A DNA stretch of 64,000 nt. Source: a virus. Shown here in pieces: positions 1 to 64,000 of this stretch. Position 1 is the first letter of the stretch; the number at the start of each line of letters is the position of its first letter. The notes beneath the pieces are model-generated. The model worked only from the letters and a program-made list of their open reading frames with translations, was not told where the DNA came from and ran no database searches. A program made the translations under genes and the position numbers. The DNA is taken from positions 12,725 to 76,724 of IMG/VR virus record IMGVR_UViG_3300044846_001307. The stretch is one strand, 5' to 3'.

Positions 1-46
1 AAAGCTTGAGTTAGAGCAATTAACAGAAAAATTTAAAAATCTGTAA
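1..46 (+). CDS. 3' end of an upstream gene truncated by the window edge (...KLELEQLTEKFKNL*)
   Basis: Open frame from position 2 to TAA at 44-46, 1 nt before the next ATG (48). Confidence 0.5.
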   Translation, partial: KLELEQLTEKFKNL

Positions 47-47
47 C

Positions 48-389
48 ATGTCACATCCATATGAACATAGTAAAAGCAGTGCCCGTAAATGGGGAGGAGA
101 ACCATCAGAATATATGCATATTCATGAATGGTTTGATGCTACAAAAGCCTGGATAGGACATAGTAAACATAGAATGTTCCGTCACCACAGTGAAGGTATA
201 TTTGAATGTGAAGTACATTTTGGTACTTACTTTGTTAATTCTGTAGGAAAAAGAGTGTATATAAGATATGTTGGGGAACAACATGTCAAAGAAGATTGCA
301 ATGGCTATATTCCAAGTGCAAAAGAGTGGGTGGATAATATTAATACACCCACAGAATGGATGATTAAAACACTTAAAATTGAAGACTAA
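48..389 (+). CDS. DUF6915-like His-rich conserved protein
   Basis: HPYxHxxSSARKWGG...HxWFD..K....HRxxRHHSEGIFECE...GEQHVKEDC pattern recalled as this family. Confidence 0.7.
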   Translation: MSHPYEHSKSSARKWGGEPSEYMHIHEWFDATKAWIGHSKHRMFRHHSEGIFECEVHFGTYFVNSVGKRVYIRYVGEQHVKEDCNGYIPSAKEWVDNINTPTEWMIKTLKIED

Positions 390-390
390 T

Positions 391-816
391 ATGATTTTTG
401 ACAAAGAAGAAACGAAGAATTTGTTGAACATGCTACGTTCTACAGATACTGAAAATGCTATCATAGCATTTGAAGCTCTTAAAGGAGTTGAAATACAAAA
501 ATATTTAGGGGAACTAATTGTATTATATAAGTTTGGTAAACAACCTATTAAAGCATGGGATGATAACTGTAATAATTGTTCTGTAGCACTTAGAACAGCT
601 TTACATCCTTATACTAAAGAAGATGGTGCTGAGTTAAGCACTGGGTCTTGTTTATCAGCAATGATAAGTAGTAAAGCAAGTCATCAAGCAGTTGAACTTT
701 TTATGGAGTACTTTACTGTAAATATGATTGGCTTCCTAGGTCAGATGGGTTACCCCGCTGACAAATTTGAAATTAATGTAAAACTAAAAGATGATGGACA
801 AACAACAGAGTCTTAG
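391..816 (+). CDS. hypothetical protein (likely ATG start 391; ORF track opens at TTG 379)
   Basis: ORF tightly packed between neighbours; N-terminal motif shared with the 3381-4739 protein. Confidence 0.7.
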   Translation: MIFDKEETKNLLNMLRSTDTENAIIAFEALKGVEIQKYLGELIVLYKFGKQPIKAWDDNCNNCSVALRTALHPYTKEDGAELSTGSCLSAMISSKASHQAVELFMEYFTVNMIGFLGQMGYPADKFEINVKLKDDGQTTES

Positions 817-2104
817 TAAAACAGCCAAAGATTTAATGTTGAAAGAGCCCTATTACGGGTTCTTTCTTATTATGTTGAATAAGCTTTGGAATAAAAGAGT
901 ACCTACTGCAGGTGTTAGTAAGAATGGAATCAATTATCAGTTAGTGATAAATGAAGAGTTCTGGACAAGTTTAACTGAATTAGAAAGGTTAGGTTTACTC
1001 AAGCATGAATTATTACATATTGCATTTGGACATCTTACTACTGTATTTAAGTTCAGTGATAGAAAGTTAGCAAATGTGGCTATGGATATGGAAATCAATC
1101 AGTATATTGATGCTTCCTGGCTTCCAGGTGGAGAATTATCTTCAGACCAATTTAAACAACTTAAAGAATCTGTTAAAGCTGAATTAGAAACAGCTAAAGA
1201 GAATGGTGCATCTGTTGAAGATCTTCTTGCTATTAGTAAGAAACTTCCTGCAAGAGGTATCATGATTGATGATTATGCTGAACTTAATTTAGATAGAAAA
1301 GCAGGTGCTAGATACTATTATGATAAACTTAAAGAAGCAAAAGATAAGAAAGACCAGACTGGTACAAGTGGCTCTCCAAGCTTTGATGATCTTTGTGATC
1401 AAATGGATTCTGGTGACGGTGATGGTTTGCCTGACCATGCTACTTGGGATGACTTTGAAGATCTTAGTGAAGCTGAACAAAAGTTAATTGATAAACAATT
1501 ACAAAAAGTTCTATCTGATGCCAAGGAACAGACTGTTAAGAAAAGAGGGACTGTACCTGGTGAAATTGAAGGAGTTATTGTAATAGAGGAAATAGTACCA
1601 CCTAAGTTTGATTGGCGTGGATACATTAGAAGATTCACAGGAATCAGTACTAAAGTCTTTACTAAAAAGATTAGACGTAAAGAAAACCGAAGATTTGAAG
1701 CTAATCCAGGATTAAAAGTAAAAATGAGACAACATATGTTGTTGGCCATTGATACTTCAGGTTCTGTAAGTGATTCTGAATTAAAAGAGTTTATGGTAGA
1801 AATGCATCATATTTTTAAATGTGGTGTAGATATTACTATTATTCAGTGTGATACAAGAATCAGGTCTGTTGAACCTTACAAAGGTAAACACGAACTAAGT
1901 GTACAAGGAAGAGGAGGAACAGAATTTGATCCTGTCTTAGAGTATTTTAATGAGAATTTAGGTAAATATACTAGTCTAGTATATTTTACTGATGGAGAAT
2001 GTAATGCAGATGTAAAACCTAGAGGTAATGTCCTATGGGTTTTGTCAGAAAGATCAAGTATGAATGATAGCCTTCCAGGAAAGGTAATTAAGTTAGAATT
2101 ATAA
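791..2104 (+). CDS. putative metallopeptidase (HExxH) + VWA domain protein, DUF2201-like
   Basis: LKHELLHI zincin motif; C-terminal AIDTSGSV (MIDAS DxSxS), GRGGT and YFTDG; adjacent to a MoxR-like ATPase. Confidence 0.85.
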   Translation: MMDKQQSLSKTAKDLMLKEPYYGFFLIMLNKLWNKRVPTAGVSKNGINYQLVINEEFWTSLTELERLGLLKHELLHIAFGHLTTVFKFSDRKLANVAMDMEINQYIDASWLPGGELSSDQFKQLKESVKAELETAKENGASVEDLLAISKKLPARGIMIDDYAELNLDRKAGARYYYDKLKEAKDKKDQTGTSGSPSFDDLCDQMDSGDGDGLPDHATWDDFEDLSEAEQKLIDKQLQKVLSDAKEQTVKKRGTVPGEIEGVIVIEEIVPPKFDWRGYIRRFTGISTKVFTKKIRRKENRRFEANPGLKVKMRQHMLLAIDTSGSVSDSELKEFMVEMHHIFKCGVDITIIQCDTRIRSVEPYKGKHELSVQGRGGTEFDPVLEYFNENLGKYTSLVYFTDGECNADVKPRGNVLWVLSERSSMNDSLPGKVIKLEL

Positions 2105-2115
2105 AAATTAAAGTT

Positions 2116-3285
2116 ATGAGTCAAGTTCAATTAAACGTAGATGAATTAAAAAGTTTTATTAAACACATGGTTGGAAATAACCAACACATTCAGTCTGAAG
2201 GAAAAGTTCCTGTGGCAATTAATATAGAAGGTGATGCTGGTTTAGGTAAAACTTCTGCTATTATGCAGTTGGGTAAAGAAATGAACATGCAAGTAGTAAA
2301 ACTTAATTTATCTCAGTTAGAAGAATTAGGTGATTTAGTAGGTTTTCCTGTGAAAGAATTTCAAATTCAAAATGCTGAAGGTAAGACTACATGGATTAAT
2401 GAGTCTCAGATATCTGCAGCAAGTGCAAAAGGTTATAAAGTTGTAGATAAAAGAATGTCACATGCTGCTCCTGAATGGATTCAGGGTAAAGGAGAAGGTG
2501 GATTCTTAATCTTAGATGATTATACTCGTGCTGATCAAAGATTCATGCAAGCAACTATGGAAATATTAGATAGACAAGAATATGTTTCTTGGAAGTTACC
2601 TAAGAACTGGCATGTTATCTTAACTACTAATCCAGACAACGGTGATTATAATGTCACAAGTCTAGATGTAGCTCAGAAGACTAGATTTATCTCTGTTGAG
2701 TTAAAGTATGATTCTGAAGTATGGGCTAAGTGGGCAGAGAGTGCAAACATTGATGGTAGATGTATTAACTTCATGTTGATGCACCCGGAATTGGTAACTC
2801 AAAGAATTAATCCAAGAGCTATCACTACGTTCTTTAATGCTATCAGTTCTATTCCTAAGTTTGAAAGTGATTTACCTCTAATTCAGATGATTGGTGAGGG
2901 TTCTGTTGGTGTTGACTTTAGTTCTATGTTTACTATGTTTATTAATAACAAGTTGGATAGAATTATTAGTCCTGCAGATATCTTAACTAAAGATGAAACA
3001 TATGTATTAGGGTCTTTAACTTCTGCAGTAGGGGAGGAAGGGGATTTCCGTGCTGATATATCTAGTGTAATTGCAACCAGAATTATTAATTATTCTCTTG
3101 CTTTAGCAGATAAAACAAGCATTGGTAAACCTATTATTGATAGAATTGCTAAATTAACTACAGACTGTAAAGCATTCACAGATGATTTAAGATATTACAT
3201 GGTGAAGGAGATAGTTAACGGTAATAAAATTAAGTTCTCACAATTGATGATGAATCAGAACGTGGTGAAGATGGCTGTAAAGTAA
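2116..3285 (+). CDS. MoxR-like AAA+ ATPase
   Basis: Walker A GDAGLGKT, Walker B FLILDD, sensor LTTNP, arginine finger region KTRF; paired with the VWA gene. Confidence 0.85.
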   Translation: MSQVQLNVDELKSFIKHMVGNNQHIQSEGKVPVAINIEGDAGLGKTSAIMQLGKEMNMQVVKLNLSQLEELGDLVGFPVKEFQIQNAEGKTTWINESQISAASAKGYKVVDKRMSHAAPEWIQGKGEGGFLILDDYTRADQRFMQATMEILDRQEYVSWKLPKNWHVILTTNPDNGDYNVTSLDVAQKTRFISVELKYDSEVWAKWAESANIDGRCINFMLMHPELVTQRINPRAITTFFNAISSIPKFESDLPLIQMIGEGSVGVDFSSMFTMFINNKLDRIISPADILTKDETYVLGSLTSAVGEEGDFRADISSVIATRIINYSLALADKTSIGKPIIDRIAKLTTDCKAFTDDLRYYMVKEIVNGNKIKFSQLMMNQNVVKMAVK

Positions 3286-3342
3286 ATCTAACGTAGAAGG
3301 TTTCCACTTTAAAAACCCATTATTTTAATTAAATACAAACAT

Positions 3343-3368
3343 AGGGAGAGGTAATACTCTCCCTTTTT
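3343..3368 (+). terminator. intrinsic terminator
   Basis: AGGGAGAG-gtaata-CTCTCCCT hairpin followed by a T tract. Confidence 0.8.
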
Positions 3369-3380
3369 AATATTTTGAAC

Positions 3381-4739
3381 ATGAATATTATAAAAATAAC
3401 ATCAGATATTCCAAGACACAGTGAAAACTATAATCGTCTTCCAGATGCAACATTTGACATTAATATCCTAACAGGAGGTTTTGATACGGAAGTTATTGAT
3501 TCATTTAACTTGATTAAAACACCGTATACCCCTAATAAAGGAGATAAAATCTATTTTTTACCCGGTGTAAATGTACCTAGAGTAAAATTTAAAAATGTAT
3601 GTGTAGAACATGGCATTAAAACTATACGAGATGTAGAACAAGCAACTGTTATATTTGCTTCTAAGAAAAGTATAAGTGATCTTACTACATCTCATTGGGC
3701 ATACAAATGTAATACTCAGGAGTTCAAAGATTTTATTAAACATTACGAGTCTGATATAGATAATCACGATCTTGATAAAATAGAAACTGCATTAGAGTTT
3801 TATAATCAAGAGTTTATTGCAGTAGATTATAATCTATTTGATTGGATTGTAAACACAATCCCTGCAACAAATTCTAGTAGATACAGTGAAAGATTATCTA
3901 TGATTAAAGATGAGTATGTTGATTTATTTAATTCAATTCAAGGTAAAGAAATTCTTGATGAATCAAGTGTAATCAATGTATTGAATGGTGAAGATGCTGC
4001 TGAGATTGATAAAAGTATGTTTGAACATCTTTCAGATATGTTTGAGAGTTCAGATACAGATAATCATGTTCTGGCTATGGAAATCATGGCCAACTCTAAG
4101 TATGTAGAAAGTTTGATTTATTTAGAACTTTTATTCTATAAATACTCTCATAAGATATATGATAGACATACTAAGAATCATGTTAATTTTAAATCTTTAA
4201 TTAGTTATTTAGGTAAAGATAAAAGTTATCTTAATACTGATATTGATGGTATTGCTCATAGTTTAGTTAATAAAGATCAGTTTACTACAGATAAATTAGA
4301 AATTATCATGGAGTATTTAAGTAATGATATCCAACGCACTGGAGACAGCCAATATTTTACTGTAAAAACTATAACTGTGCATCCTGATCATATTGCAAAA
4401 CTAAATTCTAATTATACTTATGAGGTGCAAAAAGATTATATTCCTACAGTAGAGGAAATTGCTGAAGTAGAAGAGTTACCAGCTTACGAGGGGTCAGAGG
4501 GACCGATAGGACCACAAGGACATGCTGATCCAGTAGGAGAACTTGGAGCCCCAGGAGTAGATGGAATTGAATCTGTAGAGTCTGAATTTGCAGTTGAAGA
4601 TAACTTTGATATCTCAACTGAAGAAGATGAAGATGACACAGATGTATTAGAGCCAGAACCTATTTCAGAAGTTTCCGAATCCCAATCAAATAACAATCAA
4701 ATAGAAACAAATGACACTAATGACTTTGAATGGTTCTGA
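3381..4739 (+). CDS. hypothetical protein; possible BRCT-like N-terminal domain, short collagen-like stretch, acidic tail (likely ATG 3381)
   Basis: About 452 aa ORF; KIYFLPG...HGIK...ATVIF resembles the BRCT beta-alpha-beta pattern; G-X-Y run near 4490-4565; D/E-rich C-terminus. Confidence 0.7.
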   Translation: MNIIKITSDIPRHSENYNRLPDATFDINILTGGFDTEVIDSFNLIKTPYTPNKGDKIYFLPGVNVPRVKFKNVCVEHGIKTIRDVEQATVIFASKKSISDLTTSHWAYKCNTQEFKDFIKHYESDIDNHDLDKIETALEFYNQEFIAVDYNLFDWIVNTIPATNSSRYSERLSMIKDEYVDLFNSIQGKEILDESSVINVLNGEDAAEIDKSMFEHLSDMFESSDTDNHVLAMEIMANSKYVESLIYLELLFYKYSHKIYDRHTKNHVNFKSLISYLGKDKSYLNTDIDGIAHSLVNKDQFTTDKLEIIMEYLSNDIQRTGDSQYFTVKTITVHPDHIAKLNSNYTYEVQKDYIPTVEEIAEVEELPAYEGSEGPIGPQGHADPVGELGAPGVDGIESVESEFAVEDNFDISTEEDEDDTDVLEPEPISEVSESQSNNNQIETNDTNDFEWF

Positions 4740-5718
4740 TGAACTTGAGCTTTTCTACAAGAAGAAGTTCTATTTTAGTTACAGTGGGATCAATAAGCTA
4801 TTGTTTTCTCCTGTAATGTTTTACAATCATTATGTGCTCAACCAAAGAGAAGACAGTACAGACACGCACCTGGTATCAGGTCGTGTCTTACACTGTCTCC
4901 TATTGGAGGAGGACAACTTTGATAAACAATTTTTAATATTACCTGGCAAATTACCAACAGAGAGCCAGAAGAAAATTATTGACAATATTTTCAAATATCA
5001 CTTGACATTAGGAAATAATTCCTTAAATTTGTCTGATTACTCTCAGGAAATACTCACACAATTACTTACAGTTAACTTATATCAGAATCTCAAGACTGAT
5101 CAACAAAGAATTGACAAGCTTTTAACTCAGGAGAACCTTGATTATTTTGAATTCCTCAAATCTAGTTTAGATAAAACAGTAGTTGATGAGCCTACATTAG
5201 CAGCATGTAGAATGTCTGTAGATGTTCTTAGAGCTAATCAGGATGTAAGAGCACTGTTACAATTAGACAAAGATGAAGATGACAAAACTATTGAGGTTTA
5301 CAATGAGTTATTTATTAAAGCCGAACCAAGTGAACAAACATTTGGCTTTCATGGAATGCTTGACAATATTGTTATAGATCACAATACAAAAACTATCTTT
5401 ATTAATGACTTAAAGACTCTTGGTAAGTCTATACAAGATTTTCCGGATTCTGTGGAGTATTATAGGTATTGGATTCAAGCCATTATTTATATACAATTAG
5501 CAAAGCATTATTTCACAGCATTTGCAGATTATAATTTTCAGATTACATTTATTGTAATTGACAAGTATAATCAAGTATATCCTTATCAAGTATCTTCAGA
5601 AACACTAACTAAATGGAAATCTGATTTTGATACTGTAATAACCAAAGTTGCTTGGCATTATAATAACAAAAAATATGATCTTCCATATGAGTTAGCATTA
5701 GGTAATGTAAAACTGTAA
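4711..5718 (+). CDS. PD-(D/E)XK exonuclease (RecE/ExoVIII, DUF3799-like)
   Basis: FSYSGI..., GRVLHCLLLE, GMLDNIVID...INDLKT and YRYWIQAIIY motifs. Confidence 0.8.
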   Translation: MTLMTLNGSDELELFYKKKFYFSYSGINKLLFSPVMFYNHYVLNQREDSTDTHLVSGRVLHCLLLEEDNFDKQFLILPGKLPTESQKKIIDNIFKYHLTLGNNSLNLSDYSQEILTQLLTVNLYQNLKTDQQRIDKLLTQENLDYFEFLKSSLDKTVVDEPTLAACRMSVDVLRANQDVRALLQLDKDEDDKTIEVYNELFIKAEPSEQTFGFHGMLDNIVIDHNTKTIFINDLKTLGKSIQDFPDSVEYYRYWIQAIIYIQLAKHYFTAFADYNFQITFIVIDKYNQVYPYQVSSETLTKWKSDFDTVITKVAWHYNNKKYDLPYELALGNVKL

Positions 5719-5723
5719 AGATT

Positions 5724-6305
5724 ATGGCTTTAAATTCTGTTTATAAGAAGTATTTTCAAAAATCCAAGGTGTTTTTATATCCGCTCCTTGGAATAAAAAG
5801 AGGTGTAAGTGTTGTTCCAGTTGAAACTTATTTCAGTTGGGAGGGTTACTATAACTCTGAGGATATGAAATTGATATGTGTATATGATATAAGAACAGAT
5901 GAAGAGTACGTTTTATTTGAGAAAAATACTTTGTTGAAACACAATAGACTTTGTGATTATATAAAAGTAAACTCTCAAGCTATATTTACATTTGATTTTT
6001 CCGACATGGAAGATGATTGGTTCCATTTAATTAATGGAAGATATAGTAAAATACGTTTAGAATTAAAGCAAAAAATCCTTGGCTTTTTTGATAAATACAG
6101 TGGCAATTATGCATACATACATAGTTATTTGATACCTGAAAAGTATTTTAGTAACTATGCTGAACTTTTAGATGTTGAGCCTGAGATGTTGATAAAAGTT
6201 GGAGAACTATGCAGCAAACCAGATACTGCTAAAGAAACTTTAGTAATTGAAATAGCAGATTTGGATAATATAAATGAAAAATTGTTAAATTTGTCAAAAC
6301 CATAA
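5724..6305 (+). CDS. conserved phage hypothetical protein
   Basis: 193 aa ORF in operon context, 5 nt after the previous stop. Confidence 0.7.
   Translation: MALNSVYKKYFQKSKVFLYPLLGIKRGVSVVPVETYFSWEGYYNSEDMKLICVYDIRTDEEYVLFEKNTLLKHNRLCDYIKVNSQAIFTFDFSDMEDDWFHLINGRYSKIRLELKQKILGFFDKYSGNYAYIHSYLIPEKYFSNYAELLDVEPEMLIKVGELCSKPDTAKETLVIEIADLDNINEKLLNLSKP
6260..6293 (+). promoter_or_regulatory. Bacteroidota sigma-A type promoter (-33 TTTG / -7 TAnnTTTG)
   Basis: TTTG at 6260-6263, 22-nt spacer, TAAATTTG at 6286-6293, 15 nt upstream of ATG 6309. Confidence 0.5.
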
Positions 6306-6308
6306 GAA

Positions 6309-6665
6309 ATGAATAAATCAATGATGCTTGTACAAGCAACTTGGCAAGAAAGCCAAACTTTTAGAATGATTCCTACTAGCACAGACTGTCCATATGTAGA
6401 ATGTATCTTTGACCCTACTAGTAATGTATTTGTAGTGATCTCTAATATTAAGAAAACAACATTACACATGTTGCCAAAATTAGATGAATACGGTCAACCT
6501 TCTACAGGAAGTAAAGGAATGAAACAAGAAAGACATAAATTGGAAGTTTTTCAAGAATTCTATGTTGAAGATAAAAAAGCAACAGAAGAATTAATTAAAG
6601 GATTTGCAATTAATGCAGATAGTTTTGATTACAAGAAGTTTATGAAAGAAGCTAAAAAAGCATAA
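6309..6665 (+). CDS. hypothetical protein
   Basis: 118 aa ORF followed by a terminator. Confidence 0.7.
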   Translation: MNKSMMLVQATWQESQTFRMIPTSTDCPYVECIFDPTSNVFVVISNIKKTTLHMLPKLDEYGQPSTGSKGMKQERHKLEVFQEFYVEDKKATEELIKGFAINADSFDYKKFMKEAKKA

Positions 6666-6682
6666 ATTAATTATCACTTGAG

Positions 6683-6711
6683 AAGGGTGAGTATATGCTC
6701 ACCCTTTTTTT
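6683..6711 (+). terminator. intrinsic terminator
   Basis: AAGGGTGAG-tatatg-CTCACCCTT hairpin with T run. Confidence 0.8.
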
Positions 6712-6749
6712 ATTTACTAAAAGGGGGAACAGCTTAACTGAACTAGCCT

Positions 6750-8654
6750 ATGAGAACACATTGGGTAATGGATTATGAAACTCTTAGAAATTGTTTCATA
6801 GGGGTGTTTGAAGATGTAAAATCTGAACACCAAGAAGTGTTTGTATGTCACAAGTCTCAAAATGACATTGTGGACTTAATACACTTTCTAAAAAGAAATC
6901 AAAATTTAAATGAATGGCATATATCCTTTAATGGATTAGCATTTGACAGTCAAATAACTGAACACATTCTTCGTAATGAAGATCAGTTAATTTATGGTTA
7001 TGGGGATGGTGAAGAAATTGCAAGATGGATTTATGGTAAAGCACAAGAAGCTATCCAGAAAAGTAATGATAGGGAGTTTGCTACATTTAGTCCTAAAGAT
7101 TTAAGCATTAGACAAATTGATGTCTTTAAACTTAACCATTGGGATAATCCTGCTAAGAGAAGTTCATTAAAGTGGATTCAGTATACAATGGATTGGAAGA
7201 ACATTATGGACATGCCAATACATCACACTACTGAAGTAGAGAGTTCTCAGATTCCTGAAATTATCAAGTATTGTATTAATGATGTTAAGTCTACTAAGAA
7301 GATTATGCACTTAAGTAAAGAGCAAATTAATCTTAGGAAAGCATTAACAGAAGAATATGATATAGATTTGTTTTCAGCTTCAGAGCCTCGTATATCTAAA
7401 GAATTGTTTTTACATTTCTTAAGTAAAGAAACTGGTATAAAGAAGTATGATCTAAAACAGATGCGAACACAAAGGGATCAGATTGTCTTTAAAGATATTA
7501 TATTACCTTATATTGAATTTAAGACAGCTACGTTTCAAAATCTCCTAAAGAAGTTTCAAGAAGTGGTTTTATATCCCGGAGAAACTAAAGGAGGTTTTAA
7601 ATATTCTGTCCAGTATAAAGGTGTAAAGACTGATTATGGTCTTGGTGGTATTCATGGTGCAAGGTCTAGTAAAGTTTACAACTCAACTGATGATATGATT
7701 ATTATGAGCTCAGACGTTGTAAGTTTCTATCCTAATTTAGCAATTAGAAACAATTGGGCACCAGCACATTTACCAAAACAAGAATTTTCTCAACTGTATG
7801 AGTGGTTCTTTGAAGAAAGAAAAAAGATTCCAAAGTCTGATCCTAAAAATTATGTATACAAAATTATCTTAAACTCAACCTATGGGTTAAGTAATGATGA
7901 GAATAGTTTCCTGTATGATCCTCAATTTACAATGAGTATCACTATAAATGGTCAACTAAGTCTTAGCATGCTGTATGAGATGATTTGTGAAGAGATTCCA
8001 GGTGCAGTTCCACTGATGCAGAATACAGATGGTCTTGAGACTATGATTCCTAGAGAATATGAAGCACAGTATATGGAGATTTGTGCAAGATGGGAAAAGA
8101 TGACTAATCTTTTATTAGAACATGATAAGTATTCTAAGATTGTTCTGGGTGATGTCAACAATTATATTGCAGTAAATGAAGCTGGTAAATCTAAATGTAA
8201 AGGTAGATTTGAGTATAAAGATCTTGCTCTTCATAAGAATAAAAGTTTTCTAGTAATACCTAAAGCATTGCATGCATATTTTGTAGAAGGTGTTAAACCT
8301 GAAATATTTATAAAAGAAAATCTAAACATTTTTGATTTTTGTGGTGGAGTAAAAATTAAAGGAGATTGGAAGTTTGTTGAACGTAAAGTGACAAATGGTC
8401 TCTATGAAGAACAATCTTTACAACACACAATAAGATATTATATCTCTAAAACAGGGTCTAAAGTTATTAAAAAGAATAACTCAGATCGTAGAGAAATCCA
8501 GGTAGAAGCTGGGAAATGGATGCAGAGTCTAATGATTGACTATGTAGAAAAACCATTTGAAGAATATGATATTAACTATGATTACTATCTAGAGAAGATA
8601 AGAAAAGAAATAAATTCTCTAGAACCATTTTCAAACCAATTAAGTTTATTTTAA
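6750..8654 (+). CDS. polB: family B DNA polymerase with 3'-5' exonuclease
   Basis: ExoI DYE, ExoII FNGLAFD, ExoIII YCINDV; motif A DVVSFYPN, motif B KIILNSTYG, motif C NTDG. Confidence 0.93.
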   Translation: MRTHWVMDYETLRNCFIGVFEDVKSEHQEVFVCHKSQNDIVDLIHFLKRNQNLNEWHISFNGLAFDSQITEHILRNEDQLIYGYGDGEEIARWIYGKAQEAIQKSNDREFATFSPKDLSIRQIDVFKLNHWDNPAKRSSLKWIQYTMDWKNIMDMPIHHTTEVESSQIPEIIKYCINDVKSTKKIMHLSKEQINLRKALTEEYDIDLFSASEPRISKELFLHFLSKETGIKKYDLKQMRTQRDQIVFKDIILPYIEFKTATFQNLLKKFQEVVLYPGETKGGFKYSVQYKGVKTDYGLGGIHGARSSKVYNSTDDMIIMSSDVVSFYPNLAIRNNWAPAHLPKQEFSQLYEWFFEERKKIPKSDPKNYVYKIILNSTYGLSNDENSFLYDPQFTMSITINGQLSLSMLYEMICEEIPGAVPLMQNTDGLETMIPREYEAQYMEICARWEKMTNLLLEHDKYSKIVLGDVNNYIAVNEAGKSKCKGRFEYKDLALHKNKSFLVIPKALHAYFVEGVKPEIFIKENLNIFDFCGGVKIKGDWKFVERKVTNGLYEEQSLQHTIRYYISKTGSKVIKKNNSDRREIQVEAGKWMQSLMIDYVEKPFEEYDINYDYYLEKIRKEINSLEPFSNQLSLF

Positions 8655-8656
8655 TT

Positions 8657-9835
8657 ATGCCAAAGAAAATTCAACACACAACAAAAGCAAATTTATTATC
8701 TATTGATTTGCCACAACATGGAGCTAGTTACACTGTAATTAGTCATGAATTTATTATTGATTATGCACACCAAGCCCTGTCTTCTGCAGGGTTTATAGTA
8801 TTAGATGAGGAGTACAGATGTACTGCTGATGGACAAATTGCTCAAGGGATTTATAAACTAAACTATAATAATGATCCTGATTTAGCTATGATGTTTGCAT
8901 GGACAAACAGTTATAATAAACAAGTAAAGTTTAAATGTGTAATTGGTGCTTATGTAAATAACACTGGTTCAGTTATGATTTCTGGAGATATTGGTAGCTG
9001 GGTTAGAAAACATACAGGAACTGCAGATACAGAAACACAAGAGACAATAGATTCTTACATTTCTAATGCACACATGTACTACAATCAATTATGTAGTGAC
9101 AAAGCTTCCATGGAAACAATCTCCCTAAATAAGAGAAAACAATCACAGCTATTGGGTGTACTATTTGCAGAGTATGAAATTCTAACAACTGAGCAAGCTA
9201 GTATGGTTAGAGATCAAATGAAGAAACCTTATCATGTATTTACTAATACAGATAGTTTATGGGCCTTTTACAACTACATAACTATAGCTCTTCAGACATC
9301 ACATCCTAAAACATGGATGGAGGATCAAAGAATATTACACTACTTTATTTCTAGTATTAATAACTTTGCACAGGCTCCAGCAGTTGTTGTTGTTCCTGTA
9401 GTAGAAGAGGTAGTTGTACCGGTTGTCTATTCAGATCCTAATCAAACAAACTTGTTAGATCAGATTGCTGATATGGAAGCTGATATCATAGATGAAGATA
9501 TCAGATATGCTGCAAATGATGAAGAAGAAGTCATTGATCGTAATATTACGATAGATGAAGTAATTGATGAAGAAGTACAGGAGTATGAATTCAAGGAAGA
9601 ACAGGAAGACAAGGTATGTGATGAAACCATTATTTACACTGATCCAATGGGTAATACATTTGAGACAACTTCAATTGCTCCTTGTGCAGGACATGATACT
9701 GAAACAGAAAAAGAAATTGAAAAAGAAACTATTAAAGAAGTCACTGAAGATGAATTTGCAGCAGCAGATAATTTTGATTTAGACTTCAATGAAGAAACTA
9801 ATGAAGACCCGGATAGCATCCCGGACTTCTTTTAG
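8657..9835 (+). CDS. DUF932-like protein with long acidic C-terminal tail
   Basis: SYTVISH, NSYNK, RKHTG and SLWAFYNYIT..K/SHP motifs resemble the DUF932 family; last ~140 aa are D/E-rich. Confidence 0.6.
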   Translation: MPKKIQHTTKANLLSIDLPQHGASYTVISHEFIIDYAHQALSSAGFIVLDEEYRCTADGQIAQGIYKLNYNNDPDLAMMFAWTNSYNKQVKFKCVIGAYVNNTGSVMISGDIGSWVRKHTGTADTETQETIDSYISNAHMYYNQLCSDKASMETISLNKRKQSQLLGVLFAEYEILTTEQASMVRDQMKKPYHVFTNTDSLWAFYNYITIALQTSHPKTWMEDQRILHYFISSINNFAQAPAVVVVPVVEEVVVPVVYSDPNQTNLLDQIADMEADIIDEDIRYAANDEEEVIDRNITIDEVIDEEVQEYEFKEEQEDKVCDETIIYTDPMGNTFETTSIAPCAGHDTETEKEIEKETIKEVTEDEFAAADNFDLDFNEETNEDPDSIPDFF

Positions 9836-9855
9836 TAATGAATAATTTATCAATT

Positions 9856-9884
9856 AAGGGGTGGTGGAAACTGCCCCTTTTTTT
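9856..9884 (+). terminator. intrinsic terminator
   Basis: AAGGGGTGGT-ggaa-ACTGCCCCTT hairpin (two G-U pairs) with T run. Confidence 0.75.
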
Positions 9885-9895
9885 AACTTTGTAAC

Positions 9896-10282
9896 ATGAA
9901 AAAACAACTAGAAGCAGTAGAAAAGTTCCATAATGCATTTGGACAAGAGAACGGTAAATATCCAAGACCTATTAGTAAAGATGACTATGATCTTAGATAT
10001 AAGTTAATGGCTGAAGAAAACTATGAGTATCTTGAGGGATGTGAAGCTAATTCATTAGTAGAGATTGCTGATGCATTGGGAGACCAACTATATATTCTTT
10101 GTGGGACAATTCTAAAACATGGTATGCAACATATCATACAAGATGTGTTTGATGAGATTCAAGCAAGTAACATGAGCAAGTTAGGAGAAGATGGTAAACC
10201 TGTTCTTAGAGACGATGGTAAAATTTTAAAAGGACCTGAGTACTTTAAACCAGACTTGACAAAATTTATTAAAGAAGACTGA
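9896..10282 (+). CDS. MazG-like / PRA-PH nucleoside triphosphate pyrophosphohydrolase
   Basis: EENYEY...EIADALGDQLY...SNMSKL...DGKILKGP motifs of the all-alpha NTP-PPase family. Confidence 0.85.
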   Translation: MKKQLEAVEKFHNAFGQENGKYPRPISKDDYDLRYKLMAEENYEYLEGCEANSLVEIADALGDQLYILCGTILKHGMQHIIQDVFDEIQASNMSKLGEDGKPVLRDDGKILKGPEYFKPDLTKFIKED

Positions 10283-10893
10283 TGTTTAGTATAAACCCAA
10301 ATCAAAATAAAAGATTCTTTGTAGTAGATGACTTCTATGAAGATCCTATGGCAGTAAGAGAGCATGCATTAGCTCAAACATACTTTCCTGGAGAAGGTGC
10401 TGTTGGTGAAAGAACCCGTGATCAATTCTTATTTGAAGGTCTTAAGGAAAAGTTTGAAGAAATCATGCAAGTTAAAATAGCTGATTTAACTGAAGACGGT
10501 TTTGGTTGGTATAATGTAGGGATTAATGGTAGATTCCAATCTTGTATTGGTGGTGTACCTCAAGTATTTCACTGTGATGCACAGAAATGGGCAGGTGTAA
10601 TATTTTTGACCCCAGATGCTCCTCCTCAATCAGGTACTAGCTTCTATAGAAACAAACAATCTAAAGTGTATCATAATGAGCAAATTGATTGGACTGTAGG
10701 TGAGAATGGTAATGCATTTTCTAAGCATACATTTCTAGATCCTACTCCATTTGAGAGACAGGATACTGTAGGTAATGTATTTAATAGACTAGTTATATTT
10801 GACGGAGGATTAATCCATTCAGGTAATGATTACTTTGGTCACAGTAGAGAAACTGGTAGATTATTCCAGATTTTCTTTTTTAATGAAATATGA
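10282..10893 (+). CDS. 2OG-Fe(II) dioxygenase superfamily protein (DUF6445-like)
   Basis: VVDDFYEDP start, HxD (FHCD), GTSFY, NRLVIF...H (LIHS), terminal RLFQIFF. Confidence 0.8.
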   Translation: MFSINPNQNKRFFVVDDFYEDPMAVREHALAQTYFPGEGAVGERTRDQFLFEGLKEKFEEIMQVKIADLTEDGFGWYNVGINGRFQSCIGGVPQVFHCDAQKWAGVIFLTPDAPPQSGTSFYRNKQSKVYHNEQIDWTVGENGNAFSKHTFLDPTPFERQDTVGNVFNRLVIFDGGLIHSGNDYFGHSRETGRLFQIFFFNEI

Positions 10894-11261
10894 TGGAAGA
10901 TAATACAGAAATATCTCAAGAGTTAATTACGTATATTACTTTATTATCTGCAATGCAGGTTGTACAGAATTGTACTCTTGAATTACAAGGTACAATTTAT
11001 GACCAAGGAAAAGTAAAAATAAAAACTAGGGAAGCTCTTAATGCTATGACCCAACTGAATGATAAAAGAAAAAGACAAATGTGGGATAATGATCCAATTA
11101 TGGCACCTACATTTATGCAAGCTATTCATATCATAGGGGAGCAATTAGCAAAAGGTGATGGTACTGCATTAGCAAACATCACAGCTCTGACAAGACAAGG
11201 TATTGATTTATCTAAATACAAACTGGTAGAAATAGAAGAAGATGAACAAAGCAATGATTAA
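10890..11261 (+). CDS. hypothetical protein
   Basis: 123 aa ORF with ATGA overlap. Confidence 0.65.
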   Translation: MMEDNTEISQELITYITLLSAMQVVQNCTLELQGTIYDQGKVKIKTREALNAMTQLNDKRKRQMWDNDPIMAPTFMQAIHIIGEQLAKGDGTALANITALTRQGIDLSKYKLVEIEEDEQSND

Positions 11262-11427
11262 AAAGCTTATTATTGAAGCTTATCTCTCTGGTGCAGAATC
11301 TATGTACTGTGGATGTTATGAAAGACCAACAAAAGCTGAGGCTAGAGATTGGTATGATCAAGAATATGGTGTAGAAGATGCAGAAATCACGGAAGATTGT
11401 GATTGTTGTGAAGAAGAAGAAGATTAA
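11242..11427 (+). CDS. small acidic Cys-containing hypothetical protein
   Basis: 61 aa ORF filling the gap between neighbours; CGC and CDCC motifs. Confidence 0.55.
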   Translation: MNKAMIKKLIIEAYLSGAESMYCGCYERPTKAEARDWYDQEYGVEDAEITEDCDCCEEEED

Positions 11428-11429
11428 CT

Positions 11430-11786
11430 ATGATTTGGTACATAACTGAATGGAAAACCAATAAGAAGATAACTCTTCCTACTGGAACACTTCTTGATCT
11501 TACATTTATGGAAAAAGGTTGGGGTAATGGTTATGTTGCTATTCCTCCTACACATCCTGCATACAAAATGGATTGGGATACTATGTTATATGCCATAGAT
11601 GTACATGGTGGAATTACATATAATGATTTTGGAGATGGTATAAGAGCACCAAAAGATTGGTGGGTTATTGGTTTTGATACATCTCACTATGGAGACACTA
11701 TGGAAAGATGGCCAAAAGAAGCTGTAGAAGCTGAAACAAAAAGATTATTTTGTCAATTACTTGACATAGAATTAGGGGGACTGTAA
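11430..11786 (+). CDS. conserved phage hypothetical protein
   Basis: GYVAIPxxHP...VHGGITY...WVIGFDxxHYGD signature common in phage proteins; function unknown. Confidence 0.7.
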   Translation: MIWYITEWKTNKKITLPTGTLLDLTFMEKGWGNGYVAIPPTHPAYKMDWDTMLYAIDVHGGITYNDFGDGIRAPKDWWVIGFDTSHYGDTMERWPKEAVEAETKRLFCQLLDIELGGL

Positions 11787-11804
11787 TGGTCCCCCTTTTT
11801 TTTT
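11774..11804 (+). terminator. intrinsic terminator at the convergence of the two gene arms
   Basis: AGGGGGAC-tgtaatg-GTCCCCCT hairpin with 9 T; overlaps the stop of 11430-11786. Confidence 0.85.
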
Positions 11805-11809
11805 CCTTG

Positions 11810-11950
11810 TTACCTTCCTTGAGAATTATACTTCTTTTTATAATTCTTGGAGCTTTTAAGTTTTGATGACTTAGTTTTTGAATGTATCCCAGGACGTGAT
11901 ACCTTTACTTTATCATACGTTTTTGCTGATCCTGTTGTTGTTTTTGCCAT
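11810..11950 (-). CDS. 46-aa highly basic protein (MAKTTTGSAKTYDKVKVSRPGIHSKTKSSKLKSSKNYKKKYNSQGR), absent from the ORF track
   Basis: Translated by hand: ATG at 11950, TAA at 11812-11810; starts 2 nt after the upstream gene's stop. Confidence 0.75.
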   Translation of the reverse strand: MAKTTTGSAKTYDKVKVSRPGIHSKTKSSKLKSSKNYKKKYNSQGR

Positions 11951-11952
11951 TT

Positions 11953-14900
11953 TTAACTTCCTCTTTTAGAACTGTTTTTAACCATATTTTCAAATTGTGT
12001 AACTGGATCCCCAGTACCTCCGGATAAACCAAATATCTTACCTAATTTACTCCAAATCTTTAGTTCCCCTTCTTGTTTCCAAGAATAAGGTCCAGTATCT
12101 CTTTTATATCTATCCATTTCTGAAAATGTTACAAAGTCTAACACGTCTCCAAATATATCAATATAAAGTACAACTGTGTTATACCACGATGTTGTTGTTT
12201 GTGTAATCATCTTAACGTAGTCATCTGAACCAAAGTTAATTCCTTTTACATTAGGTAGTGGAACAAATGCACTAGACTCTGCTTGTACCCCCATTGCTAA
12301 TAACAACATGTGATTAGCTAAGAATCCGTATGTATTGAAACTATCTTCATTGATTGCACCAGACTTAGCTCTTAGTTTTTTCCATTTCTCATCATCTTCT
12401 GGATCAAATCCAAACAACATTAATGATAATAGAGCAAGACCAATAGCAAAGAATCCTTCACCGGCCATTTTTCTTACAGCACCTTTTTCCTGGTCTGTTA
12501 AATAACTGTAGTTTTTAAAACCAGACTTCATAGTTTTAAGCATGGTTTGAAATGCAGTTATGTAAAAACCTTTACCATAAGAAGTTGTAGCCCAATCATA
12601 TCTGTCACCACCACCGGTCCATGAAATAGTTTTAGAATCAAAACCAAATCTATTCATCAACATTGGTGTAAACCATTTTCTCATGAAGAAGAACATTCTG
12701 TAGAGTAATAACTTATTACCTTCAGGTTGTCCCATCTCATCATATGCACCAAATAACTTTCTAGAAGTTCCCTGGATTCTATTCTTAAGTCCCATGAATA
12801 ACTCTGACTTAGCAATAATAAGCTCTTGACCATCTTCAAGCTGCACTTCAGATTTAATCCTGTTCTTAGCTTTAAGTTCATCAACACTTATGTAATACTT
12901 CTTAGCTATTTCTGCTAAAGTCTCACCTTTAACATACTCATGATAAACTGCAAGATTATTCCATCCTGGGTGTACTCCTTTTTTAAGTCTGATAATTCCA
13001 TCTTCATCTTTCTCCCAAGCTTCAATGTATCTTAATGCTTTCTTTGTACCATCACCAAGAATCTGATCTACTTTCTGACCATACATGAATGCACCAAACA
13101 ATGAGACTGCAACTTGCATCTCACCAAATTTTCTGTGCATGTACATCCACTCCATGTTGACTAGATCTTTTACTAATGATCTCTCAACCTCTCTACCGAA
13201 TTGATCTTTAGATTTAAAGTTAGGATCAAAGATCTGAATCAACTGTGTAGATATAGCTCCAGGTCCTGTTTGATAGATACCTTTTGTTGACCATTCTAAC
13301 ATAGCTTTTTCTGCCCAAGGTCTTGCTAATGCAATATCTTTAAGATTGATAAACTCAGCACCTGCACCTTCAATAATTAACTGGACGTAACCACCATACT
13401 TGTTTTTCAAATCTGAAGGAATATTAACAGCTAATGAACCCATAGCAGATAAACCTTGAAGTTGATTTATCCATTTACCAAAACCAGGGTGAGTTTCCTC
13501 AATACCTTCAACCATCTTACCATAGTACTCTCTTTCAATAAGAGATTTTACTTGACCAAGTCTATTGTTAGTAGCAAACTTTTTCTTTGCATTTGTTAGG
13601 GCCCCTTTCAAACTGTAGATGTTCTTATCAAACTTCTCTAATTCTTTAGGAGCATTATCAGGATCCTCTAAAGTGTCCAAGATACTTTGCACAAGAGGTA
13701 AGCTTTCTAAAAGTTTTCCTTGTGTTTGTACAGACAACGCATATCTAAATAAACCTTGGAAGATATCAGCATCTTGTACTTCAATATCTAAGTTATAGAT
13801 ACCAGATACAGGAACGTATGATATTTGATTTCCATCAAGATCCGTGTTTACTAAGTTGTTTTCAGGATTGTAGTTCAAGTCATTCTCAGCATCCATTACA
13901 GATTTACCTAATGCTTGTTTGTACCACTCCTTTACATTTGCCCCTAATTCAGAGAACCTCTGACCGTAAGCACCTTTTTGAATAGCTTGGTAGATGTCTC
14001 CTTTTTTAAGAGCATATCTAGGCATGTCAAGATACAACTTACTATAACTACTCTGACCTTTCTGATTATCTAAATGGTATTCCTTAATTGCTTCAAGTAA
14101 CTTAAATTCATTACTGTTAGCAGCTTGCATTTGAAAGTACTTCTCATTCATGAATCTGTTATCAAGAGCACTGTATTTTGAATTTGGTTCATAAAGTCTA
14201 GGTAACCATTGATTCTTATTATCAATGTACTTACCTATATACTCTGACTTGTCTGCTCCAAAAGGAATAGTTCTATACTCATCTTTAACCTGATATCTAG
14301 AGTGTCTTGCATTTGGTGTACCCATAAGAACAACCTCGTCTCCGTTTCTGTCTAAGATTCTAGTAAACTTGATGTTACTTTCATCTTTAGGTACAGACAC
14401 AGTATTGGCTTTTGTTCTTTTATATCTAGCAATGTAAGCTCTAGATGGTTTATCATACTGTTGTACAACATAGTGATTAGTTTCAAACCAACTCTTAAAT
14501 GCATCATCTGCATCTAGAATTTCTTCAAACTCTTCAGTATTAATAAAGTCATCAATCTCATCAATCTCCAACTCTTTAATATTTTGCTTAGATAAATTAT
14601 AGTTTAATGTCTCTAAGTAATATGTAGTAGGTATGTTTACTGATAAGTCAGATAACTCTGAGAAGATATCTTGGATTCTAGCGGCATCTTCAGGACTTAT
14701 TCCCTGGTCATTTAACAAGTCTAATAGATACATATATCTTTTAGATTCTGCAGACCCTGCTTGTAGTAATCCTTTTCTAGCTTTTTCTGACAGTTCTCTC
14801 AACTCTTCAGAGTCTTCTTTAGAGAGACCTGTGGAAGAATCAAATCTGAATTTGAAATCTGCAATAGATTGTTCCAAGTCTCTGATTCTCTCAAGTCTTG

Positions 14901-17889
14901 TTTTACCCATAGCACCACTATCAGGTTCTCCTTGCTCATCCCTGTAACTGTAGATTAGATCATTAATAGTTTTAAATGCTTCAGCTACATCAAATTTAGA
15001 TTTGGTAGCTTCATTCATTCTAGTTTGCAGTTCTCTAAGTTCTGTTATCAATGCATTTCTACTTTCCCAGTACTTAGGATCGTATTCCATTCTTAGATTC
15101 TGTCTTCTCCATTTTTCTAACTCAGCTTTAAAGTCTGCTGAACCAGGGGAGATTCCTTTAGTTTCTAATAAATCTGCAAACTCATTGTATGCACTTTGTA
15201 GTAATCCTTCAATAGGTCTCCACTCATAGAAACCTTTTGTAGCGGCTCTGTGTTCTTGTAAAACTTCAGCAATGCTTAAGTCATAGATTCCATTCTCCGG
15301 ATCATCTACTTTAGAAGTACCATCTTCATAAGTAAGAGAATATAATTGTTGAAACTCTCTGAATGCAGCTTGAATAGTAGAGTATTTTTCAAATCTCTCA
15401 TACTCATTCTCCATACTGTTTAGTAAGTTGTTGTAAGCTTGTAGCTTTTGCTTTCTAACAAAGTATGCTAATTTACCTACCTCAGACTTTTTAAAGATAT
15501 CATCTTTCTCATAGAATTCTGGCACATATTCTTGCCACATGAAGTCTCTTTTAAACTGTTCAAACTCCATAACTGCATCAGCAAGTTTTGTTTGATCTTC
15601 AGTTTTCTTTGCTTCTTCAATGTTCCACTCTAATAAATCATAATGGTATCTGTAGTCTTTGTATTTATCAAGATAAGCATAAACTTCTTTCTCAATAGGT
15701 TTACCTGTTTCTTTATCAAAATACATTATCTTATCTTTGAACCCAAGCTTTTCTCTTAACTGAATAGAGTTAAGTTTGCTGAATCCTACTTTAGGTAGAA
15801 GTTCTTCTAGTTTTTTTCTAAACTTCATAGACTGCTCCCAAACAACGTTTTGAACTTGAGTTCTCTCATTCTGAATAAACATTGCTAATGGTCCTACTAT
15901 AACATCATTACTTGAACTATAGCTTTCCAACCATCTATTGAACCAGGTAACATCCTGTGCACCTCCTGTAAGAGCTGCTCGGATCTTATCCTCATCAACT
16001 ACTAAGTCTTTGTATTCTTTTAAAAACCCTTTTAAAACATCCGCGGGAATACCTTTCTGTACTAATGCATCCACATCAGCATCTGTAAGAGTTTGTTGAA
16101 CAACTTTATTATATAAGTCATCAACTTCTTTCTCTAACTGATCTGCAGAGAAAGTTTGTTTTAATGCAATACCAAGGTTTCCTTTAAGTCTATCTTGAAT
16201 ATACTTAGACATGTATCCAGTAATCTCCACATAGAACTGTACGTTATTGTTCTTAAGGATATTTGCAATATTGGTATTGATTCTTGTAATGTTTAATACA
16301 ATCTCATTCAAGGTTTGATAGAAAGGATTACTACTTTCAATCAATTGACCTTCTGATGAAAGAGATTCATCAATTGCTTGAATCATTTTCAACCATGCTT
16401 TTGAATTTTGTTTGTATAACATTAACAAAGCAATAGTACTTCTATTGTTTATATTGGTATTGCTGATTCTTGAAACATCAAGTAACATGTTTTGGGTCAT
16501 GCTGTTGATATTATCTAATGTATTTACCAATGCTACTGCTCTTTGAAGATCTACATCTAGGGCCCCTTTGGCAGCATCTAATGCATTTTGAATCATCTGA
16601 TCTTCTGTAAAACTTTCAGTGTCTACATTAAGATTGTCTTTTAGTGTGCTAACCACCTCACGTAGATATCTGTTTGTTCCCTGTTCAAATAATGAATCCT
16701 TTAAGAATTTTCTTGATGCTTTGTCTCCTTTAAAGTTCTCAGCTTCTGTAAGAATTCTTCTATTAGTTTCATATATTTCACGGACCACTTTAAGTTGTGA
16801 CTCAGCATTAGAGAACTTGTTAAGTTCTTTTGCTCGGTCAACAACATTCCGTGAGAACATAACCAGATCTTCTTCTGTAATATTGTCTGTGTTAAACTCA
16901 AACTCTTTATCCAAGAGCATATCAGCTAACTCCTCTAGAGTAGTATCAACATCTAGTTTAGCAACGTTTACTTTATTCCCAAACAATTTTCTTAATAGCT
17001 GTTTAATAGCAGCCATAAGTTTGTTCATGAAACTTTGGAAACCTTCTGTTTCTATTTCATTGTTTATTCTATTAAGTGCTTTCAACTGCATTGCGTATGC
17101 TAGCACTTCTTCTTTGAATAGATCAGAGTTCTCTTCTAGTTCAGGATAGTTATTTAATACATAGTATTTAATACCTTGACCTTCTTCTGTAGCTAATGCT
17201 TGATCATATAGTTTCTGAAATAGGATGTTGTTTGTCTTTCTCAGGCCTTGGAGAACCGGGTGAGAGAATTCGTGAAGTACAGTTCTTACATTTACATTAT
17301 CACCTACTATATAAACAGTACCAGCATAATAAAATGCGGGTTCTCCATTGTATTTAACGGCTCTATTCTTTAAAATGTTTGCTGCTTCGTCTTGTGTAAT
17401 AGTTTCAAATTGTGCACCAATACCTTTAGATAATCTTTGTGCAAGTACTTCAGCAATTTCTCTTGATCTTTCGTTTTGTAACTCATCAAGTTTTACATCC
17501 ATAAATAATACACCATTAATCTCTTGTAAAGATTGATCTACTTTAGGATTATCTAAAGCTGGCATATCTTTCATCATCATTGCATCATCTGGTCTTGCAT
17601 TATACAAGTCCTGCAATCTCTCAAAAAGTTTTACATTAGGTTCAGCTCTAAGTACTCTATACTTTGCATCTCTCCAGTATGTAGATCTTTGTGGATCTAC
17701 ATGCTCAGACATATTAGTACTAAATAACTTAGTACCATCAGTTTTTAGACCATACTTTGTTTCAGCTAATGCTGTTATCTGATCATTTAACTTATCAAAA
17801 AGATCTTCATTGATGATTCTTCTCACATCATTTGTAGCTCCTTTATCTTGTAAAAACTTTATTGAATTTAATTGTACCTGACAAACCAT
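11953..17889 (-). CDS. giant virion ejection/cargo protein with zincin-like HExxH domain and LysM domain
   Basis: 1978 aa; VLHEFSH at ~17260-17280; LysM (VKGETLAEIAKKY.ISVDELKAKN...L..GQELII) at ~12815-12945; hydrophobic C-terminal helices; next to the RNAP gene. Confidence 0.8.
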   Translation of the reverse strand: MVCQVQLNSIKFLQDKGATNDVRRIINEDLFDKLNDQITALAETKYGLKTDGTKLFSTNMSEHVDPQRSTYWRDAKYRVLRAEPNVKLFERLQDLYNARPDDAMMMKDMPALDNPKVDQSLQEINGVLFMDVKLDELQNERSREIAEVLAQRLSKGIGAQFETITQDEAANILKNRAVKYNGEPAFYYAGTVYIVGDNVNVRTVLHEFSHPVLQGLRKTNNILFQKLYDQALATEEGQGIKYYVLNNYPELEENSDLFKEEVLAYAMQLKALNRINNEIETEGFQSFMNKLMAAIKQLLRKLFGNKVNVAKLDVDTTLEELADMLLDKEFEFNTDNITEEDLVMFSRNVVDRAKELNKFSNAESQLKVVREIYETNRRILTEAENFKGDKASRKFLKDSLFEQGTNRYLREVVSTLKDNLNVDTESFTEDQMIQNALDAAKGALDVDLQRAVALVNTLDNINSMTQNMLLDVSRISNTNINNRSTIALLMLYKQNSKAWLKMIQAIDESLSSEGQLIESSNPFYQTLNEIVLNITRINTNIANILKNNNVQFYVEITGYMSKYIQDRLKGNLGIALKQTFSADQLEKEVDDLYNKVVQQTLTDADVDALVQKGIPADVLKGFLKEYKDLVVDEDKIRAALTGGAQDVTWFNRWLESYSSSNDVIVGPLAMFIQNERTQVQNVVWEQSMKFRKKLEELLPKVGFSKLNSIQLREKLGFKDKIMYFDKETGKPIEKEVYAYLDKYKDYRYHYDLLEWNIEEAKKTEDQTKLADAVMEFEQFKRDFMWQEYVPEFYEKDDIFKKSEVGKLAYFVRKQKLQAYNNLLNSMENEYERFEKYSTIQAAFREFQQLYSLTYEDGTSKVDDPENGIYDLSIAEVLQEHRAATKGFYEWRPIEGLLQSAYNEFADLLETKGISPGSADFKAELEKWRRQNLRMEYDPKYWESRNALITELRELQTRMNEATKSKFDVAEAFKTINDLIYSYRDEQGEPDSGAMGKTRLERIRDLEQSIADFKFRFDSSTGLSKEDSEELRELSEKARKGLLQAGSAESKRYMYLLDLLNDQGISPEDAARIQDIFSELSDLSVNIPTTYYLETLNYNLSKQNIKELEIDEIDDFINTEEFEEILDADDAFKSWFETNHYVVQQYDKPSRAYIARYKRTKANTVSVPKDESNIKFTRILDRNGDEVVLMGTPNARHSRYQVKDEYRTIPFGADKSEYIGKYIDNKNQWLPRLYEPNSKYSALDNRFMNEKYFQMQAANSNEFKLLEAIKEYHLDNQKGQSSYSKLYLDMPRYALKKGDIYQAIQKGAYGQRFSELGANVKEWYKQALGKSVMDAENDLNYNPENNLVNTDLDGNQISYVPVSGIYNLDIEVQDADIFQGLFRYALSVQTQGKLLESLPLVQSILDTLEDPDNAPKELEKFDKNIYSLKGALTNAKKKFATNNRLGQVKSLIEREYYGKMVEGIEETHPGFGKWINQLQGLSAMGSLAVNIPSDLKNKYGGYVQLIIEGAGAEFINLKDIALARPWAEKAMLEWSTKGIYQTGPGAISTQLIQIFDPNFKSKDQFGREVERSLVKDLVNMEWMYMHRKFGEMQVAVSLFGAFMYGQKVDQILGDGTKKALRYIEAWEKDEDGIIRLKKGVHPGWNNLAVYHEYVKGETLAEIAKKYYISVDELKAKNRIKSEVQLEDGQELIIAKSELFMGLKNRIQGTSRKLFGAYDEMGQPEGNKLLLYRMFFFMRKWFTPMLMNRFGFDSKTISWTGGGDRYDWATTSYGKGFYITAFQTMLKTMKSGFKNYSYLTDQEKGAVRKMAGEGFFAIGLALLSLMLFGFDPEDDEKWKKLRAKSGAINEDSFNTYGFLANHMLLLAMGVQAESSAFVPLPNVKGINFGSDDYVKMITQTTTSWYNTVVLYIDIFGDVLDFVTFSEMDRYKRDTGPYSWKQEGELKIWSKLGKIFGLSGGTGDPVTQFENMVKNSSKRGS

Positions 17890-17890
17890 A

Positions 17891-20800
17891 TTATGAACAT
17901 TTAAACGGATCTTCTTCTAATTCCAATTGTGTTAATATTTCAGCATCTGAAATTCCTTGACTTGCACTCACTAAGTCTCTCATTTGGTCATACTTAGTAG
18001 AACCTGGATTAACATATTGAAACTCTTCAAATAACCTCTTACTTAAATATACAAATAATTCTTGAGGCATGGTATTAGGATCACCAAATCCATACTCTGG
18101 AAATGCAATTTTACCATCTTTATCTTGAATTTGTTTGATTATATTAATTCTCTTTTCCCAAATATTTTTTAGTGTTTGGTATTGGTCAGGACTAAGCTCA
18201 ACTTGTTTACCATTAACAACACTTGCAAATAAATTAGTTGGGAAATTAATAGACATGCTAGGTATTTCTGACATAAAGTTAGATGCACCACCTAGATTAG
18301 TACCTTTTGCAATTTGCTCAGGTTTAATCTCATAGACACTTGTGTTGTGTACAAAGACTACGTCCGGATTATTTTTACCTATGTTAGTGTAATAGTATAT
18401 ATTTTTAGCATTGCTATCATTATACATAAATACTCCTTCTTTATCTGTAGATCTTAAACCAAGTCTTTTTACTTCAGCTGTAGTATCTAGATTTGTAGAA
18501 TCTTCTTCAGCTACTTGCTCACCTCTTTGTGGTGTAGGTGCAACTGTAGGACTAATTCTTTCAGGATTAGCATAATCCATATTAGACAAGTAGTCTTTAA
18601 ATCTATTTTTGTTTAGATTAGTAACTGAGTTCTGTCTGATAAACTGATCATAGAAGTTATCCAACACTGTAAATCCTTTTTTATTCAAAGCATCCATAAA
18701 CTCACCAACCTCATCTTCTACAACAGCTAAGAAATCTGTGTAGTCAACAACATTTGTAAAGCTTAATTTAGTTTTGTTTAGACCTGTTTGCAAGAAAGCA
18801 AATGTGTTTAAGTATTTAAACATATCACTGATTCTAGCATTCTCTTGTGGATCACTAACTTTTTGTACAGTTGGATCTGCTAATCTTTTAAGATCATTAC
18901 TATAAAGATTGGCCTTATCATTATCAAAACTCTTCTCAGCTAACAAGATGTTAAATGCAGTCTCAGTTTTATCTGAATCAAGTTTTAATCTACCCAATAC
19001 TGGATAGTCTTTTGCAAGCTCTGGATTGTTTTGTAACAACTTAGACATTCTTACAGCAAAAGCATTATCACTATCTTGGAATAAGTGGAAGAAGTTGTAT
19101 GAATTATCTAAAGCTTTGACAGCTAATAGTTTTTCATATGTATATCTTGCAGCTTTTTCACTTGATAAATCTGGGAACAGTTCTTTTGTAGTTTTTAGTT
19201 CTTCTTGGAATTCTACTGAAGTAGAGAAGTCTGTTGTAAGAGGGTATACTGATCTCAAGTACTCACGTTCTGAAACAAATTTCTGATATTCATTGAAGTT
19301 TGTTTCTTCATTATTCATGAATGTTGATGGATGTAATGGGTATAAACCTCTATCCTCGTAACTATTCTCTACATCTGATCCTTCTACCCAAGCCTGTGCT
19401 TTGAATTCTTTCTGTAATTGTTTAACATCTACATATAAAGTACCACCTTTAACAAATGCACCTCTCTTAAGTTCTTTTACAAGTGCAGTAGGAATTTTAG
19501 TCTCCATGTTTAAAGACATAAATCCTTCTTCAGCTTTATATTTTCTTAGAGCATTCTGAAGAATAAAACTTACAATATCATTTCTAAATACATTGCTGAA
19601 CATTTCAACATTCTTACCTGGAAAAGTAGTTTCAAGATCATTTCTGATTTGATTCTTTCTTGCAATTAAGTAATCACTAATCTGTTTGTGGTATCTTAAT
19701 TTAAATAAAGGTCTACTTACAGCTAAAGCCATAGGTCCATTAAAGAAAGAACTAATTACAGAGTCATTCATCATTCTATCCAAAATTTCTCTTGGAATTC
19801 TTTCATCATACTGTAATTCATCAATGTTAGCTTCACTTTGCTCTACATCAGATAAAGTAGACTTAGTAGCTGTATCTGGATTAGAACTCATTTTAAGTGC
19901 TGTATATCCAGAAATTTGTTGTTCTAATTCAAGGTAATGTAGGAACATAGCTTTTGCAATATCACTATCTGCATCATTATCCATGATAAGTTTTTCCATC
20001 TCCTTTTCAGTAAATGTTTGTTCTTTTCTACCATTGAAATGAGCATCCAATAATTCTTGGCCTTTTAAATATCTAGCATCATTACTAGAATTTTTAGCTA
20101 ACTCAGCTTTGTCAAAATGTTTTCTAATAACTTCAGATGCAGCTTTGTATTTTGCTAATCCTGGACTATCTGGTTTCTTGTTAAGTACATCAGCAAAAGT
20201 AGATTTAGCAAGACGTTGTTCATCCACATACTCTCTCACCAATGGGTTAGATACAAAATAGATTGCTTCTTGAACAGGTACACCAGCTTTAACTAGATAA
20301 AGTAAAGTTGGAGCTACCTCATAGTTACCTTGGATAAAGAAGATCCATGCATCTTTCTCAACATCCACCCAACCATTCATCATCTGAGAAATAACATCAG
20401 CTACTTTATTGACACCATCAACATCATATAAATTTGACATAGAGATGACTTCTTTACCGTCCACAATCATTTTATTGTTTCTCAACCTCATGTTGCTCTT
20501 TCTCAATTCTTTCTTGATAGTATATTCATCCGGCATATAAGCACCAATTGAATTCATAATAACATTGAAAGTATTTTCAATAGCACCGAGACCTAAAGTT
20601 TTCTTACCTACAATATTAGATTCATGTTTGTATATGTTATACATTGCTTCTAATACTCTTGTAGGACTAATTTCTCCAGTATTGTCAGTCATTTTATTAT
20701 TCTTAGGATTGTACTCCGAAACATACTCTGATAATTTTTCAGCAATGTCTTTAAGAATAAACGTACCATTTGGCATAATAAGAGATGCATAGTTATCAGG

Positions 20801-23800
20801 AAGCTCAAGAATGTTTCTGATATCTTCTATAAGTTCATTTTCTAATGCAGCTTTTTGTTCTTTAACAGCTTTGGTAAAATTATCACCACCTCTAAGATTT
20901 TTTATAGCTTCATTATCTTTATAACTACGTTTGATTATATTACCGTTTTCATCAATTGTATTCATGAAAATTGTAAGTTTATCAATATCAAAGTCACCCC
21001 CTGACTTAGCAACGATCTCTGCCGGTGGAATAATTATATTACCAGCTTGTGGAGGAAGGAATTCAAATACCTCAGCAAACTCCATAGAGTTAAGACCTTG
21101 TACAGGAATACGTACACCCACTATAGTAATAGCTTTTCTGATTGCACCATCATTAGCATCTAACCAAGAGTCATCTTTGATTTTTTCATTTAATCTAGCT
21201 AATGATTTATCCATATCAAGTGTACCATCTTCAAGATAAACACCTACAGTTTCTTCATTAGCATATTCTAAATTGAATAGGTTATAATATGAGCCCTGCA
21301 TAGCTATCATAACTTTAGCAGCAGCAGTATAACCATTAGATTTTTTATGATAAGTAGGTAACAAGTATGTTGTAGAGGCCCATTTTTTGATCTCATCTTT
21401 ACTTGCTTTTCTTAAATCAGGCTCTGTAAATTGATTTGCATACAAACCAACAGATACTTGAATTAATGGCTCACCTGTAACTTTTTGTTTGATTACTCTC
21501 TTATTAATCATAGAAAGTAATAACTTCTCTATTTTAGCAGCTTCCGGGTGGAAAGAAAGATCATGGACTAAGTCTCCATTATTATCAAATACATCAATAA
21601 ACTCAATAAGATCATCACTCAAAACTTCTTCTCTTTCAAGATTTGTTCTGATCATGTTTACAAGTTTAGCAATGCTTGACTTATCTTTAGCTTTGTATTC
21701 TCCAGGAGTAGTTTCTTCATACCCCATCTCTTCAAGAAGTTCTATCTTAAGTAGGTTAGTATACTCTTCAACGTGATCTAGATATTTTTTTACTCTAGTG
21801 TTAGTAATGTCTTGATATTTTGTAGACTTGATTACACCTTGCTCATATAGACCCTCAAGAATTAACTTTCTCAACTGTGTAGAGAAGATTGATTTACCTT
21901 TGTAAGTTGCATTAACCTCTGTTTGGTTCTTCAAATACTCAGCATAAATAGTGTTAATTGTAAATTCTGAGTTTTTATTGAATGTTCCATCAGGGTTTAA
22001 AACAACATCTCCGTTTCCAATATGACCTACTTTGGAACCAGACTCAAATAAAACGTAGTCTATTTGGTCTTTCATCATTTTCTCATGCAAGTCAAATAAC
22101 GGAGTACCCTCTCTTCCTACTCCAGGAATAATAGGAGCAAGAGAGAACTTGTGGAAAGAGTTAACAGGAAGACCTGTTGATTCTATATTACCAAAGTACT
22201 GTAATTTATATGGAGGGAAGAACTCTACTACATCCTCTACAGTGATATTCTCACCCATAGCAACTTTTCTGTATAGTAATTCTTGTTGATCACCCCAGTT
22301 ACCTTCTAGATGTTTTAATCTTCTATAAGTCTCAAAGGATACAATACCCTGACCATCAGCAATCTTCATCTGTGCTTTGTCAGCTGAGAAGTATTCAGAT
22401 GCTGCTTTGTCTGCAATTTCTTTTGCTTTCTTCTTGTCTTTAGTTCTTTCATATGCAGCTGCTTCAATCTCATCTCTGTACTCTTTGTACATAACAGAAT
22501 TGAACTGCATTTCTTTTATAATAGCTGTTTGTAAAGTACCATCATAGTTTCTAACTTCATAACCTCTTCTATCAGCATAGTAGTTTTTCAAAGAACTAAC
22601 ATAGATTTGTGCTCTTTTGTCTGCTCTAAATCCTTTACCACCAGATGCTAGACCTGCATTACGTTTGTGGAATTCTTCTTTAGCATGATTATATTGTACT
22701 AAATCTCCATATGCAATGATAACAGTCTCCATCTTATGGATGAAAGAGTTATATGTGTAAGCTTTTACTAATGCAGTTTCTATGTCTTTTTCAGTAAGAT
22801 CTTCATTAGTAACTCTGATTCTTTCAATAAGACCTTTGTCTACATACTTAGCTTTTTGAAGTCTACCATAGTTAGCAGCAGTATCAATATCAAAATAATC
22901 TTCAACATCTTTTCTAATTTGATCTCTTAACTCCGGGTTATTATCTAACTCAGTCATTAAATCAAAATCAGAAAGACTATTGTCTGAAGCTTTATCAATT
23001 ATAGCATACAAACTTTTTTGTGTGGTTGCTCTAAGGACATCATCAAATGCAGTAAAGGCTTGTCCAGCCATAACTGCAGTTTTTTGACCATCTTTTCTTT
23101 TTACTTTTCTATTATAGCCAGCATAATTCTTGAACTTATCTTTATCCTGTTGGAATCTAAAGATTCTATTACCCTCACCAACAAGATATCCTTCAATGAT
23201 ATCATATGATTTTAGTGTACCATCAGCATAAGGTAAGAAAGACTCCATATCTACATAAAGTTTAGAAGCTTTTTTACCATTATAAGTCTTGATATCACCA
23301 TCAAGAGTCATACCCATTGCAGTGTTTTTAGAAGCATGTCTCATGAATTCCTCAACACCACTCAATAACATCGTGTGAAACTCTTGTAGGTATTTACTAG
23401 TAGCATCCATTGATGCTGTAGAAGTACCTCCTTCATTTCTACGACTTACCATCTGAGTACCAGCAACATTTTGCAATACAATTTTTGTATCTGAAATTTT
23501 TTGACCATATGTTTGAGACATAGGATCAAGATCAAATATTGAAGTTAAAAGTTTTGAGAAAGGACTGAATGTATTATTTGATTCATTCAACCATCTCATA
23601 TGTTTAAATCTACCATTTGGATCAGCTTCAGCTGTTGTAAGTTGTTGCCAATTGTCAGCATAATTAATAGCTGCAATAATTCTTGTGATAGTATTATCAA
23701 CCATGTGTTCCCATACTCTGTTTCCTTCAGGGGTTTGTACACTAAAGTTTGAATAACTATCAGAGAATGCATTTTGAATTCCTGCTAATGCTCTGATTCT

Positions 23801-26800
23801 ACCTCTTACTTCATCACTTTGTGCTTGGTTATCTCTAAGTGATTCAGGAAGACCATTAAGTAAGTATGTAAGTGGGTCTTTCTTAAATAAGAATGCGTCA
23901 GAAGATGCACTTTTATTTACTTTTTTGATAACCTCATACATTCTATCAACACCAAATGTTGTACTGAATGGCGTAGTTCTGTTGTTAATCATCTCTTTGA
24001 TTGCAGAACTAGATTGATCTAACACAACACCAATAGCTTGTAAGAACTCATTAGCTTTACGGTAGTTAAATCTACCATCAGTACCAAAGTCTTTTACAAT
24101 TTTAGCTGTGTTCAATATATTATTACCATACTTATCTTTTGATACATATGGGTTAATTGTACTATCTGCAGTAACAAAGTTAGATTTCCAATCTTGAATT
24201 ACCTGGTATACATCAAAGTTAGCTTTAGCAACACGGGCTTCAAAAGATTTATTTATACCTTCCTCAGTTCTAGCTTCTTCTTTGTTTAAGTTAAGCTGAA
24301 CATATGGGATTCTTGGTTTCTTAAAGTCTTGCCAGAAATTTGTTTCTGATGCAAACTCCATTGAAGTATACTCCCCTAGAGCAGTCTTCTCATTAAAGAA
24401 TGGATTAGGTAGTAACGTTTGTAGTTGTTCAAGCTCAGGATAATTCTCAGAATTTTCAAAGATTCTTGAGTACATATCCATTTCATCAAATGAACCTTCT
24501 AAGATTTTAGCAAGTCTATTCCAAGTAATGTCAATGTCCTGTAATACAGGAAGACCAAAAAGACCTTCTCTACTAGTTACAATCTCTCCATTTTCTTTGG
24601 ATACTTTGAAGATACTAGCTAATAACATCATAGTGTCTTCACTAGCAAGTTCTTTTGAAGAAATAGTGTTACCGTCATTTAACTTAAACAAGTTACTCTT
24701 CTCAATATTGCTTGGATCTTCAATCTCTATATATTCATCTCTTAGTACACGGAATCTAGACTTCTCAAGATGATATGCTATAACATTGTTTTTTTCTTTA
24801 CCATCAAGACTATCTGTTAGATTACCAAAATTAGCTGTGATCTTATCTAACAATTCTAATTCTTCAATGAATTTAGGATCAGTTAATAACTCATCATCAG
24901 CCTCTAGATCAGTAACATAAGCAATTCTTAATCTTTCAAATCTGTCATAGATATCTCTGTAAAGATCTTTTTTGTTTTCTGGATCTTTAAGAAGTTTTAA
25001 TGCAGCAGCTGTTGTATTGAAGTCTCTGTTGTGAGCTTGAAATATAACAGACATCATGCTGTCCATTGCATCAGCAATTTTCTTAGACTCTTCTAATGTA
25101 AAGTTATCATTGATGATCTTACTTCTGTTTAGTTTCCCAAACATTACATTATCCATAGAAGGTTTTAAGCTAGATAGAATACTTGGATTCTCTGAAGCTC
25201 TGTATAATTTGTCAAACAATTCTTTTACAGACTCAACATCTTGCAAGCTTGTAGCAGCTTGTTTCTTACTAACTTTACCAAATAGCTTTTGGATAAACTG
25301 GTAGATCTTGTCAAACAGTCTACCTAAAAGACCTTTAACTTCTTTCTTACCTTTTGATTTAGCATATGATCTAAATTCTTCAGCCAAAGATTCCTCTATA
25401 TCAAAGAAACTTTTGCCTTTGTATTTAGGTAACGATTGTATTTCTTCATAAAGTTTGATCTTCTCATCCTTAGTTAAAAGTAATTGAGAGAAACCGTGCC
25501 ATGCTTCATGATAAACATCAACCATGGTACCACCATCAGCTTCATAAAGAGTAATACCATAACCAGACCAGGTAGCAAATGCATCTGAGTTTACAATTTC
25601 TGTTACTCTCTCAAGACTAATGAACTTACTCAAAGGTGAATTGTTCCACCATGTCTCTGCTTTTTGTCTGTCAGATTTAGAAGTAAAGACTTTGTCTAAG
25701 AATCTATCACGCAGTTTACTTCTGTCTAATCCTTTCTTTTTATATAAAGCACTGTTTGATGAACCATTAATGATATCATCTAATAGAGATACTCTAGTTG
25801 ATGGATTGTTCTTAATGTTTGTTTCTTTAGCTTCAGCTTCTGTTTTAGAAGGAGTTTCTTTTGCAGTTACTGGCTTGGTACGGATCTGTTTTTTAGGAGC
25901 AGCTTTTGGTGCTTCTTTATCAACCTTAGTTTTAGCAACAGGTGTTGATTGAGTAGGTTTTGGTCTACCAACAGGAATGATTCCATCAAACTCAACAGTA
26001 CCTTCAGGTATTGCATAAGTCAGATAAGCATTCATACCATTCTCATATGCATTAGTCTCAGCTGTATATGTAATTTTGATAAATGGTTTAATTACTTCAA
26101 AATAATTCTTAGAGACTTCAGTAATTTTATCTCCTTCAATATTATAATCAGTAATAGTTTTACCCTTATACTTATTATTGTATTGCACATTAGCTGGCCA
26201 AAACTGATCTTTAACTTTGTCTTTTGGTCTAGCATTTAATAAATGATCTATAATAAGTTTTTTACCTTCTTCAGTATAAAGAACATCTTGAGGTATCTCT
26301 TTACCATTGATCTCTACAAAGAATGTTTTCTCATTATTTACAATAAGAACCTTTGCTCTAATTCTATCTCTGTTATATGGAAGATTTGTTTTGTATCCTG
26401 TTTTAGGATCTTTCATCAAAGCATTATTGATAAAGATTTCAAAGTATGCTTTTCTTTCATCCGGTGTCAACTCTCTACCTTTTAACTTTGCTGTAGTAGT
26501 TAATACTGTTGCAAGTTGTTCAGCCAAAGACTGATCAATGTCTGATCTTTGTAAAAATACTTCTTGGTCAACATTTAATCCTCCAGCTTTAGTTTTCTGA
26601 ATAATAACATATTGTTTACCACTATCTTTACCAGTTGTGATACCAGTATAATTTTTGATATCTGCTTCAGTAAGACCAGCTTCTTCCAAAGTCATAGTCT
26701 TAATTGCTGTTCTTGGAATACCAAATGTTCCTCCTAAAATTGGAAGAATGATTTGTAACTCACCATTAGACTCTTCAATTAATTTTCTTAATTGATAAAG

Positions 26801-27838
26801 CTCATTCATTTCTCTGTCTTGACGATCTTTGATAGTTTTAACAAGTTGTTTGAATTGAGCTTCGGTTACTTTAACCTTACCATTACTCTCTTCTTCAATC
26901 AAAGCTTTCTGTCTACCAGCAATTACTTCTGGTTGAACAAGATTATAATGACGATTACTTCTGTTAGATAATAATAACTTACCATCTACAAGGTTTACTT
27001 TTCTAAGATATTGGTAAACTATTCTACCCTCTTGAGGATTGTCTGTAATTGTACCGTCTTCTTTAAAATAAACTAGATCTCCTTTTGCATCAGTTATAAC
27101 AGCTGCTATACCATTATCATTAGGATTCTTCTCTAGGAATAATCTATCATCAGTAGTCAATAACTCAGGAGAAATGTTTCTTGTAAGTTGAGTAGTCAAT
27201 GCAAGTATTACTCCATTGTATTCAATCTCTTCTGTACCTACTCTTTGTTTAGATATTTCTACTATAGCTTTAACTACTTCAGAAAATAGTTTCTTTTCAG
27301 GATCTATATTATTTCTGTCAGCCTCAGATAGTGTTTCTGGATTTCCTGCAAATGCCATTTGGATAGAGGTAGCCCAAGGAGTTGTTACTTTAGCACCATT
27401 ATCTTCATTAAATGACCAGAACTCCTTCTCGTCTACTTCAGGAACAAAGTCTTTTTTACCTTTGTTTGTATTTTTAATCTCAGAATCAATCTGCTGCTTG
27501 CTCTTTTTTTTAGTTGCAATATCCTTTCCTACCTCAGTAAGATCAGCATATCTTTTTCTCATTTGTGCAAGAGCAGTAAAATCAAAACCATTATCAACTA
27601 GATAATCATTAGCTTCATTGTCTTGAGTAACTAAATGGAATACATCAGGAATAGCTTGTGCATATAACATAGCTTTAACTTGATCTCCTGTAGCTTCTTT
27701 TACAACATTGTATGTGTCTTGAACAATTTTATTCAAGTCAATTGCAGGTAATTCAGAATTACCTAATCTATCAGTTACTTCACCATAAAGTACTTCATAT
27801 AAATCTAATACCTGCTCTCTATTTAAACTACATGCCAT
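17891..27838 (-). CDS. virion-packaged single-chain double-psi-beta-barrel RNA polymerase (crAss-like) with zincin-like domain
   Basis: 3315 aa; RIPVQG...GGDFDIDKL catalytic DxDxD at 20981-20995; ADGQG, ESGSKVG, STQLRKL and VDVEKD motifs; YHEAWH at ~25496-25513. Confidence 0.9.
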   Translation of the reverse strand: MACSLNREQVLDLYEVLYGEVTDRLGNSELPAIDLNKIVQDTYNVVKEATGDQVKAMLYAQAIPDVFHLVTQDNEANDYLVDNGFDFTALAQMRKRYADLTEVGKDIATKKKSKQQIDSEIKNTNKGKKDFVPEVDEKEFWSFNEDNGAKVTTPWATSIQMAFAGNPETLSEADRNNIDPEKKLFSEVVKAIVEISKQRVGTEEIEYNGVILALTTQLTRNISPELLTTDDRLFLEKNPNDNGIAAVITDAKGDLVYFKEDGTITDNPQEGRIVYQYLRKVNLVDGKLLLSNRSNRHYNLVQPEVIAGRQKALIEEESNGKVKVTEAQFKQLVKTIKDRQDREMNELYQLRKLIEESNGELQIILPILGGTFGIPRTAIKTMTLEEAGLTEADIKNYTGITTGKDSGKQYVIIQKTKAGGLNVDQEVFLQRSDIDQSLAEQLATVLTTTAKLKGRELTPDERKAYFEIFINNALMKDPKTGYKTNLPYNRDRIRAKVLIVNNEKTFFVEINGKEIPQDVLYTEEGKKLIIDHLLNARPKDKVKDQFWPANVQYNNKYKGKTITDYNIEGDKITEVSKNYFEVIKPFIKITYTAETNAYENGMNAYLTYAIPEGTVEFDGIIPVGRPKPTQSTPVAKTKVDKEAPKAAPKKQIRTKPVTAKETPSKTEAEAKETNIKNNPSTRVSLLDDIINGSSNSALYKKKGLDRSKLRDRFLDKVFTSKSDRQKAETWWNNSPLSKFISLERVTEIVNSDAFATWSGYGITLYEADGGTMVDVYHEAWHGFSQLLLTKDEKIKLYEEIQSLPKYKGKSFFDIEESLAEEFRSYAKSKGKKEVKGLLGRLFDKIYQFIQKLFGKVSKKQAATSLQDVESVKELFDKLYRASENPSILSSLKPSMDNVMFGKLNRSKIINDNFTLEESKKIADAMDSMMSVIFQAHNRDFNTTAAALKLLKDPENKKDLYRDIYDRFERLRIAYVTDLEADDELLTDPKFIEELELLDKITANFGNLTDSLDGKEKNNVIAYHLEKSRFRVLRDEYIEIEDPSNIEKSNLFKLNDGNTISSKELASEDTMMLLASIFKVSKENGEIVTSREGLFGLPVLQDIDITWNRLAKILEGSFDEMDMYSRIFENSENYPELEQLQTLLPNPFFNEKTALGEYTSMEFASETNFWQDFKKPRIPYVQLNLNKEEARTEEGINKSFEARVAKANFDVYQVIQDWKSNFVTADSTINPYVSKDKYGNNILNTAKIVKDFGTDGRFNYRKANEFLQAIGVVLDQSSSAIKEMINNRTTPFSTTFGVDRMYEVIKKVNKSASSDAFLFKKDPLTYLLNGLPESLRDNQAQSDEVRGRIRALAGIQNAFSDSYSNFSVQTPEGNRVWEHMVDNTITRIIAAINYADNWQQLTTAEADPNGRFKHMRWLNESNNTFSPFSKLLTSIFDLDPMSQTYGQKISDTKIVLQNVAGTQMVSRRNEGGTSTASMDATSKYLQEFHTMLLSGVEEFMRHASKNTAMGMTLDGDIKTYNGKKASKLYVDMESFLPYADGTLKSYDIIEGYLVGEGNRIFRFQQDKDKFKNYAGYNRKVKRKDGQKTAVMAGQAFTAFDDVLRATTQKSLYAIIDKASDNSLSDFDLMTELDNNPELRDQIRKDVEDYFDIDTAANYGRLQKAKYVDKGLIERIRVTNEDLTEKDIETALVKAYTYNSFIHKMETVIIAYGDLVQYNHAKEEFHKRNAGLASGGKGFRADKRAQIYVSSLKNYYADRRGYEVRNYDGTLQTAIIKEMQFNSVMYKEYRDEIEAAAYERTKDKKKAKEIADKAASEYFSADKAQMKIADGQGIVSFETYRRLKHLEGNWGDQQELLYRKVAMGENITVEDVVEFFPPYKLQYFGNIESTGLPVNSFHKFSLAPIIPGVGREGTPLFDLHEKMMKDQIDYVLFESGSKVGHIGNGDVVLNPDGTFNKNSEFTINTIYAEYLKNQTEVNATYKGKSIFSTQLRKLILEGLYEQGVIKSTKYQDITNTRVKKYLDHVEEYTNLLKIELLEEMGYEETTPGEYKAKDKSSIAKLVNMIRTNLEREEVLSDDLIEFIDVFDNNGDLVHDLSFHPEAAKIEKLLLSMINKRVIKQKVTGEPLIQVSVGLYANQFTEPDLRKASKDEIKKWASTTYLLPTYHKKSNGYTAAAKVMIAMQGSYYNLFNLEYANEETVGVYLEDGTLDMDKSLARLNEKIKDDSWLDANDGAIRKAITIVGVRIPVQGLNSMEFAEVFEFLPPQAGNIIIPPAEIVAKSGGDFDIDKLTIFMNTIDENGNIIKRSYKDNEAIKNLRGGDNFTKAVKEQKAALENELIEDIRNILELPDNYASLIMPNGTFILKDIAEKLSEYVSEYNPKNNKMTDNTGEISPTRVLEAMYNIYKHESNIVGKKTLGLGAIENTFNVIMNSIGAYMPDEYTIKKELRKSNMRLRNNKMIVDGKEVISMSNLYDVDGVNKVADVISQMMNGWVDVEKDAWIFFIQGNYEVAPTLLYLVKAGVPVQEAIYFVSNPLVREYVDEQRLAKSTFADVLNKKPDSPGLAKYKAASEVIRKHFDKAELAKNSSNDARYLKGQELLDAHFNGRKEQTFTEKEMEKLIMDNDADSDIAKAMFLHYLELEQQISGYTALKMSSNPDTATKSTLSDVEQSEANIDELQYDERIPREILDRMMNDSVISSFFNGPMALAVSRPLFKLRYHKQISDYLIARKNQIRNDLETTFPGKNVEMFSNVFRNDIVSFILQNALRKYKAEEGFMSLNMETKIPTALVKELKRGAFVKGGTLYVDVKQLQKEFKAQAWVEGSDVENSYEDRGLYPLHPSTFMNNEETNFNEYQKFVSEREYLRSVYPLTTDFSTSVEFQEELKTTKELFPDLSSEKAARYTYEKLLAVKALDNSYNFFHLFQDSDNAFAVRMSKLLQNNPELAKDYPVLGRLKLDSDKTETAFNILLAEKSFDNDKANLYSNDLKRLADPTVQKVSDPQENARISDMFKYLNTFAFLQTGLNKTKLSFTNVVDYTDFLAVVEDEVGEFMDALNKKGFTVLDNFYDQFIRQNSVTNLNKNRFKDYLSNMDYANPERISPTVAPTPQRGEQVAEEDSTNLDTTAEVKRLGLRSTDKEGVFMYNDSNAKNIYYYTNIGKNNPDVVFVHNTSVYEIKPEQIAKGTNLGGASNFMSEIPSMSINFPTNLFASVVNGKQVELSPDQYQTLKNIWEKRINIIKQIQDKDGKIAFPEYGFGDPNTMPQELFVYLSKRLFEEFQYVNPGSTKYDQMRDLVSASQGISDAEILTQLELEEDPFKCS

Positions 27839-27839
27839 T

Positions 27840-30800
27840 TTAACAAGTTTTTGAATTTTCAGCTAATTTATCTAATCTTGATTTTTTATCAGATGCTTTT
27901 GATTTTTCTTTTGCTTCAGCAAGTGCTGCTGCATCATTTTGAATATCCTTGATAGTATCTTTTGATTCATTAGAATCTTCGATATCTACAGGAGTTATTT
28001 CTACATTTGCTTCAGGTTGTGTTGCTTCCATAGTTGTTTTTTCAAAATTTTCTATAAGTTCTGCTTCAGTAAAATCTCTTGATTCTTCAGTTTTAATATT
28101 TTTTAATTTAACTGAATCTTTACCTTTTTTCACCACGATTACTTCTTCACCAGCGAAGTCTGTAAAGATAGGATTTTTACTTATAAGATACTCATCCACA
28201 GCAATGTTTTGAATAGAAACTATTGTTTTTAATTCCTGTAATCTATTAGCATAAGCTTCTCTTATTGCAGCTGTATTCTGATCATTTTTCACAGCATCCA
28301 AGAATGCTTTTTCATATACAGTTTCAATAGTATCTAACGTAGCATTATTTATTTCTTCTACAGAATCTAACACTTCTTCAAACTCTACTGGCTCTTCAAA
28401 AGTTTCACTTAAACCTTCTTGTCTTGCTTGTTTGACAAGGTCTTCAAGTTCCGTTCTTGTAGCTGGTCTAGAAACTCCTTCTGCTGGTTTTCTGCTAGAC
28501 CTTTCATCCGTAGGTACACTAGTCCCTTTCTGTACTTCTGTTGATCCTGGCCCGAAGACTTGGTCTGCTGCTTCTTGTTTTTTGCTGATTCTTCCATTCT
28601 TAGTTAAATTAATTAATTGCATGTCATTAAGTAAATCATTCAATGCATTAATTTGATTAGTAATATCATCTACTATGTCTCCACGGTTGATTACACTGTA
28701 ACCTAATGACTCTAATTTTTTAATAGTGTTTTGAGCCCATTTTGTAATAGTGTTGAGATCTGATTTCTTTAAAGCTTGAACACCACTCTCTATCAAAGTA
28801 TCTAATACTTCAGGGTACTCAGCACTCATTATTTCTGTAATTGCTGTACCAATGCTACGTGATAAAGATAAGTTATCTATTGCTTTTAAGTCTTGTGTTT
28901 CATTTGCTTTTGTAGCATTTCTAGTAGCTCTTTGGAAACTATTAGGTAATCTGTTAAGAGCAAAAATAAAAGTATCTGCATTCTCTCCATAGACAAACAT
29001 TTTTTTGTTTGATTCTGCAAGAGAAACTCTCTTATTACCTAGTTGTTTAATTTGATCTTGTAGTTTTGCTATTTTAGTAATTAAAGCATCTCTTTTATCA
29101 GAATCTACATCTTCTGTAGAGACAATGTTACGGAGGTCTCCTATTCTTTGAGACAGTACACCAATTTGTTTATCAATCTTACTGATTGTTTCATCATTAG
29201 ACATATAACTTAACACAGTTATAGTTCCAGTTGAATCTCTCAATACATCATATCTTACACCGTTAATGGTTGCAACAGTATCATCATTGTTTGAGAAGGC
29301 TGCATTAATTACTTGACCATTTACAGTTGATACTTGACCAACGTTTTGTGTTTCTATTACTAAACTTGCACCAGCATCACTTAAAGTCAGCTCACCATTG
29401 TATACATTTCTGCTATCTTTTTGTAATGGATATACTTCAGTAAACCCTTCTGCTGAATTTATTGCATCAGATATTCTTTTAATATCATTCTTTAATGCTT
29501 GAAGAGTTTCTTCAGTACCATATTCTTTCTCTACTGACAAGTTAGCTTCTAAAGTATCTAATGTAAGCTGTAGTGTTGAGATATCATTATTTACAGTTAC
29601 CTCTATACCAAAAGCCCCATCAGGCATTGTTACTAGTTTACCAATACGACCATTCAAAACAATTGGTTTATTGATATTATCAATAAGTTTGTTTTTAGCT
29701 GGATCAGATTCTTGTATACCTGGATTTGTAGTACTTTCTTTAGCTGCCTCTTTTTTAATAGGTGCTTTAATTTCAGGCGTTGTTTTAGTAATACCGTAGT
29801 TTTCAATTTCCGGTAAGTATTCTAAATCAATTGTGTCTTTTCCATCCTCTACAATAGAAGCAAGCTCAATATCATTGATATAACCATCAATAGTTACATC
29901 AATTTCAAACGGCATTAACTTCAAGTCAGGTGTAATAGCTGTATTGTTATGGAACATGTATCCATATATAGACTGTTGAGCACGGAAATATGTAGACTTA
30001 TCTTTAAGTTTACCTGTTCCAAATGCTGCCCACTTGTCTTTACCTGCAGTTTTAATATCCACAATAGCAACGGATCCATCTTCTCTTACTAAAAGTAAGT
30101 CAAGCTCTCCTGTTACACCATTTCCGTCTCGTAAATTTCTATCAAATAGTTTTACGTTCTCTGATAAAATAGTATATGTACCATCAACTATACCTAGTCT
30201 AAATTTAGTAACTATACCACCTGGGCTGCTAGAAGTAACCGGTGCAAAAAGTTTATCAAAAACTTTTCTGGCCATTACATCTGAGATCTTAACCATTTTA
30301 CCTTTTATCTCTACTGTAGAATCATAATCAAATTCTGAAAAGTTTGATTTAGTTCCTGCATTAGGAGTAAGGAATACTCTGATTAAGTTATCCACCACGT
30401 CACCAGCATCTGCAAATTCTCTGAATGCTGTTCTTGAAACAACATTTTTTAAATTTTCATATGTAGGTTTAGTACCTAAGGCATCCTCAATAGTTTTTAA
30501 TTTATTCTCAGATCTAAATACTTTCCATCCACCTTGTGATTGGTAAACTTTTCTTTTAAAAGCTTCCATGAACAAACGTACTCTGTCTTCAGGTACTATA
30601 TCTGGATCATTAAAGAACTGATTAAATAAATTTTCAAGAGGAGCAGCAGTAACATTACCGTCTGCATCAACTCCTGGTTTTAATGGGTTGTATATAAATG
30701 GATCTTTACCTAACAAGTTTGTTTCAACTTCTTCAGCAACTTGAGTAGAACGAGCTGGCATAGGATCATTAGGACCTCTATCAGCAAAAGTTCTACCAAT

Positions 30801-33800
30801 TACATTACCATCTTCATCTACTACATCAACAAGTTCCTCTTGTTTGTTAATAACATACTCTTGTATGATATTAATAGTCTGTTCTGCAATGTTTCTGGGC
30901 TCTGCAGCAGTTACTCTTGCATTAAGATATCCTGTTAAACCTTCTATATCATCTTTTATATTAGAAATGTCTTCTGGAGTCAACTGTATAAACTCACCTT
31001 TCTTTTTTACATTTGGATACTGACCATCTTCTAAAAACTTTTGGAATCTTTTGATGATGCTAGATATAGTGTACGTAGTTGTTTGAGCATTTATCTTTGT
31101 AGAAATAAATTTAAGAACAGGTGGTTGAGCTAATCTCTGAGCTTTAACCAATGCATTCTGTTTTGATTGCTCATTAAAAGAATCAATCAAAGCAGCTTGT
31201 GTTTCCAACCAGTTACTTCTAAGTCTATCATATTCAATAGGGTTGTTTGTCTTAATGTCTAATGGTTCCATTAAAACATTAACCAAATACTCATCAAATA
31301 AGGTAGTTATCTCATCTTGAAACTCTACATCAAAATCTTCAAATTGAGTTTTAGTTGTATAGTTATCAGGAGTATTCTCATCTATACCTTTCTTTTTAAA
31401 ATCATTTTTTACTTCAGCAATAAGTTCATCATATCTGTCATTAATAGCATCTATAGCTTCTTGATAAGCTAAAAACTCTTTTGTTTTTTCTACATCAATA
31501 GTTGGAGCTGCCGGTTTTTTACTTAACTCAGTTTCAATTTCTGCAAGTCTTCCTGCAGCATATTCACCATAGATAGTAGATTTAAGAGCAGCATCTATTC
31601 TTGTATTAAATGCTTCTTGTTGATCATCTATATCAGAAGTATCATACTTTTGAGACAAGTTAAAAATATTTCTATTTTTATCTTTATCATTCTTTTGTAT
31701 TTCTTCTTGCTGACTAAAAAATTCTTGAGCATTAAGACCTTGTTTTTCTAAAACTTCTGTAGCAAGAACTTCAGCAGCTGCTTGAACATCTACATAATTA
31801 TCAGAAGCTAATTTATCAATAGCTTTTGTAACTAATTCTTTTTCTTGCTCAAGTGCTTTACGTTCTTCCTCTGTAAGTTCCTCACTAGCAATACGTTCTG
31901 ATTCTTGTTGTAAGTATTCTTCTTCAGTTAAACCGTATTTTTCTTTAAACTTATTATCGTATTTAGAACGTTCAGCATTTAATAACTCACCTCTTTCATT
32001 TTCAAGAGTTTGAATTCTTTTATCAAGTACTTGTTTTTGTGTAAGAGGATCACCAGCAGGTTTCTTTTCTGCAAGTTCTGCAGCTTTTATAAATATTCCA
32101 ATGTAATCTTCATACAAGATAGAACCTTTGTTAATCATTCTGTTATTTGTAACATCAATGAAGTATTCCGGTAAATATCTTGGATCTTGTGACCACTTAG
32201 AAAATTCTTCTAGATCAACAAATATTCCTTGATCAGCTAACGTATTTAATAAAGTATTTTTTTCAATAGCTGATATCTCTTGATTTACAATATCTCTAAC
32301 AATTTCTTCTCTGTTATTATATAGATCCTTCATGAATTTGAAGTTTCTCATAATGTGTTCATAGAAGTCTCTTGGATTAGACAGTAAATTTACATGTTCA
32401 GCAAGTCTTGCTGACTCATTTTTTAATATATGTGTATCAAGTAAACTATCAAATAAATCATCAATACCACCAATGTTCTGCAACTCTTGTTCTAATTGCA
32501 TTCTTTTTTCATTACTACCAGCTAGACCATTTAACAAATCAGAAAATGCTTCTTTGTAGTCTAAAAACTCATTGCTTTCTCCATTGTCGTATTGTTTAAC
32601 AATTTGATCTATGCTTGCTAAAGAAGCATCAGTATCAGACATGTCTGGATTCTCTCTTAATATCTCATTTTTAATATTTTCAAGTAAAGTTTTATTGACA
32701 AATAAGTCTACAAGACTTTCTTGTCTCTCTTGGAAGTTGGAATATAACTCAAGAAGTTCTCTTTTTCTAGAAGCTTCTGCAATTGATTCTGAAGTATTAA
32801 AACCTTCTAAGTTTTCTATTTCAGTTTTCAACATCTCAACCTCTCGTTGTAATTTGTTAGGCTCAGTTAATGTTGTAAAGTCAGTAAAATTAGATTCTTT
32901 TATAGCAGATAAAGAAGCTAGGGTTTCATATAATTTCTTTTCTCTTTTAACATTGTTATCAAATGACTCATGTAAGAAAACATAGTTATACAAAGCTTGA
33001 TTATATGCTTTATTATAAATCTCAGCCATTCTATATTGCTCAGTATCCTTTTCATAGTCATCTAAGTTGGCCATAAATTTCATTTTGGACTTAGCATTAT
33101 CCCATCTAGTAGCAATTTTCTTAGCATTTTCCAATGACTGATCAAATCTTTCTAGTGCTTTAACACCTTGACCTGGAGCTAAACTCCATGCTTCTTCAAG
33201 ATCAGTTGGAGAAGCTTGTTTATAACCTTCGTAATGTTTTAAGAAAGAGTTAAAGGTTCCGTTTTGTAATGAACCTAATACTGCAGATTGAAATGCAGCA
33301 AACTCAGTATCTCTAATTTCTTTTGTTGTATGATTTTCTGGATCATCTATTACTTTACCTAACAGAGATTGATTAACATAGTTGTTGATTCTATTGTCAA
33401 AGAAATACTGTGGATTTTTATACATAGTATTTAATTGATCTACAACTGTATCAGCTAATTCTTCTCTGCTATCTAAGTACTCTTTATATGAAGCATCTTT
33501 TTTAAGATAATCATTGTAACCAACCGTTGCATATTTTTTAATATGACCCGGAGCCTGTAAGATAGAGCCCATTAAAAACCCTGATAAAAATGTCTCAAGA
33601 CCTTGAGAACTAAATTGTTTTTTAACTGAGTCTCCTAATAAAGCAGCACCGTATCTAAAACTTCTTGCATCAGGATTATTATAAGTATCTACATAATAAT
33701 TTTGTGTAGCTTCTTGTAAAACATCTTGAGCTAACTCTTGACCACCTTCTACTACGTTTGCTTTAAAATAATTTAAACCAACTTTACCATATGTAGCAGG

Positions 33801-35231
33801 TTTAGCTAAAGACTTTATTGCATTAGCTAAGTTTACTCTTTGTTTAACAAAAGCTCCTTCTAATGCAGTTTTTCCTGGTTGAAAAAGAATTTGAAAATCT
33901 TTCCCTACATTAGTAACTACTTTACCAAAAGCAAACTTTGGTGCACCTTTTAAGAAACTAGCATTTGTAATTGAAGGAAACACAAGTTTATTAGAAAGAA
34001 ATATAAGAGCAGAGTTAGAAGCTGTATTTAAAAAAGCACCTTCAGATGCTTGTCTCATCATACTTTCTTGTTCTTCTAAACTTGGCCCTTGACCATTATG
34101 ATCTTGAACAAATTTATTGTACAATCTATCATATGTCTGATATCTTGTAAAACCTCCTTCAAGTTTACCTTCAGAAAGAGCCATGTTTAAGTTCATCATA
34201 TCATGCCACAAAGCACCTGCCGTTGTTGCACTTCTTGCTATGTTAGTTATGTTGTCTGTATTCTTTAACTGATTGTATGCTTGTAATGTATTCTGTAAAG
34301 GATTAATAAAATTACCAAAATGTTTAGCAGAAGATCCAAACAACTCTTTAGCTTTACTTAAGTTGGAATAGTTCTTTACACTTGCTAATAGTTCTTTTGT
34401 TCCTTTAGTTGCTTCTACTAATGATTTAGGGAGGCTCCCTAATTTGTTTAAGAATGTAGTACCACCTTCAACAGCTCCTGTAGCAGCATTTCCACCACTA
34501 AATAAACTACCTATCAAAGCTCCTTCTACAGCACCTTCCATTAGGATACCCATGGAATAAGCTGCTGAGTTAAATAAGTTTACTGTAAACCCACCTAAAC
34601 CACCTTTTGAGGATGCTCCAATAGCATTATAGTATTCATAGTCTCTTGCACTTTCAGGATCTGCATCAAATAAACCATTACCTTGTACTATACTTTGGTA
34701 AGATTTAATAGGATCCATGAAACCTTTAGTCAACATTGGCCATGCAGAATGTGTTGCCCATCTAGTCAAGTCATCTCCAAATGTTGTGTTTTGATTGAAA
34801 AGAGCTTCATTATCAATAAGTGGATGAAATCCAATCTTATTAAATGTTTCTTGACCATAACCTTTATACCTTGCTCTGAATGTACCTTTAGGAGATGCAT
34901 CAAAAGCATAAGGTTCAGCATAATTACTTACATCTGAAACACTGTTTATACCAGCCATACCTTTGTCAAGCATAGCTCCAAAACCACCTTGACTAACACC
35001 ATTTACTGAAGATGCTTTAACAGATGATGGATAATAATCAGGAGATACACCTGATGTATTATCTTTAATGTAGTTTGTAGGATTAGCAAAATTATCTTTC
35101 CAATTTACTTTTGGAGCAAGTGGTTGATCTACTGATGCTGGATTTAAGAAATCACTTTCAGCCATCAACTGATTAAAAGCAGATGGTTGATTGTTTAAAT
35201 TCTCTACAGTATTTAAGGTTTCTTCAGCCAT
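27840..35231 (-). CDS. giant virion ejection protein with PD-(D/E)XK nuclease-like domain
   Basis: 2463 aa; Gly/Ala-rich hydrophobic N-terminal segments, long coiled coils, GELDLLLV...IVDIKT...QQSIY at ~29960-30115. Confidence 0.8.
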   Translation of the reverse strand: MAEETLNTVENLNNQPSAFNQLMAESDFLNPASVDQPLAPKVNWKDNFANPTNYIKDNTSGVSPDYYPSSVKASSVNGVSQGGFGAMLDKGMAGINSVSDVSNYAEPYAFDASPKGTFRARYKGYGQETFNKIGFHPLIDNEALFNQNTTFGDDLTRWATHSAWPMLTKGFMDPIKSYQSIVQGNGLFDADPESARDYEYYNAIGASSKGGLGGFTVNLFNSAAYSMGILMEGAVEGALIGSLFSGGNAATGAVEGGTTFLNKLGSLPKSLVEATKGTKELLASVKNYSNLSKAKELFGSSAKHFGNFINPLQNTLQAYNQLKNTDNITNIARSATTAGALWHDMMNLNMALSEGKLEGGFTRYQTYDRLYNKFVQDHNGQGPSLEEQESMMRQASEGAFLNTASNSALIFLSNKLVFPSITNASFLKGAPKFAFGKVVTNVGKDFQILFQPGKTALEGAFVKQRVNLANAIKSLAKPATYGKVGLNYFKANVVEGGQELAQDVLQEATQNYYVDTYNNPDARSFRYGAALLGDSVKKQFSSQGLETFLSGFLMGSILQAPGHIKKYATVGYNDYLKKDASYKEYLDSREELADTVVDQLNTMYKNPQYFFDNRINNYVNQSLLGKVIDDPENHTTKEIRDTEFAAFQSAVLGSLQNGTFNSFLKHYEGYKQASPTDLEEAWSLAPGQGVKALERFDQSLENAKKIATRWDNAKSKMKFMANLDDYEKDTEQYRMAEIYNKAYNQALYNYVFLHESFDNNVKREKKLYETLASLSAIKESNFTDFTTLTEPNKLQREVEMLKTEIENLEGFNTSESIAEASRKRELLELYSNFQERQESLVDLFVNKTLLENIKNEILRENPDMSDTDASLASIDQIVKQYDNGESNEFLDYKEAFSDLLNGLAGSNEKRMQLEQELQNIGGIDDLFDSLLDTHILKNESARLAEHVNLLSNPRDFYEHIMRNFKFMKDLYNNREEIVRDIVNQEISAIEKNTLLNTLADQGIFVDLEEFSKWSQDPRYLPEYFIDVTNNRMINKGSILYEDYIGIFIKAAELAEKKPAGDPLTQKQVLDKRIQTLENERGELLNAERSKYDNKFKEKYGLTEEEYLQQESERIASEELTEEERKALEQEKELVTKAIDKLASDNYVDVQAAAEVLATEVLEKQGLNAQEFFSQQEEIQKNDKDKNRNIFNLSQKYDTSDIDDQQEAFNTRIDAALKSTIYGEYAAGRLAEIETELSKKPAAPTIDVEKTKEFLAYQEAIDAINDRYDELIAEVKNDFKKKGIDENTPDNYTTKTQFEDFDVEFQDEITTLFDEYLVNVLMEPLDIKTNNPIEYDRLRSNWLETQAALIDSFNEQSKQNALVKAQRLAQPPVLKFISTKINAQTTTYTISSIIKRFQKFLEDGQYPNVKKKGEFIQLTPEDISNIKDDIEGLTGYLNARVTAAEPRNIAEQTINIIQEYVINKQEELVDVVDEDGNVIGRTFADRGPNDPMPARSTQVAEEVETNLLGKDPFIYNPLKPGVDADGNVTAAPLENLFNQFFNDPDIVPEDRVRLFMEAFKRKVYQSQGGWKVFRSENKLKTIEDALGTKPTYENLKNVVSRTAFREFADAGDVVDNLIRVFLTPNAGTKSNFSEFDYDSTVEIKGKMVKISDVMARKVFDKLFAPVTSSSPGGIVTKFRLGIVDGTYTILSENVKLFDRNLRDGNGVTGELDLLLVREDGSVAIVDIKTAGKDKWAAFGTGKLKDKSTYFRAQQSIYGYMFHNNTAITPDLKLMPFEIDVTIDGYINDIELASIVEDGKDTIDLEYLPEIENYGITKTTPEIKAPIKKEAAKESTTNPGIQESDPAKNKLIDNINKPIVLNGRIGKLVTMPDGAFGIEVTVNNDISTLQLTLDTLEANLSVEKEYGTEETLQALKNDIKRISDAINSAEGFTEVYPLQKDSRNVYNGELTLSDAGASLVIETQNVGQVSTVNGQVINAAFSNNDDTVATINGVRYDVLRDSTGTITVLSYMSNDETISKIDKQIGVLSQRIGDLRNIVSTEDVDSDKRDALITKIAKLQDQIKQLGNKRVSLAESNKKMFVYGENADTFIFALNRLPNSFQRATRNATKANETQDLKAIDNLSLSRSIGTAITEIMSAEYPEVLDTLIESGVQALKKSDLNTITKWAQNTIKKLESLGYSVINRGDIVDDITNQINALNDLLNDMQLINLTKNGRISKKQEAADQVFGPGSTEVQKGTSVPTDERSSRKPAEGVSRPATRTELEDLVKQARQEGLSETFEEPVEFEEVLDSVEEINNATLDTIETVYEKAFLDAVKNDQNTAAIREAYANRLQELKTIVSIQNIAVDEYLISKNPIFTDFAGEEVIVVKKGKDSVKLKNIKTEESRDFTEAELIENFEKTTMEATQPEANVEITPVDIEDSNESKDTIKDIQNDAAALAEAKEKSKASDKKSRLDKLAENSKTC

Positions 35232-35236
35232 TTCAA

Positions 35237-38200
35237 TTATTTATTATATTGCCAAAAAGGACTATTAGTTATACCACTGAAATTTTGTTGAGCATTTTGA
35301 ATAGCTTTTTGATCCCCTGCTTGGTGGATTCTTCTAAACATATCAAAGTTCATACTAGCTGCTTGATTTAAAATTGAATTCATACTTTGTTCTTTTCCTT
35401 CAATTTCTCTACCACTTTTAACATCTACACCAAAATATTTGTAATGTGTTTTTTTAGATCCATCAGGCATCATCTCATAAAACTCTCCAACACCTGAGTA
35501 ATCTCCAACACCTGGAGTTTTCTCAATGGTATATTTACCATTACCAGAAGGATCAGTATATTTAATTGGTCCCTGTCTTAGGAGGACTTCTGTAGGAGTT
35601 GGGAACTGTTTTGAAAATAATGGATTGCTATCCCAGATATTTTTTGGTGCAATAAATGTAAGACCATTTTGGTAAATAGCATCAATTTTATTTTTAAGAG
35701 CTTTTTCATCTCCACCATCTGACATACCTTTAATTACTTTTTCAATTACATCTCTTGGAGCTGTAAGTTTCATAGAACCTAACTTTGTGCTTTCCATTGA
35801 CATAGTTGTAGCATGAACCATAAAAGGTTTCAGTTCAGGATCTGAATTTAATCTTGATTGAAGTTCTCTTACAATAGCTGTTGCTTCATTTTGTGTAACA
35901 CCAGTATTATCCCATTCTTCATCTGAACCAGGTAATTTGTTTCCATTAATGGAAATTCTAAATTTATTTTTATCTTGATTCCAGTTTGTACTTAAAATAG
36001 TACTAAACATTTGAGAGGCTGATTGATTTCCTGGATCCCAAGCAATACCTGGAGCAACTATCATAGTACCAGTCTCTGCAGCTAAAGCCACTTTATTACC
36101 AGATCTTTGAGTTCCACTAATAGGATATATTTGTAAACCTGTTTCAGGATTCATGTCTTTTGCAAGTTCTTCAAATGATTGATCAAATACATCAGATACC
36201 CAAGAAGCTTTGTCTTTTACATTTTCTCTACCATCACCAATCATTCTAGGTAATGCTGTTAATGGAACAACATAATTGTACCATTTTGATTCAGCTTTTT
36301 GATTTGTAGATTTACCAATACTAAAACCAAGAATAGCTGATATTTGTGCATCTACTTCAGGAGCCATAGCTTTAAACTCATCTGTATTACCATGACTATC
36401 TAAAGCATATTTAGACATCATTAAGTTTACAGCTTGTTGAATTTTAGCATCATTTATATTTCTATATGTTTCTGGATCTTTACTTTTTACATTCTGTACA
36501 ATATAATTTATATCCTGTGTAAATTTAGTTCTGATTTTATCATAGTTATTATTTCTAACAACATTCAATGCATCATCAGTTCTAGCAAGTTGATCTAGTT
36601 TGATCATTGATTGATCTCTGAAATACTCTTGTGCTAAACCACTTCCAGAGTGTGTAGCAGTCCAACTTTGCATCAAGTTATTTACGTTATAAATTTGACC
36701 AGAGTTAACTGTTCTAGCTGTAAAACCATTAGGATCAGATTTATATCCACTCCAAATTTGATTCCATACTTTTACAATATCTGGTTTGTAATTCTTACTT
36801 CCTTCTTTTAGAATTCTTTTTGCAGTTGGTTCACTTGGATTTAATTTCAATACAAATTGAGCTAACTGAGCAGCAGTAAATGAATCACTAGTTACACCAT
36901 TATTAATAAACTTCATTAAGTTATTCACTGGTTCAGTAGCATTCTGACTGATCATTTGATCTCTCATGTATTTATTTGCTGCATCAAGAGACATTTCTTC
37001 AGCTGTAGTTCCATCTGGTGTAACCATATTGATGTTAAAGCCTTGACTTTGAGGATTGGTATTTAATTGACCATCTTTAGTAAAGCCCCAGTATCCTTTT
37101 TTAACATTATAGTCAACAGCTTTTTGATACATTTTTGCTTGATTTGCTCTGTCTATTTCAGACTCTCTATCAAGATGTGCTTGTTGTTGTCTTGCTCTAG
37201 CATGTTTATCTCTTAAAAATTCTAGACCTACAGGATTAGCTTTGTATTCAATCTCTTGATTAATTGTTGCATAATCATTGGATGCTCTCATTATATCTTG
37301 CTCTGCATTAACAGAAGCAAATCCAGCATCTACTTTTAATCTAGCTAACTCAATATCACTTAAAATATCTTCATCATAACCTTGAGTTGTACCAGTAGAT
37401 TGTTTGTCATTAATTTGATCATTTAATTTTTTTGCATCATCTGCTACAGCAGTATTTACTTTTAATGCTTGATTAAGTCTATCAGCATATGATAATTGTT
37501 GAGGATTAACATTACCATTGTTTACATCTTTTTCAAGATTACCTTGTAAACTTTTAGTAGTACTTAAATCATCTTGAGCTTTAACATTTTTATCAGAAGC
37601 ATAATTTTTTAACCAATCATATTTTTCTTTAATGTATTGTTTCTCTGCTTCTAATTTATTACCACCAAACTTTTCTGCATTTTGATTAGCATAAGTCATT
37701 CTTTCTACAAATGCTTTTTCTCTATACATATCTTGAATATCCGGTCTATTTGTATATTCAGCTAAAAACATATTTTGAAGAGTAGGTAAAATCAACTCTC
37801 CATTTTTCTTTCTTACTAAATATAAACCTGATTGGTCTGGTACTTGAGATACAGCTCCAACATTATACTTCTTAGCAAGATCCATATACTCTTGATATGC
37901 ATTAACAAAAGGAGTATACTGTGCATTAGTCATATTTAAAGTACCCTCTAAATCAGCATCCTTAAACATTTGTCTTCTTAACTCTAAACCTTGGATACCA
38001 AGAGGCCACCATTGTTTTCTTTGTTTATCATCTTGTGAGGTTTTCAATGCATTAGCTGAGTTGTAAGTATTCTTCCAATTTTTAGTCCAAGCCATATCTT
38101 TCATTAAGTACTTGTCTTCATAGAAAGGTTTGAATACTTGCATAGCTTGATTTACATTCTGCTCTAGAGAAAGGTCAAGTCCGGATACTCTTTTTAGATT

Positions 38201-38419
38201 GAAGTCTATTTGTTTTAATAGTTCATCTTTCTTCTTGATATTTAAATCATGTGTTAAGTCAGCACCATAGAGTTGACCATATAGATTATTTAAGGATTGC
38301 CAGTTTGTATCATACTGAGTTTGTTTTGTCTGCATGACATTTCCATAGAAATTTAAGTCAGGCTGAAACGGCTGATAATCTGGTATATAATCTGTAACCC
38401 CTTGTAAATACGTTGCCAT
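35237..38419 (-). CDS. putative internal virion (cargo) protein
   Basis: 1060 aa helical protein, YQPFQPD N-terminus, immediately upstream of the three giant ejection genes. Confidence 0.65.
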   Translation of the reverse strand: MATYLQGVTDYIPDYQPFQPDLNFYGNVMQTKQTQYDTNWQSLNNLYGQLYGADLTHDLNIKKKDELLKQIDFNLKRVSGLDLSLEQNVNQAMQVFKPFYEDKYLMKDMAWTKNWKNTYNSANALKTSQDDKQRKQWWPLGIQGLELRRQMFKDADLEGTLNMTNAQYTPFVNAYQEYMDLAKKYNVGAVSQVPDQSGLYLVRKKNGELILPTLQNMFLAEYTNRPDIQDMYREKAFVERMTYANQNAEKFGGNKLEAEKQYIKEKYDWLKNYASDKNVKAQDDLSTTKSLQGNLEKDVNNGNVNPQQLSYADRLNQALKVNTAVADDAKKLNDQINDKQSTGTTQGYDEDILSDIELARLKVDAGFASVNAEQDIMRASNDYATINQEIEYKANPVGLEFLRDKHARARQQQAHLDRESEIDRANQAKMYQKAVDYNVKKGYWGFTKDGQLNTNPQSQGFNINMVTPDGTTAEEMSLDAANKYMRDQMISQNATEPVNNLMKFINNGVTSDSFTAAQLAQFVLKLNPSEPTAKRILKEGSKNYKPDIVKVWNQIWSGYKSDPNGFTARTVNSGQIYNVNNLMQSWTATHSGSGLAQEYFRDQSMIKLDQLARTDDALNVVRNNNYDKIRTKFTQDINYIVQNVKSKDPETYRNINDAKIQQAVNLMMSKYALDSHGNTDEFKAMAPEVDAQISAILGFSIGKSTNQKAESKWYNYVVPLTALPRMIGDGRENVKDKASWVSDVFDQSFEELAKDMNPETGLQIYPISGTQRSGNKVALAAETGTMIVAPGIAWDPGNQSASQMFSTILSTNWNQDKNKFRISINGNKLPGSDEEWDNTGVTQNEATAIVRELQSRLNSDPELKPFMVHATTMSMESTKLGSMKLTAPRDVIEKVIKGMSDGGDEKALKNKIDAIYQNGLTFIAPKNIWDSNPLFSKQFPTPTEVLLRQGPIKYTDPSGNGKYTIEKTPGVGDYSGVGEFYEMMPDGSKKTHYKYFGVDVKSGREIEGKEQSMNSILNQAASMNFDMFRRIHQAGDQKAIQNAQQNFSGITNSPFWQYNK

Positions 38420-38433
38420 AATTTATCTTTGTG

Positions 38434-38478
38434 TAAATCTATTAAAATTTTTTAAGTTTACTAAACCTATAAAGTTTA
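38434..38478 (-). promoter_or_regulatory. putative late promoter/operator (17-bp palindrome + N20 + TAGATTTA)
   Basis: Minus strand TAAACTTTATAGGTTTA-N20-TAGATTTA-N14-ATG; same layout at 46242-46286. Confidence 0.5.
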
Positions 38479-41400
38479 TAGTAAAAATGGAAGCCATGAA
38501 CTAATGTCAATATAACCACTGTTTTCACGTACTGAACCACCTTTTTTTGTTGTTTGTTGTGATCCATAAACATTATTAATTATGTTTGGATCCGGTGCAG
38601 TATTAGTACCACCTCCACTTCCTCCAGTTCTAGCACAGTCTCTTAGTAGTGCTTCACTCATACCTGGATTGTTTGCTTTACATGCATCATATGCTTTTTG
38701 CCAACTACTAGTATTATTACTTCCTTGACCAGTAACTGTTTTATCAGTAGGTCTAAAATCCATACGTCCACCAGAAGGTGCATTAACAGCATAGTTAGGG
38801 TACATCTGGTTTAATGCATCTGTTTTCCATTTATTAGTAATACCCTGTGTATAATAGTTTCTAACATTATTTCTCATTGCTAATTTAGCATTGTCAAACT
38901 GTTGATTAGCAACTGTATTTTGATCATACAATCTTTGATTAGTTGCTTGATTCAACATACTACTTTGATTTCTAATATCATTTGCTTTTAATTCAAATTG
39001 ATTAGCAATATTGACATTGGCATTATTATACTTAGCTAGTATATCAGCAGCATTTTTAGCAGCAGCACCTTGAACACCTGATGATCTTAAACCTTGAGGA
39101 CCAGCAAACTGTGCTAAAGCATTTGTCTGAATAGCTGCTTGTTCAGCATTAGTACCAAGTTCTTTTGTAGGATCTTGAAACACAGGTCTAGGTACACCCA
39201 TTGATAATGGAGGAGCTGCCGGCATTCTTTTCTTAAGACCCATCAGATCTCCAAATGCACCTGTAGTTTTAATAGTATCTTGTAACCACATTCCAGGAGG
39301 TTCACCCGGTACAGGAATAGTTGTATCATCTGTACAAGGAGGACAATTACCATTTTGATCAGCAGTCATCTCTAATACAGTACCATCAGCTTTTTGACAT
39401 GGACATGTTTTAGGTTTTGCTGGTTCACATGTACAGTTGTTTTGAGCATCTTTTGGTTTATAATTTGGTTTATTTGGATCATCACATTGACATGGACCAC
39501 CTTCTGGTAGATCTTCAAATTCTAAATTTCTTTTACCAACCATATATTTATGACCAGCTGTTGTATCACCATATGTAGTATAAGTACCTCTTTTTGAACC
39601 ATACCAATTTTTATCATTATAATCATATGTATCATCAAGAGGAGAAATTTTATTACCTATTGGACCATATAATGCACCCATAGATGTTTCATCTGCTGCT
39701 CCTGAATGTACAAGACTAACATTACCTAAAAAATTATCCATTGCATATTTTGCATCAGGATCATTATTATAAGAACCACTTTCAAAATCTTTATATGCTT
39801 TTGCATAAGCATGCATAGTAGATTGTTGTAATAATCTATCTTTTCCTTTAGGTTCTAATGGTACATTAAGTTTATCTGACATTGCTGCTACAGTGGTATA
39901 ACCGGCATCAGTCATACGTTTTGTTTCAGCTTGAGCTTCAGATAATGTATAAGGTTTACCTGTTTTTGGATTTATATATTTTTCATCTAAAATTTCTTGA
40001 GGAGTATCCAGTCTATTACCTATATCAGAAAACAATTGCGGATCTACTTCATTAGCTTCAAACATTAAATTTCTTTTCTGATGCATTAAAGCTGCATTTA
40101 TAACTTCATCATCTGTTGGTAAATCTCCATATTTAACAGACCATTTTCTATTTGGATCTATAGATGTAGAAGTTTTACCTTTCCATGCTGCTGGATCATC
40201 AACAATTTGTTTTGTATTTTTTATAATCTCAGCTCTAACGGTTGGGTTATTAAGATTATCTTTAATTAACATGTATTGAGAAGCTGCCACTCTTCCTGTA
40301 GGTGTATCTGGAAAACCATCTAAGCCATCTGCTTTAATATCAGATCCACTAGGAATTGTAAAACCAGAACTTTTTAATTTTTGAGTCTTAACTTTTCCAT
40401 CTTCTCCTTTACGTGTTACTTGTATTTCAGCATTTTTATCTTTATCTTTTGCATTCCATATAGCTCTCTGAAGTTGATCTTCAGTCATATTAGTTGCATC
40501 AATAATTACAGGTCCACCTTGTGTAGTTGCTATACCATCTCTAGCTTTAACCATACGTGTTATTGGACCTGATGCAGGAATTCTTTTTGGTCTACCTTGA
40601 TAGTTTTGAGACATACCTGCACCCATTGACATACCATACTCTGCTTCTGGCATATCATAGAAAGGCATATCATAACCACCCATAGACATTCCATAGGCAG
40701 CCATTGGTGGTGCCATTTGTTCTTCTTCCATAGGAGGTTGTTGACCCATTGCTTGTTCTTGTCCACCTTGACCTTGGGACATTACTGATTGAATAAGACC
40801 CACAGCCTCTTCTTGAGAAACACCCAATTGAGTAAATACTTGTACTACAGCTTCAGGTGGAAGACCATTCTGTAATAAACTCATAACAACTTCAGCAGGT
40901 TCAGCACCTCTTTGTAAAGCACCTTGAACCTCTTGCATGATTTCCATCATCTGATCTTGACCACCTTGTGCACCTTGTGCACCTTGTTGTTCTATCATTG
41001 CCATTTCTTCAGGAGATGGTTGTTGCATACCTTCTGCAGCTCTTCTTAATCTTCTCATACCACCACCATACATCATCATTTCTTCTTGAGACATTTGTGG
41101 TTGTTGAGCTTGTGCAACAGGTTGACCTTGGTTCATTTCCTCAGCTTGCATCATTTGATTCTGATCATACTCTGATTCCATTGTCTGATCTGAATTCTCC
41201 TGTTGTTTCATTTGTTTTTTCAACTGATCATTTAATGCACTGATTTCTTTAGCAGGTAGAATTTGTTCTTCTGTAAGACCTCTTGCTTCCATACAAGGTT
41301 TAGCTACAGCAGGAATTCCTTGAGGAAAACCTTTCATTGATTCTTGAGCTAATGCTAAACAACCTAACTTAATGACATACTTCTTCATCATCAACTCAGC

Positions 41401-41877
41401 TGATTTTCTTTCTATAGCATCAGTATCAGGATCTTCTAAGATTTTTCTATACTTCTGTAAGTCATATTGTTTTGCAAGTTCTGCAGGAGTGTATGATTTG
41501 TTTATACCACCTTTACCAAACATAGCAAGTACAGCTGGATCTTTTATTCTCATACCTCTAGTATCACTAAAAATAAAAGTATCCTCAGGTAAATTTAATG
41601 GTACTCCACCATTATGGTGTCTTGGACCTTTAATGATTTGTTGTTCTGGCATTCCATCACCATTGATGTCTCCATATACAGTTTCTCCACCCTCTGCTTC
41701 TAAGTTAGCTTCATCTCTTGGTACGGCAGTAATATACTTACTAGCTATAAGTTTAGGCTTCCCTATATAAGCATTATAGTCTGCTCCACCCATTGCTGGA
41801 ACATCATTTACTAAAGCACCTTGGACTTGATATCCTGTTTTTGCTTGAGGTAATTTTTTAATTCTAACTTTTATCAT
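38476..41877 (-). CDS. putative virion cargo protein (EAEGGE/GPxHxxGG domain, Q/M-rich linkers, Cys module)
   Basis: 1133 aa; ANLEAEGGE...GPRHHNGGV...FIFSD; repeated xxGG and AxxG motifs; Q/N-rich coiled-coil C-terminus. Confidence 0.7.
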   Translation of the reverse strand: MIKVRIKKLPQAKTGYQVQGALVNDVPAMGGADYNAYIGKPKLIASKYITAVPRDEANLEAEGGETVYGDINGDGMPEQQIIKGPRHHNGGVPLNLPEDTFIFSDTRGMRIKDPAVLAMFGKGGINKSYTPAELAKQYDLQKYRKILEDPDTDAIERKSAELMMKKYVIKLGCLALAQESMKGFPQGIPAVAKPCMEARGLTEEQILPAKEISALNDQLKKQMKQQENSDQTMESEYDQNQMMQAEEMNQGQPVAQAQQPQMSQEEMMMYGGGMRRLRRAAEGMQQPSPEEMAMIEQQGAQGAQGGQDQMMEIMQEVQGALQRGAEPAEVVMSLLQNGLPPEAVVQVFTQLGVSQEEAVGLIQSVMSQGQGGQEQAMGQQPPMEEEQMAPPMAAYGMSMGGYDMPFYDMPEAEYGMSMGAGMSQNYQGRPKRIPASGPITRMVKARDGIATTQGGPVIIDATNMTEDQLQRAIWNAKDKDKNAEIQVTRKGEDGKVKTQKLKSSGFTIPSGSDIKADGLDGFPDTPTGRVAASQYMLIKDNLNNPTVRAEIIKNTKQIVDDPAAWKGKTSTSIDPNRKWSVKYGDLPTDDEVINAALMHQKRNLMFEANEVDPQLFSDIGNRLDTPQEILDEKYINPKTGKPYTLSEAQAETKRMTDAGYTTVAAMSDKLNVPLEPKGKDRLLQQSTMHAYAKAYKDFESGSYNNDPDAKYAMDNFLGNVSLVHSGAADETSMGALYGPIGNKISPLDDTYDYNDKNWYGSKRGTYTTYGDTTAGHKYMVGKRNLEFEDLPEGGPCQCDDPNKPNYKPKDAQNNCTCEPAKPKTCPCQKADGTVLEMTADQNGNCPPCTDDTTIPVPGEPPGMWLQDTIKTTGAFGDLMGLKKRMPAAPPLSMGVPRPVFQDPTKELGTNAEQAAIQTNALAQFAGPQGLRSSGVQGAAAKNAADILAKYNNANVNIANQFELKANDIRNQSSMLNQATNQRLYDQNTVANQQFDNAKLAMRNNVRNYYTQGITNKWKTDALNQMYPNYAVNAPSGGRMDFRPTDKTVTGQGSNNTSSWQKAYDACKANNPGMSEALLRDCARTGGSGGGTNTAPDPNIINNVYGSQQTTKKGGSVRENSGYIDISSWLPFLL

Positions 41878-41885
41878 CGGGTTCT

Positions 41886-44800
41886 TTATAAATATTCAAC
41901 TTGTCCTCCTGCTGCTAAGAATTGTTCTAATTCTTCTGGAGTCATATATACTTCTTCATCATCCATGTAACCACCATCTTGCATGTAACCACCATATTGA
42001 GCAGCATTACTGTTTGCATAATTACCAAAGGTTGCTCTACTGTTTCTGTCTGATCCCATTTCATCGTATCTAAACATACCAGTTTTACTACCTATATCTC
42101 CCCAATCTCCCTTATCAGTTTGATTAGATGCCATTACATTAGCCATTGGATCAAACTTGTCTAACAACATATTGTTTTCAATTGGATTGTTTTGCATTCT
42201 TTCCATAAAACCTAGACCTGCATTAGCCATTGAATTAAATGCATTAACTCCTGCTTCACCATCAAAGTTTCTAGCTGTTTTACGTTGTCTTTCTACACCA
42301 ACATACTGATTTGGATTAGGTTGAGGTGCTGGCTCTTGAGGTATAATTTCTTGACCTTGGTTACCTAATGTATGACCAGTATTTGCAGTTTCAGCATAAG
42401 AACCTGTCCCAGTCTGAGTTATAAAGTTGAATGGGTTTTGTTGTTGTGGCATTTTGTTAGGAGCTTGTGCACCAAACAGATCATTTTCAAATTGAGATTG
42501 TTGAGAATAAGGATTATATCCTGCTTGATTTTGACCAGCTCCCATACCAAAACCAGTACCTACTTCAAATGCACCACCCATTCTTTTAAAAGAAGGATTT
42601 TTTATTCTATCAACTAATGTTTTAAGAGTACCATATGCATTCTTTACATTATCAACTGCATCTCTAGCACCATAATAAACTTGATCAGTATTGTATCTAG
42701 CACCACGTCCTTGTTCATATCTCTCAGCTTGTCTTAGATTTCTTTGACCTCTTCTAGTTTGCTCATCCCACTCTTCATCACTAAATTGGAATCTTTCTTT
42801 TGCTTGATCTTCTAAACGATCTCTTCTACTTGTCTTTTCAGGCTTGTCATTGTTTTTGTAATTAACCATTGACCAACCATCTTGAAGTGCATCTTTTACC
42901 ATTTTTTTATCAAGACGACCAAGATTAGACTTGTTTCCAGAACCTCTACGGTTATCTAACATACCCTCAAGGTTTTGTAAATCACCCATAGGAACTCCAG
43001 TACCATCACCATCTACTTGATAGATGTCAATCCATTTTTTTCTACCACCTAATAAACCTTTCTTAGTAGTGTAACTTGCAACAGGTTTGTCTGGTATAAG
43101 ACCATTATAAGATCTACCATCATTTAAATAATATGGAGAACCTTTTTGTTTAACCCATGATCCTGCAGCACCAAACACTGGATTCCACGGAACTAAGTTA
43201 CGACCATAACCACCTGGATTTCTAACCTGTGTATACTTATAGTTCATTTTAGCTATTGGAATACACATGTTGTATTTGTCATTCCAAACTGTACCAGGAC
43301 CACACTGAGTTTTCTTTGATTGCAAGCTTGCACTTGAATTTGATACACAAGCAGATCCATTCCAAGTATATCCTGCTGGACACTTCTGAGTACTTCCTTC
43401 TTCTTCTTGTTCTTCACCACCTATATTAGTATAATCTTTCAATGCTTCATCATAAAAATTTTGATAATCATCATATGTCCTATCATCTAATTTAACATCA
43501 ACATCATAGTCCCCATCTGGATTAGCAGCTTCCCAATCTTCTCTTTCACTTTTTCTATTTAATATTTCATTATCTGCCCATTCTTGATAATTCATTTTAT
43601 CTTGCATACCTCTTAGCTCTCCAGCTTTGTTAGTAATAGTAATACCATCTCTAGCTTGTTCTAAATCATATGGTTCATAGTATTCACTCTCATCACCACC
43701 ATAAATAAATTTAACAAGTGGTTCTTCAGCATTCATATCTACAAATCCACCAAATGCTGCAGTAAAATCTGTATTCATTGGTTCTTCTTCAGCAAGATTT
43801 TCTTTATAACCATCTTGCGTTAACATGTTTAGAATCTTTGGATTACCCTGAGCATTCTTATAAATATCTTTTGATATAGCTTTATTAGAATTAGTTTTTA
43901 ATGTACTAATGAAAGAGTTTTTCATGTTAGCAACATCATCTGTCAAAGTATCTTTTCTATTACCTTTACCTAATGCTTCAGTATCACCACCTTCTGCATA
44001 CATTGAAACCATTTTTTTAATAAATCTGTTTTCAGAAACACCACCTTTTGCAAAATCATCAGGTAATACTTGGTTTTGTAAATTTGGGTTTACAACATTT
44101 GAATCTTGGTATCTATAATAGTTATAGTCACTAGGAGTTTGTCCTTTTAAGAATTTTAAACTATCTGGTGTCCGTAATGAATTCGGATCAATAGTACCAT
44201 CTTCTCTAATAGGAGTAGGGTCTAAAACTCTACTTGGCCCTACATCAGTACCACATGTACATTTACCAAGAGCATTTTTAGGTTGGAAGTTTGGTAAATT
44301 ACGATCCTCACATTGACACGGATGTGCTAATGCATCATATGTTTGATAACCTAGATAACCTAAACCACCACCAATAAGTGTAGTCTTTAAACCTAATCTA
44401 TACTTATAGTTAATAGCATTCTTAATATCAGATGCTGTTTGTGAATAAGGTATAGCAGCAGGGTCTTGAATGTTTGGTCCAAGAGCCATGTTTGCATAAC
44501 CATATACAGGTTGATCAATATTTTCAATTCCTTTTGCACCAGTTCTGAATAATTGGTTTAATCCAGTTGTTCCATATGTTTCTAAACCTCTACCAATTTT
44601 TCCTCTGTTACTTAAAGTATCCCATGTAGATGGTGGTAGACCTGTTATATCAACTTTGTTTACACCTTTAAAATCATCCATGTAATTAGGAAAAGGAGTT
44701 GTTCCAAAATCTTTTAATAACAACTCATTCATGCTACCTGTAAATGAAGAACCAATTGGTCTTGTAACTCTTGATTTTGTTTGAACACCCATTGTTAATG

Positions 44801-46226
44801 GATTACCTAATGGATCAAATACATTTAATCCACCTGTCTCAGGGTCTTGATTGTAATAAAATCTATTTTTAAATGTAACTTCTTTAGCTTTAGGAGGTGT
44901 TGTACCAAAAGGTAAATTTTGGTTAGGACCAAAAGTATGTTTAAACTCAAAAAATTTATTACCAGCATCATCTTCACCACCAATAACTTTTGTTTGAGGA
45001 GGGTAAATACCACTAATCAAACCTTCTTGTTGAGACATGTTACCGTAAAGGTCTTCTAATGTAAAAGGTTCATTATTGGTTCTTTCTAATTGCATTATTA
45101 AATCTTGAACATCTGCTTGATCTAATACTAACCTATCAGCTTGTAAGCTACCATCAGTTCCACCAGCATATGTCCCATTCTGACTAAACACTCCTGTTTT
45201 TGGAGTAGCTCCATTAATAACATTCCAAAGCTCAGTTCTATTCTGTGTAAATGGAGTAGCTAATTTTGGAGCAAACTTTGCTCCTACATAAGGTAACCTA
45301 GTCATTGCATCACCAATACCTGTAAATACAGGTAATGCTTTACGTACTGTAGATAAATTAGATAAAGGATTTGCTTTGTTAGCATATCCAATAGTTGGAA
45401 CATACTCAGCTAATTTTTGAAGTGCATTTTTAACAGGAGGTGTATTTAATCCATATTGTGCTCTTGGTAAATAATCTTGAGGTTGGTAAGAATCAGATGC
45501 ACTTCTGTAATCACCTAAGTAATAAGATAGATCTGGAGTTGCTGGCATCTGTTGTGCACCTGGTGTCATAGCAATTAAATCTTCCATAGAGAAAGGTTTT
45601 CCTTCAGGTGTTTTCCCCGGTGTACCATACTGATTTATTACAGTTTGTTCTCTACTTGGTTGTTGGTTAGGGTTCATATCTTCAAATTCAGGATACTCTC
45701 CACCATCATCAAAGTAACCACCATATTTAAAAGCTTGTTCTTCTTCATCCTGTGTCATTTCTAAAGCAGAATTCTGATTCATTTGTGCATCTTCCTCATC
45801 ATATAAACCACCATCAGAAATTGCTAGTTCTTCTTGCTCTGCATCTGAAGCTGCTCTTTCATTATCTTCATCTGTTTGTTGCTGTGGATTAGCTGGTTCT
45901 TCTGTTTGAGTTTTATCTTCAACTAATTCTGGATCAACATAACCTTCTTCTGCAAGTTTACTCATAGCAGATTTAATAAGCATTATAGATGTATTCTCAT
46001 CTAATGCATACTCATTAATAAGTTGATTAAATAACATATCAGGTGTAGCATCATTTTTTAATGATATATAAACCTGATCATATATTTGATTTAGTTTAGC
46101 CGGATCCATACTTGGAGTTCCTACTTCCATACCCATAGCTGCTTTTTCTAAAAACTTAGCAGTTTTGTTATAGTACCCTGGAGTTTCACCTGGAAGTGCT
46201 TTTCTAATCCTTACTTGCTTCTTCAT
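41886..46226 (-). CDS. putative virion cargo polyprotein
   Basis: 1446 aa modular low-complexity protein; many xxGG motifs; small Cys modules. Confidence 0.7.
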   Translation of the reverse strand: MKKQVRIRKALPGETPGYYNKTAKFLEKAAMGMEVGTPSMDPAKLNQIYDQVYISLKNDATPDMLFNQLINEYALDENTSIMLIKSAMSKLAEEGYVDPELVEDKTQTEEPANPQQQTDEDNERAASDAEQEELAISDGGLYDEEDAQMNQNSALEMTQDEEEQAFKYGGYFDDGGEYPEFEDMNPNQQPSREQTVINQYGTPGKTPEGKPFSMEDLIAMTPGAQQMPATPDLSYYLGDYRSASDSYQPQDYLPRAQYGLNTPPVKNALQKLAEYVPTIGYANKANPLSNLSTVRKALPVFTGIGDAMTRLPYVGAKFAPKLATPFTQNRTELWNVINGATPKTGVFSQNGTYAGGTDGSLQADRLVLDQADVQDLIMQLERTNNEPFTLEDLYGNMSQQEGLISGIYPPQTKVIGGEDDAGNKFFEFKHTFGPNQNLPFGTTPPKAKEVTFKNRFYYNQDPETGGLNVFDPLGNPLTMGVQTKSRVTRPIGSSFTGSMNELLLKDFGTTPFPNYMDDFKGVNKVDITGLPPSTWDTLSNRGKIGRGLETYGTTGLNQLFRTGAKGIENIDQPVYGYANMALGPNIQDPAAIPYSQTASDIKNAINYKYRLGLKTTLIGGGLGYLGYQTYDALAHPCQCEDRNLPNFQPKNALGKCTCGTDVGPSRVLDPTPIREDGTIDPNSLRTPDSLKFLKGQTPSDYNYYRYQDSNVVNPNLQNQVLPDDFAKGGVSENRFIKKMVSMYAEGGDTEALGKGNRKDTLTDDVANMKNSFISTLKTNSNKAISKDIYKNAQGNPKILNMLTQDGYKENLAEEEPMNTDFTAAFGGFVDMNAEEPLVKFIYGGDESEYYEPYDLEQARDGITITNKAGELRGMQDKMNYQEWADNEILNRKSEREDWEAANPDGDYDVDVKLDDRTYDDYQNFYDEALKDYTNIGGEEQEEEGSTQKCPAGYTWNGSACVSNSSASLQSKKTQCGPGTVWNDKYNMCIPIAKMNYKYTQVRNPGGYGRNLVPWNPVFGAAGSWVKQKGSPYYLNDGRSYNGLIPDKPVASYTTKKGLLGGRKKWIDIYQVDGDGTGVPMGDLQNLEGMLDNRRGSGNKSNLGRLDKKMVKDALQDGWSMVNYKNNDKPEKTSRRDRLEDQAKERFQFSDEEWDEQTRRGQRNLRQAERYEQGRGARYNTDQVYYGARDAVDNVKNAYGTLKTLVDRIKNPSFKRMGGAFEVGTGFGMGAGQNQAGYNPYSQQSQFENDLFGAQAPNKMPQQQNPFNFITQTGTGSYAETANTGHTLGNQGQEIIPQEPAPQPNPNQYVGVERQRKTARNFDGEAGVNAFNSMANAGLGFMERMQNNPIENNMLLDKFDPMANVMASNQTDKGDWGDIGSKTGMFRYDEMGSDRNSRATFGNYANSNAAQYGGYMQDGGYMDDEEVYMTPEELEQFLAAGGQVEYL

Positions 46227-46241
46227 AACATGTTATATATA

Positions 46242-46286
46242 TAAATATACTAAATTTTAATTTAATCAATACACTTTAAAAGTTTA
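46242..46286 (-). promoter_or_regulatory. putative late promoter/operator (17-bp palindrome + N20 + TATATTTA)
   Basis: Minus strand TAAACTTTTAAAGTGTA-N20-TATATTTA-N15-ATG. Confidence 0.5.
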
Positions 46287-49200
46287 CTCATCCTCAATGA
46301 TATAACCATCTTTAATATACTGATCTATTTCTTTTTTAGATAACTTGGCTACCATACCACCTTTTTTATTTTTTGGTTTTACCCACGGGTTAGTTAATAA
46401 CTCTTCAGCTTTACTATAAACTTTTTTAACAGGCTCTGTAACATATTCATCAAGATATTCTTGAGGTGCAGCCATACCCATACCAGCAAGAGCTGCAGCA
46501 TAAGCAGCACCATAACCATATCGTTCTATTAAACTTTGTAAATTTCCTCCTTGAGTTCTCCAATCAAACTCATCATTTCTAAGTTTATCCATGTTAACAG
46601 GAATGTATCTATTAGAAAAAGGTAATCTTCTATGGAATGAAAGACCTGGTTCAGATAAAGGAATACTAGGCTTTCTATTACCAAGAGCATCTGTAACTAA
46701 AACACCATTTCTATTAGACATTTTTTGAAAACTTATATCAGAACCAGGAACATTTCTATTAAATTGAGCACCAAATACTCCTGAATATTGTTCATTAGGT
46801 TCATTAAGTTCAGCCCAATTACCTTCAGACATAATTTGATTTTTACCCATTCTTAATAATGGACCAGCTGAAGGATTTAATTCTCCAGACATTTTTACAT
46901 AATCTAATGTATCACCAAATTTTCTAAATGCTGTACCATCCATAGGATTCATTTTTTCTCCATAGAAAGGAAGAGCATTTAAAGGACTTCCTGTAAATGG
47001 ACCCATTTTTTCAATGCTTGTACCAAACAAAGGTATCCTTACTGGATTTATCATTATAGGTGCTATATTTTTAGCTAATGAATTTACAGTACCTATAGTA
47101 CCTATGTTAGCCATTCTTGCTGCAGTTTTACCTGATGCACCTAAAGATTGTAATCCTTTAACAATTGCACCAGTTCTAGCTTTAATTAAACCACCATCTG
47201 AATAACCTAACAAATTTGTATTCATTGGTTGTTGAGGTACTCTCCATCCAGGATTAACTTTATTAATATTAAACTCACCAAAACCTAAACCTTTACTTAA
47301 TGTATTAATAGGTTTTGTGATAGATTGAAATTTTGGTTGACCTATACCAGGAATAGCAGTACTTGGATTACCCATAAATATTCCAGATCCAGGTGTTGCA
47401 GCATTATATGTAAATGCATATCTACTTTCCGGACTAAGATTTGCTATCATAGTTCCCGGAGTTTTTAAAGTATTAAGTGTCTTAAAAGCATTTTTAGCAA
47501 CTCCTACAGCAGGTAGTGCACCTAAAGCATCTAATGCAGCTGTACCATAGTTTCCTTTCTCAAAGTTATCATATGCACTTTCAGCAAAAGCTGGTGCATT
47601 TGCATAGTAACTAAGTTGACTAATTGGATTATTAAATACATTAGACATAAGTGGTTTTATCAAATTGGGCTTATACCATTTAGCACCTTTTGTAATTGCA
47701 TTTAATCCTTTGATACCACCATATGTGGATCCAACATCCCATAATTCTTTCCCTACAGCAGGAAGAAACTCTCCTTTATCATAACCTTCTCTTAGATTGA
47801 AACCAATCTTAAATGGATTAAAAGGTTGTAAAAGAAAGTTAAAAGGACTCATTACACTTACAGGCATTGTACCTAAATCCTCTCCTGTCTCATCTTCAAT
47901 CTGTTTTCTTTGAGAATAGGTTAAATTTTTAGGTCCATCCCACATACCTTCTCTCGCATTCATTGCATAGTACATACAATCAAAAGGATGTTTTAAACAA
48001 TCTTTTACTTTAGCTCCAGTATTTTCATCAATATTAAATTGATTTCCTGAAACTTGTTTTATTGTGTCAGGATTTTTTTCATATAAAAGTCTAGCCTCTA
48101 TACTGTTATTTAATATATCGGCATATGTTTCTTTTTTATCACCAGTTTTTTGTTCTAATAATTTTTGCATTGCTTGACTAGGATCCTCTTGAAATGATTT
48201 TAATATTTCAAGTTTACTTTTTTGTGTAGAACCTGCATTATCTAATGCTTGTTTAAGAACTTGTTTAGTAGCATCTGATTGAAAATTTTGCATGTATGCT
48301 AAATAAGCATCATTAAAATCTTTAGCTTTAGCAGTATTTGCAGCAGCTAGTGCATTCTTTTGATTTAAAGTTTGGTTCAATAATGCATTGTTCTGTCTAA
48401 CATTAGCCATAGCATCATCTTTTGCAAAAGTAAGTCCATCATACTGACCTGCTTTTCCATACTTATCCATCCAATCTGAATAAGCTTTCTCACCTCTTTC
48501 AGTTTTTTGAGATTGATAATTAATAAAATCTCCTAAGTTATTTGTACCACTATGATATCTCTTTTCCCATGCAGTCATTGGGTCATCAGATTCTAAAAAT
48601 ATTTTACGATCCTGATCAACCTTAGCTCTATCAGTTCCGGGTATAGAATCTATATTTGAAACAAGACTTGCATATGCATCATCTATTATTTTATTTGTAG
48701 GTTTTTCAAATGTAGATTTTAAACCTGACTGTGTCCCTATTTTAGGAGAAAGTCCTTTAATAACTTGGTCTACAGGTTTACCTTGCTCAATGGCTTTTGT
48801 AAGTATACTCTTAGTTACTTCAGCTTCATAGTTAGCTTTAGCTGCTCCCATTAAATCTCCAAGTTGTTCTTTAACTTGTTTAGGATCTAAACCCCAATAG
48901 TTTTTAAATTGCTCTGCTTGAAAACCATTTGTAATAATTCTATCTTGAACTATGTTTTTAGGAAACAATTCTATATAACCATCTTTCTTATGAACAAGAA
49001 AATTATTTTTTAACTCAGCTTCTTCTTCCGGTGAAACATTAGATTCTGGAATTTTTTTCCAAGGTTCAATTTTATCTTGTTTTTTAGATTTAGCAAATGT
49101 CTCACGATATTTATCACTCTCTTCTTTATACCATCTTTTTTGTTGTTCATTTGCTTTAGTACGTATATCATTTATGTCTTTAGCTAAAGCTGTATTTCTA

Positions 49201-49544
49201 GCTAATTGTTTAGCTTCAAAGTCTTTTTGTATTTGATTCATTTCTGCTTTAGAAGCAGCAATATATTCTGATTCAGGTAAACATTGTCCATTAAACTCAT
49301 ACATACCTGGAGGACATCCTTCACCTCTCATATAACCTGGCAATGATTCATTCCAATATGATGGTTGCTGTACTCCTTGTACTTCTACCATAGGAGAAGC
49401 TGGTGTTTCCCCATCATATGGATCTTGTGATTTATTTGAAGATTTAAATTTACTTTTTTTAAGTCTACTATTTTTAATTGTTTTACCAAATCTGGCTTGA
49501 GGTAATTCCTGTGGAATACTAGTTATTCTGTACTTTGCCATCAC
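46284..49544 (-). CDS. putative virion cargo polyprotein
   Basis: 1086 aa; LPQARFG, SDGG, LIKARTG and KKGG motifs; shared C-terminal tag. Confidence 0.7.
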   Translation of the reverse strand: MMAKYRITSIPQELPQARFGKTIKNSRLKKSKFKSSNKSQDPYDGETPASPMVEVQGVQQPSYWNESLPGYMRGEGCPPGMYEFNGQCLPESEYIAASKAEMNQIQKDFEAKQLARNTALAKDINDIRTKANEQQKRWYKEESDKYRETFAKSKKQDKIEPWKKIPESNVSPEEEAELKNNFLVHKKDGYIELFPKNIVQDRIITNGFQAEQFKNYWGLDPKQVKEQLGDLMGAAKANYEAEVTKSILTKAIEQGKPVDQVIKGLSPKIGTQSGLKSTFEKPTNKIIDDAYASLVSNIDSIPGTDRAKVDQDRKIFLESDDPMTAWEKRYHSGTNNLGDFINYQSQKTERGEKAYSDWMDKYGKAGQYDGLTFAKDDAMANVRQNNALLNQTLNQKNALAAANTAKAKDFNDAYLAYMQNFQSDATKQVLKQALDNAGSTQKSKLEILKSFQEDPSQAMQKLLEQKTGDKKETYADILNNSIEARLLYEKNPDTIKQVSGNQFNIDENTGAKVKDCLKHPFDCMYYAMNAREGMWDGPKNLTYSQRKQIEDETGEDLGTMPVSVMSPFNFLLQPFNPFKIGFNLREGYDKGEFLPAVGKELWDVGSTYGGIKGLNAITKGAKWYKPNLIKPLMSNVFNNPISQLSYYANAPAFAESAYDNFEKGNYGTAALDALGALPAVGVAKNAFKTLNTLKTPGTMIANLSPESRYAFTYNAATPGSGIFMGNPSTAIPGIGQPKFQSITKPINTLSKGLGFGEFNINKVNPGWRVPQQPMNTNLLGYSDGGLIKARTGAIVKGLQSLGASGKTAARMANIGTIGTVNSLAKNIAPIMINPVRIPLFGTSIEKMGPFTGSPLNALPFYGEKMNPMDGTAFRKFGDTLDYVKMSGELNPSAGPLLRMGKNQIMSEGNWAELNEPNEQYSGVFGAQFNRNVPGSDISFQKMSNRNGVLVTDALGNRKPSIPLSEPGLSFHRRLPFSNRYIPVNMDKLRNDEFDWRTQGGNLQSLIERYGYGAAYAAALAGMGMAAPQEYLDEYVTEPVKKVYSKAEELLTNPWVKPKNKKGGMVAKLSKKEIDQYIKDGYIIEDE

Positions 49545-52500
49545 TATATTTTTTCAAACGTATAACCTAATTTCTTTAATTGTTGCATAGTAGCTTCATC
49601 TATTTCATCTCCAAGTTCATAATCAATAGAACCTCCTTGTTGAGCATATTGCATTTCTTCTTGAGAATCATTTTTTGCAATATAGTTAAATAGATCTTTT
49701 AATCCTTTCTCATCTTTTACAACTTTGAAAAGATTGTATAATGCAGGATCATAATTAGGATTATTTTTATCCAATGCACCATTTTTCTCTGCTTCAGATT
49801 TCCAAGACTTAATATCCTCATCTGTAATAACTTGTGTTGGTTGAAGACCTTTACTTTGTCTTACCTCAAATATTAAAGACTGTATGTTGTCTTGACTAGG
49901 ATCTGTAAGATAATCATAATAATCCCTAGCTGCTTTTTTATCTGCACCTTTAAGATCACCCCAACCTTCTTCAAATGATTTTAAGTTAGGTTGAATAATA
50001 ATTTGTTCAGCAGGTAATATTTTATCACCAAATTTATCCCAAAGTCTTGTTCTTTCTTCATGTGCAATAGTTGAATTTAATTCTTTTGGATCAGCTTTCA
50101 ACTTTTCATTTAGTAATATTTTTTCAGCATCACCCTCATCATCATACACTAACTCTCCCATTACATTTGGATCATCATTAATTATACTAGCATACTCATA
50201 AGGCACAGATTGATTTAATTCATCCAATAGTGGAGATTGCGGATTATAAACTGGTAAGAATTGTTTTAATGTACGTTCATATGTCTTATTACCTATTTCA
50301 TCAAAAGGTAATTGTCTATTCCCATACCAGTTACTAAAGTAAGAGTTTGCATCTATTAAATTACTTGAAGGATCATTTTCTTCAATAGGTGTATCCATTT
50401 GAACAGGAGCTGGGCCACCATTTCTTTTTTGGTTTAAAGCACCTCCATATTTTCTTTCAGCATCTATTAATTTCTGTTTATTACCAGTTGTTAAATACTC
50501 TTCAAATGATTTTACTAATTTTTTTTCAACGTCACTTTGTTGTTCTTGATTTTTTGAAGCAGCATTTAAGTAAGACATTATCAAAGCATCATCAAGATCT
50601 TTATATAACTCCTGTTGTTTTATTTTCTTTACATCACTCTCATCAAAAACTGTTATTTCTCTTGGATCAAAAGCACCAGTAAAACCTTTATCTCTTAATG
50701 CATCTGCAGCTTGAGCTTGACTTGTTCTAATTAAATCTTCATTACCAGTTGGATTAAAACTTGTTCTTAAAGCCTGTTCATACTCATATCCATTTTGAAA
50801 ATTTCTTGGATCTACACCATTTATCAAGCCTACTTTTTTTATAAAGTCATTAGTCATTGGTGCATTATAATTTAAAAAGTTTTGAGGATTTTTAAATAAA
50901 GCTTCTGAAACATAAGGTGTAAATGTTTTAGATTGAGGTATTAAACCATAACCACCTAAACTACTACTTCTAGCTGCACTTGCAGCAAAGTCAGGATGTT
51001 GTGTAAAATATGCACCACCTTCTTGATTACCTAAACCACTACCTCTAAAAGATCTATCAAAATTTTCAAATGATGTTTTATGTCCAGTTAAACCACCTGT
51101 TATTATTGGTTGATCACCATCATACATAATTGGATTGTAACCACTATACTGAGTTAAAAAATCACTCTCTAGCATAGGAACTTTTTCCAATAATTTTTTT
51201 GTTTGCTGTAAGTCTAACTTTGGCAATTCAAACTGAGCACCTGGAATAGCAGCTGGAAGATTAATCTGACTAGATAAACCTTTTAAATAATTATCTGCTA
51301 CATAATTTAAAGCAGGTAAATTTTTACTTACAGCACCTAAACCTCTAAGTGATTTTATCAAATTAGAACTAACTACCAGACCTAATTTAGGAGGAACTAC
51401 TTTAGCAACACCACCTAAGTTATATTTTCTAGTAAGTTTATAATTTGGAATTCTTATTTCACCTGTATTGCTTCCTGGAATAAGTTGTAAATAAGCTTTT
51501 TCTGTTAAACCCCTACCTTGTAAATCTGCATTCAATCTACCAATCATCTCATCAGCAGCCTTTGGATCCCATTGTCTTAATGAACGTAACCCTTTTGGTA
51601 CATTATCTAAACCTTCAAATAGTTTACTATGTGTTGCCGCAAAATTTAAAGGAATATAATTTTCAAAATTCATATCCCAATCTTTTTTATTTGCCATGTT
51701 TAGTAATAGATTATATGAATCTAAACTTAAACTATGTGGTTCTAATATAGAAGGAAACGGTTGTGGAAATGCATCATTAGCTATTTTAAATGCTTTTCCT
51801 GCTTCTAAAGGACTAGTCATTTTAGTACTAAAATGAAAAACATTATCCTCTACTTTATTATTAGGATGAACAGAAAGATAACCAGTATCACCGCTTATAC
51901 TTAAAGGGTAATTTATTTGAAGTGCTTTAAGATCAGCGGGTATATTTTTTAAATCTATTTGAGTAGGATTTATTTTAGGTAATATAGTAGTAGTTCCACG
52001 AGGAAATACAGTACTGCTTACACCAGCAGGTCCTATTATAGTACCAGTATATCTTCTAACAGGTGGTGCTTTAGTTACAGTTTTAACTACTTTACCTAAG
52101 TTAGCTTTAGTTAACTCAGGTACAGAAATGTCTTCTATAATAAAACCACCCTTAGCATACTCTTGTATTTCTTTAGGAGTAAGTTCTGCTTCTATAAATG
52201 CTGGTGACACATCTTTATAATGTTCTGCAAAGTATCTTGCATCATTTGGATTATCAAACTGCATTGCTTCTTTAGAAGAATGATCATAATCTCCAAAATT
52301 TAATTGACCATTTTCCTCTTGTATTTGTGGAACAGCATAGTTATCCATACTGGCCATATAATGTGTTCCATAATTACCATCACCAAAATCATATGGTTGG
52401 TCTGGTACAACAATCATTCTTTGTGCAGCGGGATTACCAAATTCATTTGCATATGCAAGTTTGGATTTCATAACTGCATTTGTATAGTCTTGTAAATGCT

Positions 52501-53329
52501 CAGGAAGAGGAATATCATATTCTCCTTCTTCATTATGTGAATCATTTACTGCTTGACCTTCAGCAGTAGTTTCTCTCCAATTTCTATAATCATTAAGTTT
52601 ATCCTGTAACAAATAATAATCTTCTAATGTCCAGCTATCTGGATTTCCTATTTGACTTTCTATGTCTCTAATTTCTTGACCCCATTCTTCTGGAGTTGTA
52701 GCTCCTCCTTTTCTATAGTACTTAGCATTAGGATCATACACTTTATTCTTTCTAGACTTAGGTTTAGCAAAGAATGAATTTTGTGTAAAGAACTTATTTG
52801 TAGCCTCTAGACTTCTTGAGTATCCTTTAGAGTTTTTCTTTCTAGGCATCTTTGGTAAAGAACCACCTTTTTTAAAATCATCTGGAGTTTCTAAAGTGGG
52901 GTCGTTATCTTCGTAATAGTTACCTGCTATTTCTTCTCCCGGTTGAATGTTCTTAAGGGCTCTTAAATATCTTTTGTTACCTTGAATTATAGAACCAGCA
53001 TTGAATGCATCATCAGAATGATTGTAATGTGCTCCTACAACAGGAGTCTCTTTACTTTTCAAATATGTTTCACCATTCTTTTGGAAAGATGATTTAATAT
53101 GTGAAAGACCAATTATCTCACCAGCTCTGATTGGTTCATCAGCAAACAAACCTTTACCTTGTATGTTAGATTTTTGTATACTAACTTTTTTGTTAGGTTT
53201 TTCATTTAAACCACCGTTACTCATCAAAGGGTTTCCACTTGGATCTACCAATATATCTCGTCTTTTAACAGGTGCTTTAGCACTACCAAGATTTTTGAGT
53301 GAATCAATAAGAACTTTTTTATTATACAT
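49544..53329 (-). CDS. polyvalent cargo protein: SET domain, ADP-ribosyltransferase-like domain, degenerate zincin
   Basis: 1261 aa; SET motifs SNIQGKGLFA..I..GE.I, YNHS and ALKNIQPGEEIAGNY at ~52910-53190; ART-like segment at ~50620-51100. Confidence 0.75.
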   Translation of the reverse strand: MYNKKVLIDSLKNLGSAKAPVKRRDILVDPSGNPLMSNGGLNEKPNKKVSIQKSNIQGKGLFADEPIRAGEIIGLSHIKSSFQKNGETYLKSKETPVVGAHYNHSDDAFNAGSIIQGNKRYLRALKNIQPGEEIAGNYYEDNDPTLETPDDFKKGGSLPKMPRKKNSKGYSRSLEATNKFFTQNSFFAKPKSRKNKVYDPNAKYYRKGGATTPEEWGQEIRDIESQIGNPDSWTLEDYYLLQDKLNDYRNWRETTAEGQAVNDSHNEEGEYDIPLPEHLQDYTNAVMKSKLAYANEFGNPAAQRMIVVPDQPYDFGDGNYGTHYMASMDNYAVPQIQEENGQLNFGDYDHSSKEAMQFDNPNDARYFAEHYKDVSPAFIEAELTPKEIQEYAKGGFIIEDISVPELTKANLGKVVKTVTKAPPVRRYTGTIIGPAGVSSTVFPRGTTTILPKINPTQIDLKNIPADLKALQINYPLSISGDTGYLSVHPNNKVEDNVFHFSTKMTSPLEAGKAFKIANDAFPQPFPSILEPHSLSLDSYNLLLNMANKKDWDMNFENYIPLNFAATHSKLFEGLDNVPKGLRSLRQWDPKAADEMIGRLNADLQGRGLTEKAYLQLIPGSNTGEIRIPNYKLTRKYNLGGVAKVVPPKLGLVVSSNLIKSLRGLGAVSKNLPALNYVADNYLKGLSSQINLPAAIPGAQFELPKLDLQQTKKLLEKVPMLESDFLTQYSGYNPIMYDGDQPIITGGLTGHKTSFENFDRSFRGSGLGNQEGGAYFTQHPDFAASAARSSSLGGYGLIPQSKTFTPYVSEALFKNPQNFLNYNAPMTNDFIKKVGLINGVDPRNFQNGYEYEQALRTSFNPTGNEDLIRTSQAQAADALRDKGFTGAFDPREITVFDESDVKKIKQQELYKDLDDALIMSYLNAASKNQEQQSDVEKKLVKSFEEYLTTGNKQKLIDAERKYGGALNQKRNGGPAPVQMDTPIEENDPSSNLIDANSYFSNWYGNRQLPFDEIGNKTYERTLKQFLPVYNPQSPLLDELNQSVPYEYASIINDDPNVMGELVYDDEGDAEKILLNEKLKADPKELNSTIAHEERTRLWDKFGDKILPAEQIIIQPNLKSFEEGWGDLKGADKKAARDYYDYLTDPSQDNIQSLIFEVRQSKGLQPTQVITDEDIKSWKSEAEKNGALDKNNPNYDPALYNLFKVVKDEKGLKDLFNYIAKNDSQEEMQYAQQGGSIDYELGDEIDEATMQQLKKLGYTFEKI

Positions 53330-56300
53330 TATCTAGGAGAAAATTGATTTTTACTATTAGACATTTTGAAAATCACATTGACATCGTCACCTTGATTTTT
53401 TCTAAGGTTTATAAAATTCAAATAATTTCTAAACTTCTTTCTTTGCATTTGAGGTTTAGCATAATCCATATTATTTGGATTCAAGATTCTAGTGAAACCA
53501 TCTGGTGCAGTTATCCATGTATTCTCTGAAGAATAAGATCCTTGAAGAACAGTAGTGCCTGGCACTACAGGTCCTGTTGGTGGATAGTTTGATCCATTAG
53601 GGAACTCAGCTCTTTGTTTTGTAATATCCCAGAACTGATTAAATCTATACTTGTTCTCTTCTTTAGAGTAAAGGATATCATATGAGTTAAGATTTGCATT
53701 TAGTTTTGGATAGTCTAATGATTGATTAACATTATTTTTAGGATAGATGTTAAGGTTTAGGTATCCAGAAACTTGTTCAGCATTGTATACTACAGCTCTA
53801 TCAAAATTATAATCTAACACATTATGTTGATCAACACAACTATCACCACGTCTTCTATATGCTTCTAAGATATACTCAATAGATCTAGTTGTCATTACAG
53901 ATTGTCCTGTTATAACTGGAAACTCAATCTCATATCCGTACTGTACACCATAGTAATTAGTGTAACCATCACAAATATAATTGTGTTTCCATAGAGTATT
54001 CTTCTTACTACTGATAAAGATATCTTTTGTAGGAATAAGTAAATCCGGATGCCAATCATGGAATGATATAAAGAACTGATTCTTAGGGTCATAGCTTAAT
54101 GTCCATGATGCATCATCAAACAAATAAGGATCTCCTAGATTAAATCTAGAATTTTGTTGACCATCTAATATAAAGTCATCACCCGTTCCATCTGGATTTA
54201 AGTCTCTATATTCAACTCTACCTTTAAATTGAGGTTTTAATTGATAATCTTTTTTACTAAAATACAAGATAGTACTTGAGCTATCATATGTAGATTGACA
54301 ACCAATACCAGCAACTGGATTATCTTGCCATGGGTAATTTGGAAAATCATCTGTTAACTTGTATGGCATATATAATATTAACCACCATTTCAAACCAGCT
54401 TGAGAAATTTCCTGCAGACCTTGACCATAAGAAAAAATTCTTCCCTGGTTTTGAGACATATAATACAACCCTACAGGAGTATTAATTACTGATAATCTAT
54501 TTTGAGAAGAACCAAATTCATATGCATTATCTGCATTAGTTACAGACTGCTGTGGTTGACTAAATAAAAGTCCGTCACCAATAGTAAGCTTGGTACCTAA
54601 ATCAGTTTCTAATGTATCAGTACCTTGGAACATCAATGGACTTTCATTTTTAAATGTAATGAAAATACCACTTTTGTTTACTGCCTTAACACCTGAAATC
54701 TGACCTGTAAATTCTTTGTAGTTATTTACTAAGTATATAAACCAACTATCTTTAATTGCCTCCATTTGTTGAGGCAATGAATAAATAATTCTATCTGGAT
54801 AATAAGTATAACATAACTTAGCTACACTAGGATCATAGTATCTACTTTGTACACTACCTGCAGAAAAATATTGATTATAAAGTTTTGATACACTTAATGA
54901 GTAATCATAAATATACTCACTCAGCATTCCCATAACATTAGGATTCATATTAAACATTGCCTGATAGTCCGTATATCTATATGGATCATAATGTTTACCT
55001 CCTTCTATTGGACTTTGTTTTCTAAAGTCAACAATAACTTCAGACTCTACAAAGAAATCTCTAATACCTGAATTAGCTAAATAAAAGTATGCTTCTTTTA
55101 CAGACCATAATCCTACATATCTATCACCTAATAAGCCACTTGGTAATGATACATCAGTTGCATAGTTATAACGTCTATTACTATTTACAAAATAATCAAG
55201 ATTGTAAAAAGAACCTGGATATGCACCAGTACCTGGTGTAGATGGTGAAGAGAAGTTAAATACTTCTGATAAATAACCAACATCATATCTGATACTATTT
55301 ACTTTAAATCTTGTTAAAGGAATCATACTATGCAGATAGTAGTTATACTCAAAACCATCTGGTTGACCATATAACCAATCATAGAAAAACATCATATTAT
55401 TTTTCTCAGTGTACCTGTTTATATAAGTATCACCACCAAATAATATAGGTGTTCTACTAATAACTTTAAAGTTATAGAAAACGTTATCAATAGGACATGT
55501 CCAACTTGGTTGAGCTATGGTATAATTTTTTAACTTCTGTTCACATGGTGTAATTGTAATTTGACTTTCACTACCTATCTGTCCATATTGATTTCTTACT
55601 CTTCCTTTTAATCCACCATAATGACTAGCAATAGTTAAACTAAAAGGTTTTGTTTTTGAATCCTCCTCAAAATTAGGAAGGTTTGTACTTATAAAAGCAG
55701 GGTTACTACTATTTTGAACTATTGTTCCTAATGTAACTAATGACTTATCTGTTACACCTGATGTAATTAAATTTGGACCAATAGTCACACCATTTGGATA
55801 CACGCCATTATAATAAGGACCTGATTTAGTTCTTACTACAACGGCATCAGATCTCTTTAAGTTATTTATATTATAACTAATAAATGTACCTGTATTAGTT
55901 TGATACTTAGGAACTTCTTGTACATTATCTCTAATATAAAAACTATCTTCTATTCTAAATCTACTTAATGCTGTAGTAGGTAAACTTGCCATGTTACCAT
56001 AAAAACCATGACTTACTTGTTGCAATGCATATTGTTCGTATTGAACAAAAGCATAAAATGTTCTCAATACTAATTCAGCACCCTCTGCAAAATAAAATGA
56101 TATAGCATTTAATGCACCTAAAATTCTTGAAGCAGGATCTAAATAAGCAAACTTAGGTAATTCAAGATTACCAGAAACAGCCATTGGTGATACACCAGCA
56201 TTATCAGCTGCACCATTGACTGTTGACACAAAAAGACTTTCATTATTAGCAGCAGCAGTATTATCATAACCAGCAGCTATACCTATAAATACATCTGCCA

Positions 56301-58869
56301 ATGCTAAACCTGAACTGTAATAATTATTTACAAAACTATTATATGTACCTGCAGCAGTATTTATAGTACTTAAAGCAGTATCTTGTGCAGCAGAGTCTGT
56401 TATTGAACCTCCAGCACCAGGTGTACTTGTTCCTGAAGTAAGTTGTCCTACACCTGTTGAATCTAAGGCAAGATTAATTGAACCAAAACCACCTGTTCCT
56501 CTATACTGTTCTGTATATGATAAGATTGTCGGACTATTCATAGTTCTCTTACCAAGCAAAGCAATAACAGTCTCAATAACTCCCCCTACAATCATAGCAG
56601 CTACAACAGCATTAGATAGTAGTTTCCATTTTGGATGACCAATAGGTTCTTGGAAAGCCATGTTAGCATAACCATTTAATGTCCCATATACTTTAAATTC
56701 TGTAGTAGAGAGGTACGGTGTTCTAAACATTGTATCCGGAGAATGGAATGTAAATATATCTGTAGGTATATTTTGATTAACCACAGTTCCATTTACAGGT
56801 TCATTCTTAATATATGGATCATTATAAAGATAATTATGATTTGAGGAATTATTTGTACTACCTATTGGTATAATAGTATTATAAGGATAGTTAGCATACA
56901 ATCCTGTTGTGTTTTGTGCCAATGCTCCTCTTGGTTGAAAAGTACGGAAGTTATTTACCATTCCTTTTGCAATGATAGTTTTATTCCCTTCTCTAGAACC
57001 TCTTAATATTTCATAACCAGCAATACCAGGAATATCAATCCCGTCTTGATCTTTAGGTAAAGTTATATTTTCAAATACAACACCCATTAATCTTATATTA
57101 TAATTTTGACCAGATGTTGCAATATTTGAATTTGGTCTAAAGTGTAATGCATCAGTTGTTGTATTGTTGTTTATATAGTTTTCAGGAAACTTATGATGTC
57201 TAATGTGTTGACCACATAAATCAAATGGACCTGCTGTTTTATTAGGAGGTACTTGTGCTGAAGGACCTGTCCAACAGTACTCACTAGAGTTCCATATATC
57301 TGGTCTATTATCAGGATACATTTCTGTAGATTCCCAATAACCCATTTCCCCTATAGCAAGTAATACACCACCATCATCCATAACCCATTTACCAGATGAG
57401 TTTAAAGTTGCATTTGGTAATGTTGTAGGGTAAGGTAATTGAGTAGCTGTATTGTATACTTCAAATACTTTATCATCTGTTGCTAAAGTGTTTGCTACAT
57501 TAAGATCAGCCGTTTCAAATCTTTGTCCTACACCAGGTACATTAAAGTTTCTTGGTGCTCTACCTGGAATATGATATGATGCAGATTTATCACCTGTTGT
57601 ATATACCCATCTAACATAGAAAGTATAAACTTCATCTCGTAAATAATTTGTTTTATTCCCACCCTTCATATAATAATCAGCTGGGTATTCAACACTAGCC
57701 CATCTTGCACTAATCATGTTAGCAAGTGGCTGATAGTTAAAATCAAATTTAGATCTTGGACCTACTTTCAACAAGTAATTGTTAACATCAGTAATTTGAT
57801 CTGATGTTTCAAATACAGGTGTTTGAATAGGTAATGCCTCTAATGGAATTTTTATCAAACTAGGATTAATTTGATCAATAGCAATTTTACTAGTAGTAGT
57901 AGAATATATTCCCATTCTACTTGCAACAGTTTGTTGATTAGTAGCTTCTACAATTACTAATTCAAACTCATCAAAATTTTCTGAATCTGCACTTACTTCA
58001 AGAGTCAATGATCCTTCTAGATCATTAACTGAATACACAAATTGAAAATTACTTTGAGAAAAGTAGTCTGTTACTTTTTGTCCTTTTATTGTATAAGCAA
58101 TCAATGCAAAGTATGTACCATTAGCCATGGTCCCACCTTGTTGACCTAATGTTAAATTAAGACAAGGTGTCTCCATTAATCTAGCTAATCTAGTATGTGG
58201 ACAATCCAGTGAGTTTGTTGGAGTATCATAATTACAATTATTAACAACAAGAGTAGTTATATTCCAAGCTACACCAGGCCACAAAAAATTTGTATTAACA
58301 CCATTAGAATAATAGTTCATAGATGATGCACCACCACCTAACCAACTATAATCTGGAGTAGGCCAAGTTTGTGGATCCCCTACATTTAAAAATCTATCTG
58401 GATTAAACCCATCTGCCCAATATACTTGCCAAGAACAATCTTCTCTTTGTCTTGATGAACCTGATATAAGATATCTTTTATCAAAATTTAAACATGAATC
58501 TTGTACAATCTCTCTATACAAACATACATCTTCTTCAAATAATCCTATTTCAGACATTATTCTTTTTCCAGTACTTCCATGTCCTGCTGTAAAAACAATC
58601 CACTTATCTGAATAAAGATATATTGCACCAATGATATACTTATCTGTTACTGTTGCAGGCATTGTTCTACCTGTAGTACCACAAAGTATATTTGATATTT
58701 CATTTGATATTGAACCTATGTCACCTTCAATAGTATTGTTTACCATGTTAACAGCATGGGTCCACATTCCTTCAGTAACAAATGAAGGGTCAGAATCTTT
58801 ATTTAACCCTTTTGTAAAAGCGTTAGTAGTGATCTTACCAGTATCCTGTAAACCTTGATTTTTTGCCAT
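53329..58869 (-). CDS. tail stabilisation (nozzle/muzzle) protein, crAss-like
   Basis: 1846 aa beta-rich protein; FTKGLNKD N-terminus, YLRDEVY, FGGDTYI and WTLSY...SFHDWHP; follows the tail tube genes as in crAss-like phages. Confidence 0.75.
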   Translation of the reverse strand: MAKNQGLQDTGKITTNAFTKGLNKDSDPSFVTEGMWTHAVNMVNNTIEGDIGSISNEISNILCGTTGRTMPATVTDKYIIGAIYLYSDKWIVFTAGHGSTGKRIMSEIGLFEEDVCLYREIVQDSCLNFDKRYLISGSSRQREDCSWQVYWADGFNPDRFLNVGDPQTWPTPDYSWLGGGASSMNYYSNGVNTNFLWPGVAWNITTLVVNNCNYDTPTNSLDCPHTRLARLMETPCLNLTLGQQGGTMANGTYFALIAYTIKGQKVTDYFSQSNFQFVYSVNDLEGSLTLEVSADSENFDEFELVIVEATNQQTVASRMGIYSTTTSKIAIDQINPSLIKIPLEALPIQTPVFETSDQITDVNNYLLKVGPRSKFDFNYQPLANMISARWASVEYPADYYMKGGNKTNYLRDEVYTFYVRWVYTTGDKSASYHIPGRAPRNFNVPGVGQRFETADLNVANTLATDDKVFEVYNTATQLPYPTTLPNATLNSSGKWVMDDGGVLLAIGEMGYWESTEMYPDNRPDIWNSSEYCWTGPSAQVPPNKTAGPFDLCGQHIRHHKFPENYINNNTTTDALHFRPNSNIATSGQNYNIRLMGVVFENITLPKDQDGIDIPGIAGYEILRGSREGNKTIIAKGMVNNFRTFQPRGALAQNTTGLYANYPYNTIIPIGSTNNSSNHNYLYNDPYIKNEPVNGTVVNQNIPTDIFTFHSPDTMFRTPYLSTTEFKVYGTLNGYANMAFQEPIGHPKWKLLSNAVVAAMIVGGVIETVIALLGKRTMNSPTILSYTEQYRGTGGFGSINLALDSTGVGQLTSGTSTPGAGGSITDSAAQDTALSTINTAAGTYNSFVNNYYSSGLALADVFIGIAAGYDNTAAANNESLFVSTVNGAADNAGVSPMAVSGNLELPKFAYLDPASRILGALNAISFYFAEGAELVLRTFYAFVQYEQYALQQVSHGFYGNMASLPTTALSRFRIEDSFYIRDNVQEVPKYQTNTGTFISYNINNLKRSDAVVVRTKSGPYYNGVYPNGVTIGPNLITSGVTDKSLVTLGTIVQNSSNPAFISTNLPNFEEDSKTKPFSLTIASHYGGLKGRVRNQYGQIGSESQITITPCEQKLKNYTIAQPSWTCPIDNVFYNFKVISRTPILFGGDTYINRYTEKNNMMFFYDWLYGQPDGFEYNYYLHSMIPLTRFKVNSIRYDVGYLSEVFNFSSPSTPGTGAYPGSFYNLDYFVNSNRRYNYATDVSLPSGLLGDRYVGLWSVKEAYFYLANSGIRDFFVESEVIVDFRKQSPIEGGKHYDPYRYTDYQAMFNMNPNVMGMLSEYIYDYSLSVSKLYNQYFSAGSVQSRYYDPSVAKLCYTYYPDRIIYSLPQQMEAIKDSWFIYLVNNYKEFTGQISGVKAVNKSGIFITFKNESPLMFQGTDTLETDLGTKLTIGDGLLFSQPQQSVTNADNAYEFGSSQNRLSVINTPVGLYYMSQNQGRIFSYGQGLQEISQAGLKWWLILYMPYKLTDDFPNYPWQDNPVAGIGCQSTYDSSSTILYFSKKDYQLKPQFKGRVEYRDLNPDGTGDDFILDGQQNSRFNLGDPYLFDDASWTLSYDPKNQFFISFHDWHPDLLIPTKDIFISSKKNTLWKHNYICDGYTNYYGVQYGYEIEFPVITGQSVMTTRSIEYILEAYRRRGDSCVDQHNVLDYNFDRAVVYNAEQVSGYLNLNIYPKNNVNQSLDYPKLNANLNSYDILYSKEENKYRFNQFWDITKQRAEFPNGSNYPPTGPVVPGTTVLQGSYSSENTWITAPDGFTRILNPNNMDYAKPQMQRKKFRNYLNFINLRKNQGDDVNVIFKMSNSKNQFSPR

Positions 58870-58871
58870 AA

Positions 58872-59909
58872 CTAAAGAACTCTATTATTCACATTTCTAT
58901 ATGGACCATTTGGTGAATGACTCATGAACATATAATAATACTTACCATACATTGCTTTTCTATTAGTCCACCACATTTGTTCCATCTCTCTAAAGTTTGG
59001 AGTATTGACAAGACTAAGAGCATTAGTTCTTGCAGGTTTCAATCTAGATTCTACAAGCTGTAATCTTTGTGATACATCTTCTCCATTTAAAAACAAATTC
59101 TCAAGTATTCTAGACTTCAATGCATACTCATAATACTCATTCAATAAGTCATGATCAGGTACCATTAAGTTACCATTGTCATCAGTAAGATCTCCTTGAT
59201 AATTTAAATATACTTTACCAGATTCAAAAGTTGTGTTTAAAAATCCATATTTAATCCAACCTTCGTTAGGTGTATTAAAATACAAGTTAGGACAATCACA
59301 CTCAATCTCCTGACTTGTTTTCATTCTCAATGGTGTTAGAGCAGTATACTGTCTTGTTGTAGTTGCATTAATAACTTGTATTAACTCCCATTTCTCTCCC
59401 TTACAATTCATAAATACTCTTGGAGCAATACAAGTATTACCGTAAGGATTTAATGGGTCATACTCTGTAGGAATTGGATCTACTATAGGATGATTAAGGT
59501 CACAGGCAGCTGTATGATTACATGGATTTGAATTACATGTTCTACAGTTTACAGTTTCAGGAGCGCAGATATCTACATTCCCAGGTACTTCTTGATAAAG
59601 TACTTCTTGCATATTAGTACCACTAGCAAGACCATCATAACCTACTATCTCTTTAAAATTTCCACAGATCATAGCAAAGTTGAAAGTGTAAAAATCATCA
59701 GGTAGTTTTACCTTATGATGACATACATCTAGAATAACCTCCTTAGTCTGGTTAATTCTAAGACCTAAATCATAATTAATCTTCTTAGCTAATTTGATAA
59801 GCTGTTGTGGCTCAATCATATTCTCTAAGGCAAATGTATTTAAGTCAATAGTAACATCTTCCAGCAACTGGTCAAATGTTCTATATTTTAGTGTATAGTT
59901 AAAGTCCAT
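58872..59909 (-). CDS. tail tubular/ring protein with Cys-rich insertion
   Basis: LPDDF and GKVYLNY.G...D.G..MVPD...EY motifs; position between IHF-like and stabilisation genes. Confidence 0.65.
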   Translation of the reverse strand: MDFNYTLKYRTFDQLLEDVTIDLNTFALENMIEPQQLIKLAKKINYDLGLRINQTKEVILDVCHHKVKLPDDFYTFNFAMICGNFKEIVGYDGLASGTNMQEVLYQEVPGNVDICAPETVNCRTCNSNPCNHTAACDLNHPIVDPIPTEYDPLNPYGNTCIAPRVFMNCKGEKWELIQVINATTTRQYTALTPLRMKTSQEIECDCPNLYFNTPNEGWIKYGFLNTTFESGKVYLNYQGDLTDDNGNLMVPDHDLLNEYYEYALKSRILENLFLNGEDVSQRLQLVESRLKPARTNALSLVNTPNFREMEQMWWTNRKAMYGKYYYMFMSHSPNGPYRNVNNRVL

Positions 59910-60571
59910 TATCTTAATACGTTTTGACTATCATCCGGTCCATCAGTTGGAACTTGCATAGCCATAGTTAATTCTTTTACAACAAATTGCTCTATTTCAG
60001 AGAATAAATATTCAGGAAAAGGTAATGGATTATCTTGTCTAATTAAACAAGCATCACTCTCACATGTATCAACAGCTCCTTCAAAGATAGCTTCCATTCT
60101 AATAGCATCCCAATCTACATTAGGGCAGTATATGTATCCATTAAGATACCAGAAGTATTGTTTTCTATTATACTTAAATGTGGTTGATTTTGTAATTGAT
60201 ACCCAAGTACCAGGATCTGTACGGAACATCTCTATAGAACCATCTATAGAAGATACAGTACGTATGATAGGACCCATTGCACCATCAAAAATTGTTGGAA
60301 GTTTATCCTTAGATCTTTTAAAGTAACACTCAGAGTATACACCAATACAACCAGCTTCAACTTTGTCTACATCAATTAACTCAATATAGGGAAGCACATT
60401 GAAGATAGAACTAATTTTCATTAATCTAAATTGATTATCCTCTCTCTTTAAAAGAGTTTGTCCATATTTGATTATAGAATAGTAAATTGTTCTATCAGTA
60501 AGAAACGGATCTTCCTTAACGGCTTTCAACGTATTTCTTACTCTTGATATAGCTTCTCCAATTGTTGTCAT
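59909..60571 (-). CDS. tail/neck ring structural protein
   Basis: 220 aa; YFWYLNGYIY and EAIFE...D.PLPFP; synteny. Confidence 0.55.
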   Translation of the reverse strand: MTTIGEAISRVRNTLKAVKEDPFLTDRTIYYSIIKYGQTLLKREDNQFRLMKISSIFNVLPYIELIDVDKVEAGCIGVYSECYFKRSKDKLPTIFDGAMGPIIRTVSSIDGSIEMFRTDPGTWVSITKSTTFKYNRKQYFWYLNGYIYCPNVDWDAIRMEAIFEGAVDTCESDACLIRQDNPLPFPEYLFSEIEQFVVKELTMAMQVPTDGPDDSQNVLR

Positions 60572-61149
60572 ATCTCAAATTCATTATAATTTTCTAAAGC
60601 TTTTTTATTAACTTTATTTAAATGATCTCTATAAATTACACTATTATAAACTTTATCTATTTTTGCTTTTGGTAAAACTTGTAAATACATATTCCAATTG
60701 TCAGGATATGATTTAGCTACAGCTCTTTTAAATTCCCTACATGCAGTAAAACTCCAAAACTCTCTATTCTTCATCTTGTGTTTAGGTGCATAGTTTGTAA
60801 AAAATATCTTAGCTAGTTTACCATCTGTGTCCCAGTTTTTATTGCTTACTTGTACTCCGTATTTATTTGATTTAGCAAAATCAATATTATCTTTTTTACT
60901 TCTTTGACAAGTACCAATAAATAACCAACCTATCTGCTCAGGTAATTGGACACCATCCCTTGTATCAATCACTGTTTGATATAATACTTGGTTAAATCTT
61001 TTAATGATTTTCCTAAGTATTTTATTATCCAGATCCTTATATTTAGGATGTATTTTTTTAAAGTTATCAAAGAACTCTTTGTTCAAAATAGTGTATACTT
61101 CAGGTCTATACCTAGAAGCATTTAAATCAGGCTTGTTAAATTCCCTCAT
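60568..61149 (-). CDS. IHF/HU-like DNA-binding protein (crAss-like structural module)
   Basis: Basic protein; IIKRFNQVLYQTVI...GVQLPEQIGWLFI fits the HU/IHF helix-strand pattern; synteny. Confidence 0.55.
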   Translation of the reverse strand: MREFNKPDLNASRYRPEVYTILNKEFFDNFKKIHPKYKDLDNKILRKIIKRFNQVLYQTVIDTRDGVQLPEQIGWLFIGTCQRSKKDNIDFAKSNKYGVQVSNKNWDTDGKLAKIFFTNYAPKHKMKNREFWSFTACREFKRAVAKSYPDNWNMYLQVLPKAKIDKVYNSVIYRDHLNKVNKKALENYNEFEI

Positions 61150-61150
61150 A

Positions 61151-61182
61151 ATAATATACTAAAAAAAATTGACATTAGCAAA
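61151..61182 (-). promoter_or_regulatory. putative promoter TTTG-N20-TATATTAT
   Basis: Located between a terminator and ATG 61149; same 20-nt spacing as the other minus-strand elements. Confidence 0.4.
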
Positions 61183-61189
61183 TGTAACT

Positions 61190-61220
61190 AAAAAACAAAG
61201 CCCCTGCAAGTGCAGAGGCT
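61190..61220 (-). terminator. intrinsic terminator
   Basis: Minus strand AGCCTCTGC-actt-GCAGGGGCT followed by TTGTTTTTT. Confidence 0.75.
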
Positions 61221-61262
61221 ATGCCGTTGTTGTCACAGAAACCAACAAACTGTAACTTCTTT

Positions 61263-62210
61263 TTATCCAATAATAGTTACTCTTACAGTAACTGGTGGAT
61301 CAATAGGTGCTATATCTAATGTTATTGCAATATCTCCTGTGGTATCATTTGCTGTTATACTTACACCTGTTTCATTTGTTAAACCAATCCATGACCCATT
61401 AAATAAATACATTACATTAAATGTAAAATCACATGGTCTAACATTATTTACTCCACAAGCTTGTGATAATAATCCACATGCTGTAAGTTCTGTACCCAGT
61501 ATAGTTATTACTTGACTATCAAATACAACACCTGTAAATACTTTTACAAACTTTTTAACTCCTGTAGCACTGATCGTATACTCTGTATTATTACCTACTA
61601 CAACTGGAGTAACATCAATTCCGTTATCTCCTAATATTGTTACTGTAGGTAAATTAGAAATTTCTGTACAGAAATAACTAACAACATCTTCTATTGCAGA
61701 AATAATTGTACTATCTTCCGTTACAACTACATCTTGTCCACAACTTATATCTGCTGGAATTATAGTTGAATCACAAAAATAAGAAACAATATCTTCTATT
61801 GCATCTACTACTGTTGTACCTTCGGCTACTACAGTTGTTTGACCACAATCTAAATCTGTAGTTATTGTTGTTTGTGCACAAAAATAAGAAACAGTATTTG
61901 CTAATGCTAAAGTAATAGCTGTGTCAGCTGCTACTACCACATCTGTATTACATAAAAGATTATTAGCTACTGTTGTTTTAAAACATAAGTAGTCTACAAT
62001 ATTATTTATGGCTGCTGCCATATTTGTATCTGTAGGAACTACCGTATCATCAAAACATAAAATATCATCTCCTGTATACATAATACATTGTGCATACTGA
62101 ATCTCAGCACACTCTTCAAAAGGACATCCTACTGGACTAGGACATACTGGTGGTGTAGTTAAGAAATTATCCTCACATCCACATTTTGCACATTTATTTT
62201 GTAAACTCAT
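61263..62210 (-). CDS. Cys-rich structural (fibre/collar-like) protein with four ~35-aa repeats
   Basis: 315 aa; repeats LxCxxxxVVxxxTxxxxA[IL]xx[IVT]VxY[FL]C. Confidence 0.65.
   Translation of the reverse strand: MSLQNKCAKCGCEDNFLTTPPVCPSPVGCPFEECAEIQYAQCIMYTGDDILCFDDTVVPTDTNMAAAINNIVDYLCFKTTVANNLLCNTDVVVAADTAITLALANTVSYFCAQTTITTDLDCGQTTVVAEGTTVVDAIEDIVSYFCDSTIIPADISCGQDVVVTEDSTIISAIEDVVSYFCTEISNLPTVTILGDNGIDVTPVVVGNNTEYTISATGVKKFVKVFTGVVFDSQVITILGTELTACGLLSQACGVNNVRPCDFTFNVMYLFNGSWIGLTNETGVSITANDTTGDIAITLDIAPIDPPVTVRVTIIG
61668..62063 (-). repeat. four degenerate tandem ~105-nt coding repeats
   Basis: ILCFDDTVV...VDYLC; LLCNTDVVV...VSYFC; LDCGQTTVV...VSYFC; ISCGQDVVV...VSYFC. Confidence 0.8.
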
Positions 62211-62225
62211 TTTTATAGTTTTATT

Positions 62226-63947
62226 TTAACCAACTTCACATGTTCCTGCACAAGCATTAGCATCTAATGTTGGTGTAGGTATTGCTGTTACACATGGGCC
62301 AACAAATGCTGTAAGTCCATCAAGAATAAGTAAAAATCCACCTAAATCATCTTGGTCATCTGCATTAATTGTAATAGGAAATGTATTAGCACTAAAGTTA
62401 ACATCTATTCCTTGTACACCTGTAGTTGCATCACTAGATGTATTAGTACCAGCTGCTTTAAAATCTGGAACATATTGTCCAGCTGTAACATGTGATATAA
62501 CATAATTCATAACTGAAGTACTCCATGCACCTGGATTACATCCTGATACAAAACTTTCCTCTAAATCTGCTAATGTTCCCCATGTTAGCACACCTGCTGG
62601 GCTAATACTAACATTAGCCATAGTTGTAACAATAGTACTACATGCTCCTGTGTCCATGTTTCTCCAACCCATTCTCCAACCAAAACTGTATGAAGCATCA
62701 AGATCATAACCTACTGGTAACACAGCTGTTGGAATCACATTAGCACCTTTGTTAAATTGTAGAGCACCTCCTGAAAGTAAATTTACTCCACCAACACCTT
62801 GATAAGGAGTTTTACTATATGCAGGTGATGAACTTAAACTATCTTTACCTTCATATGTATTTGTTCCAGCTTTATATAGCCATGTCACAACAGTTCCTGG
62901 AAGTGTGCCACTATCTAATGGAATAGCAAGTGTACCTCTAAAATGTAATACATTACCTATTCTTCTAACTTGAGGTTTTTTAATAATCATTGTTGGATCA
63001 GTAGAATAGAAATCAAAACCTAATAAACAATGCCAACCTGTATCTTGAACAGCTGCCGATAACACACCTGATGTATAAGTTAAGTTTACAGTAGTTGTAT
63101 CTTGAACAGTTATTGTATTACCTGATAAATAATCATAGATATCACAGATTACTATCCAAAGATTAGTAACAGCATCTGCTACTGTTGTAGGAGTGTTTAC
63201 CCAAGAACCTAAATATTCAGTTCCAAAAGGTACTGGAGGATTACTTAAAGTAGGTGACGTAGATGTAATACATTGTGAAGATACTGCAGAAAGTACATCA
63301 CCAGGTAATCCTGTTGAATCTATTAATGAACAATATCCGTTTGTAGGATCATTTACTAATGCATTTAATACTGTATCAATAGGATATGCCGACCCACCTA
63401 AAACTGTAGATGATAAATCACAATTTACAGTAATACTTGGTAATGTAAATACAGCTGTTGGAGTATTCTCTAGTACAGTAACTCTATTATCAAGATTAGT
63501 AATTTGTGTTTGTAGATTTGTAATTGTACCTACTAAATCACAAACTCTTTCTCCAATCATTTGAACATAGTCTGTTAATTGCATAGTAGTCTGTGTACCA
63601 ATAATAAAACAGGGTGCTATAGATACTACACAATCAGGACATGTTGACGTAGCTGGGTTTGTATTAGGAGTTACTCCTTCTAATGCACAAATGTGATCAA
63701 TTAGAAATTGAATCAATGCTTGAAAATCTACTGGAGGACAAGCACTTGAATTAAAACATGTTAGATCATAATTATTTACATTAAGTTGATCTAAGATAGT
63801 ACATAATTCTGCAGCCAACTTAGCAACAACATCTGATACTGTATCTCCCTTACATAATTTAATACAAGCCAAATCTGGTCCTTGCCAAATAACACAATTA
63901 CTTGACGTTGGACTACATGGTGAGTTATCTAAATTTAACGGCTTCAT
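62226..63947 (-). CDS. Cys-rich tail fibre-like protein (likely ATG 63947; ORF track opens at TTG 63974)
   Basis: SNCVIWQGPDLxC N-terminus, heptad ITNLQTQITNLDNRVTVLE, C-terminal DTGW...RRIGNVLHFRG fibre-type motif. Confidence 0.65.
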   Translation of the reverse strand: MKPLNLDNSPCSPTSSNCVIWQGPDLACIKLCKGDTVSDVVAKLAAELCTILDQLNVNNYDLTCFNSSACPPVDFQALIQFLIDHICALEGVTPNTNPATSTCPDCVVSIAPCFIIGTQTTMQLTDYVQMIGERVCDLVGTITNLQTQITNLDNRVTVLENTPTAVFTLPSITVNCDLSSTVLGGSAYPIDTVLNALVNDPTNGYCSLIDSTGLPGDVLSAVSSQCITSTSPTLSNPPVPFGTEYLGSWVNTPTTVADAVTNLWIVICDIYDYLSGNTITVQDTTTVNLTYTSGVLSAAVQDTGWHCLLGFDFYSTDPTMIIKKPQVRRIGNVLHFRGTLAIPLDSGTLPGTVVTWLYKAGTNTYEGKDSLSSSPAYSKTPYQGVGGVNLLSGGALQFNKGANVIPTAVLPVGYDLDASYSFGWRMGWRNMDTGACSTIVTTMANVSISPAGVLTWGTLADLEESFVSGCNPGAWSTSVMNYVISHVTAGQYVPDFKAAGTNTSSDATTGVQGIDVNFSANTFPITINADDQDDLGGFLLILDGLTAFVGPCVTAIPTPTLDANACAGTCEVG

Positions 63948-64000
63948 ACTTTTTTCTATTAATATAATATACAAATTATTATTAAGAATTGCAACTATTG

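What the first reader, a model, noticed from the sequence alone, without database searches (positions are those of the whole stretch)
17881..27845. Three giant ejection proteins appear to have cysteines only at their adjoining ends, suggesting a head-to-tail covalent chain
Seen: the 2463-aa protein ends ...NSKTC* (Cys codon 27843-27845). The 3315-aa RNAP starts MAC... (27830-27832) and ends ...PFKCS* (17897-17899). The 1978-aa protein starts MVC... (17881-17883). Reading by eye I found no other Cys in these ~7750 residues, and the two free ends of the trio have none. Both gene junctions are stop + 1 nt + ATG. Inference: Cys pairs join protein 1 to RNAP to protein 3 in gene order (disulfide or metal bridge), so they could be threaded through the tail as one ordered chain and separated in the reducing cytoplasm.
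Basis: partly seen in the sequence, partly recalled or inferred. Interest (0 to 1): 0.85.

Follow-up and report, generated by a model that had tools for sequence, protein, structure and literature searches.

The report
Terminal cysteines chain crAss cargo proteins
Three giant proteins of this lake-water crAss-like phage, with its injected RNA polymerase in the middle, have no cysteine except one at each end that faces the next protein. Relatives across the phage order keep this rule wherever the chain is broken and drop it where the genes are fused, which points to untested end-to-end disulfide links.

Summary
The 2463-aa, 3315-aa (RNA polymerase) and 1978-aa proteins hold 4 Cys in 7756 residues: the last residue of the first, Cys3 and Cys3314 of the second, and Cys3 of the third. 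About 81 would be expected from the 1.04% Cys of the window's other ORFs.

About 330 full-length homologues and 65 related loci (36-99% identity) keep the four terminal Cys and almost no internal ones. The rule holds across Crassvirales, including phi14:2 and crAss001, where the first gene lies on the other strand.

Where two of the proteins are fused (Suoliviridae; Intestiviridae and Crevaviridae), that Cys pair is missing and the other pair stays. The first break lies at non-homologous positions in different lineages, yet is always flanked by Cys.

Cysteine depletion of ejected proteins is already known (N4, DEV). A C-end to N-end disulfide between two single-Cys ejection proteins has been seen by cryo-EM in cyanophage A4.

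Best reading: a head-to-tail disulfide tether that makes one roughly 881-kDa linear chain. The bond, the threading and the reductive release are all untested.

This scan reached the same reading earlier on other crAss-like genomes.

The parts
27840..35231 (-). Protein A, 2463 aa (275.6 kDa). First member of the trio and counterpart of crAss001 gp47 and phi14:2 gp67. Its single Cys is the last residue.
   Evidence: 120 homologues end in ...NS[KT]xC, and 119 of 120 have no internal Cys. BLASTP of residues 1594-1782 to crAss001 gp47 gives E = 6.5e-5.
27843..27845 (-). Cys2463 codon (TGT) of A, directly before the stop codon.
   Evidence: A Cys at the C-end of A is present in 43 of 43 related loci.
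17891..27838 (-). Protein B, 3315 aa (377.7 kDa). crAss-type virion RNA polymerase. Cys only at residues 3 and 3314.
   Evidence: BLASTP to phi14:2 gp66 gives E = 5e-11 and to crAss001 gp50 E = 1.8e-12. 120 homologues start MAC.L and end EDPF[KNT]C.
27830..27832 (-). Cys3 codon of B. It faces the C-end of A.
   Evidence: M1, A2, C3 and L5 are invariant in alignment A1.
17897..17899 (-). Cys3314 codon of B (penultimate residue). It faces the N-end of C.
   Evidence: D3310, P3311, F3312 and C3314 are invariant in A1.
20981..20995 (-). DFDID catalytic motif of the RNA polymerase (B residues 2282-2286).
   Evidence: D2282, D2284 and D2286 are invariant. The DFDxD motif is described for crAss-like RNAPs in bioRxiv 10.1101/2020.03.07.982082.
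25496..25510 (-). HEAWH zincin-like motif in the N-terminal third of B (residues 777-781). It is homologous to a module that lies in the C-terminal part of protein A in crAss001.
   Evidence: Window B residues 775-891 align to crAss001 gp47 residues 2155-2257 with E = 3.7e-6. Both also match the same stretch of the fused cr10_1 giant.
11953..17889 (-). Protein C, 1978 aa (228.0 kDa). Last member of the trio and counterpart of phi14:2 gp65 and crAss001 gp49. Its single Cys is at residue 3.
   Evidence: Residues 1-85 are 36% identical to phi14:2 gp65 residues 1-84, E = 1.7e-7.
17881..17883 (-). Cys3 codon of C. It faces the C-end of B.
   Evidence: M1 and C3 are invariant in A2. A Cys at the N-end of C is present in 51 of 52 loci, coded by TGC in 14 and TGT in 37.
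12814..12930 (-). LysM domain of C (residues 1654-1692).
   Evidence: Pfam PF01476, 26.4 bits against a cut-off of 20.9. PHROG 1274.
12412..12468 (-). The only membrane-helix-like segment of the trio (C residues 1808-1826).
   Evidence: Kyte-Doolittle scan with a 19-residue window, score 1.87. Nothing in A, B or the 1060-aa protein reached the threshold.
35237..38419 (-). Upstream 1060-aa protein with no Cys. Probably further cargo, and not part of the Cys chain.
   Evidence: Its counterpart (about 820-1150 aa) has no Cys wherever it is present in the related loci.

Best explanation
A, B (the virion RNA polymerase) and C are packaged cargo proteins that are ejected into the host. They are purged of cysteine, as ejected proteins of other podophages are.

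The four Cys that remain form two inter-protein links: the C-end of A to the N-end of B, and the C-end of B to the N-end of C. These links are most likely disulfides that form or persist inside the virion in oxic lake water.

Each Cys lies within a few residues of a chain end. The linked trio therefore has the topology of one unbranched polypeptide of 7756 residues (881 kDa), the same as the natural fused forms in other crAss families.

I infer that this fixes the stoichiometry and order of the three proteins and lets them pass the narrow tail as one thread. I also infer that the links can be opened by thiol reductants once in the cytoplasm.

Shown here: the pattern, its conservation and its covariation with gene fusion. 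Shown elsewhere: virion packaging of the homologues, disulfides in crAss001 virions, and an identical C-end to N-end disulfide in phage A4. Inferred: the bond itself in crAss-like phages, the threading as one chain, and the reductive release.
For: (1) Pattern in the window. There are 4 Cys in 7756 aa, all within 3 residues of junction-facing ends, against an expected 81.

(2) Conservation in the protein database. Among full-length homologues the internal Cys counts are A 1 in 288,134 residues, B 9 in 383,179 and C 4 in 240,574, with the terminal Cys kept.

(3) Conservation in related loci. In 65 distinct IMG/VR loci at 36-94% identity, the C-end Cys of A is present in 43 of 43, the N-end Cys of C in 51 of 52, and Cys at the free ends in none. 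Internal Cys number 25 in 424,565 residues.

(4) Selection acts on the amino acid, not on the DNA junction.
- Both TGT and TGC are used.
- Stop-to-start spacing runs from -11 to +1837 nt.
- In crAss001, Kolpuevirus and cr106_1 the gene for A lies on the opposite strand and still ends in a Cys.

(5) The same rule holds in cultured phages. In phi14:2, gp67 has Cys1797 of 1797, gp66 has Cys3 and Cys2179, and gp65 has Cys3, with no other Cys. In crAss001, gp47 has Cys2339, gp50 has Cys5, an internal Cys1334 and Cys2404 of 2412, and gp49 has Cys5.

(6) Fusions replace the pairs.
- In Suoliviridae A and B are fused (4328-4946 aa). No Cys lies near the fusion point, and the B-C pair is kept.
- In Intestiviridae and Crevaviridae B and C are fused. 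The A-B pair is kept and no Cys lies at the C-end.

(7) The A|B break has moved. It lies upstream of a zincin module in the window's lineage and downstream of it in crAss001 and p-crAssphage. It is flanked by Cys in both cases.

(8) Precedents. crAss001 virions contain inter-subunit disulfides, and gp47, gp49 and gp50 are virion cargo (PMC10172136). A cryo-EM disulfide joins gp27 Cys1715 and gp26 Cys5 in phage A4 (PMC12002296). In the A-4L record these are the only Cys of a 1717-aa and a 1114-aa protein.

(9) Habitat. The DNA occurs in lake and freshwater metagenomes of 16 studies, three of which may be the window's own source.
Against: There is no direct evidence of a bond in any crAss-like virion. 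The cargo proteins were not resolved in the crAss001 maps.

Virions assemble in a reducing cytoplasm, so the bond would have to form after packaging or after lysis.

Gut crAss phages live in a largely anoxic habitat, yet they keep the terminal Cys.

In A4 the disulfide staples a folded pentameric pre-ejectosome. This shows that such a link need not have anything to do with threading.

Gut lineages tolerate a few internal Cys, for example 5 in Kolpuevirus B.

Charge complementarity of the facing ends is clear only at junction 1: +2.3 against -2.4 there, and -5.5 against -0.1 at junction 2.
Confidence: 0.6

Rival explanations
1. The Cys pairs are real disulfides, but they only staple a folded cargo core or pre-ejectosome inside the capsid, as in phage A4. 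They would help co-packaging in fixed stoichiometry and play no part in translocation. The proteins would separate or unfold independently on ejection.
For: In A4 the gp27 Cys1715 to gp26 Cys5 bond sits in a folded pentameric ring, where the C-terminal helix of one protein inserts into a cleft of the other. About 20-45 residues next to each terminal Cys are conserved in the window's lineage, which suggests structured docking elements.
Against: A staple could sit anywhere on an interface. Yet in every family sampled the Cys lie within 1-10 residues of a chain end, and the natural alternative is a peptide-bond fusion. This fits a requirement for a linear, unbranched chain. The crAss001 maps show no ordered cargo core.
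Confidence: 0.2
2. The facing thiols are bridged by a metal ion (Zn, Fe or Cu) rather than a disulfide. Neighbouring acidic residues would act as further ligands.
For: The C-end of B carries conserved acidic residues (E-E-D-P-F-K-C). A metal bridge would not need an oxidising environment, which would suit gut phages.
Against: Across families nothing but the Cys itself is conserved around the junctions. No His or second Cys lies nearby. A four-Cys site shared by all four ends is excluded, because fused lineages keep only two of them. The one solved example of this geometry is a disulfide.
Confidence: 0.07
3. Each terminal Cys acts on its own, for example by binding a capsid, portal or tail protein, or by serving as a redox sensor or modification site. 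The facing arrangement would be a by-product.
For: Some upstream cargo proteins in gut phages have a lone near-C-terminal Cys with no partner at the next N-end. Examples are p-crAssphage gp47 (Cys856 of 857) and crAss002 gp30 (Cys550 of 557). crAss001 tail proteins do use inter-protein disulfides.
Against: Independent roles do not predict three things seen here. The two Cys of a junction are always lost together on fusion. The free ends never carry a Cys (0 of 43 and 0 of 52). A relocated break again carries a Cys on both sides.
Confidence: 0.08
4. The pattern is chance, or a nucleotide-level signal at the gene junction such as translational coupling that happens to encode Cys.
For: In the window both junctions read TGT..TAA-N-ATG-NNN-TGT.
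Against: The placement probability is about 5e-13. The Cys are conserved where spacing runs from -11 to +1837 nt, under either codon, and with the gene for A on the opposite strand in crAss001-like phages.
Confidence: 0.01

Closest known systems
Cyanopodophage A4 / Anabaena phage A-4L ejection proteins gp27 and gp26 (pre-ejectosome cryo-EM, PNAS 2025, PMC12002296)
   Same: Two consecutive large ejection proteins each have a single Cys. One lies 3 residues from the C-end (Cys1715 of 1717) and the other 5 residues from the N-end (Cys5 of 1114). Cryo-EM shows them disulfide-bonded inside the capsid.
   Different: There is no detectable sequence similarity to the window's trio; the best BLASTP E-values are 0.02-0.5. 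A4 has one link, not two in series, and no RNA polymerase in the chain. In A4 the bond sits in a folded five-fold ring. The paper states no conservation rule, no fusion covariation and no threading idea.
Cysteine suppression in the Schitoviridae ejection proteins (N4 gp50 vRNAP; DEV gp71, gp72, gp73; PMC11445570)
   Same: A giant virion RNA polymerase and its co-ejected partners are almost Cys-free against a proteome background of about 0.9%. The authors explain this as avoidance of periplasmic disulfide formation.
   Different: The N4-like proteins have no Cys at all, so no terminal pairs. Their polymerase is a T7-like single-subunit enzyme and is unrelated to the crAss DFDxD enzyme.
Crassvirales virion RNAP trio: phi14:2 gp67/gp66/gp65 and crAss001 gp47/gp50/gp49 (bioRxiv 10.1101/2020.03.07.982082; PMC10172136)
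   Same: These are homologous proteins in the same order. They are virion-packaged by mass spectrometry, and they follow the same terminal-Cys rule in my counts.
   Different: Neither paper mentions the cysteines. The preprint notes that the three are fused in some phages and assumes cleavage. The window's lineage is a distant freshwater branch (about 22-25% identity in the polymerase core) with larger proteins.
Release-dependent capsid disulfides of polyoma- and papillomaviruses (from my own knowledge, not checked here)
   Same: Inter-subunit disulfides form outside the reducing cytoplasm and are reduced on entry, so the redox state acts as an uncoating switch.
   Different: Those bonds link capsid proteins in a shell, not cargo proteins end to end.

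Membership tests
Crassvirales virion RNA polymerase (phi14:2 gp66 type) | DFDxD catalytic motif | tested here: met
   GGDFDIDK lies at residues 2280-2287. D2282, D2284 and D2286 are invariant in 25 homologues.
Crassvirales virion RNA polymerase (phi14:2 gp66 type) | Sequence similarity to gp66 and crAss001 gp50 across the catalytic region | tested here: met
   BLASTP E = 5e-11 to phi14:2 gp66 and 1.8e-12 to crAss001 gp50. tblastn hits 43 Crassvirales records. A phmmer search against PDB sequences found nothing at E <= 1.
Crassvirales virion RNA polymerase (phi14:2 gp66 type) | Two double-psi beta-barrel fold; packaged in virions and delivered to the host | not tested
   I made no fold prediction. 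Packaging is known only for the homologues.
Cys-suppressed phage ejection proteins (N4 / DEV type) | Cys frequency near zero against about 1% in the rest of the proteome | tested here: met
   4 in 7756 residues against 138 in 13259. Across homologues, 14 internal Cys in 911,887 residues.
Cys-suppressed phage ejection proteins (N4 / DEV type) | Complete absence of Cys | tested here: not met
   Four conserved terminal Cys are present.
A4-type C-end to N-end disulfide between consecutive ejection proteins | A lone Cys within about 5 residues of the C-end of one protein and of the N-end of the next | tested here: met
   Window: residues 2463/2463 with 3, and 3314/3315 with 3. A-4L: 1715/1717 with 5.
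A4-type C-end to N-end disulfide between consecutive ejection proteins | Disulfide observed in the virion | not testable with these tools
A4-type C-end to N-end disulfide between consecutive ejection proteins | Homology to A4 gp27 and gp26 | tested here: not met
   The best BLASTP E-values are 0.02-0.5. The relation is one of analogy, not family membership.
LysM domain (PF01476) in protein C | Score above the Pfam gathering threshold | tested here: met
   26.4 bits against 20.9, residues 1654-1692.

The most novel reading that the evidence does not exclude
Crassvirales deliver about 0.7-0.9 MDa of protein as one covalent, unbranched pseudo-polyprotein. Wherever evolution has cut the chain into separate genes, a terminal disulfide restores it. 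The chain is pulled through the tail as a single thread in a fixed order and is then cut at the disulfides by the host's cytoplasmic thiol reductants. Redox state would therefore time the release and activation of the RNA polymerase.
Probability: 0.3. Interest if true: 0.9.

Novelty: new variant of a known kind. Interest (0 to 1): 0.75.

Why it matters
It is an open question how crassviruses, the most abundant phages of the human gut, get three proteins of 150-380 kDa through a tail channel narrower than 50 A, and in what order. The crAss001 structure paper says only that the order is likely to be controlled by packing and mutual interactions.

A sequence rule that holds across the whole order gives a concrete hypothesis: a Cys pair at every break of the chain and none where the chain is fused. 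It can be tested on phages that are already cultured (phi14:2, crAss001). For crAss001, reduced and non-reduced virion samples have already been analysed by mass spectrometry.

If the rule holds, it also gives a practical way to recognise the ordered cargo set of uncultured phages from sequence alone. It would extend the single disulfide seen in phage A4 to a general principle of protein ejection.

Tried and rejected
**Searches that gave nothing**
- PHROGs and Pfam on the 1060-aa protein, A, B and C gave no family for any of them except LysM in C.
- A phmmer search of B against PDB sequences found nothing.
- The first tblastn call failed on the length limit and was repeated with a shorter query.
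- BLASTP of A4 gp26-gp29 against the trio showed no significant similarity.
- Literature searches for any description of terminal Cys in the crAss RNAP trio found none. The library lacks most subscription journals.

**Uninformative tests**
- I looked for a phage-encoded thiol oxidase (Erv1/ALR, PF04777) or thioredoxin (PF00085) in the window's own record and found none. The record is only 62% complete, and the Erv1 control matched in no control genome.
- Charge complementarity of the facing ends was present at junction 1 and weak at junction 2. I did not use it as support.

**Readings rejected**
- Nucleotide-level junction signal: rejected on variable spacing, both Cys codons and opposite-strand genes.
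- A four-Cys metal or cluster site formed by all four ends: rejected because fused lineages keep only two Cys.
- Intein-like or hedgehog-like self-cleavage relic: considered and dropped. Such chemistry needs the nucleophile as the first residue of the downstream product and no Cys on the upstream product.

**Apparent counter-examples**
- B is split in L077 and A is split in L049, with no Cys at the break. Each turned out to be a single frameshift inside continuous coding sequence, so neither is a real gene break.

- The look-up of encoding contigs.
- Complex prediction.
Full report
**1. The observation**

The minus strand carries four consecutive large ORFs:
- 35237-38419, 1060 aa
- 27840-35231, A, 2463 aa
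- 17891-27838, B, 3315 aa
- 11953-17889, C, 1978 aa

A computed count gives exactly four Cys in the 7756 residues of A, B and C: A-2463 (the last residue), B-3, B-3314 and C-3. The 1060-aa protein has none.

The other ORFs of the window hold 1.04% Cys. About 81 Cys are therefore expected in the trio (Poisson P = 1.6e-29 for four or fewer). The chance that four randomly placed Cys each fall within three residues of a junction-facing end is about 5e-13.

**2. What the proteins are**

B carries the DFDID motif of crAss-type RNA polymerases at residues 2282-2286. It matches phi14:2 gp66 and crAss001 gp50 around that motif, with BLASTP E = 5e-11 and 1.8e-12. tblastn hits 43 Crassvirales records at about 21-26% identity.

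C has a LysM domain (Pfam, 26.4 bits) and the only membrane-helix-like segment of the trio. Its first 85 residues are 36% identical to the start of phi14:2 gp65. A matches crAss001 gp47 weakly (E = 6.5e-5).

The homologous trios are virion proteins by mass spectrometry in phi14:2 and crAss001. The window's record is a 76.7-kb, 62%-complete virus contig. Its DNA is found in lake and freshwater metagenomes of 16 studies, three of which may be the window's own source. Together the three proteins weigh 881 kDa.

**3. Conservation within the lineage**

Three protein-database searches returned 120 homologues each, at 44-99% identity.
- Of the full-length B homologues, 111 start M-A-C (rarely M-I-C) and end ...DPF[KNT]C followed by 0-2 residues.
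- 116 A homologues end ...NS[KT]xC.
- 107 C homologues start M-x-C-[QED]-V.
- The exceptions are truncated or mis-started gene calls.

Internal Cys number 1 in 288,134 residues for A, 9 in 383,179 for B and 4 in 240,574 for C. In alignments of 25 and 27 diverse members, with mean column identity 52% and 46%, the residues M1, A2, C3, L5, D3310, P3311, F3312 and C3314 of B, and M1 and C3 of C, are invariant.

A scan of IMG/VR gave 73 loci with DNA, 65 of them distinct, down to 36% identity.
- The C-end Cys of A is present in 43 of 43.
- The N-end Cys of C is present in 51 of 52.
- Cys at the free ends is present in 0 of 43 and 0 of 52.
- Internal Cys number 25 in 424,565 residues.
- The upstream protein of about 820-1150 aa has no Cys wherever it is present.

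Many homologues carry inserted accessory domains (kinase-like PF06414/PF13671, PF25176, PF12694, PF08719, PF13532) and still have only the terminal Cys or at most one extra.

**4. The signal is not at the DNA level**

Both Cys codons occur; TGC codes 14 of 51 Cys at the N-end of C. The distance from stop to next start runs from an 11-nt overlap to 17 nt, with outliers of 197 nt at junction 1 and up to 1837 nt at junction 2. In crAss001, Kolpuevirus and cr106_1 the gene for A lies on the opposite strand from B and C and still ends in a Cys.

**5. The rule holds across the order**

Split trios:
- phi14:2: gp67 has Cys1797 of 1797, gp66 has Cys3 and Cys2179 of 2180, gp65 has Cys3. There is no other Cys.
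- crAss001: gp47 has Cys2339 of 2341, gp50 has Cys5, Cys1334 and Cys2404 of 2412, gp49 has Cys5.
- cr111_1, cr106_1 and Kolpuevirus follow the same pattern.

A and B fused in one protein of 4328-4946 aa (Suoliviridae: cr1_1, cr125_1, cr118_1, cr109_1, cr4_1):
- The giant has a Cys 1-4 residues from its C-end and none at its N-end.
- The next protein has a Cys at position 3-5.
- cr1_1 has only one other Cys in 4551 residues.
- cr10_1 has a similar 4460-aa giant, with its last Cys 11 residues from the end. Its next gene lies outside the stretch I read.

B and C fused:
- p-crAssphage gp44, Wotdevirus and crAss002 (Intestiviridae), and cr127_1 (Crevaviridae).
- A ends in a Cys, 1-2 residues from the end.
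- The fused protein starts M-S-C or M-N-Y-C and has no Cys at its C-end.
- In crAss002 the annotated start is probably 32 codons too early, because an M-S-C follows at residues 33-35.

BLASTP maps the fusion points. No Cys lies within the inferred junction intervals. The peptide bond and the Cys pair are therefore alternatives at the same place.

**6. The break has moved**

Window B residues 775-891 (HEAWH at 777) align to crAss001 gp47 residues 2155-2257 (HExxH at 2157), E = 3.7e-6. Both match the same stretch of the fused cr10_1 protein. Window A residues 1594-1782 align to gp47 residues 1699-1871.

The colinear order is therefore: anchor, break (window lineage), zincin module, break (crAss001, p-crAssphage, Wotdevirus), polymerase core. 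The A|B break lies at non-homologous positions, yet it has a Cys on both sides in each case. This argues that the Cys pair goes with the break, not with an inherited local motif.

Two apparent extra splits without Cys (L077 and L049) are single frameshifts in continuous coding sequence.

**7. What is already known**

Cysteine suppression is published for the ejection proteins of N4-like phages. It is explained there by passage through the periplasm, which holds disulfide-forming enzymes (PMC11445570). This accounts for the missing internal Cys, but those proteins have no Cys at all.

crAss001 virions contain inter-subunit disulfides in the tail and at the portal vertex. Their cargo proteins were not resolved, and the order of ejection is left open (PMC10172136).

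The phi14:2 preprint notes that the trio is fused in some phages and assumes cleavage. It does not mention cysteines.

A note from this scan led me to the cryo-EM study of cyanopodophage A4. It shows a disulfide between Cys1715 of gp27 and Cys5 of gp26 in the pre-ejectosome (PMC12002296). In the A-4L genome these are the only Cys of a 1717-aa and a 1114-aa protein encoded by consecutive genes. They show no sequence similarity to the window's trio.

I found no paper that describes the crAss rule.

**8. Mechanism**

The data favour two pairwise links, A-B and B-C. A shared four-Cys site is excluded, because fused lineages keep two Cys only. The only solved case of this geometry is a disulfide, and crAss virions do hold disulfides, so a disulfide is the most likely chemistry.

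The Cys are always within a few residues of a chain end: positions 3-6 at N-ends and 1-9 residues from C-ends. Peptide-bond fusion is the natural alternative. Both facts fit a need for an unbranched chain that can pass a narrow channel.

The strictly Cys-free interior would also prevent wrong pairings. It is absolute in the aquatic lineages (the window and phi14:2) and looser in gut phages. This contrast is my inference.

The direction of travel is open. C carries the LysM domain and the membrane-like segment near its C-end, while gp45 of crAss001 is proposed to leave N-end first. Bond formation after packaging or lysis, and opening by cytoplasmic reductants, are also inferences.

**9. Limits**

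The search for a phage thiol oxidase or thioredoxin was uninformative.

**10. Relation to earlier scan notes**

The same reading was reached before on other crAss-like genomes. I re-derived it independently on this window. I add the moved break, the codon and spacing test, the frameshift check and the direct count on the A-4L record.

Noticed in passing
window 49544-53329 (-): A 1261-aa protein further upstream also has no Cys at all. Its neighbours have 4-15 Cys, some of them in paired CxC motifs. It may be further ejected cargo.
   Followed up: no
window 25496-25510 (-) and 17260-17274 (-): The trio holds two HExxH zincin-like motifs: B residues 777-781 and C residues 206-210. In several lineages such a motif lies within about 185-430 residues of a chain break: crAss001 gp47 at 2157 of 2341, p-crAssphage gp45 at 1743 of 1957, phi14:2 gp65 at 245. 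They might process the fused forms.
   Followed up: partly
homologues P0008, P0031, P0055, P0064, P0102, P0107, P0117-P0119, P0138, P0242, P0290, P0320: Accessory domains are inserted into the giant proteins of relatives: zeta-toxin/AAA_33 kinase-like, PF25176, PF12694, PF08719, a 2OG-Fe(II) oxygenase, GNAT and an ART-like PF18760. In the RNA polymerase homologues I checked, the proteins that carry them still have only the terminal Cys or one extra.
   Followed up: partly
L011 8087-10660 (p-crAssphage gp47) and L090 6451-8124 (crAss002 gp30): In gut crAss phages some smaller cargo proteins upstream of the trio have a lone Cys close to the C-end (Cys856 of 857; Cys550 of 557). The next protein has no Cys at its N-end. 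This is unexplained.
   Followed up: no
L088 (cr4_1) 5324-28240: This Suoliviridae genome reads through many in-frame stop codons under table 11 (38 in the fused giant), as expected for a reassigned stop. The terminal-Cys rule still holds.
   Followed up: no
L077 about 16540-16560 and L049 about 7625-7635: Single frameshifts interrupt B and A in two IMG/VR contigs. They are probably assembly errors.
   Followed up: yes
L090 17146-17250 (crAss002 gp33): The annotated start is probably 32 codons too early. An M-S-C at residues 33-35 matches the starts of p-crAssphage gp44 and of the Wotdevirus giant.
   Followed up: partly

Follow-up and report, generated by a model that had tools for sequence, protein, structure and literature searches.

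A conserved junction element in the modular, predicted cargo proteins of a crAss-like phage: a candidate loading handle and recombination seam

Predicted cargo genes past the muzzle gene

Do the Gly-Gly and Ala-x-x-Gly motifs that recur in four long proteins of this locus mark maturation-protease sites, packaging signals or something else? The four cargo proteins are encoded by minus-strand ORFs within the 64,000-nt window (the whole stretch of viral DNA analysed) and were taken from the ORF list and translations: A (1261 aa, 49544..53329), B (1086 aa, 46284..49544), C (1446 aa, 41886..46226) and D (1133 aa, 38476..41877). All features below lie on the minus strand unless a plus strand is given. 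The gene for A is the first past the muzzle gene (53329..58869, Pfam crAss_MUZ, E=4.6e-28), next to that of tail ring protein 1 (58872..59909, Pfam CrAss_Ring_1, E=1.2e-8). Ring and muzzle genes directly upstream and giant proteins downstream placed A–D at the crassvirus cargo position, in keeping with an earlier note on this DNA that had taken them for candidate virion-delivered effectors. The phage is assigned from its genes to the uncultured crAss-like phages (crassviruses); a cultured relative was looked for and not found. This gene context marks A–D as predicted “polyvalent protein”-type virion cargo, chains of independently exchangeable modules, and, judged from gene position alone, they are probably packed into the particle and injected.

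In PhicrAss001 the genes of cargo proteins C1 (gp45) and C2 (gp46) likewise lie directly past the muzzle gene and ahead of the giants (Bayfield et al. 2023, PMC10172136). D, with >2000 homologues, occupies the position of C1, and four or five cargo genes with enzyme modules are present here versus two in PhicrAss001. No homology was detected between D or E and gp45 or gp46 (hhalign probability 0.3%, BLASTP E=0.16, PDB profile search empty).

Enrichment and placement of the motifs

All peptides listed in the earlier note were found in the four ORFs (20/20 GG-type, 10/10 AxxG-type), with positions correct to within ~3 nt (MSNGG, 53213-53227; FKKGG, 52862-52876). Against 2000 composition-preserving shuffles of A–D, GG occurred 50 times versus 37.5 expected (P=0.02), [FYM]xxGG 16 times versus 4.2 (P<0.0005), [LM]xxAxxG 13 times versus 3.5 (P=0.0005), and [FYM]xxGG followed by [LMIV]xxAxxG within 25 aa 6 times versus 0.13 (P<0.0005). 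Just 16/50 GG pairs of A–D fit [FYM]xxGG, indicating that plain GG was a weak signal and the specific motif a strong one. None of the four patterns was enriched in E–H and the muzzle protein (five proteins, 10,662 aa); enrichment was confined to A–D. Across 80 related loci, 38% of the GG sites in cargo ORFs had M/F/Y three residues before the first G, with Q/K/A/R two residues before it, and no such preference was seen in control ORFs.

AlphaFold2 modelling of A residues 1-1200 gave confident blocks at 43-148 (SET), 454-632 and 993-1200. The motifs fell in the low-confidence stretches edging such blocks, which bears out their proposed position at domain borders.

A single ~45-residue element

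The two motifs are the flanks of one conserved element of ~45 residues. It runs from [FY]Q[DE]GG through a short strand to an acidic helix (ELTxEEIxxYxKGG), followed by a strand (YIVE[DE]I) and SVPELxxAQxG(G), a composite consensus recovered from 49 independent internal copies. A, B and C have the upstream part as their natural C-terminus, and the downstream part provides the basic N-termini of B, C and D. A search with an HMM of the helix-strand core gave 160 matches (106 at natural C-termini, 54 internal) in 225 kaa of cargo ORFs from the 80 loci and none in 125 kaa of non-cargo ORFs of those loci, counts that, like the other cross-locus figures here, ignore kinship, the loci not being phylogenetically independent. 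Internal copies were followed by S[IV]PxL in 124/189 cases and, no more than 22 aa on, by a flank of the [AMKQ]xxG type in 180/189; the remaining follow-ons were PxAQxG or xYQxGG, indicating that the GG and AxxG motif classes are interchangeable. Among 1.84e9 proteins, a 53-position profile of the element matched 951 clusters at E<=1e-3, of which 523 reached E<=1e-10. Copy number and spacing were counted in 142 of the 150 profile matches listed; each protein had 2-4 copies with a median spacing of 523 aa, and 121/324 copies were at the C-terminus.

Protein A runs from an N-terminal handle (MYNKKVL..AKAP, kept in 19+ loci) through a SET module and one internal junction element to a C-terminal tag. 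The internal element (residues 366-412, 52094..52234; CT-handle HMM, 28 bits) reads ...FIEA-ELTPKEIQEYAKGG-FIIEDI-SVPELTKANLG and was kept in the relative L001 though its flanks diverge; AlphaFold2 placed a short helix at 385-392 with low confidence (pLDDT 25-43).

The gene ends carried corresponding tags. The C-terminal tag of A is YAQQGG-SIDYEL-GDEIDEATMQQLKKLG-YTFEKI (49547..49648). The N-terminal tag of B, MAKYRITSIPQELPQARFG (49485..49544), aligns with ISVPELxxAQxG, the downstream half of the internal junction, and B ends in NKKGG-MVAK-LSKKEIDQYIKDG-YIIEDE (46287..46370; CT-handle HMM, 29 bits). C begins with MKKQVRIRKA..NKTAKFLEKAAMG (46131..46226), kept in ~50 loci, and ends in AQYGGYMQDGG..YMTPEELEQFLAAGG-QVEYL (41889..42002; 34 bits with the same HMM). 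The N-terminal tag of D, MIKVRIKKLPQAKTGYQVQG (41818..41877), hardly varied among 120 homologues, with a mean identity of 72% in 41 loci; its C-terminal tag is TKKGG..GYIDISSWLPFLL (38479..38553). The C-terminal tags of A, C and D type were terminal in 66/66, 54/54 and 103/103 occurrences, respectively, indicating that free-end tags work without any cut. Terminal tags were better conserved than neighbouring sequence; for the C-type C-terminal tag, mean pairwise identity was 59% versus 41% directly upstream. This conservation, together with a helix and strand periodicity across ~30 residues, exceeds the needs of a protease site. The element and its conservation were thus established, as was its placement at gene ends.

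Modules and their exchange at the element

The SET methyltransferase module of A (residues 43-148, 52886..53203), between MSNGG and FKKGG, proved genuine (Pfam E=1.8e-5; pLDDT 65-87 by AlphaFold2; Foldseek matches to vSET, SET7 and SET8, E about 5e-6 to 1e-5). An ART-like module claimed for A can be kept as a possible ART-PolyVal-like region at residues ~749-906 (50612..51085; atlas lead 0.88); the family match itself was weak and under the cut-off (E=0.04, 15 bits). The homologue P0196 had a clear ART-PolyVal domain between two junction elements. A third proposed module of A, “zincin-like”, had neither HExxH nor a family match and is not supported.

Modules between element copies in relatives were SET, ART, kinase, lysozyme, amidase or VanY. 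In homologues, every Pfam domain was located between elements (J), as in SET-J-J-lysozyme, SET-J-VanY-J and J-ART-J. Homology breakpoints fell <=15 aa from a motif in 61% of cases in A (19% for random positions), 36% in B (5%), 34% in C (17%) and 46% in D (14%).

Individual seams showed the same exchange. In B, 20/58 breakpoints fell in the 780-799 bins, at the seam YSDGG-LIKARTG (residues 781-792, 47169..47204). B and its L001 counterpart share 52% identity, and a replacement of the C-terminal module begins at this seam; the mobile module (residues 793-1058, 46371..47168) was also found inside a D-type protein of another phage (P0010). In C, the L001 comparison and breakpoint analysis located a seam at FIYGG..LEQARDG (residues 840-861, 43644..43709). 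D has a conserved seam, MMMYGGGMRRLRRAAEG (residues 267-283, 41029..41079), at which deletions and duplications end in homologues, and the seams AAYGMSMGGYDMPFYDMPEAEYG and MVKARDG (residues 393-448, 40534..40701), at which foreign modules are inserted in P0007, P0010 and P0012; D diverges from L001 right after KARDG. Relatives therefore gain, lose and exchange modules at the motifs, a point that the earlier note had proposed to check, and module exchange at module borders marked by the element was established. Since the same element brackets every module, it would also be a recombination seam.

Pre-toxin motifs of polymorphic toxins (VENN in CdiA, PT-TG) similarly mark a border after which recombination swaps modules. 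They are short conserved motifs like the element here, but each forms a single border, ahead of one C-terminal toxin, in proteins secreted by bacteria, whereas the element recurs 2-4 times per chain, at both module ends, in phage virion proteins.

The breakpoint clustering would also be expected if the elements were passive seams, Gly-rich hinges with a small autonomous helix-strand unit and no role in binding or cutting, kept as convenient recombination joints while the long chain unfolds, threads the narrow tail channel and refolds. Their low-confidence, probably flexible modelling agrees with this, as does the view that cargo transits partly unfolded (PMC10172136). We consider it quite improbable: conservation goes far beyond the needs of a hinge across phages sharing just 35-40% identity in the D protein (the locus-search query), the element is retained at free C-termini, where no hinge is needed, and giant H gains modules without it.

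Possible proteolytic processing

If A–D were cleaved behind [FYM]xxGG and AxxG, either inside the particle or post-injection, the ~45-residue element would be excised as a spacer or propeptide and each module released as an enzyme in its own right; the tags would serve for targeting and then be trimmed off, as in the T4 capsid-targeting sequence. T4 gp21 and phiKZ gp175, which process head-internal proteins, offer a precedent. We regard such processing as doubtful. The small-residue motifs that flank the element on either side, located in flexible, low-pLDDT sequence where domains end, would look like spacer-peptide excision and count against an uncut element. At the element, split gene forms alternate with fused ones, and small basic proteins in a relative's structural block are also rich in [MF]xxGG. 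SET needs SAM, and therefore the cytoplasm, and in relatives it shares one chain with wall hydrolases acting in the periplasm, a mixture easier explained by cutting than by an uncut handle. Two further precedents are the polyvalent proteins, for which self-cleavage by zincin MPTases has been put forward, and P1 DdrB, which undergoes processing ahead of packaging (PMC5512222); unlike the polyvalent proteins proposed to self-cleave, A–D themselves lack an MPTase.

A candidate zincin-like peptidase region was located in giant H (residues 138-307, 16969..17478; HEFSH, 17260-17274). H206 and H210 were invariant and E207 nearly so in 30 homologues, pLDDT was 74 (AlphaFold2), and alignment with VIA-align to anthrax lethal factor and Certhrax was weak (Z~5), so that the fold stays at candidate level. 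This region is the only co-encoded candidate for a processing enzyme in the virion block; its HExxH leaves processing possible and counts against an uncut element. A second protease candidate is a putative metallopeptidase with a VWA-like domain (DUF2201_N and DUF2201, Pfam E=9e-15 and 1.3e-17; 791..2104, plus strand), which adjoins a MoxR-like ATPase in the replication block. No cysteine protease was found among the proteins scanned (part of the genome, also for the C5 and C63 families), and the head module of a relative with 96% completeness yielded no prohead protease.

This last result argues against proteolytic maturation, as does the conserved unit, a helix-and-strand element far longer than a 4-5 residue cut site. 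Natural gene ends fell inside the element, after YIVEE, ~25 aa past GG and ~10-15 aa ahead of AxxG, not at either motif. Adenain follows the rule (M/I/L)-x-G-G↓x, with a bulky residue at P4. The motifs here resemble the Gly-Gly-X cleavage sites of adenain and ASFV pS273R in having a bulky residue ahead of Gly-Gly in virion-internal proteins, but this residue sits at P5, with Q/K/A/R at P4, and the adenain rule therefore does not fit. Modules were inserted in H homologues without these motifs, indicating that a packaged processing enzyme does not generally require them. Virions of PhicrAss001 gave bands of 150, 270 and >300 kDa (PMC6235969), indicating that its giant cargo is not chopped. Of the two functions offered in the earlier note, a packaging signal would fit better than proteolytic maturation.

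A proposed uncut handle and recombination seam

Like A–D, polyvalent proteins join unrelated effector domains (ART-PolyVal, kinases, peptidases, wall hydrolases) into long chains; they are known from phages and conjugative elements, are predicted to enter the host with DNA and differ greatly in architecture among relatives (Iyer, Burroughs, Anand, de Souza, Aravind 2017, PMC5512222); the text of that paper mentions neither crAss phages nor linkers. A–D differ in that one ~45-residue element brackets every module and forms the gene ends.

Terminal tags on otherwise unrelated cargo recall other short conserved targeting peptides. The T4 capsid-targeting sequence is N-terminal and removed by gp21 after (L/I)xE, and encapsulin cargo-loading peptides bind the shell interior; in both, a short terminal peptide common to unrelated cargo suffices for shell loading. 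The tag here differs in being also internal, and its receptor is putative, as is any removal of it.

The tags might instead dock to each other, the acidic C-terminal strand of one cargo pairing with the basic N-terminal strand (KVRIKK) of the next-encoded one. A-B-C-D would then be chained non-covalently in gene and ejection order, with internal copies as relics of gene fusion. The ends are complementary in charge (..YIIEDE, ..QVEYL, ..YTFEKI versus MxKVRIKK, MAKYRIT), each C-tag type always precedes the same N-tag type in diverse loci, and the KVRIKK strand is missing in the sole fused D form found. The constant pairing may merely reflect conserved gene order, however, the internal copies are strongly conserved, unlike relics, and the tag-tag contact is putative, so that we think docking improbable. 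In the downstream giants F, G and H, cysteines occurred only at adjoining ends, with C3 of H invariant; this suggests the same chaining idea in covalent form and independently points to head-to-tail ordering of cargo in gene order.

In PhicrAss001, gp45 extends N-to-C from tail to capsid with its N-terminus facing the tail tip, and short segments of it are seen attached to the inside of the tail barrel (12 copies), to the muzzle and to the portal (PMC10172136). It also carries AYGG, AFGG and AEGG peptides, and its FAYGGD..MSVEELEALMVQSGE stretch resembles, by eye, the C-type tag. The tag is not described in PMC10172136, and a search of its text for cleavage, protease and scaffold found no mention.

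We favour, with a probability of about 0.45, an element that serves uncut as a loading or ordering handle and doubles as a recombination seam. It would be retained in the mature protein, where a fixed component of the particle (tail barrel, portal or muzzle) or neighbouring cargo would bind it as a short peptide. Strings of modules would be loaded in the order of their genes and would thread out with the N-terminus leading, and the same element would be the seam at which recombination swaps modules.

Gene block and identity of the phage

The window belonged to a 76.7-kb viral contig with a G+C content of 31–37%. A single block on its minus strand comprised, in order, a tail ring protein (58872–59909; Pfam CrAss_Ring_1, E = 1.2e-8), a muzzle protein (53329–58869; Pfam crAss_MUZ, E = 4.6e-28) and, from the ORF map, the candidate cargo proteins A (49544–53329), B (46284–49544), C (41886–46226) and D (38476–41877), the following ORF E (35237–38419) and the giant proteins F (27840–35231, 2463 aa), G (17891–27838, 3315 aa) and H (11953–17889, 1978 aa). 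The same block was found in G002, a 96%-complete relative of 114.9 kb, together with terminase, portal and major capsid protein (Crass_capsid, E = 8e-30). Because the block order was that of the Bacteroides phage PhicrAss001 and muzzle and ring genes were present, with terminase, portal and Crass_capsid added by G002, the phage is, on sequence grounds, a crassvirus. A–D shared a strand with the muzzle gene that precedes them and with the giant virion proteins that follow, an order kept in 80 related loci and in PhicrAss001. In PhicrAss001 the genes past the muzzle encode cargo proteins C1 (gp45) and C2 (gp46) and giant RNA-polymerase-associated proteins, all positive by virion mass spectrometry (PMC10172136). 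A–D were thus regarded, from gene position alone, as candidate virion cargo.

No cultured relative was found when A and D were compared by tblastn with 50,697 phage records. PHROGs gave no useful matches for A–E or for F–H, and Pfam gave none for D and E. The RNA-polymerase motif DxDGD was absent from F–H, so an “RNAP” label for these giants is positional only. D and E were dropped as demonstrable homologues of C1 and C2: the D family matched gp45 by hhalign at a probability of 0.3%, E matched gp46 by BLASTP at E = 0.16, a profile of the D N-terminus retrieved nothing from all PDB chains, and any likeness to gp45 was confined, by eye, to short stretches.

Two motif classes as flanks of one element

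The earlier note had described GG and AxxG peptides recurring in A–D, and every peptide that it listed was found. Compared with 2000 shuffles of each protein, plain GG was just mildly enriched (50 observed, 37.5 expected, P = 0.02), whereas [FYM]xxGG occurred 16 times (4.2 expected, P < 0.0005), [LM]xxAxxG 13 times (3.5 expected, P = 0.0005) and both motifs within 25 residues of each other six times (0.13 expected, P < 0.0005). Enrichment was specific to A–D, no pattern being enriched in E, F, G, H and the muzzle protein (10,662 aa jointly).

Read in context, the internal motif pairs (residues A 394–412; B 784–792; C 843–861; D 271–283 and 400–415) looked like gene ends. In the C-termini of A, B and C, GG was followed by a short strand, then by a helix (..E-I/L-x-x-Y/F..) and last by G-[G/Y]-x-hydrophobic-E; the N-termini of B, C and D consisted of a basic strand followed by LPxAxxG. 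Gene ends were then compared among 80 related IMG/VR loci retrieved with a D-family profile. The terminal peptides were nearly constant even among phages with D proteins of just 35–40% identity and with protein bodies of 363–2241 residues. The first cargo gene began with MYNKKxLSKAxxELxKAKAP; genes ended with ..KKGG-x4-LTxxEIxxYxxxGYIVEE or with ..YGGYMQEGG..MTEEELxxFLANGGEVEYL; and D-type genes began with MxKVRIKKxPQARTGYQVQG and ended with ..GGFVYxDxxYPFIL.

An HMM of the helix-strand core gave 160 matches in 225,000 residues of cargo ORFs from the 80 loci, whereas 125,000 residues of non-cargo ORFs in these loci gave none. Natural C-termini accounted for 106 of the 160 matches, and 54 were internal. 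Internal copies gave one sharp consensus, [FY]Q[DE]GG, 1–6 residues, [YF][IV]E[LA], [DE]LTx[DE]EIxxYxKGG, Y[IV]VE[DE][IL] and then SVPELxxAQKG(G); on this consensus the two motif classes border a single element of ~45 residues, one on its upstream and the other on its downstream side. The core was followed by S[IV]PxL in 124 of 189 copies and otherwise by PxAQxG or x[YF]Q[DN]GG. Since “AQxG(G)” and “[YF]QxGG” interchange in this place, they are probably one motif, namely a bulky or Ala residue, Gln/Lys/Arg, any residue, Gly and Gly. The N-terminus of B, MAKYRITSIPQELPQARFG, could be aligned to that half of the internal element which reads ..ISVPELxxAQxG, indicating that the A/B gene border is a split within one such element.

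In G002, a cluster of small, very basic proteins was seen in the structural block (59717–60895 and 61251–61916, the latter being L086:1251–1916). One of them (221 aa) was rich in [MF]xxGG (MKKGG, MAKGG, FKKGG, MQSGG, FKNGG and KKMGG), which would make the GG half of the element common to probable internal or DNA-associated proteins.

When 1.84 billion representative proteins were searched with a 53-position profile built from 42 internal copies, 951 proteins were matched at E ≤ 1e-3, of which 523 reached E ≤ 1e-10 and 35 reached E ≤ 1e-30. In 142 of the 150 matches listed there were 2 to 4 copies per protein, with a median copy-to-copy spacing of 523 residues and 121 of the 324 copies at the C-terminus.

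Domains of A

The AlphaFold2 model of A (residues 1–1200) was poor (mean pLDDT 50) and was used for block borders and the SET domain only. Its confident blocks were residues 43–148, 209–262, 454–632 and 993–1200. MSNGG, FKKGG, YRKGG, YNLGG, RKYGG and KRNGG all lay in low-confidence stretches edging these blocks and none was buried, which bears out the placing of the motifs at domain boundaries. Block 43–148 was identified as the SET domain that had been proposed, both by Pfam (25.5 bits, cut-off 22.4) and by Foldseek (4rz0, 3kma (vSET), SET7 and SET8; E 5e-6 to 1e-4). For the proposed ART-like module (749–906) a weak resemblance was all that could be retained, and the “zincin-like” module (972–1232) was ruled out by the missing HExxH and the missing family match.

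Exchange of modules at the element

The four proteins of L001, the nearest relative, were 52–85% identical to those of the window over aligned columns, and the alignments broke exactly at the motifs. In B the entire C-terminal module was exchanged, from YSDGG-LIKARTG to KKGG; in A a different insert followed FKKGG; divergence started after MVKARDG in D and after LEQARDG in C. Among D homologues, insertions, one deletion and tandem duplications started or stopped at the MMYGG/LRRAAEG and MSMGG/MPEAEYG seams. One insert, in the D homologue P0010, was the same module as the C-terminal part of the window's B, indicating that modules move between paralogous cargo proteins.

Breakpoints were defined as BLAST alignment ends internal to both partners. 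The share lying no more than 15 residues from a motif was 61% for A (19% for random positions), 36% for B (5%), 34% for C (17%) and 46% for D (14%), in counts that ignore shared ancestry. The 120 homologues of A covered 10–78% of the query and carried SET, Amidase_2, ART-PolyVal, VanY, Pkinase or phage lysozyme domains. In the six that were mapped, all Pfam domains lay between junction elements (J), as in SET-J-J-lysozyme+PG_binding...J, SET-J-VanY-J and J-ART-PolyVal-J. The swaps against L001, the inserts in D homologues and the varied Pfam content of A homologues supported the view that the modules are interchangeable and are gained and lost at the motifs.

Three further observations were made. 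A small four-cysteine module (..LLTKKVTCKKCGWKWDAADGGDDVTTCHKCGG..) followed the junction element in L001 (~6900–7050), L033, L056, L078 and L079, taking the place of residues ~157–275 of the window's A. A small helical unit of D (residues ~285–375; window 40750–41030, minus strand; ..LLQNGLPPEAVVQVF..EEAVGLIQ..), with seams on both sides, was present as three tandem copies in P0109 and was duplicated in P0028, P0034 and P0035. In L028, a 213-aa ORF (12958–13599) with GIY-YIG-like motifs lay directly ahead of the real E gene and opened with the first six residues of an E-type gene (MATYLQ); it looks like a homing-endonuclease insertion at a gene start.

A–D resembled the polyvalent proteins, which are multi-domain effector chains of variable architecture (Iyer et al. 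2017, PMC5512222). A itself combined SET with a weak ART-like region, and its homologues SET with lysozyme and PG_binding or SET with VanY, others having ART-PolyVal, Amidase_2 or Pkinase; judged by domain content, A–D match this class in having at least two unrelated effector domains per chain and, beside virion genes, architectures that vary among close relatives. The zincin-like MPTase that is common, though not obligatory, in polyvalent proteins was absent from A–D, H holding a candidate (below).

Giant proteins and candidate proteases

A candidate zincin-like region lay in H (16969–17478, minus strand), with HEFSH at residues 206–210 (17260–17274). Both histidines were invariant in 30 homologues and conserved glutamates lay downstream. 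The region was modelled by AlphaFold2 with pLDDT 74. By VIA-align, its best whole-domain matches, among many helical chance matches, were Certhrax and the lethal factor of anthrax (Z ~5). For the N-terminus of H, phmmer against the PDB was empty, Pfam gave only noise and Foldseek gave nothing at E ≤ 0.001. A zincin-like peptidase carried by a packaged giant protein is one possible reading of this region. H also contained a LysM domain (residues 1654–1692). A second candidate, in the replication block, was a 437-aa DUF2201_N putative metallopeptidase with a VWA-like domain, identified by Pfam and adjoining a MoxR-like AAA ATPase of 389 aa (791–3285 for the pair, plus strand); G002 had an additional 246-aa ORF between the counterparts of these two genes.

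H homologues (P0248, P0251, P0257, P0270, P0307 and P0316) showed an insertion hot spot at residues ~100–116 (window 17540–17590, minus strand), bounded by ..RPDQPMMMR and ..SLQEINGVLFMD. It held an AAA_33 kinase, GNAT, ART-PolyVal or unknown inserts of 130–1100 aa. These modules had no GG/AxxG tag, and the helix-strand HMM gave 0 matches in those homologues.

Cysteine was found just four times in the 7,756 residues of F, G and H: once in F, as its final residue, twice in G, at positions 3 and 3314 (of 3315), and once in H, at position 3. The visible ends in G002 were alike (F ending ..NSNLC, G ending ..PFKCS, H starting MVC), and C3 of H was invariant in 30 homologues. Cysteines confined to the adjoining ends suggest that F, G and H may be disulfide-chained, the cargo being strung head to tail in gene order.

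A ferritin/Dps-like protein with an N-terminal extension of ~50 aa was encoded among the virion genes of G002 (62621–63238, i.e. L086:2621–3238; Pfam Ferritin, E = 1.8e-25).

Cleavage site or uncut handle

The earlier note had taken the motifs for sites of a maturation protease or for packaging signals. A short recurrent site was indeed present at module borders, both at domain edges and at homology breakpoints, but it lay within a much longer conserved element. Cutting of the chains at the [FYM]xxGG and AxxG flanks would suit the small-residue motifs on both sides of the element, in flexible regions, the interchange of fused and split gene forms, and the two candidate proteases encoded. It would also suit relatives in which a SET domain, which needs SAM, shares its chain with wall hydrolases, whose place of action is the periplasm. 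If it took place after GG, F, L or Y would be exposed at many of the new N-termini, and these residues serve as N-degrons in bacteria.

The conserved unit, however, is ten times the length of a protease site. Natural genes end after YIVEE, within the element, ~25 residues past GG and 10–15 before AxxG. Three tag types were terminal in all of their 66, 54 and 103 occurrences, arguing for a function at free ends without processing, and H homologues gain modules near residue 110 without these motifs. T4 gp21, phiKZ gp175 and HK97-type matured polyproteins depend on a dedicated head protease, whereas PHROGs and Pfam revealed none among ten proteins of the G002 head module, in which terminase, portal and capsid were found; Peptidase_S78 had no match in five relatives, and no clan CE cysteine protease appeared among the proteins scanned. 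The sole gene between portal and capsid protein in G002 encoded a 418-aa protein with no family match, whose sequence resembles, by eye, that of an acidic scaffold rich in helices.

The adenain/ASFV-type rule that had been invoked, (M/I/L)-x-G-G|x, failed on residue preferences: it needs a bulky P4, whereas here the bulky M/F/Y was at P5 (38% of sites) and P4 was Q/K/A/R. The literature searched gave nothing on processing of crassvirus virion proteins. Virion gels of PhicrAss001, which give sizes only, retain bands of 150, 270 and >300 kDa (PMC6235969), again at odds with cutting. Taken together, we consider cleavage at the flanks unlikely.

We favour, at a probability of about 0.45, a tag that is kept uncut and would load and order the cargo, the same element serving as the seam at which modules recombine. 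This fits PhicrAss001, in which short helical segments of gp45 are bound, in 12 copies, within the tail barrel. The muzzle holds another short helix, which is unassigned, the portal bears a folded domain, and the N-terminus leads the chain towards the tail tip (PMC10172136). It also fits the end-cysteine pattern of F, G and H. The internal junction of A was modelled as a short helix (385–392, pLDDT 25–43) without an independent fold; this is what a partner-dependent peptide would look like and is not proof of one. That the elements are passive hinges seems to us very improbable. A specific code docking C-terminal tags to N-terminal tags is considered improbable. A complex prediction for the last 50 residues of C and the first 130 of D scored 0.10, against a mark of 0.32, and speaks neither for nor against such a code.

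A two-step scheme, “address and trim”, would combine docking with cutting, and we give it little weight. Acidic helix-strand tags and basic N-tags would first dock the module strings to the tail barrel, the portal or the cargo protein that comes next, which would stack the cargo in the order of its genes; the HExxH domain of co-packaged H would then cut the [FYM]xxGG and AxxG flanks, in the particle or on entry, freeing as separate enzymes both the wall hydrolases, for the periplasm, and the SET, ART or kinase effectors, for the cytoplasm. If true, the scheme would provide a rule, general and portable, by which any module could be loaded into crassvirus particles.

Significance for crassvirus cargo

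Crassvirus cargo and polyvalent injected proteins are of a known kind, but a conserved bracketing element was not found in the literature searched, and a text search of PMC5512222 returned no mention of crAss phages or linkers. The analysis adds a complete consensus of 45 residues, helix-strand core included, and unites the two classes of motif in it. It also adds tag types that are strictly terminal, a count of 951 clusters, the module transfer between paralogous cargo proteins and the contrast with the tag-free inserts of H.

Crassviruses are among the most abundant gut phages and are widespread in the sea, and we know of no account of how their cargo protein, several megadaltons of it, is selected, stacked and ejected. 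One tag bracketing every swappable module, in about a thousand protein clusters, offers a concrete way into cargo loading. It names a peptide to seek in the unassigned cryo-EM densities of the tail barrel and muzzle, the residues worth mutating and the sites at which to look for neo-termini by mass spectrometry. It also delimits the injected effector repertoire (SET, ART, kinase and wall hydrolases) and helps with the annotation of giant proteins that are listed, in their thousands, as “hypothetical”. Should the tag suffice for loading, it would account for the recruitment of new effectors through simple recombination.
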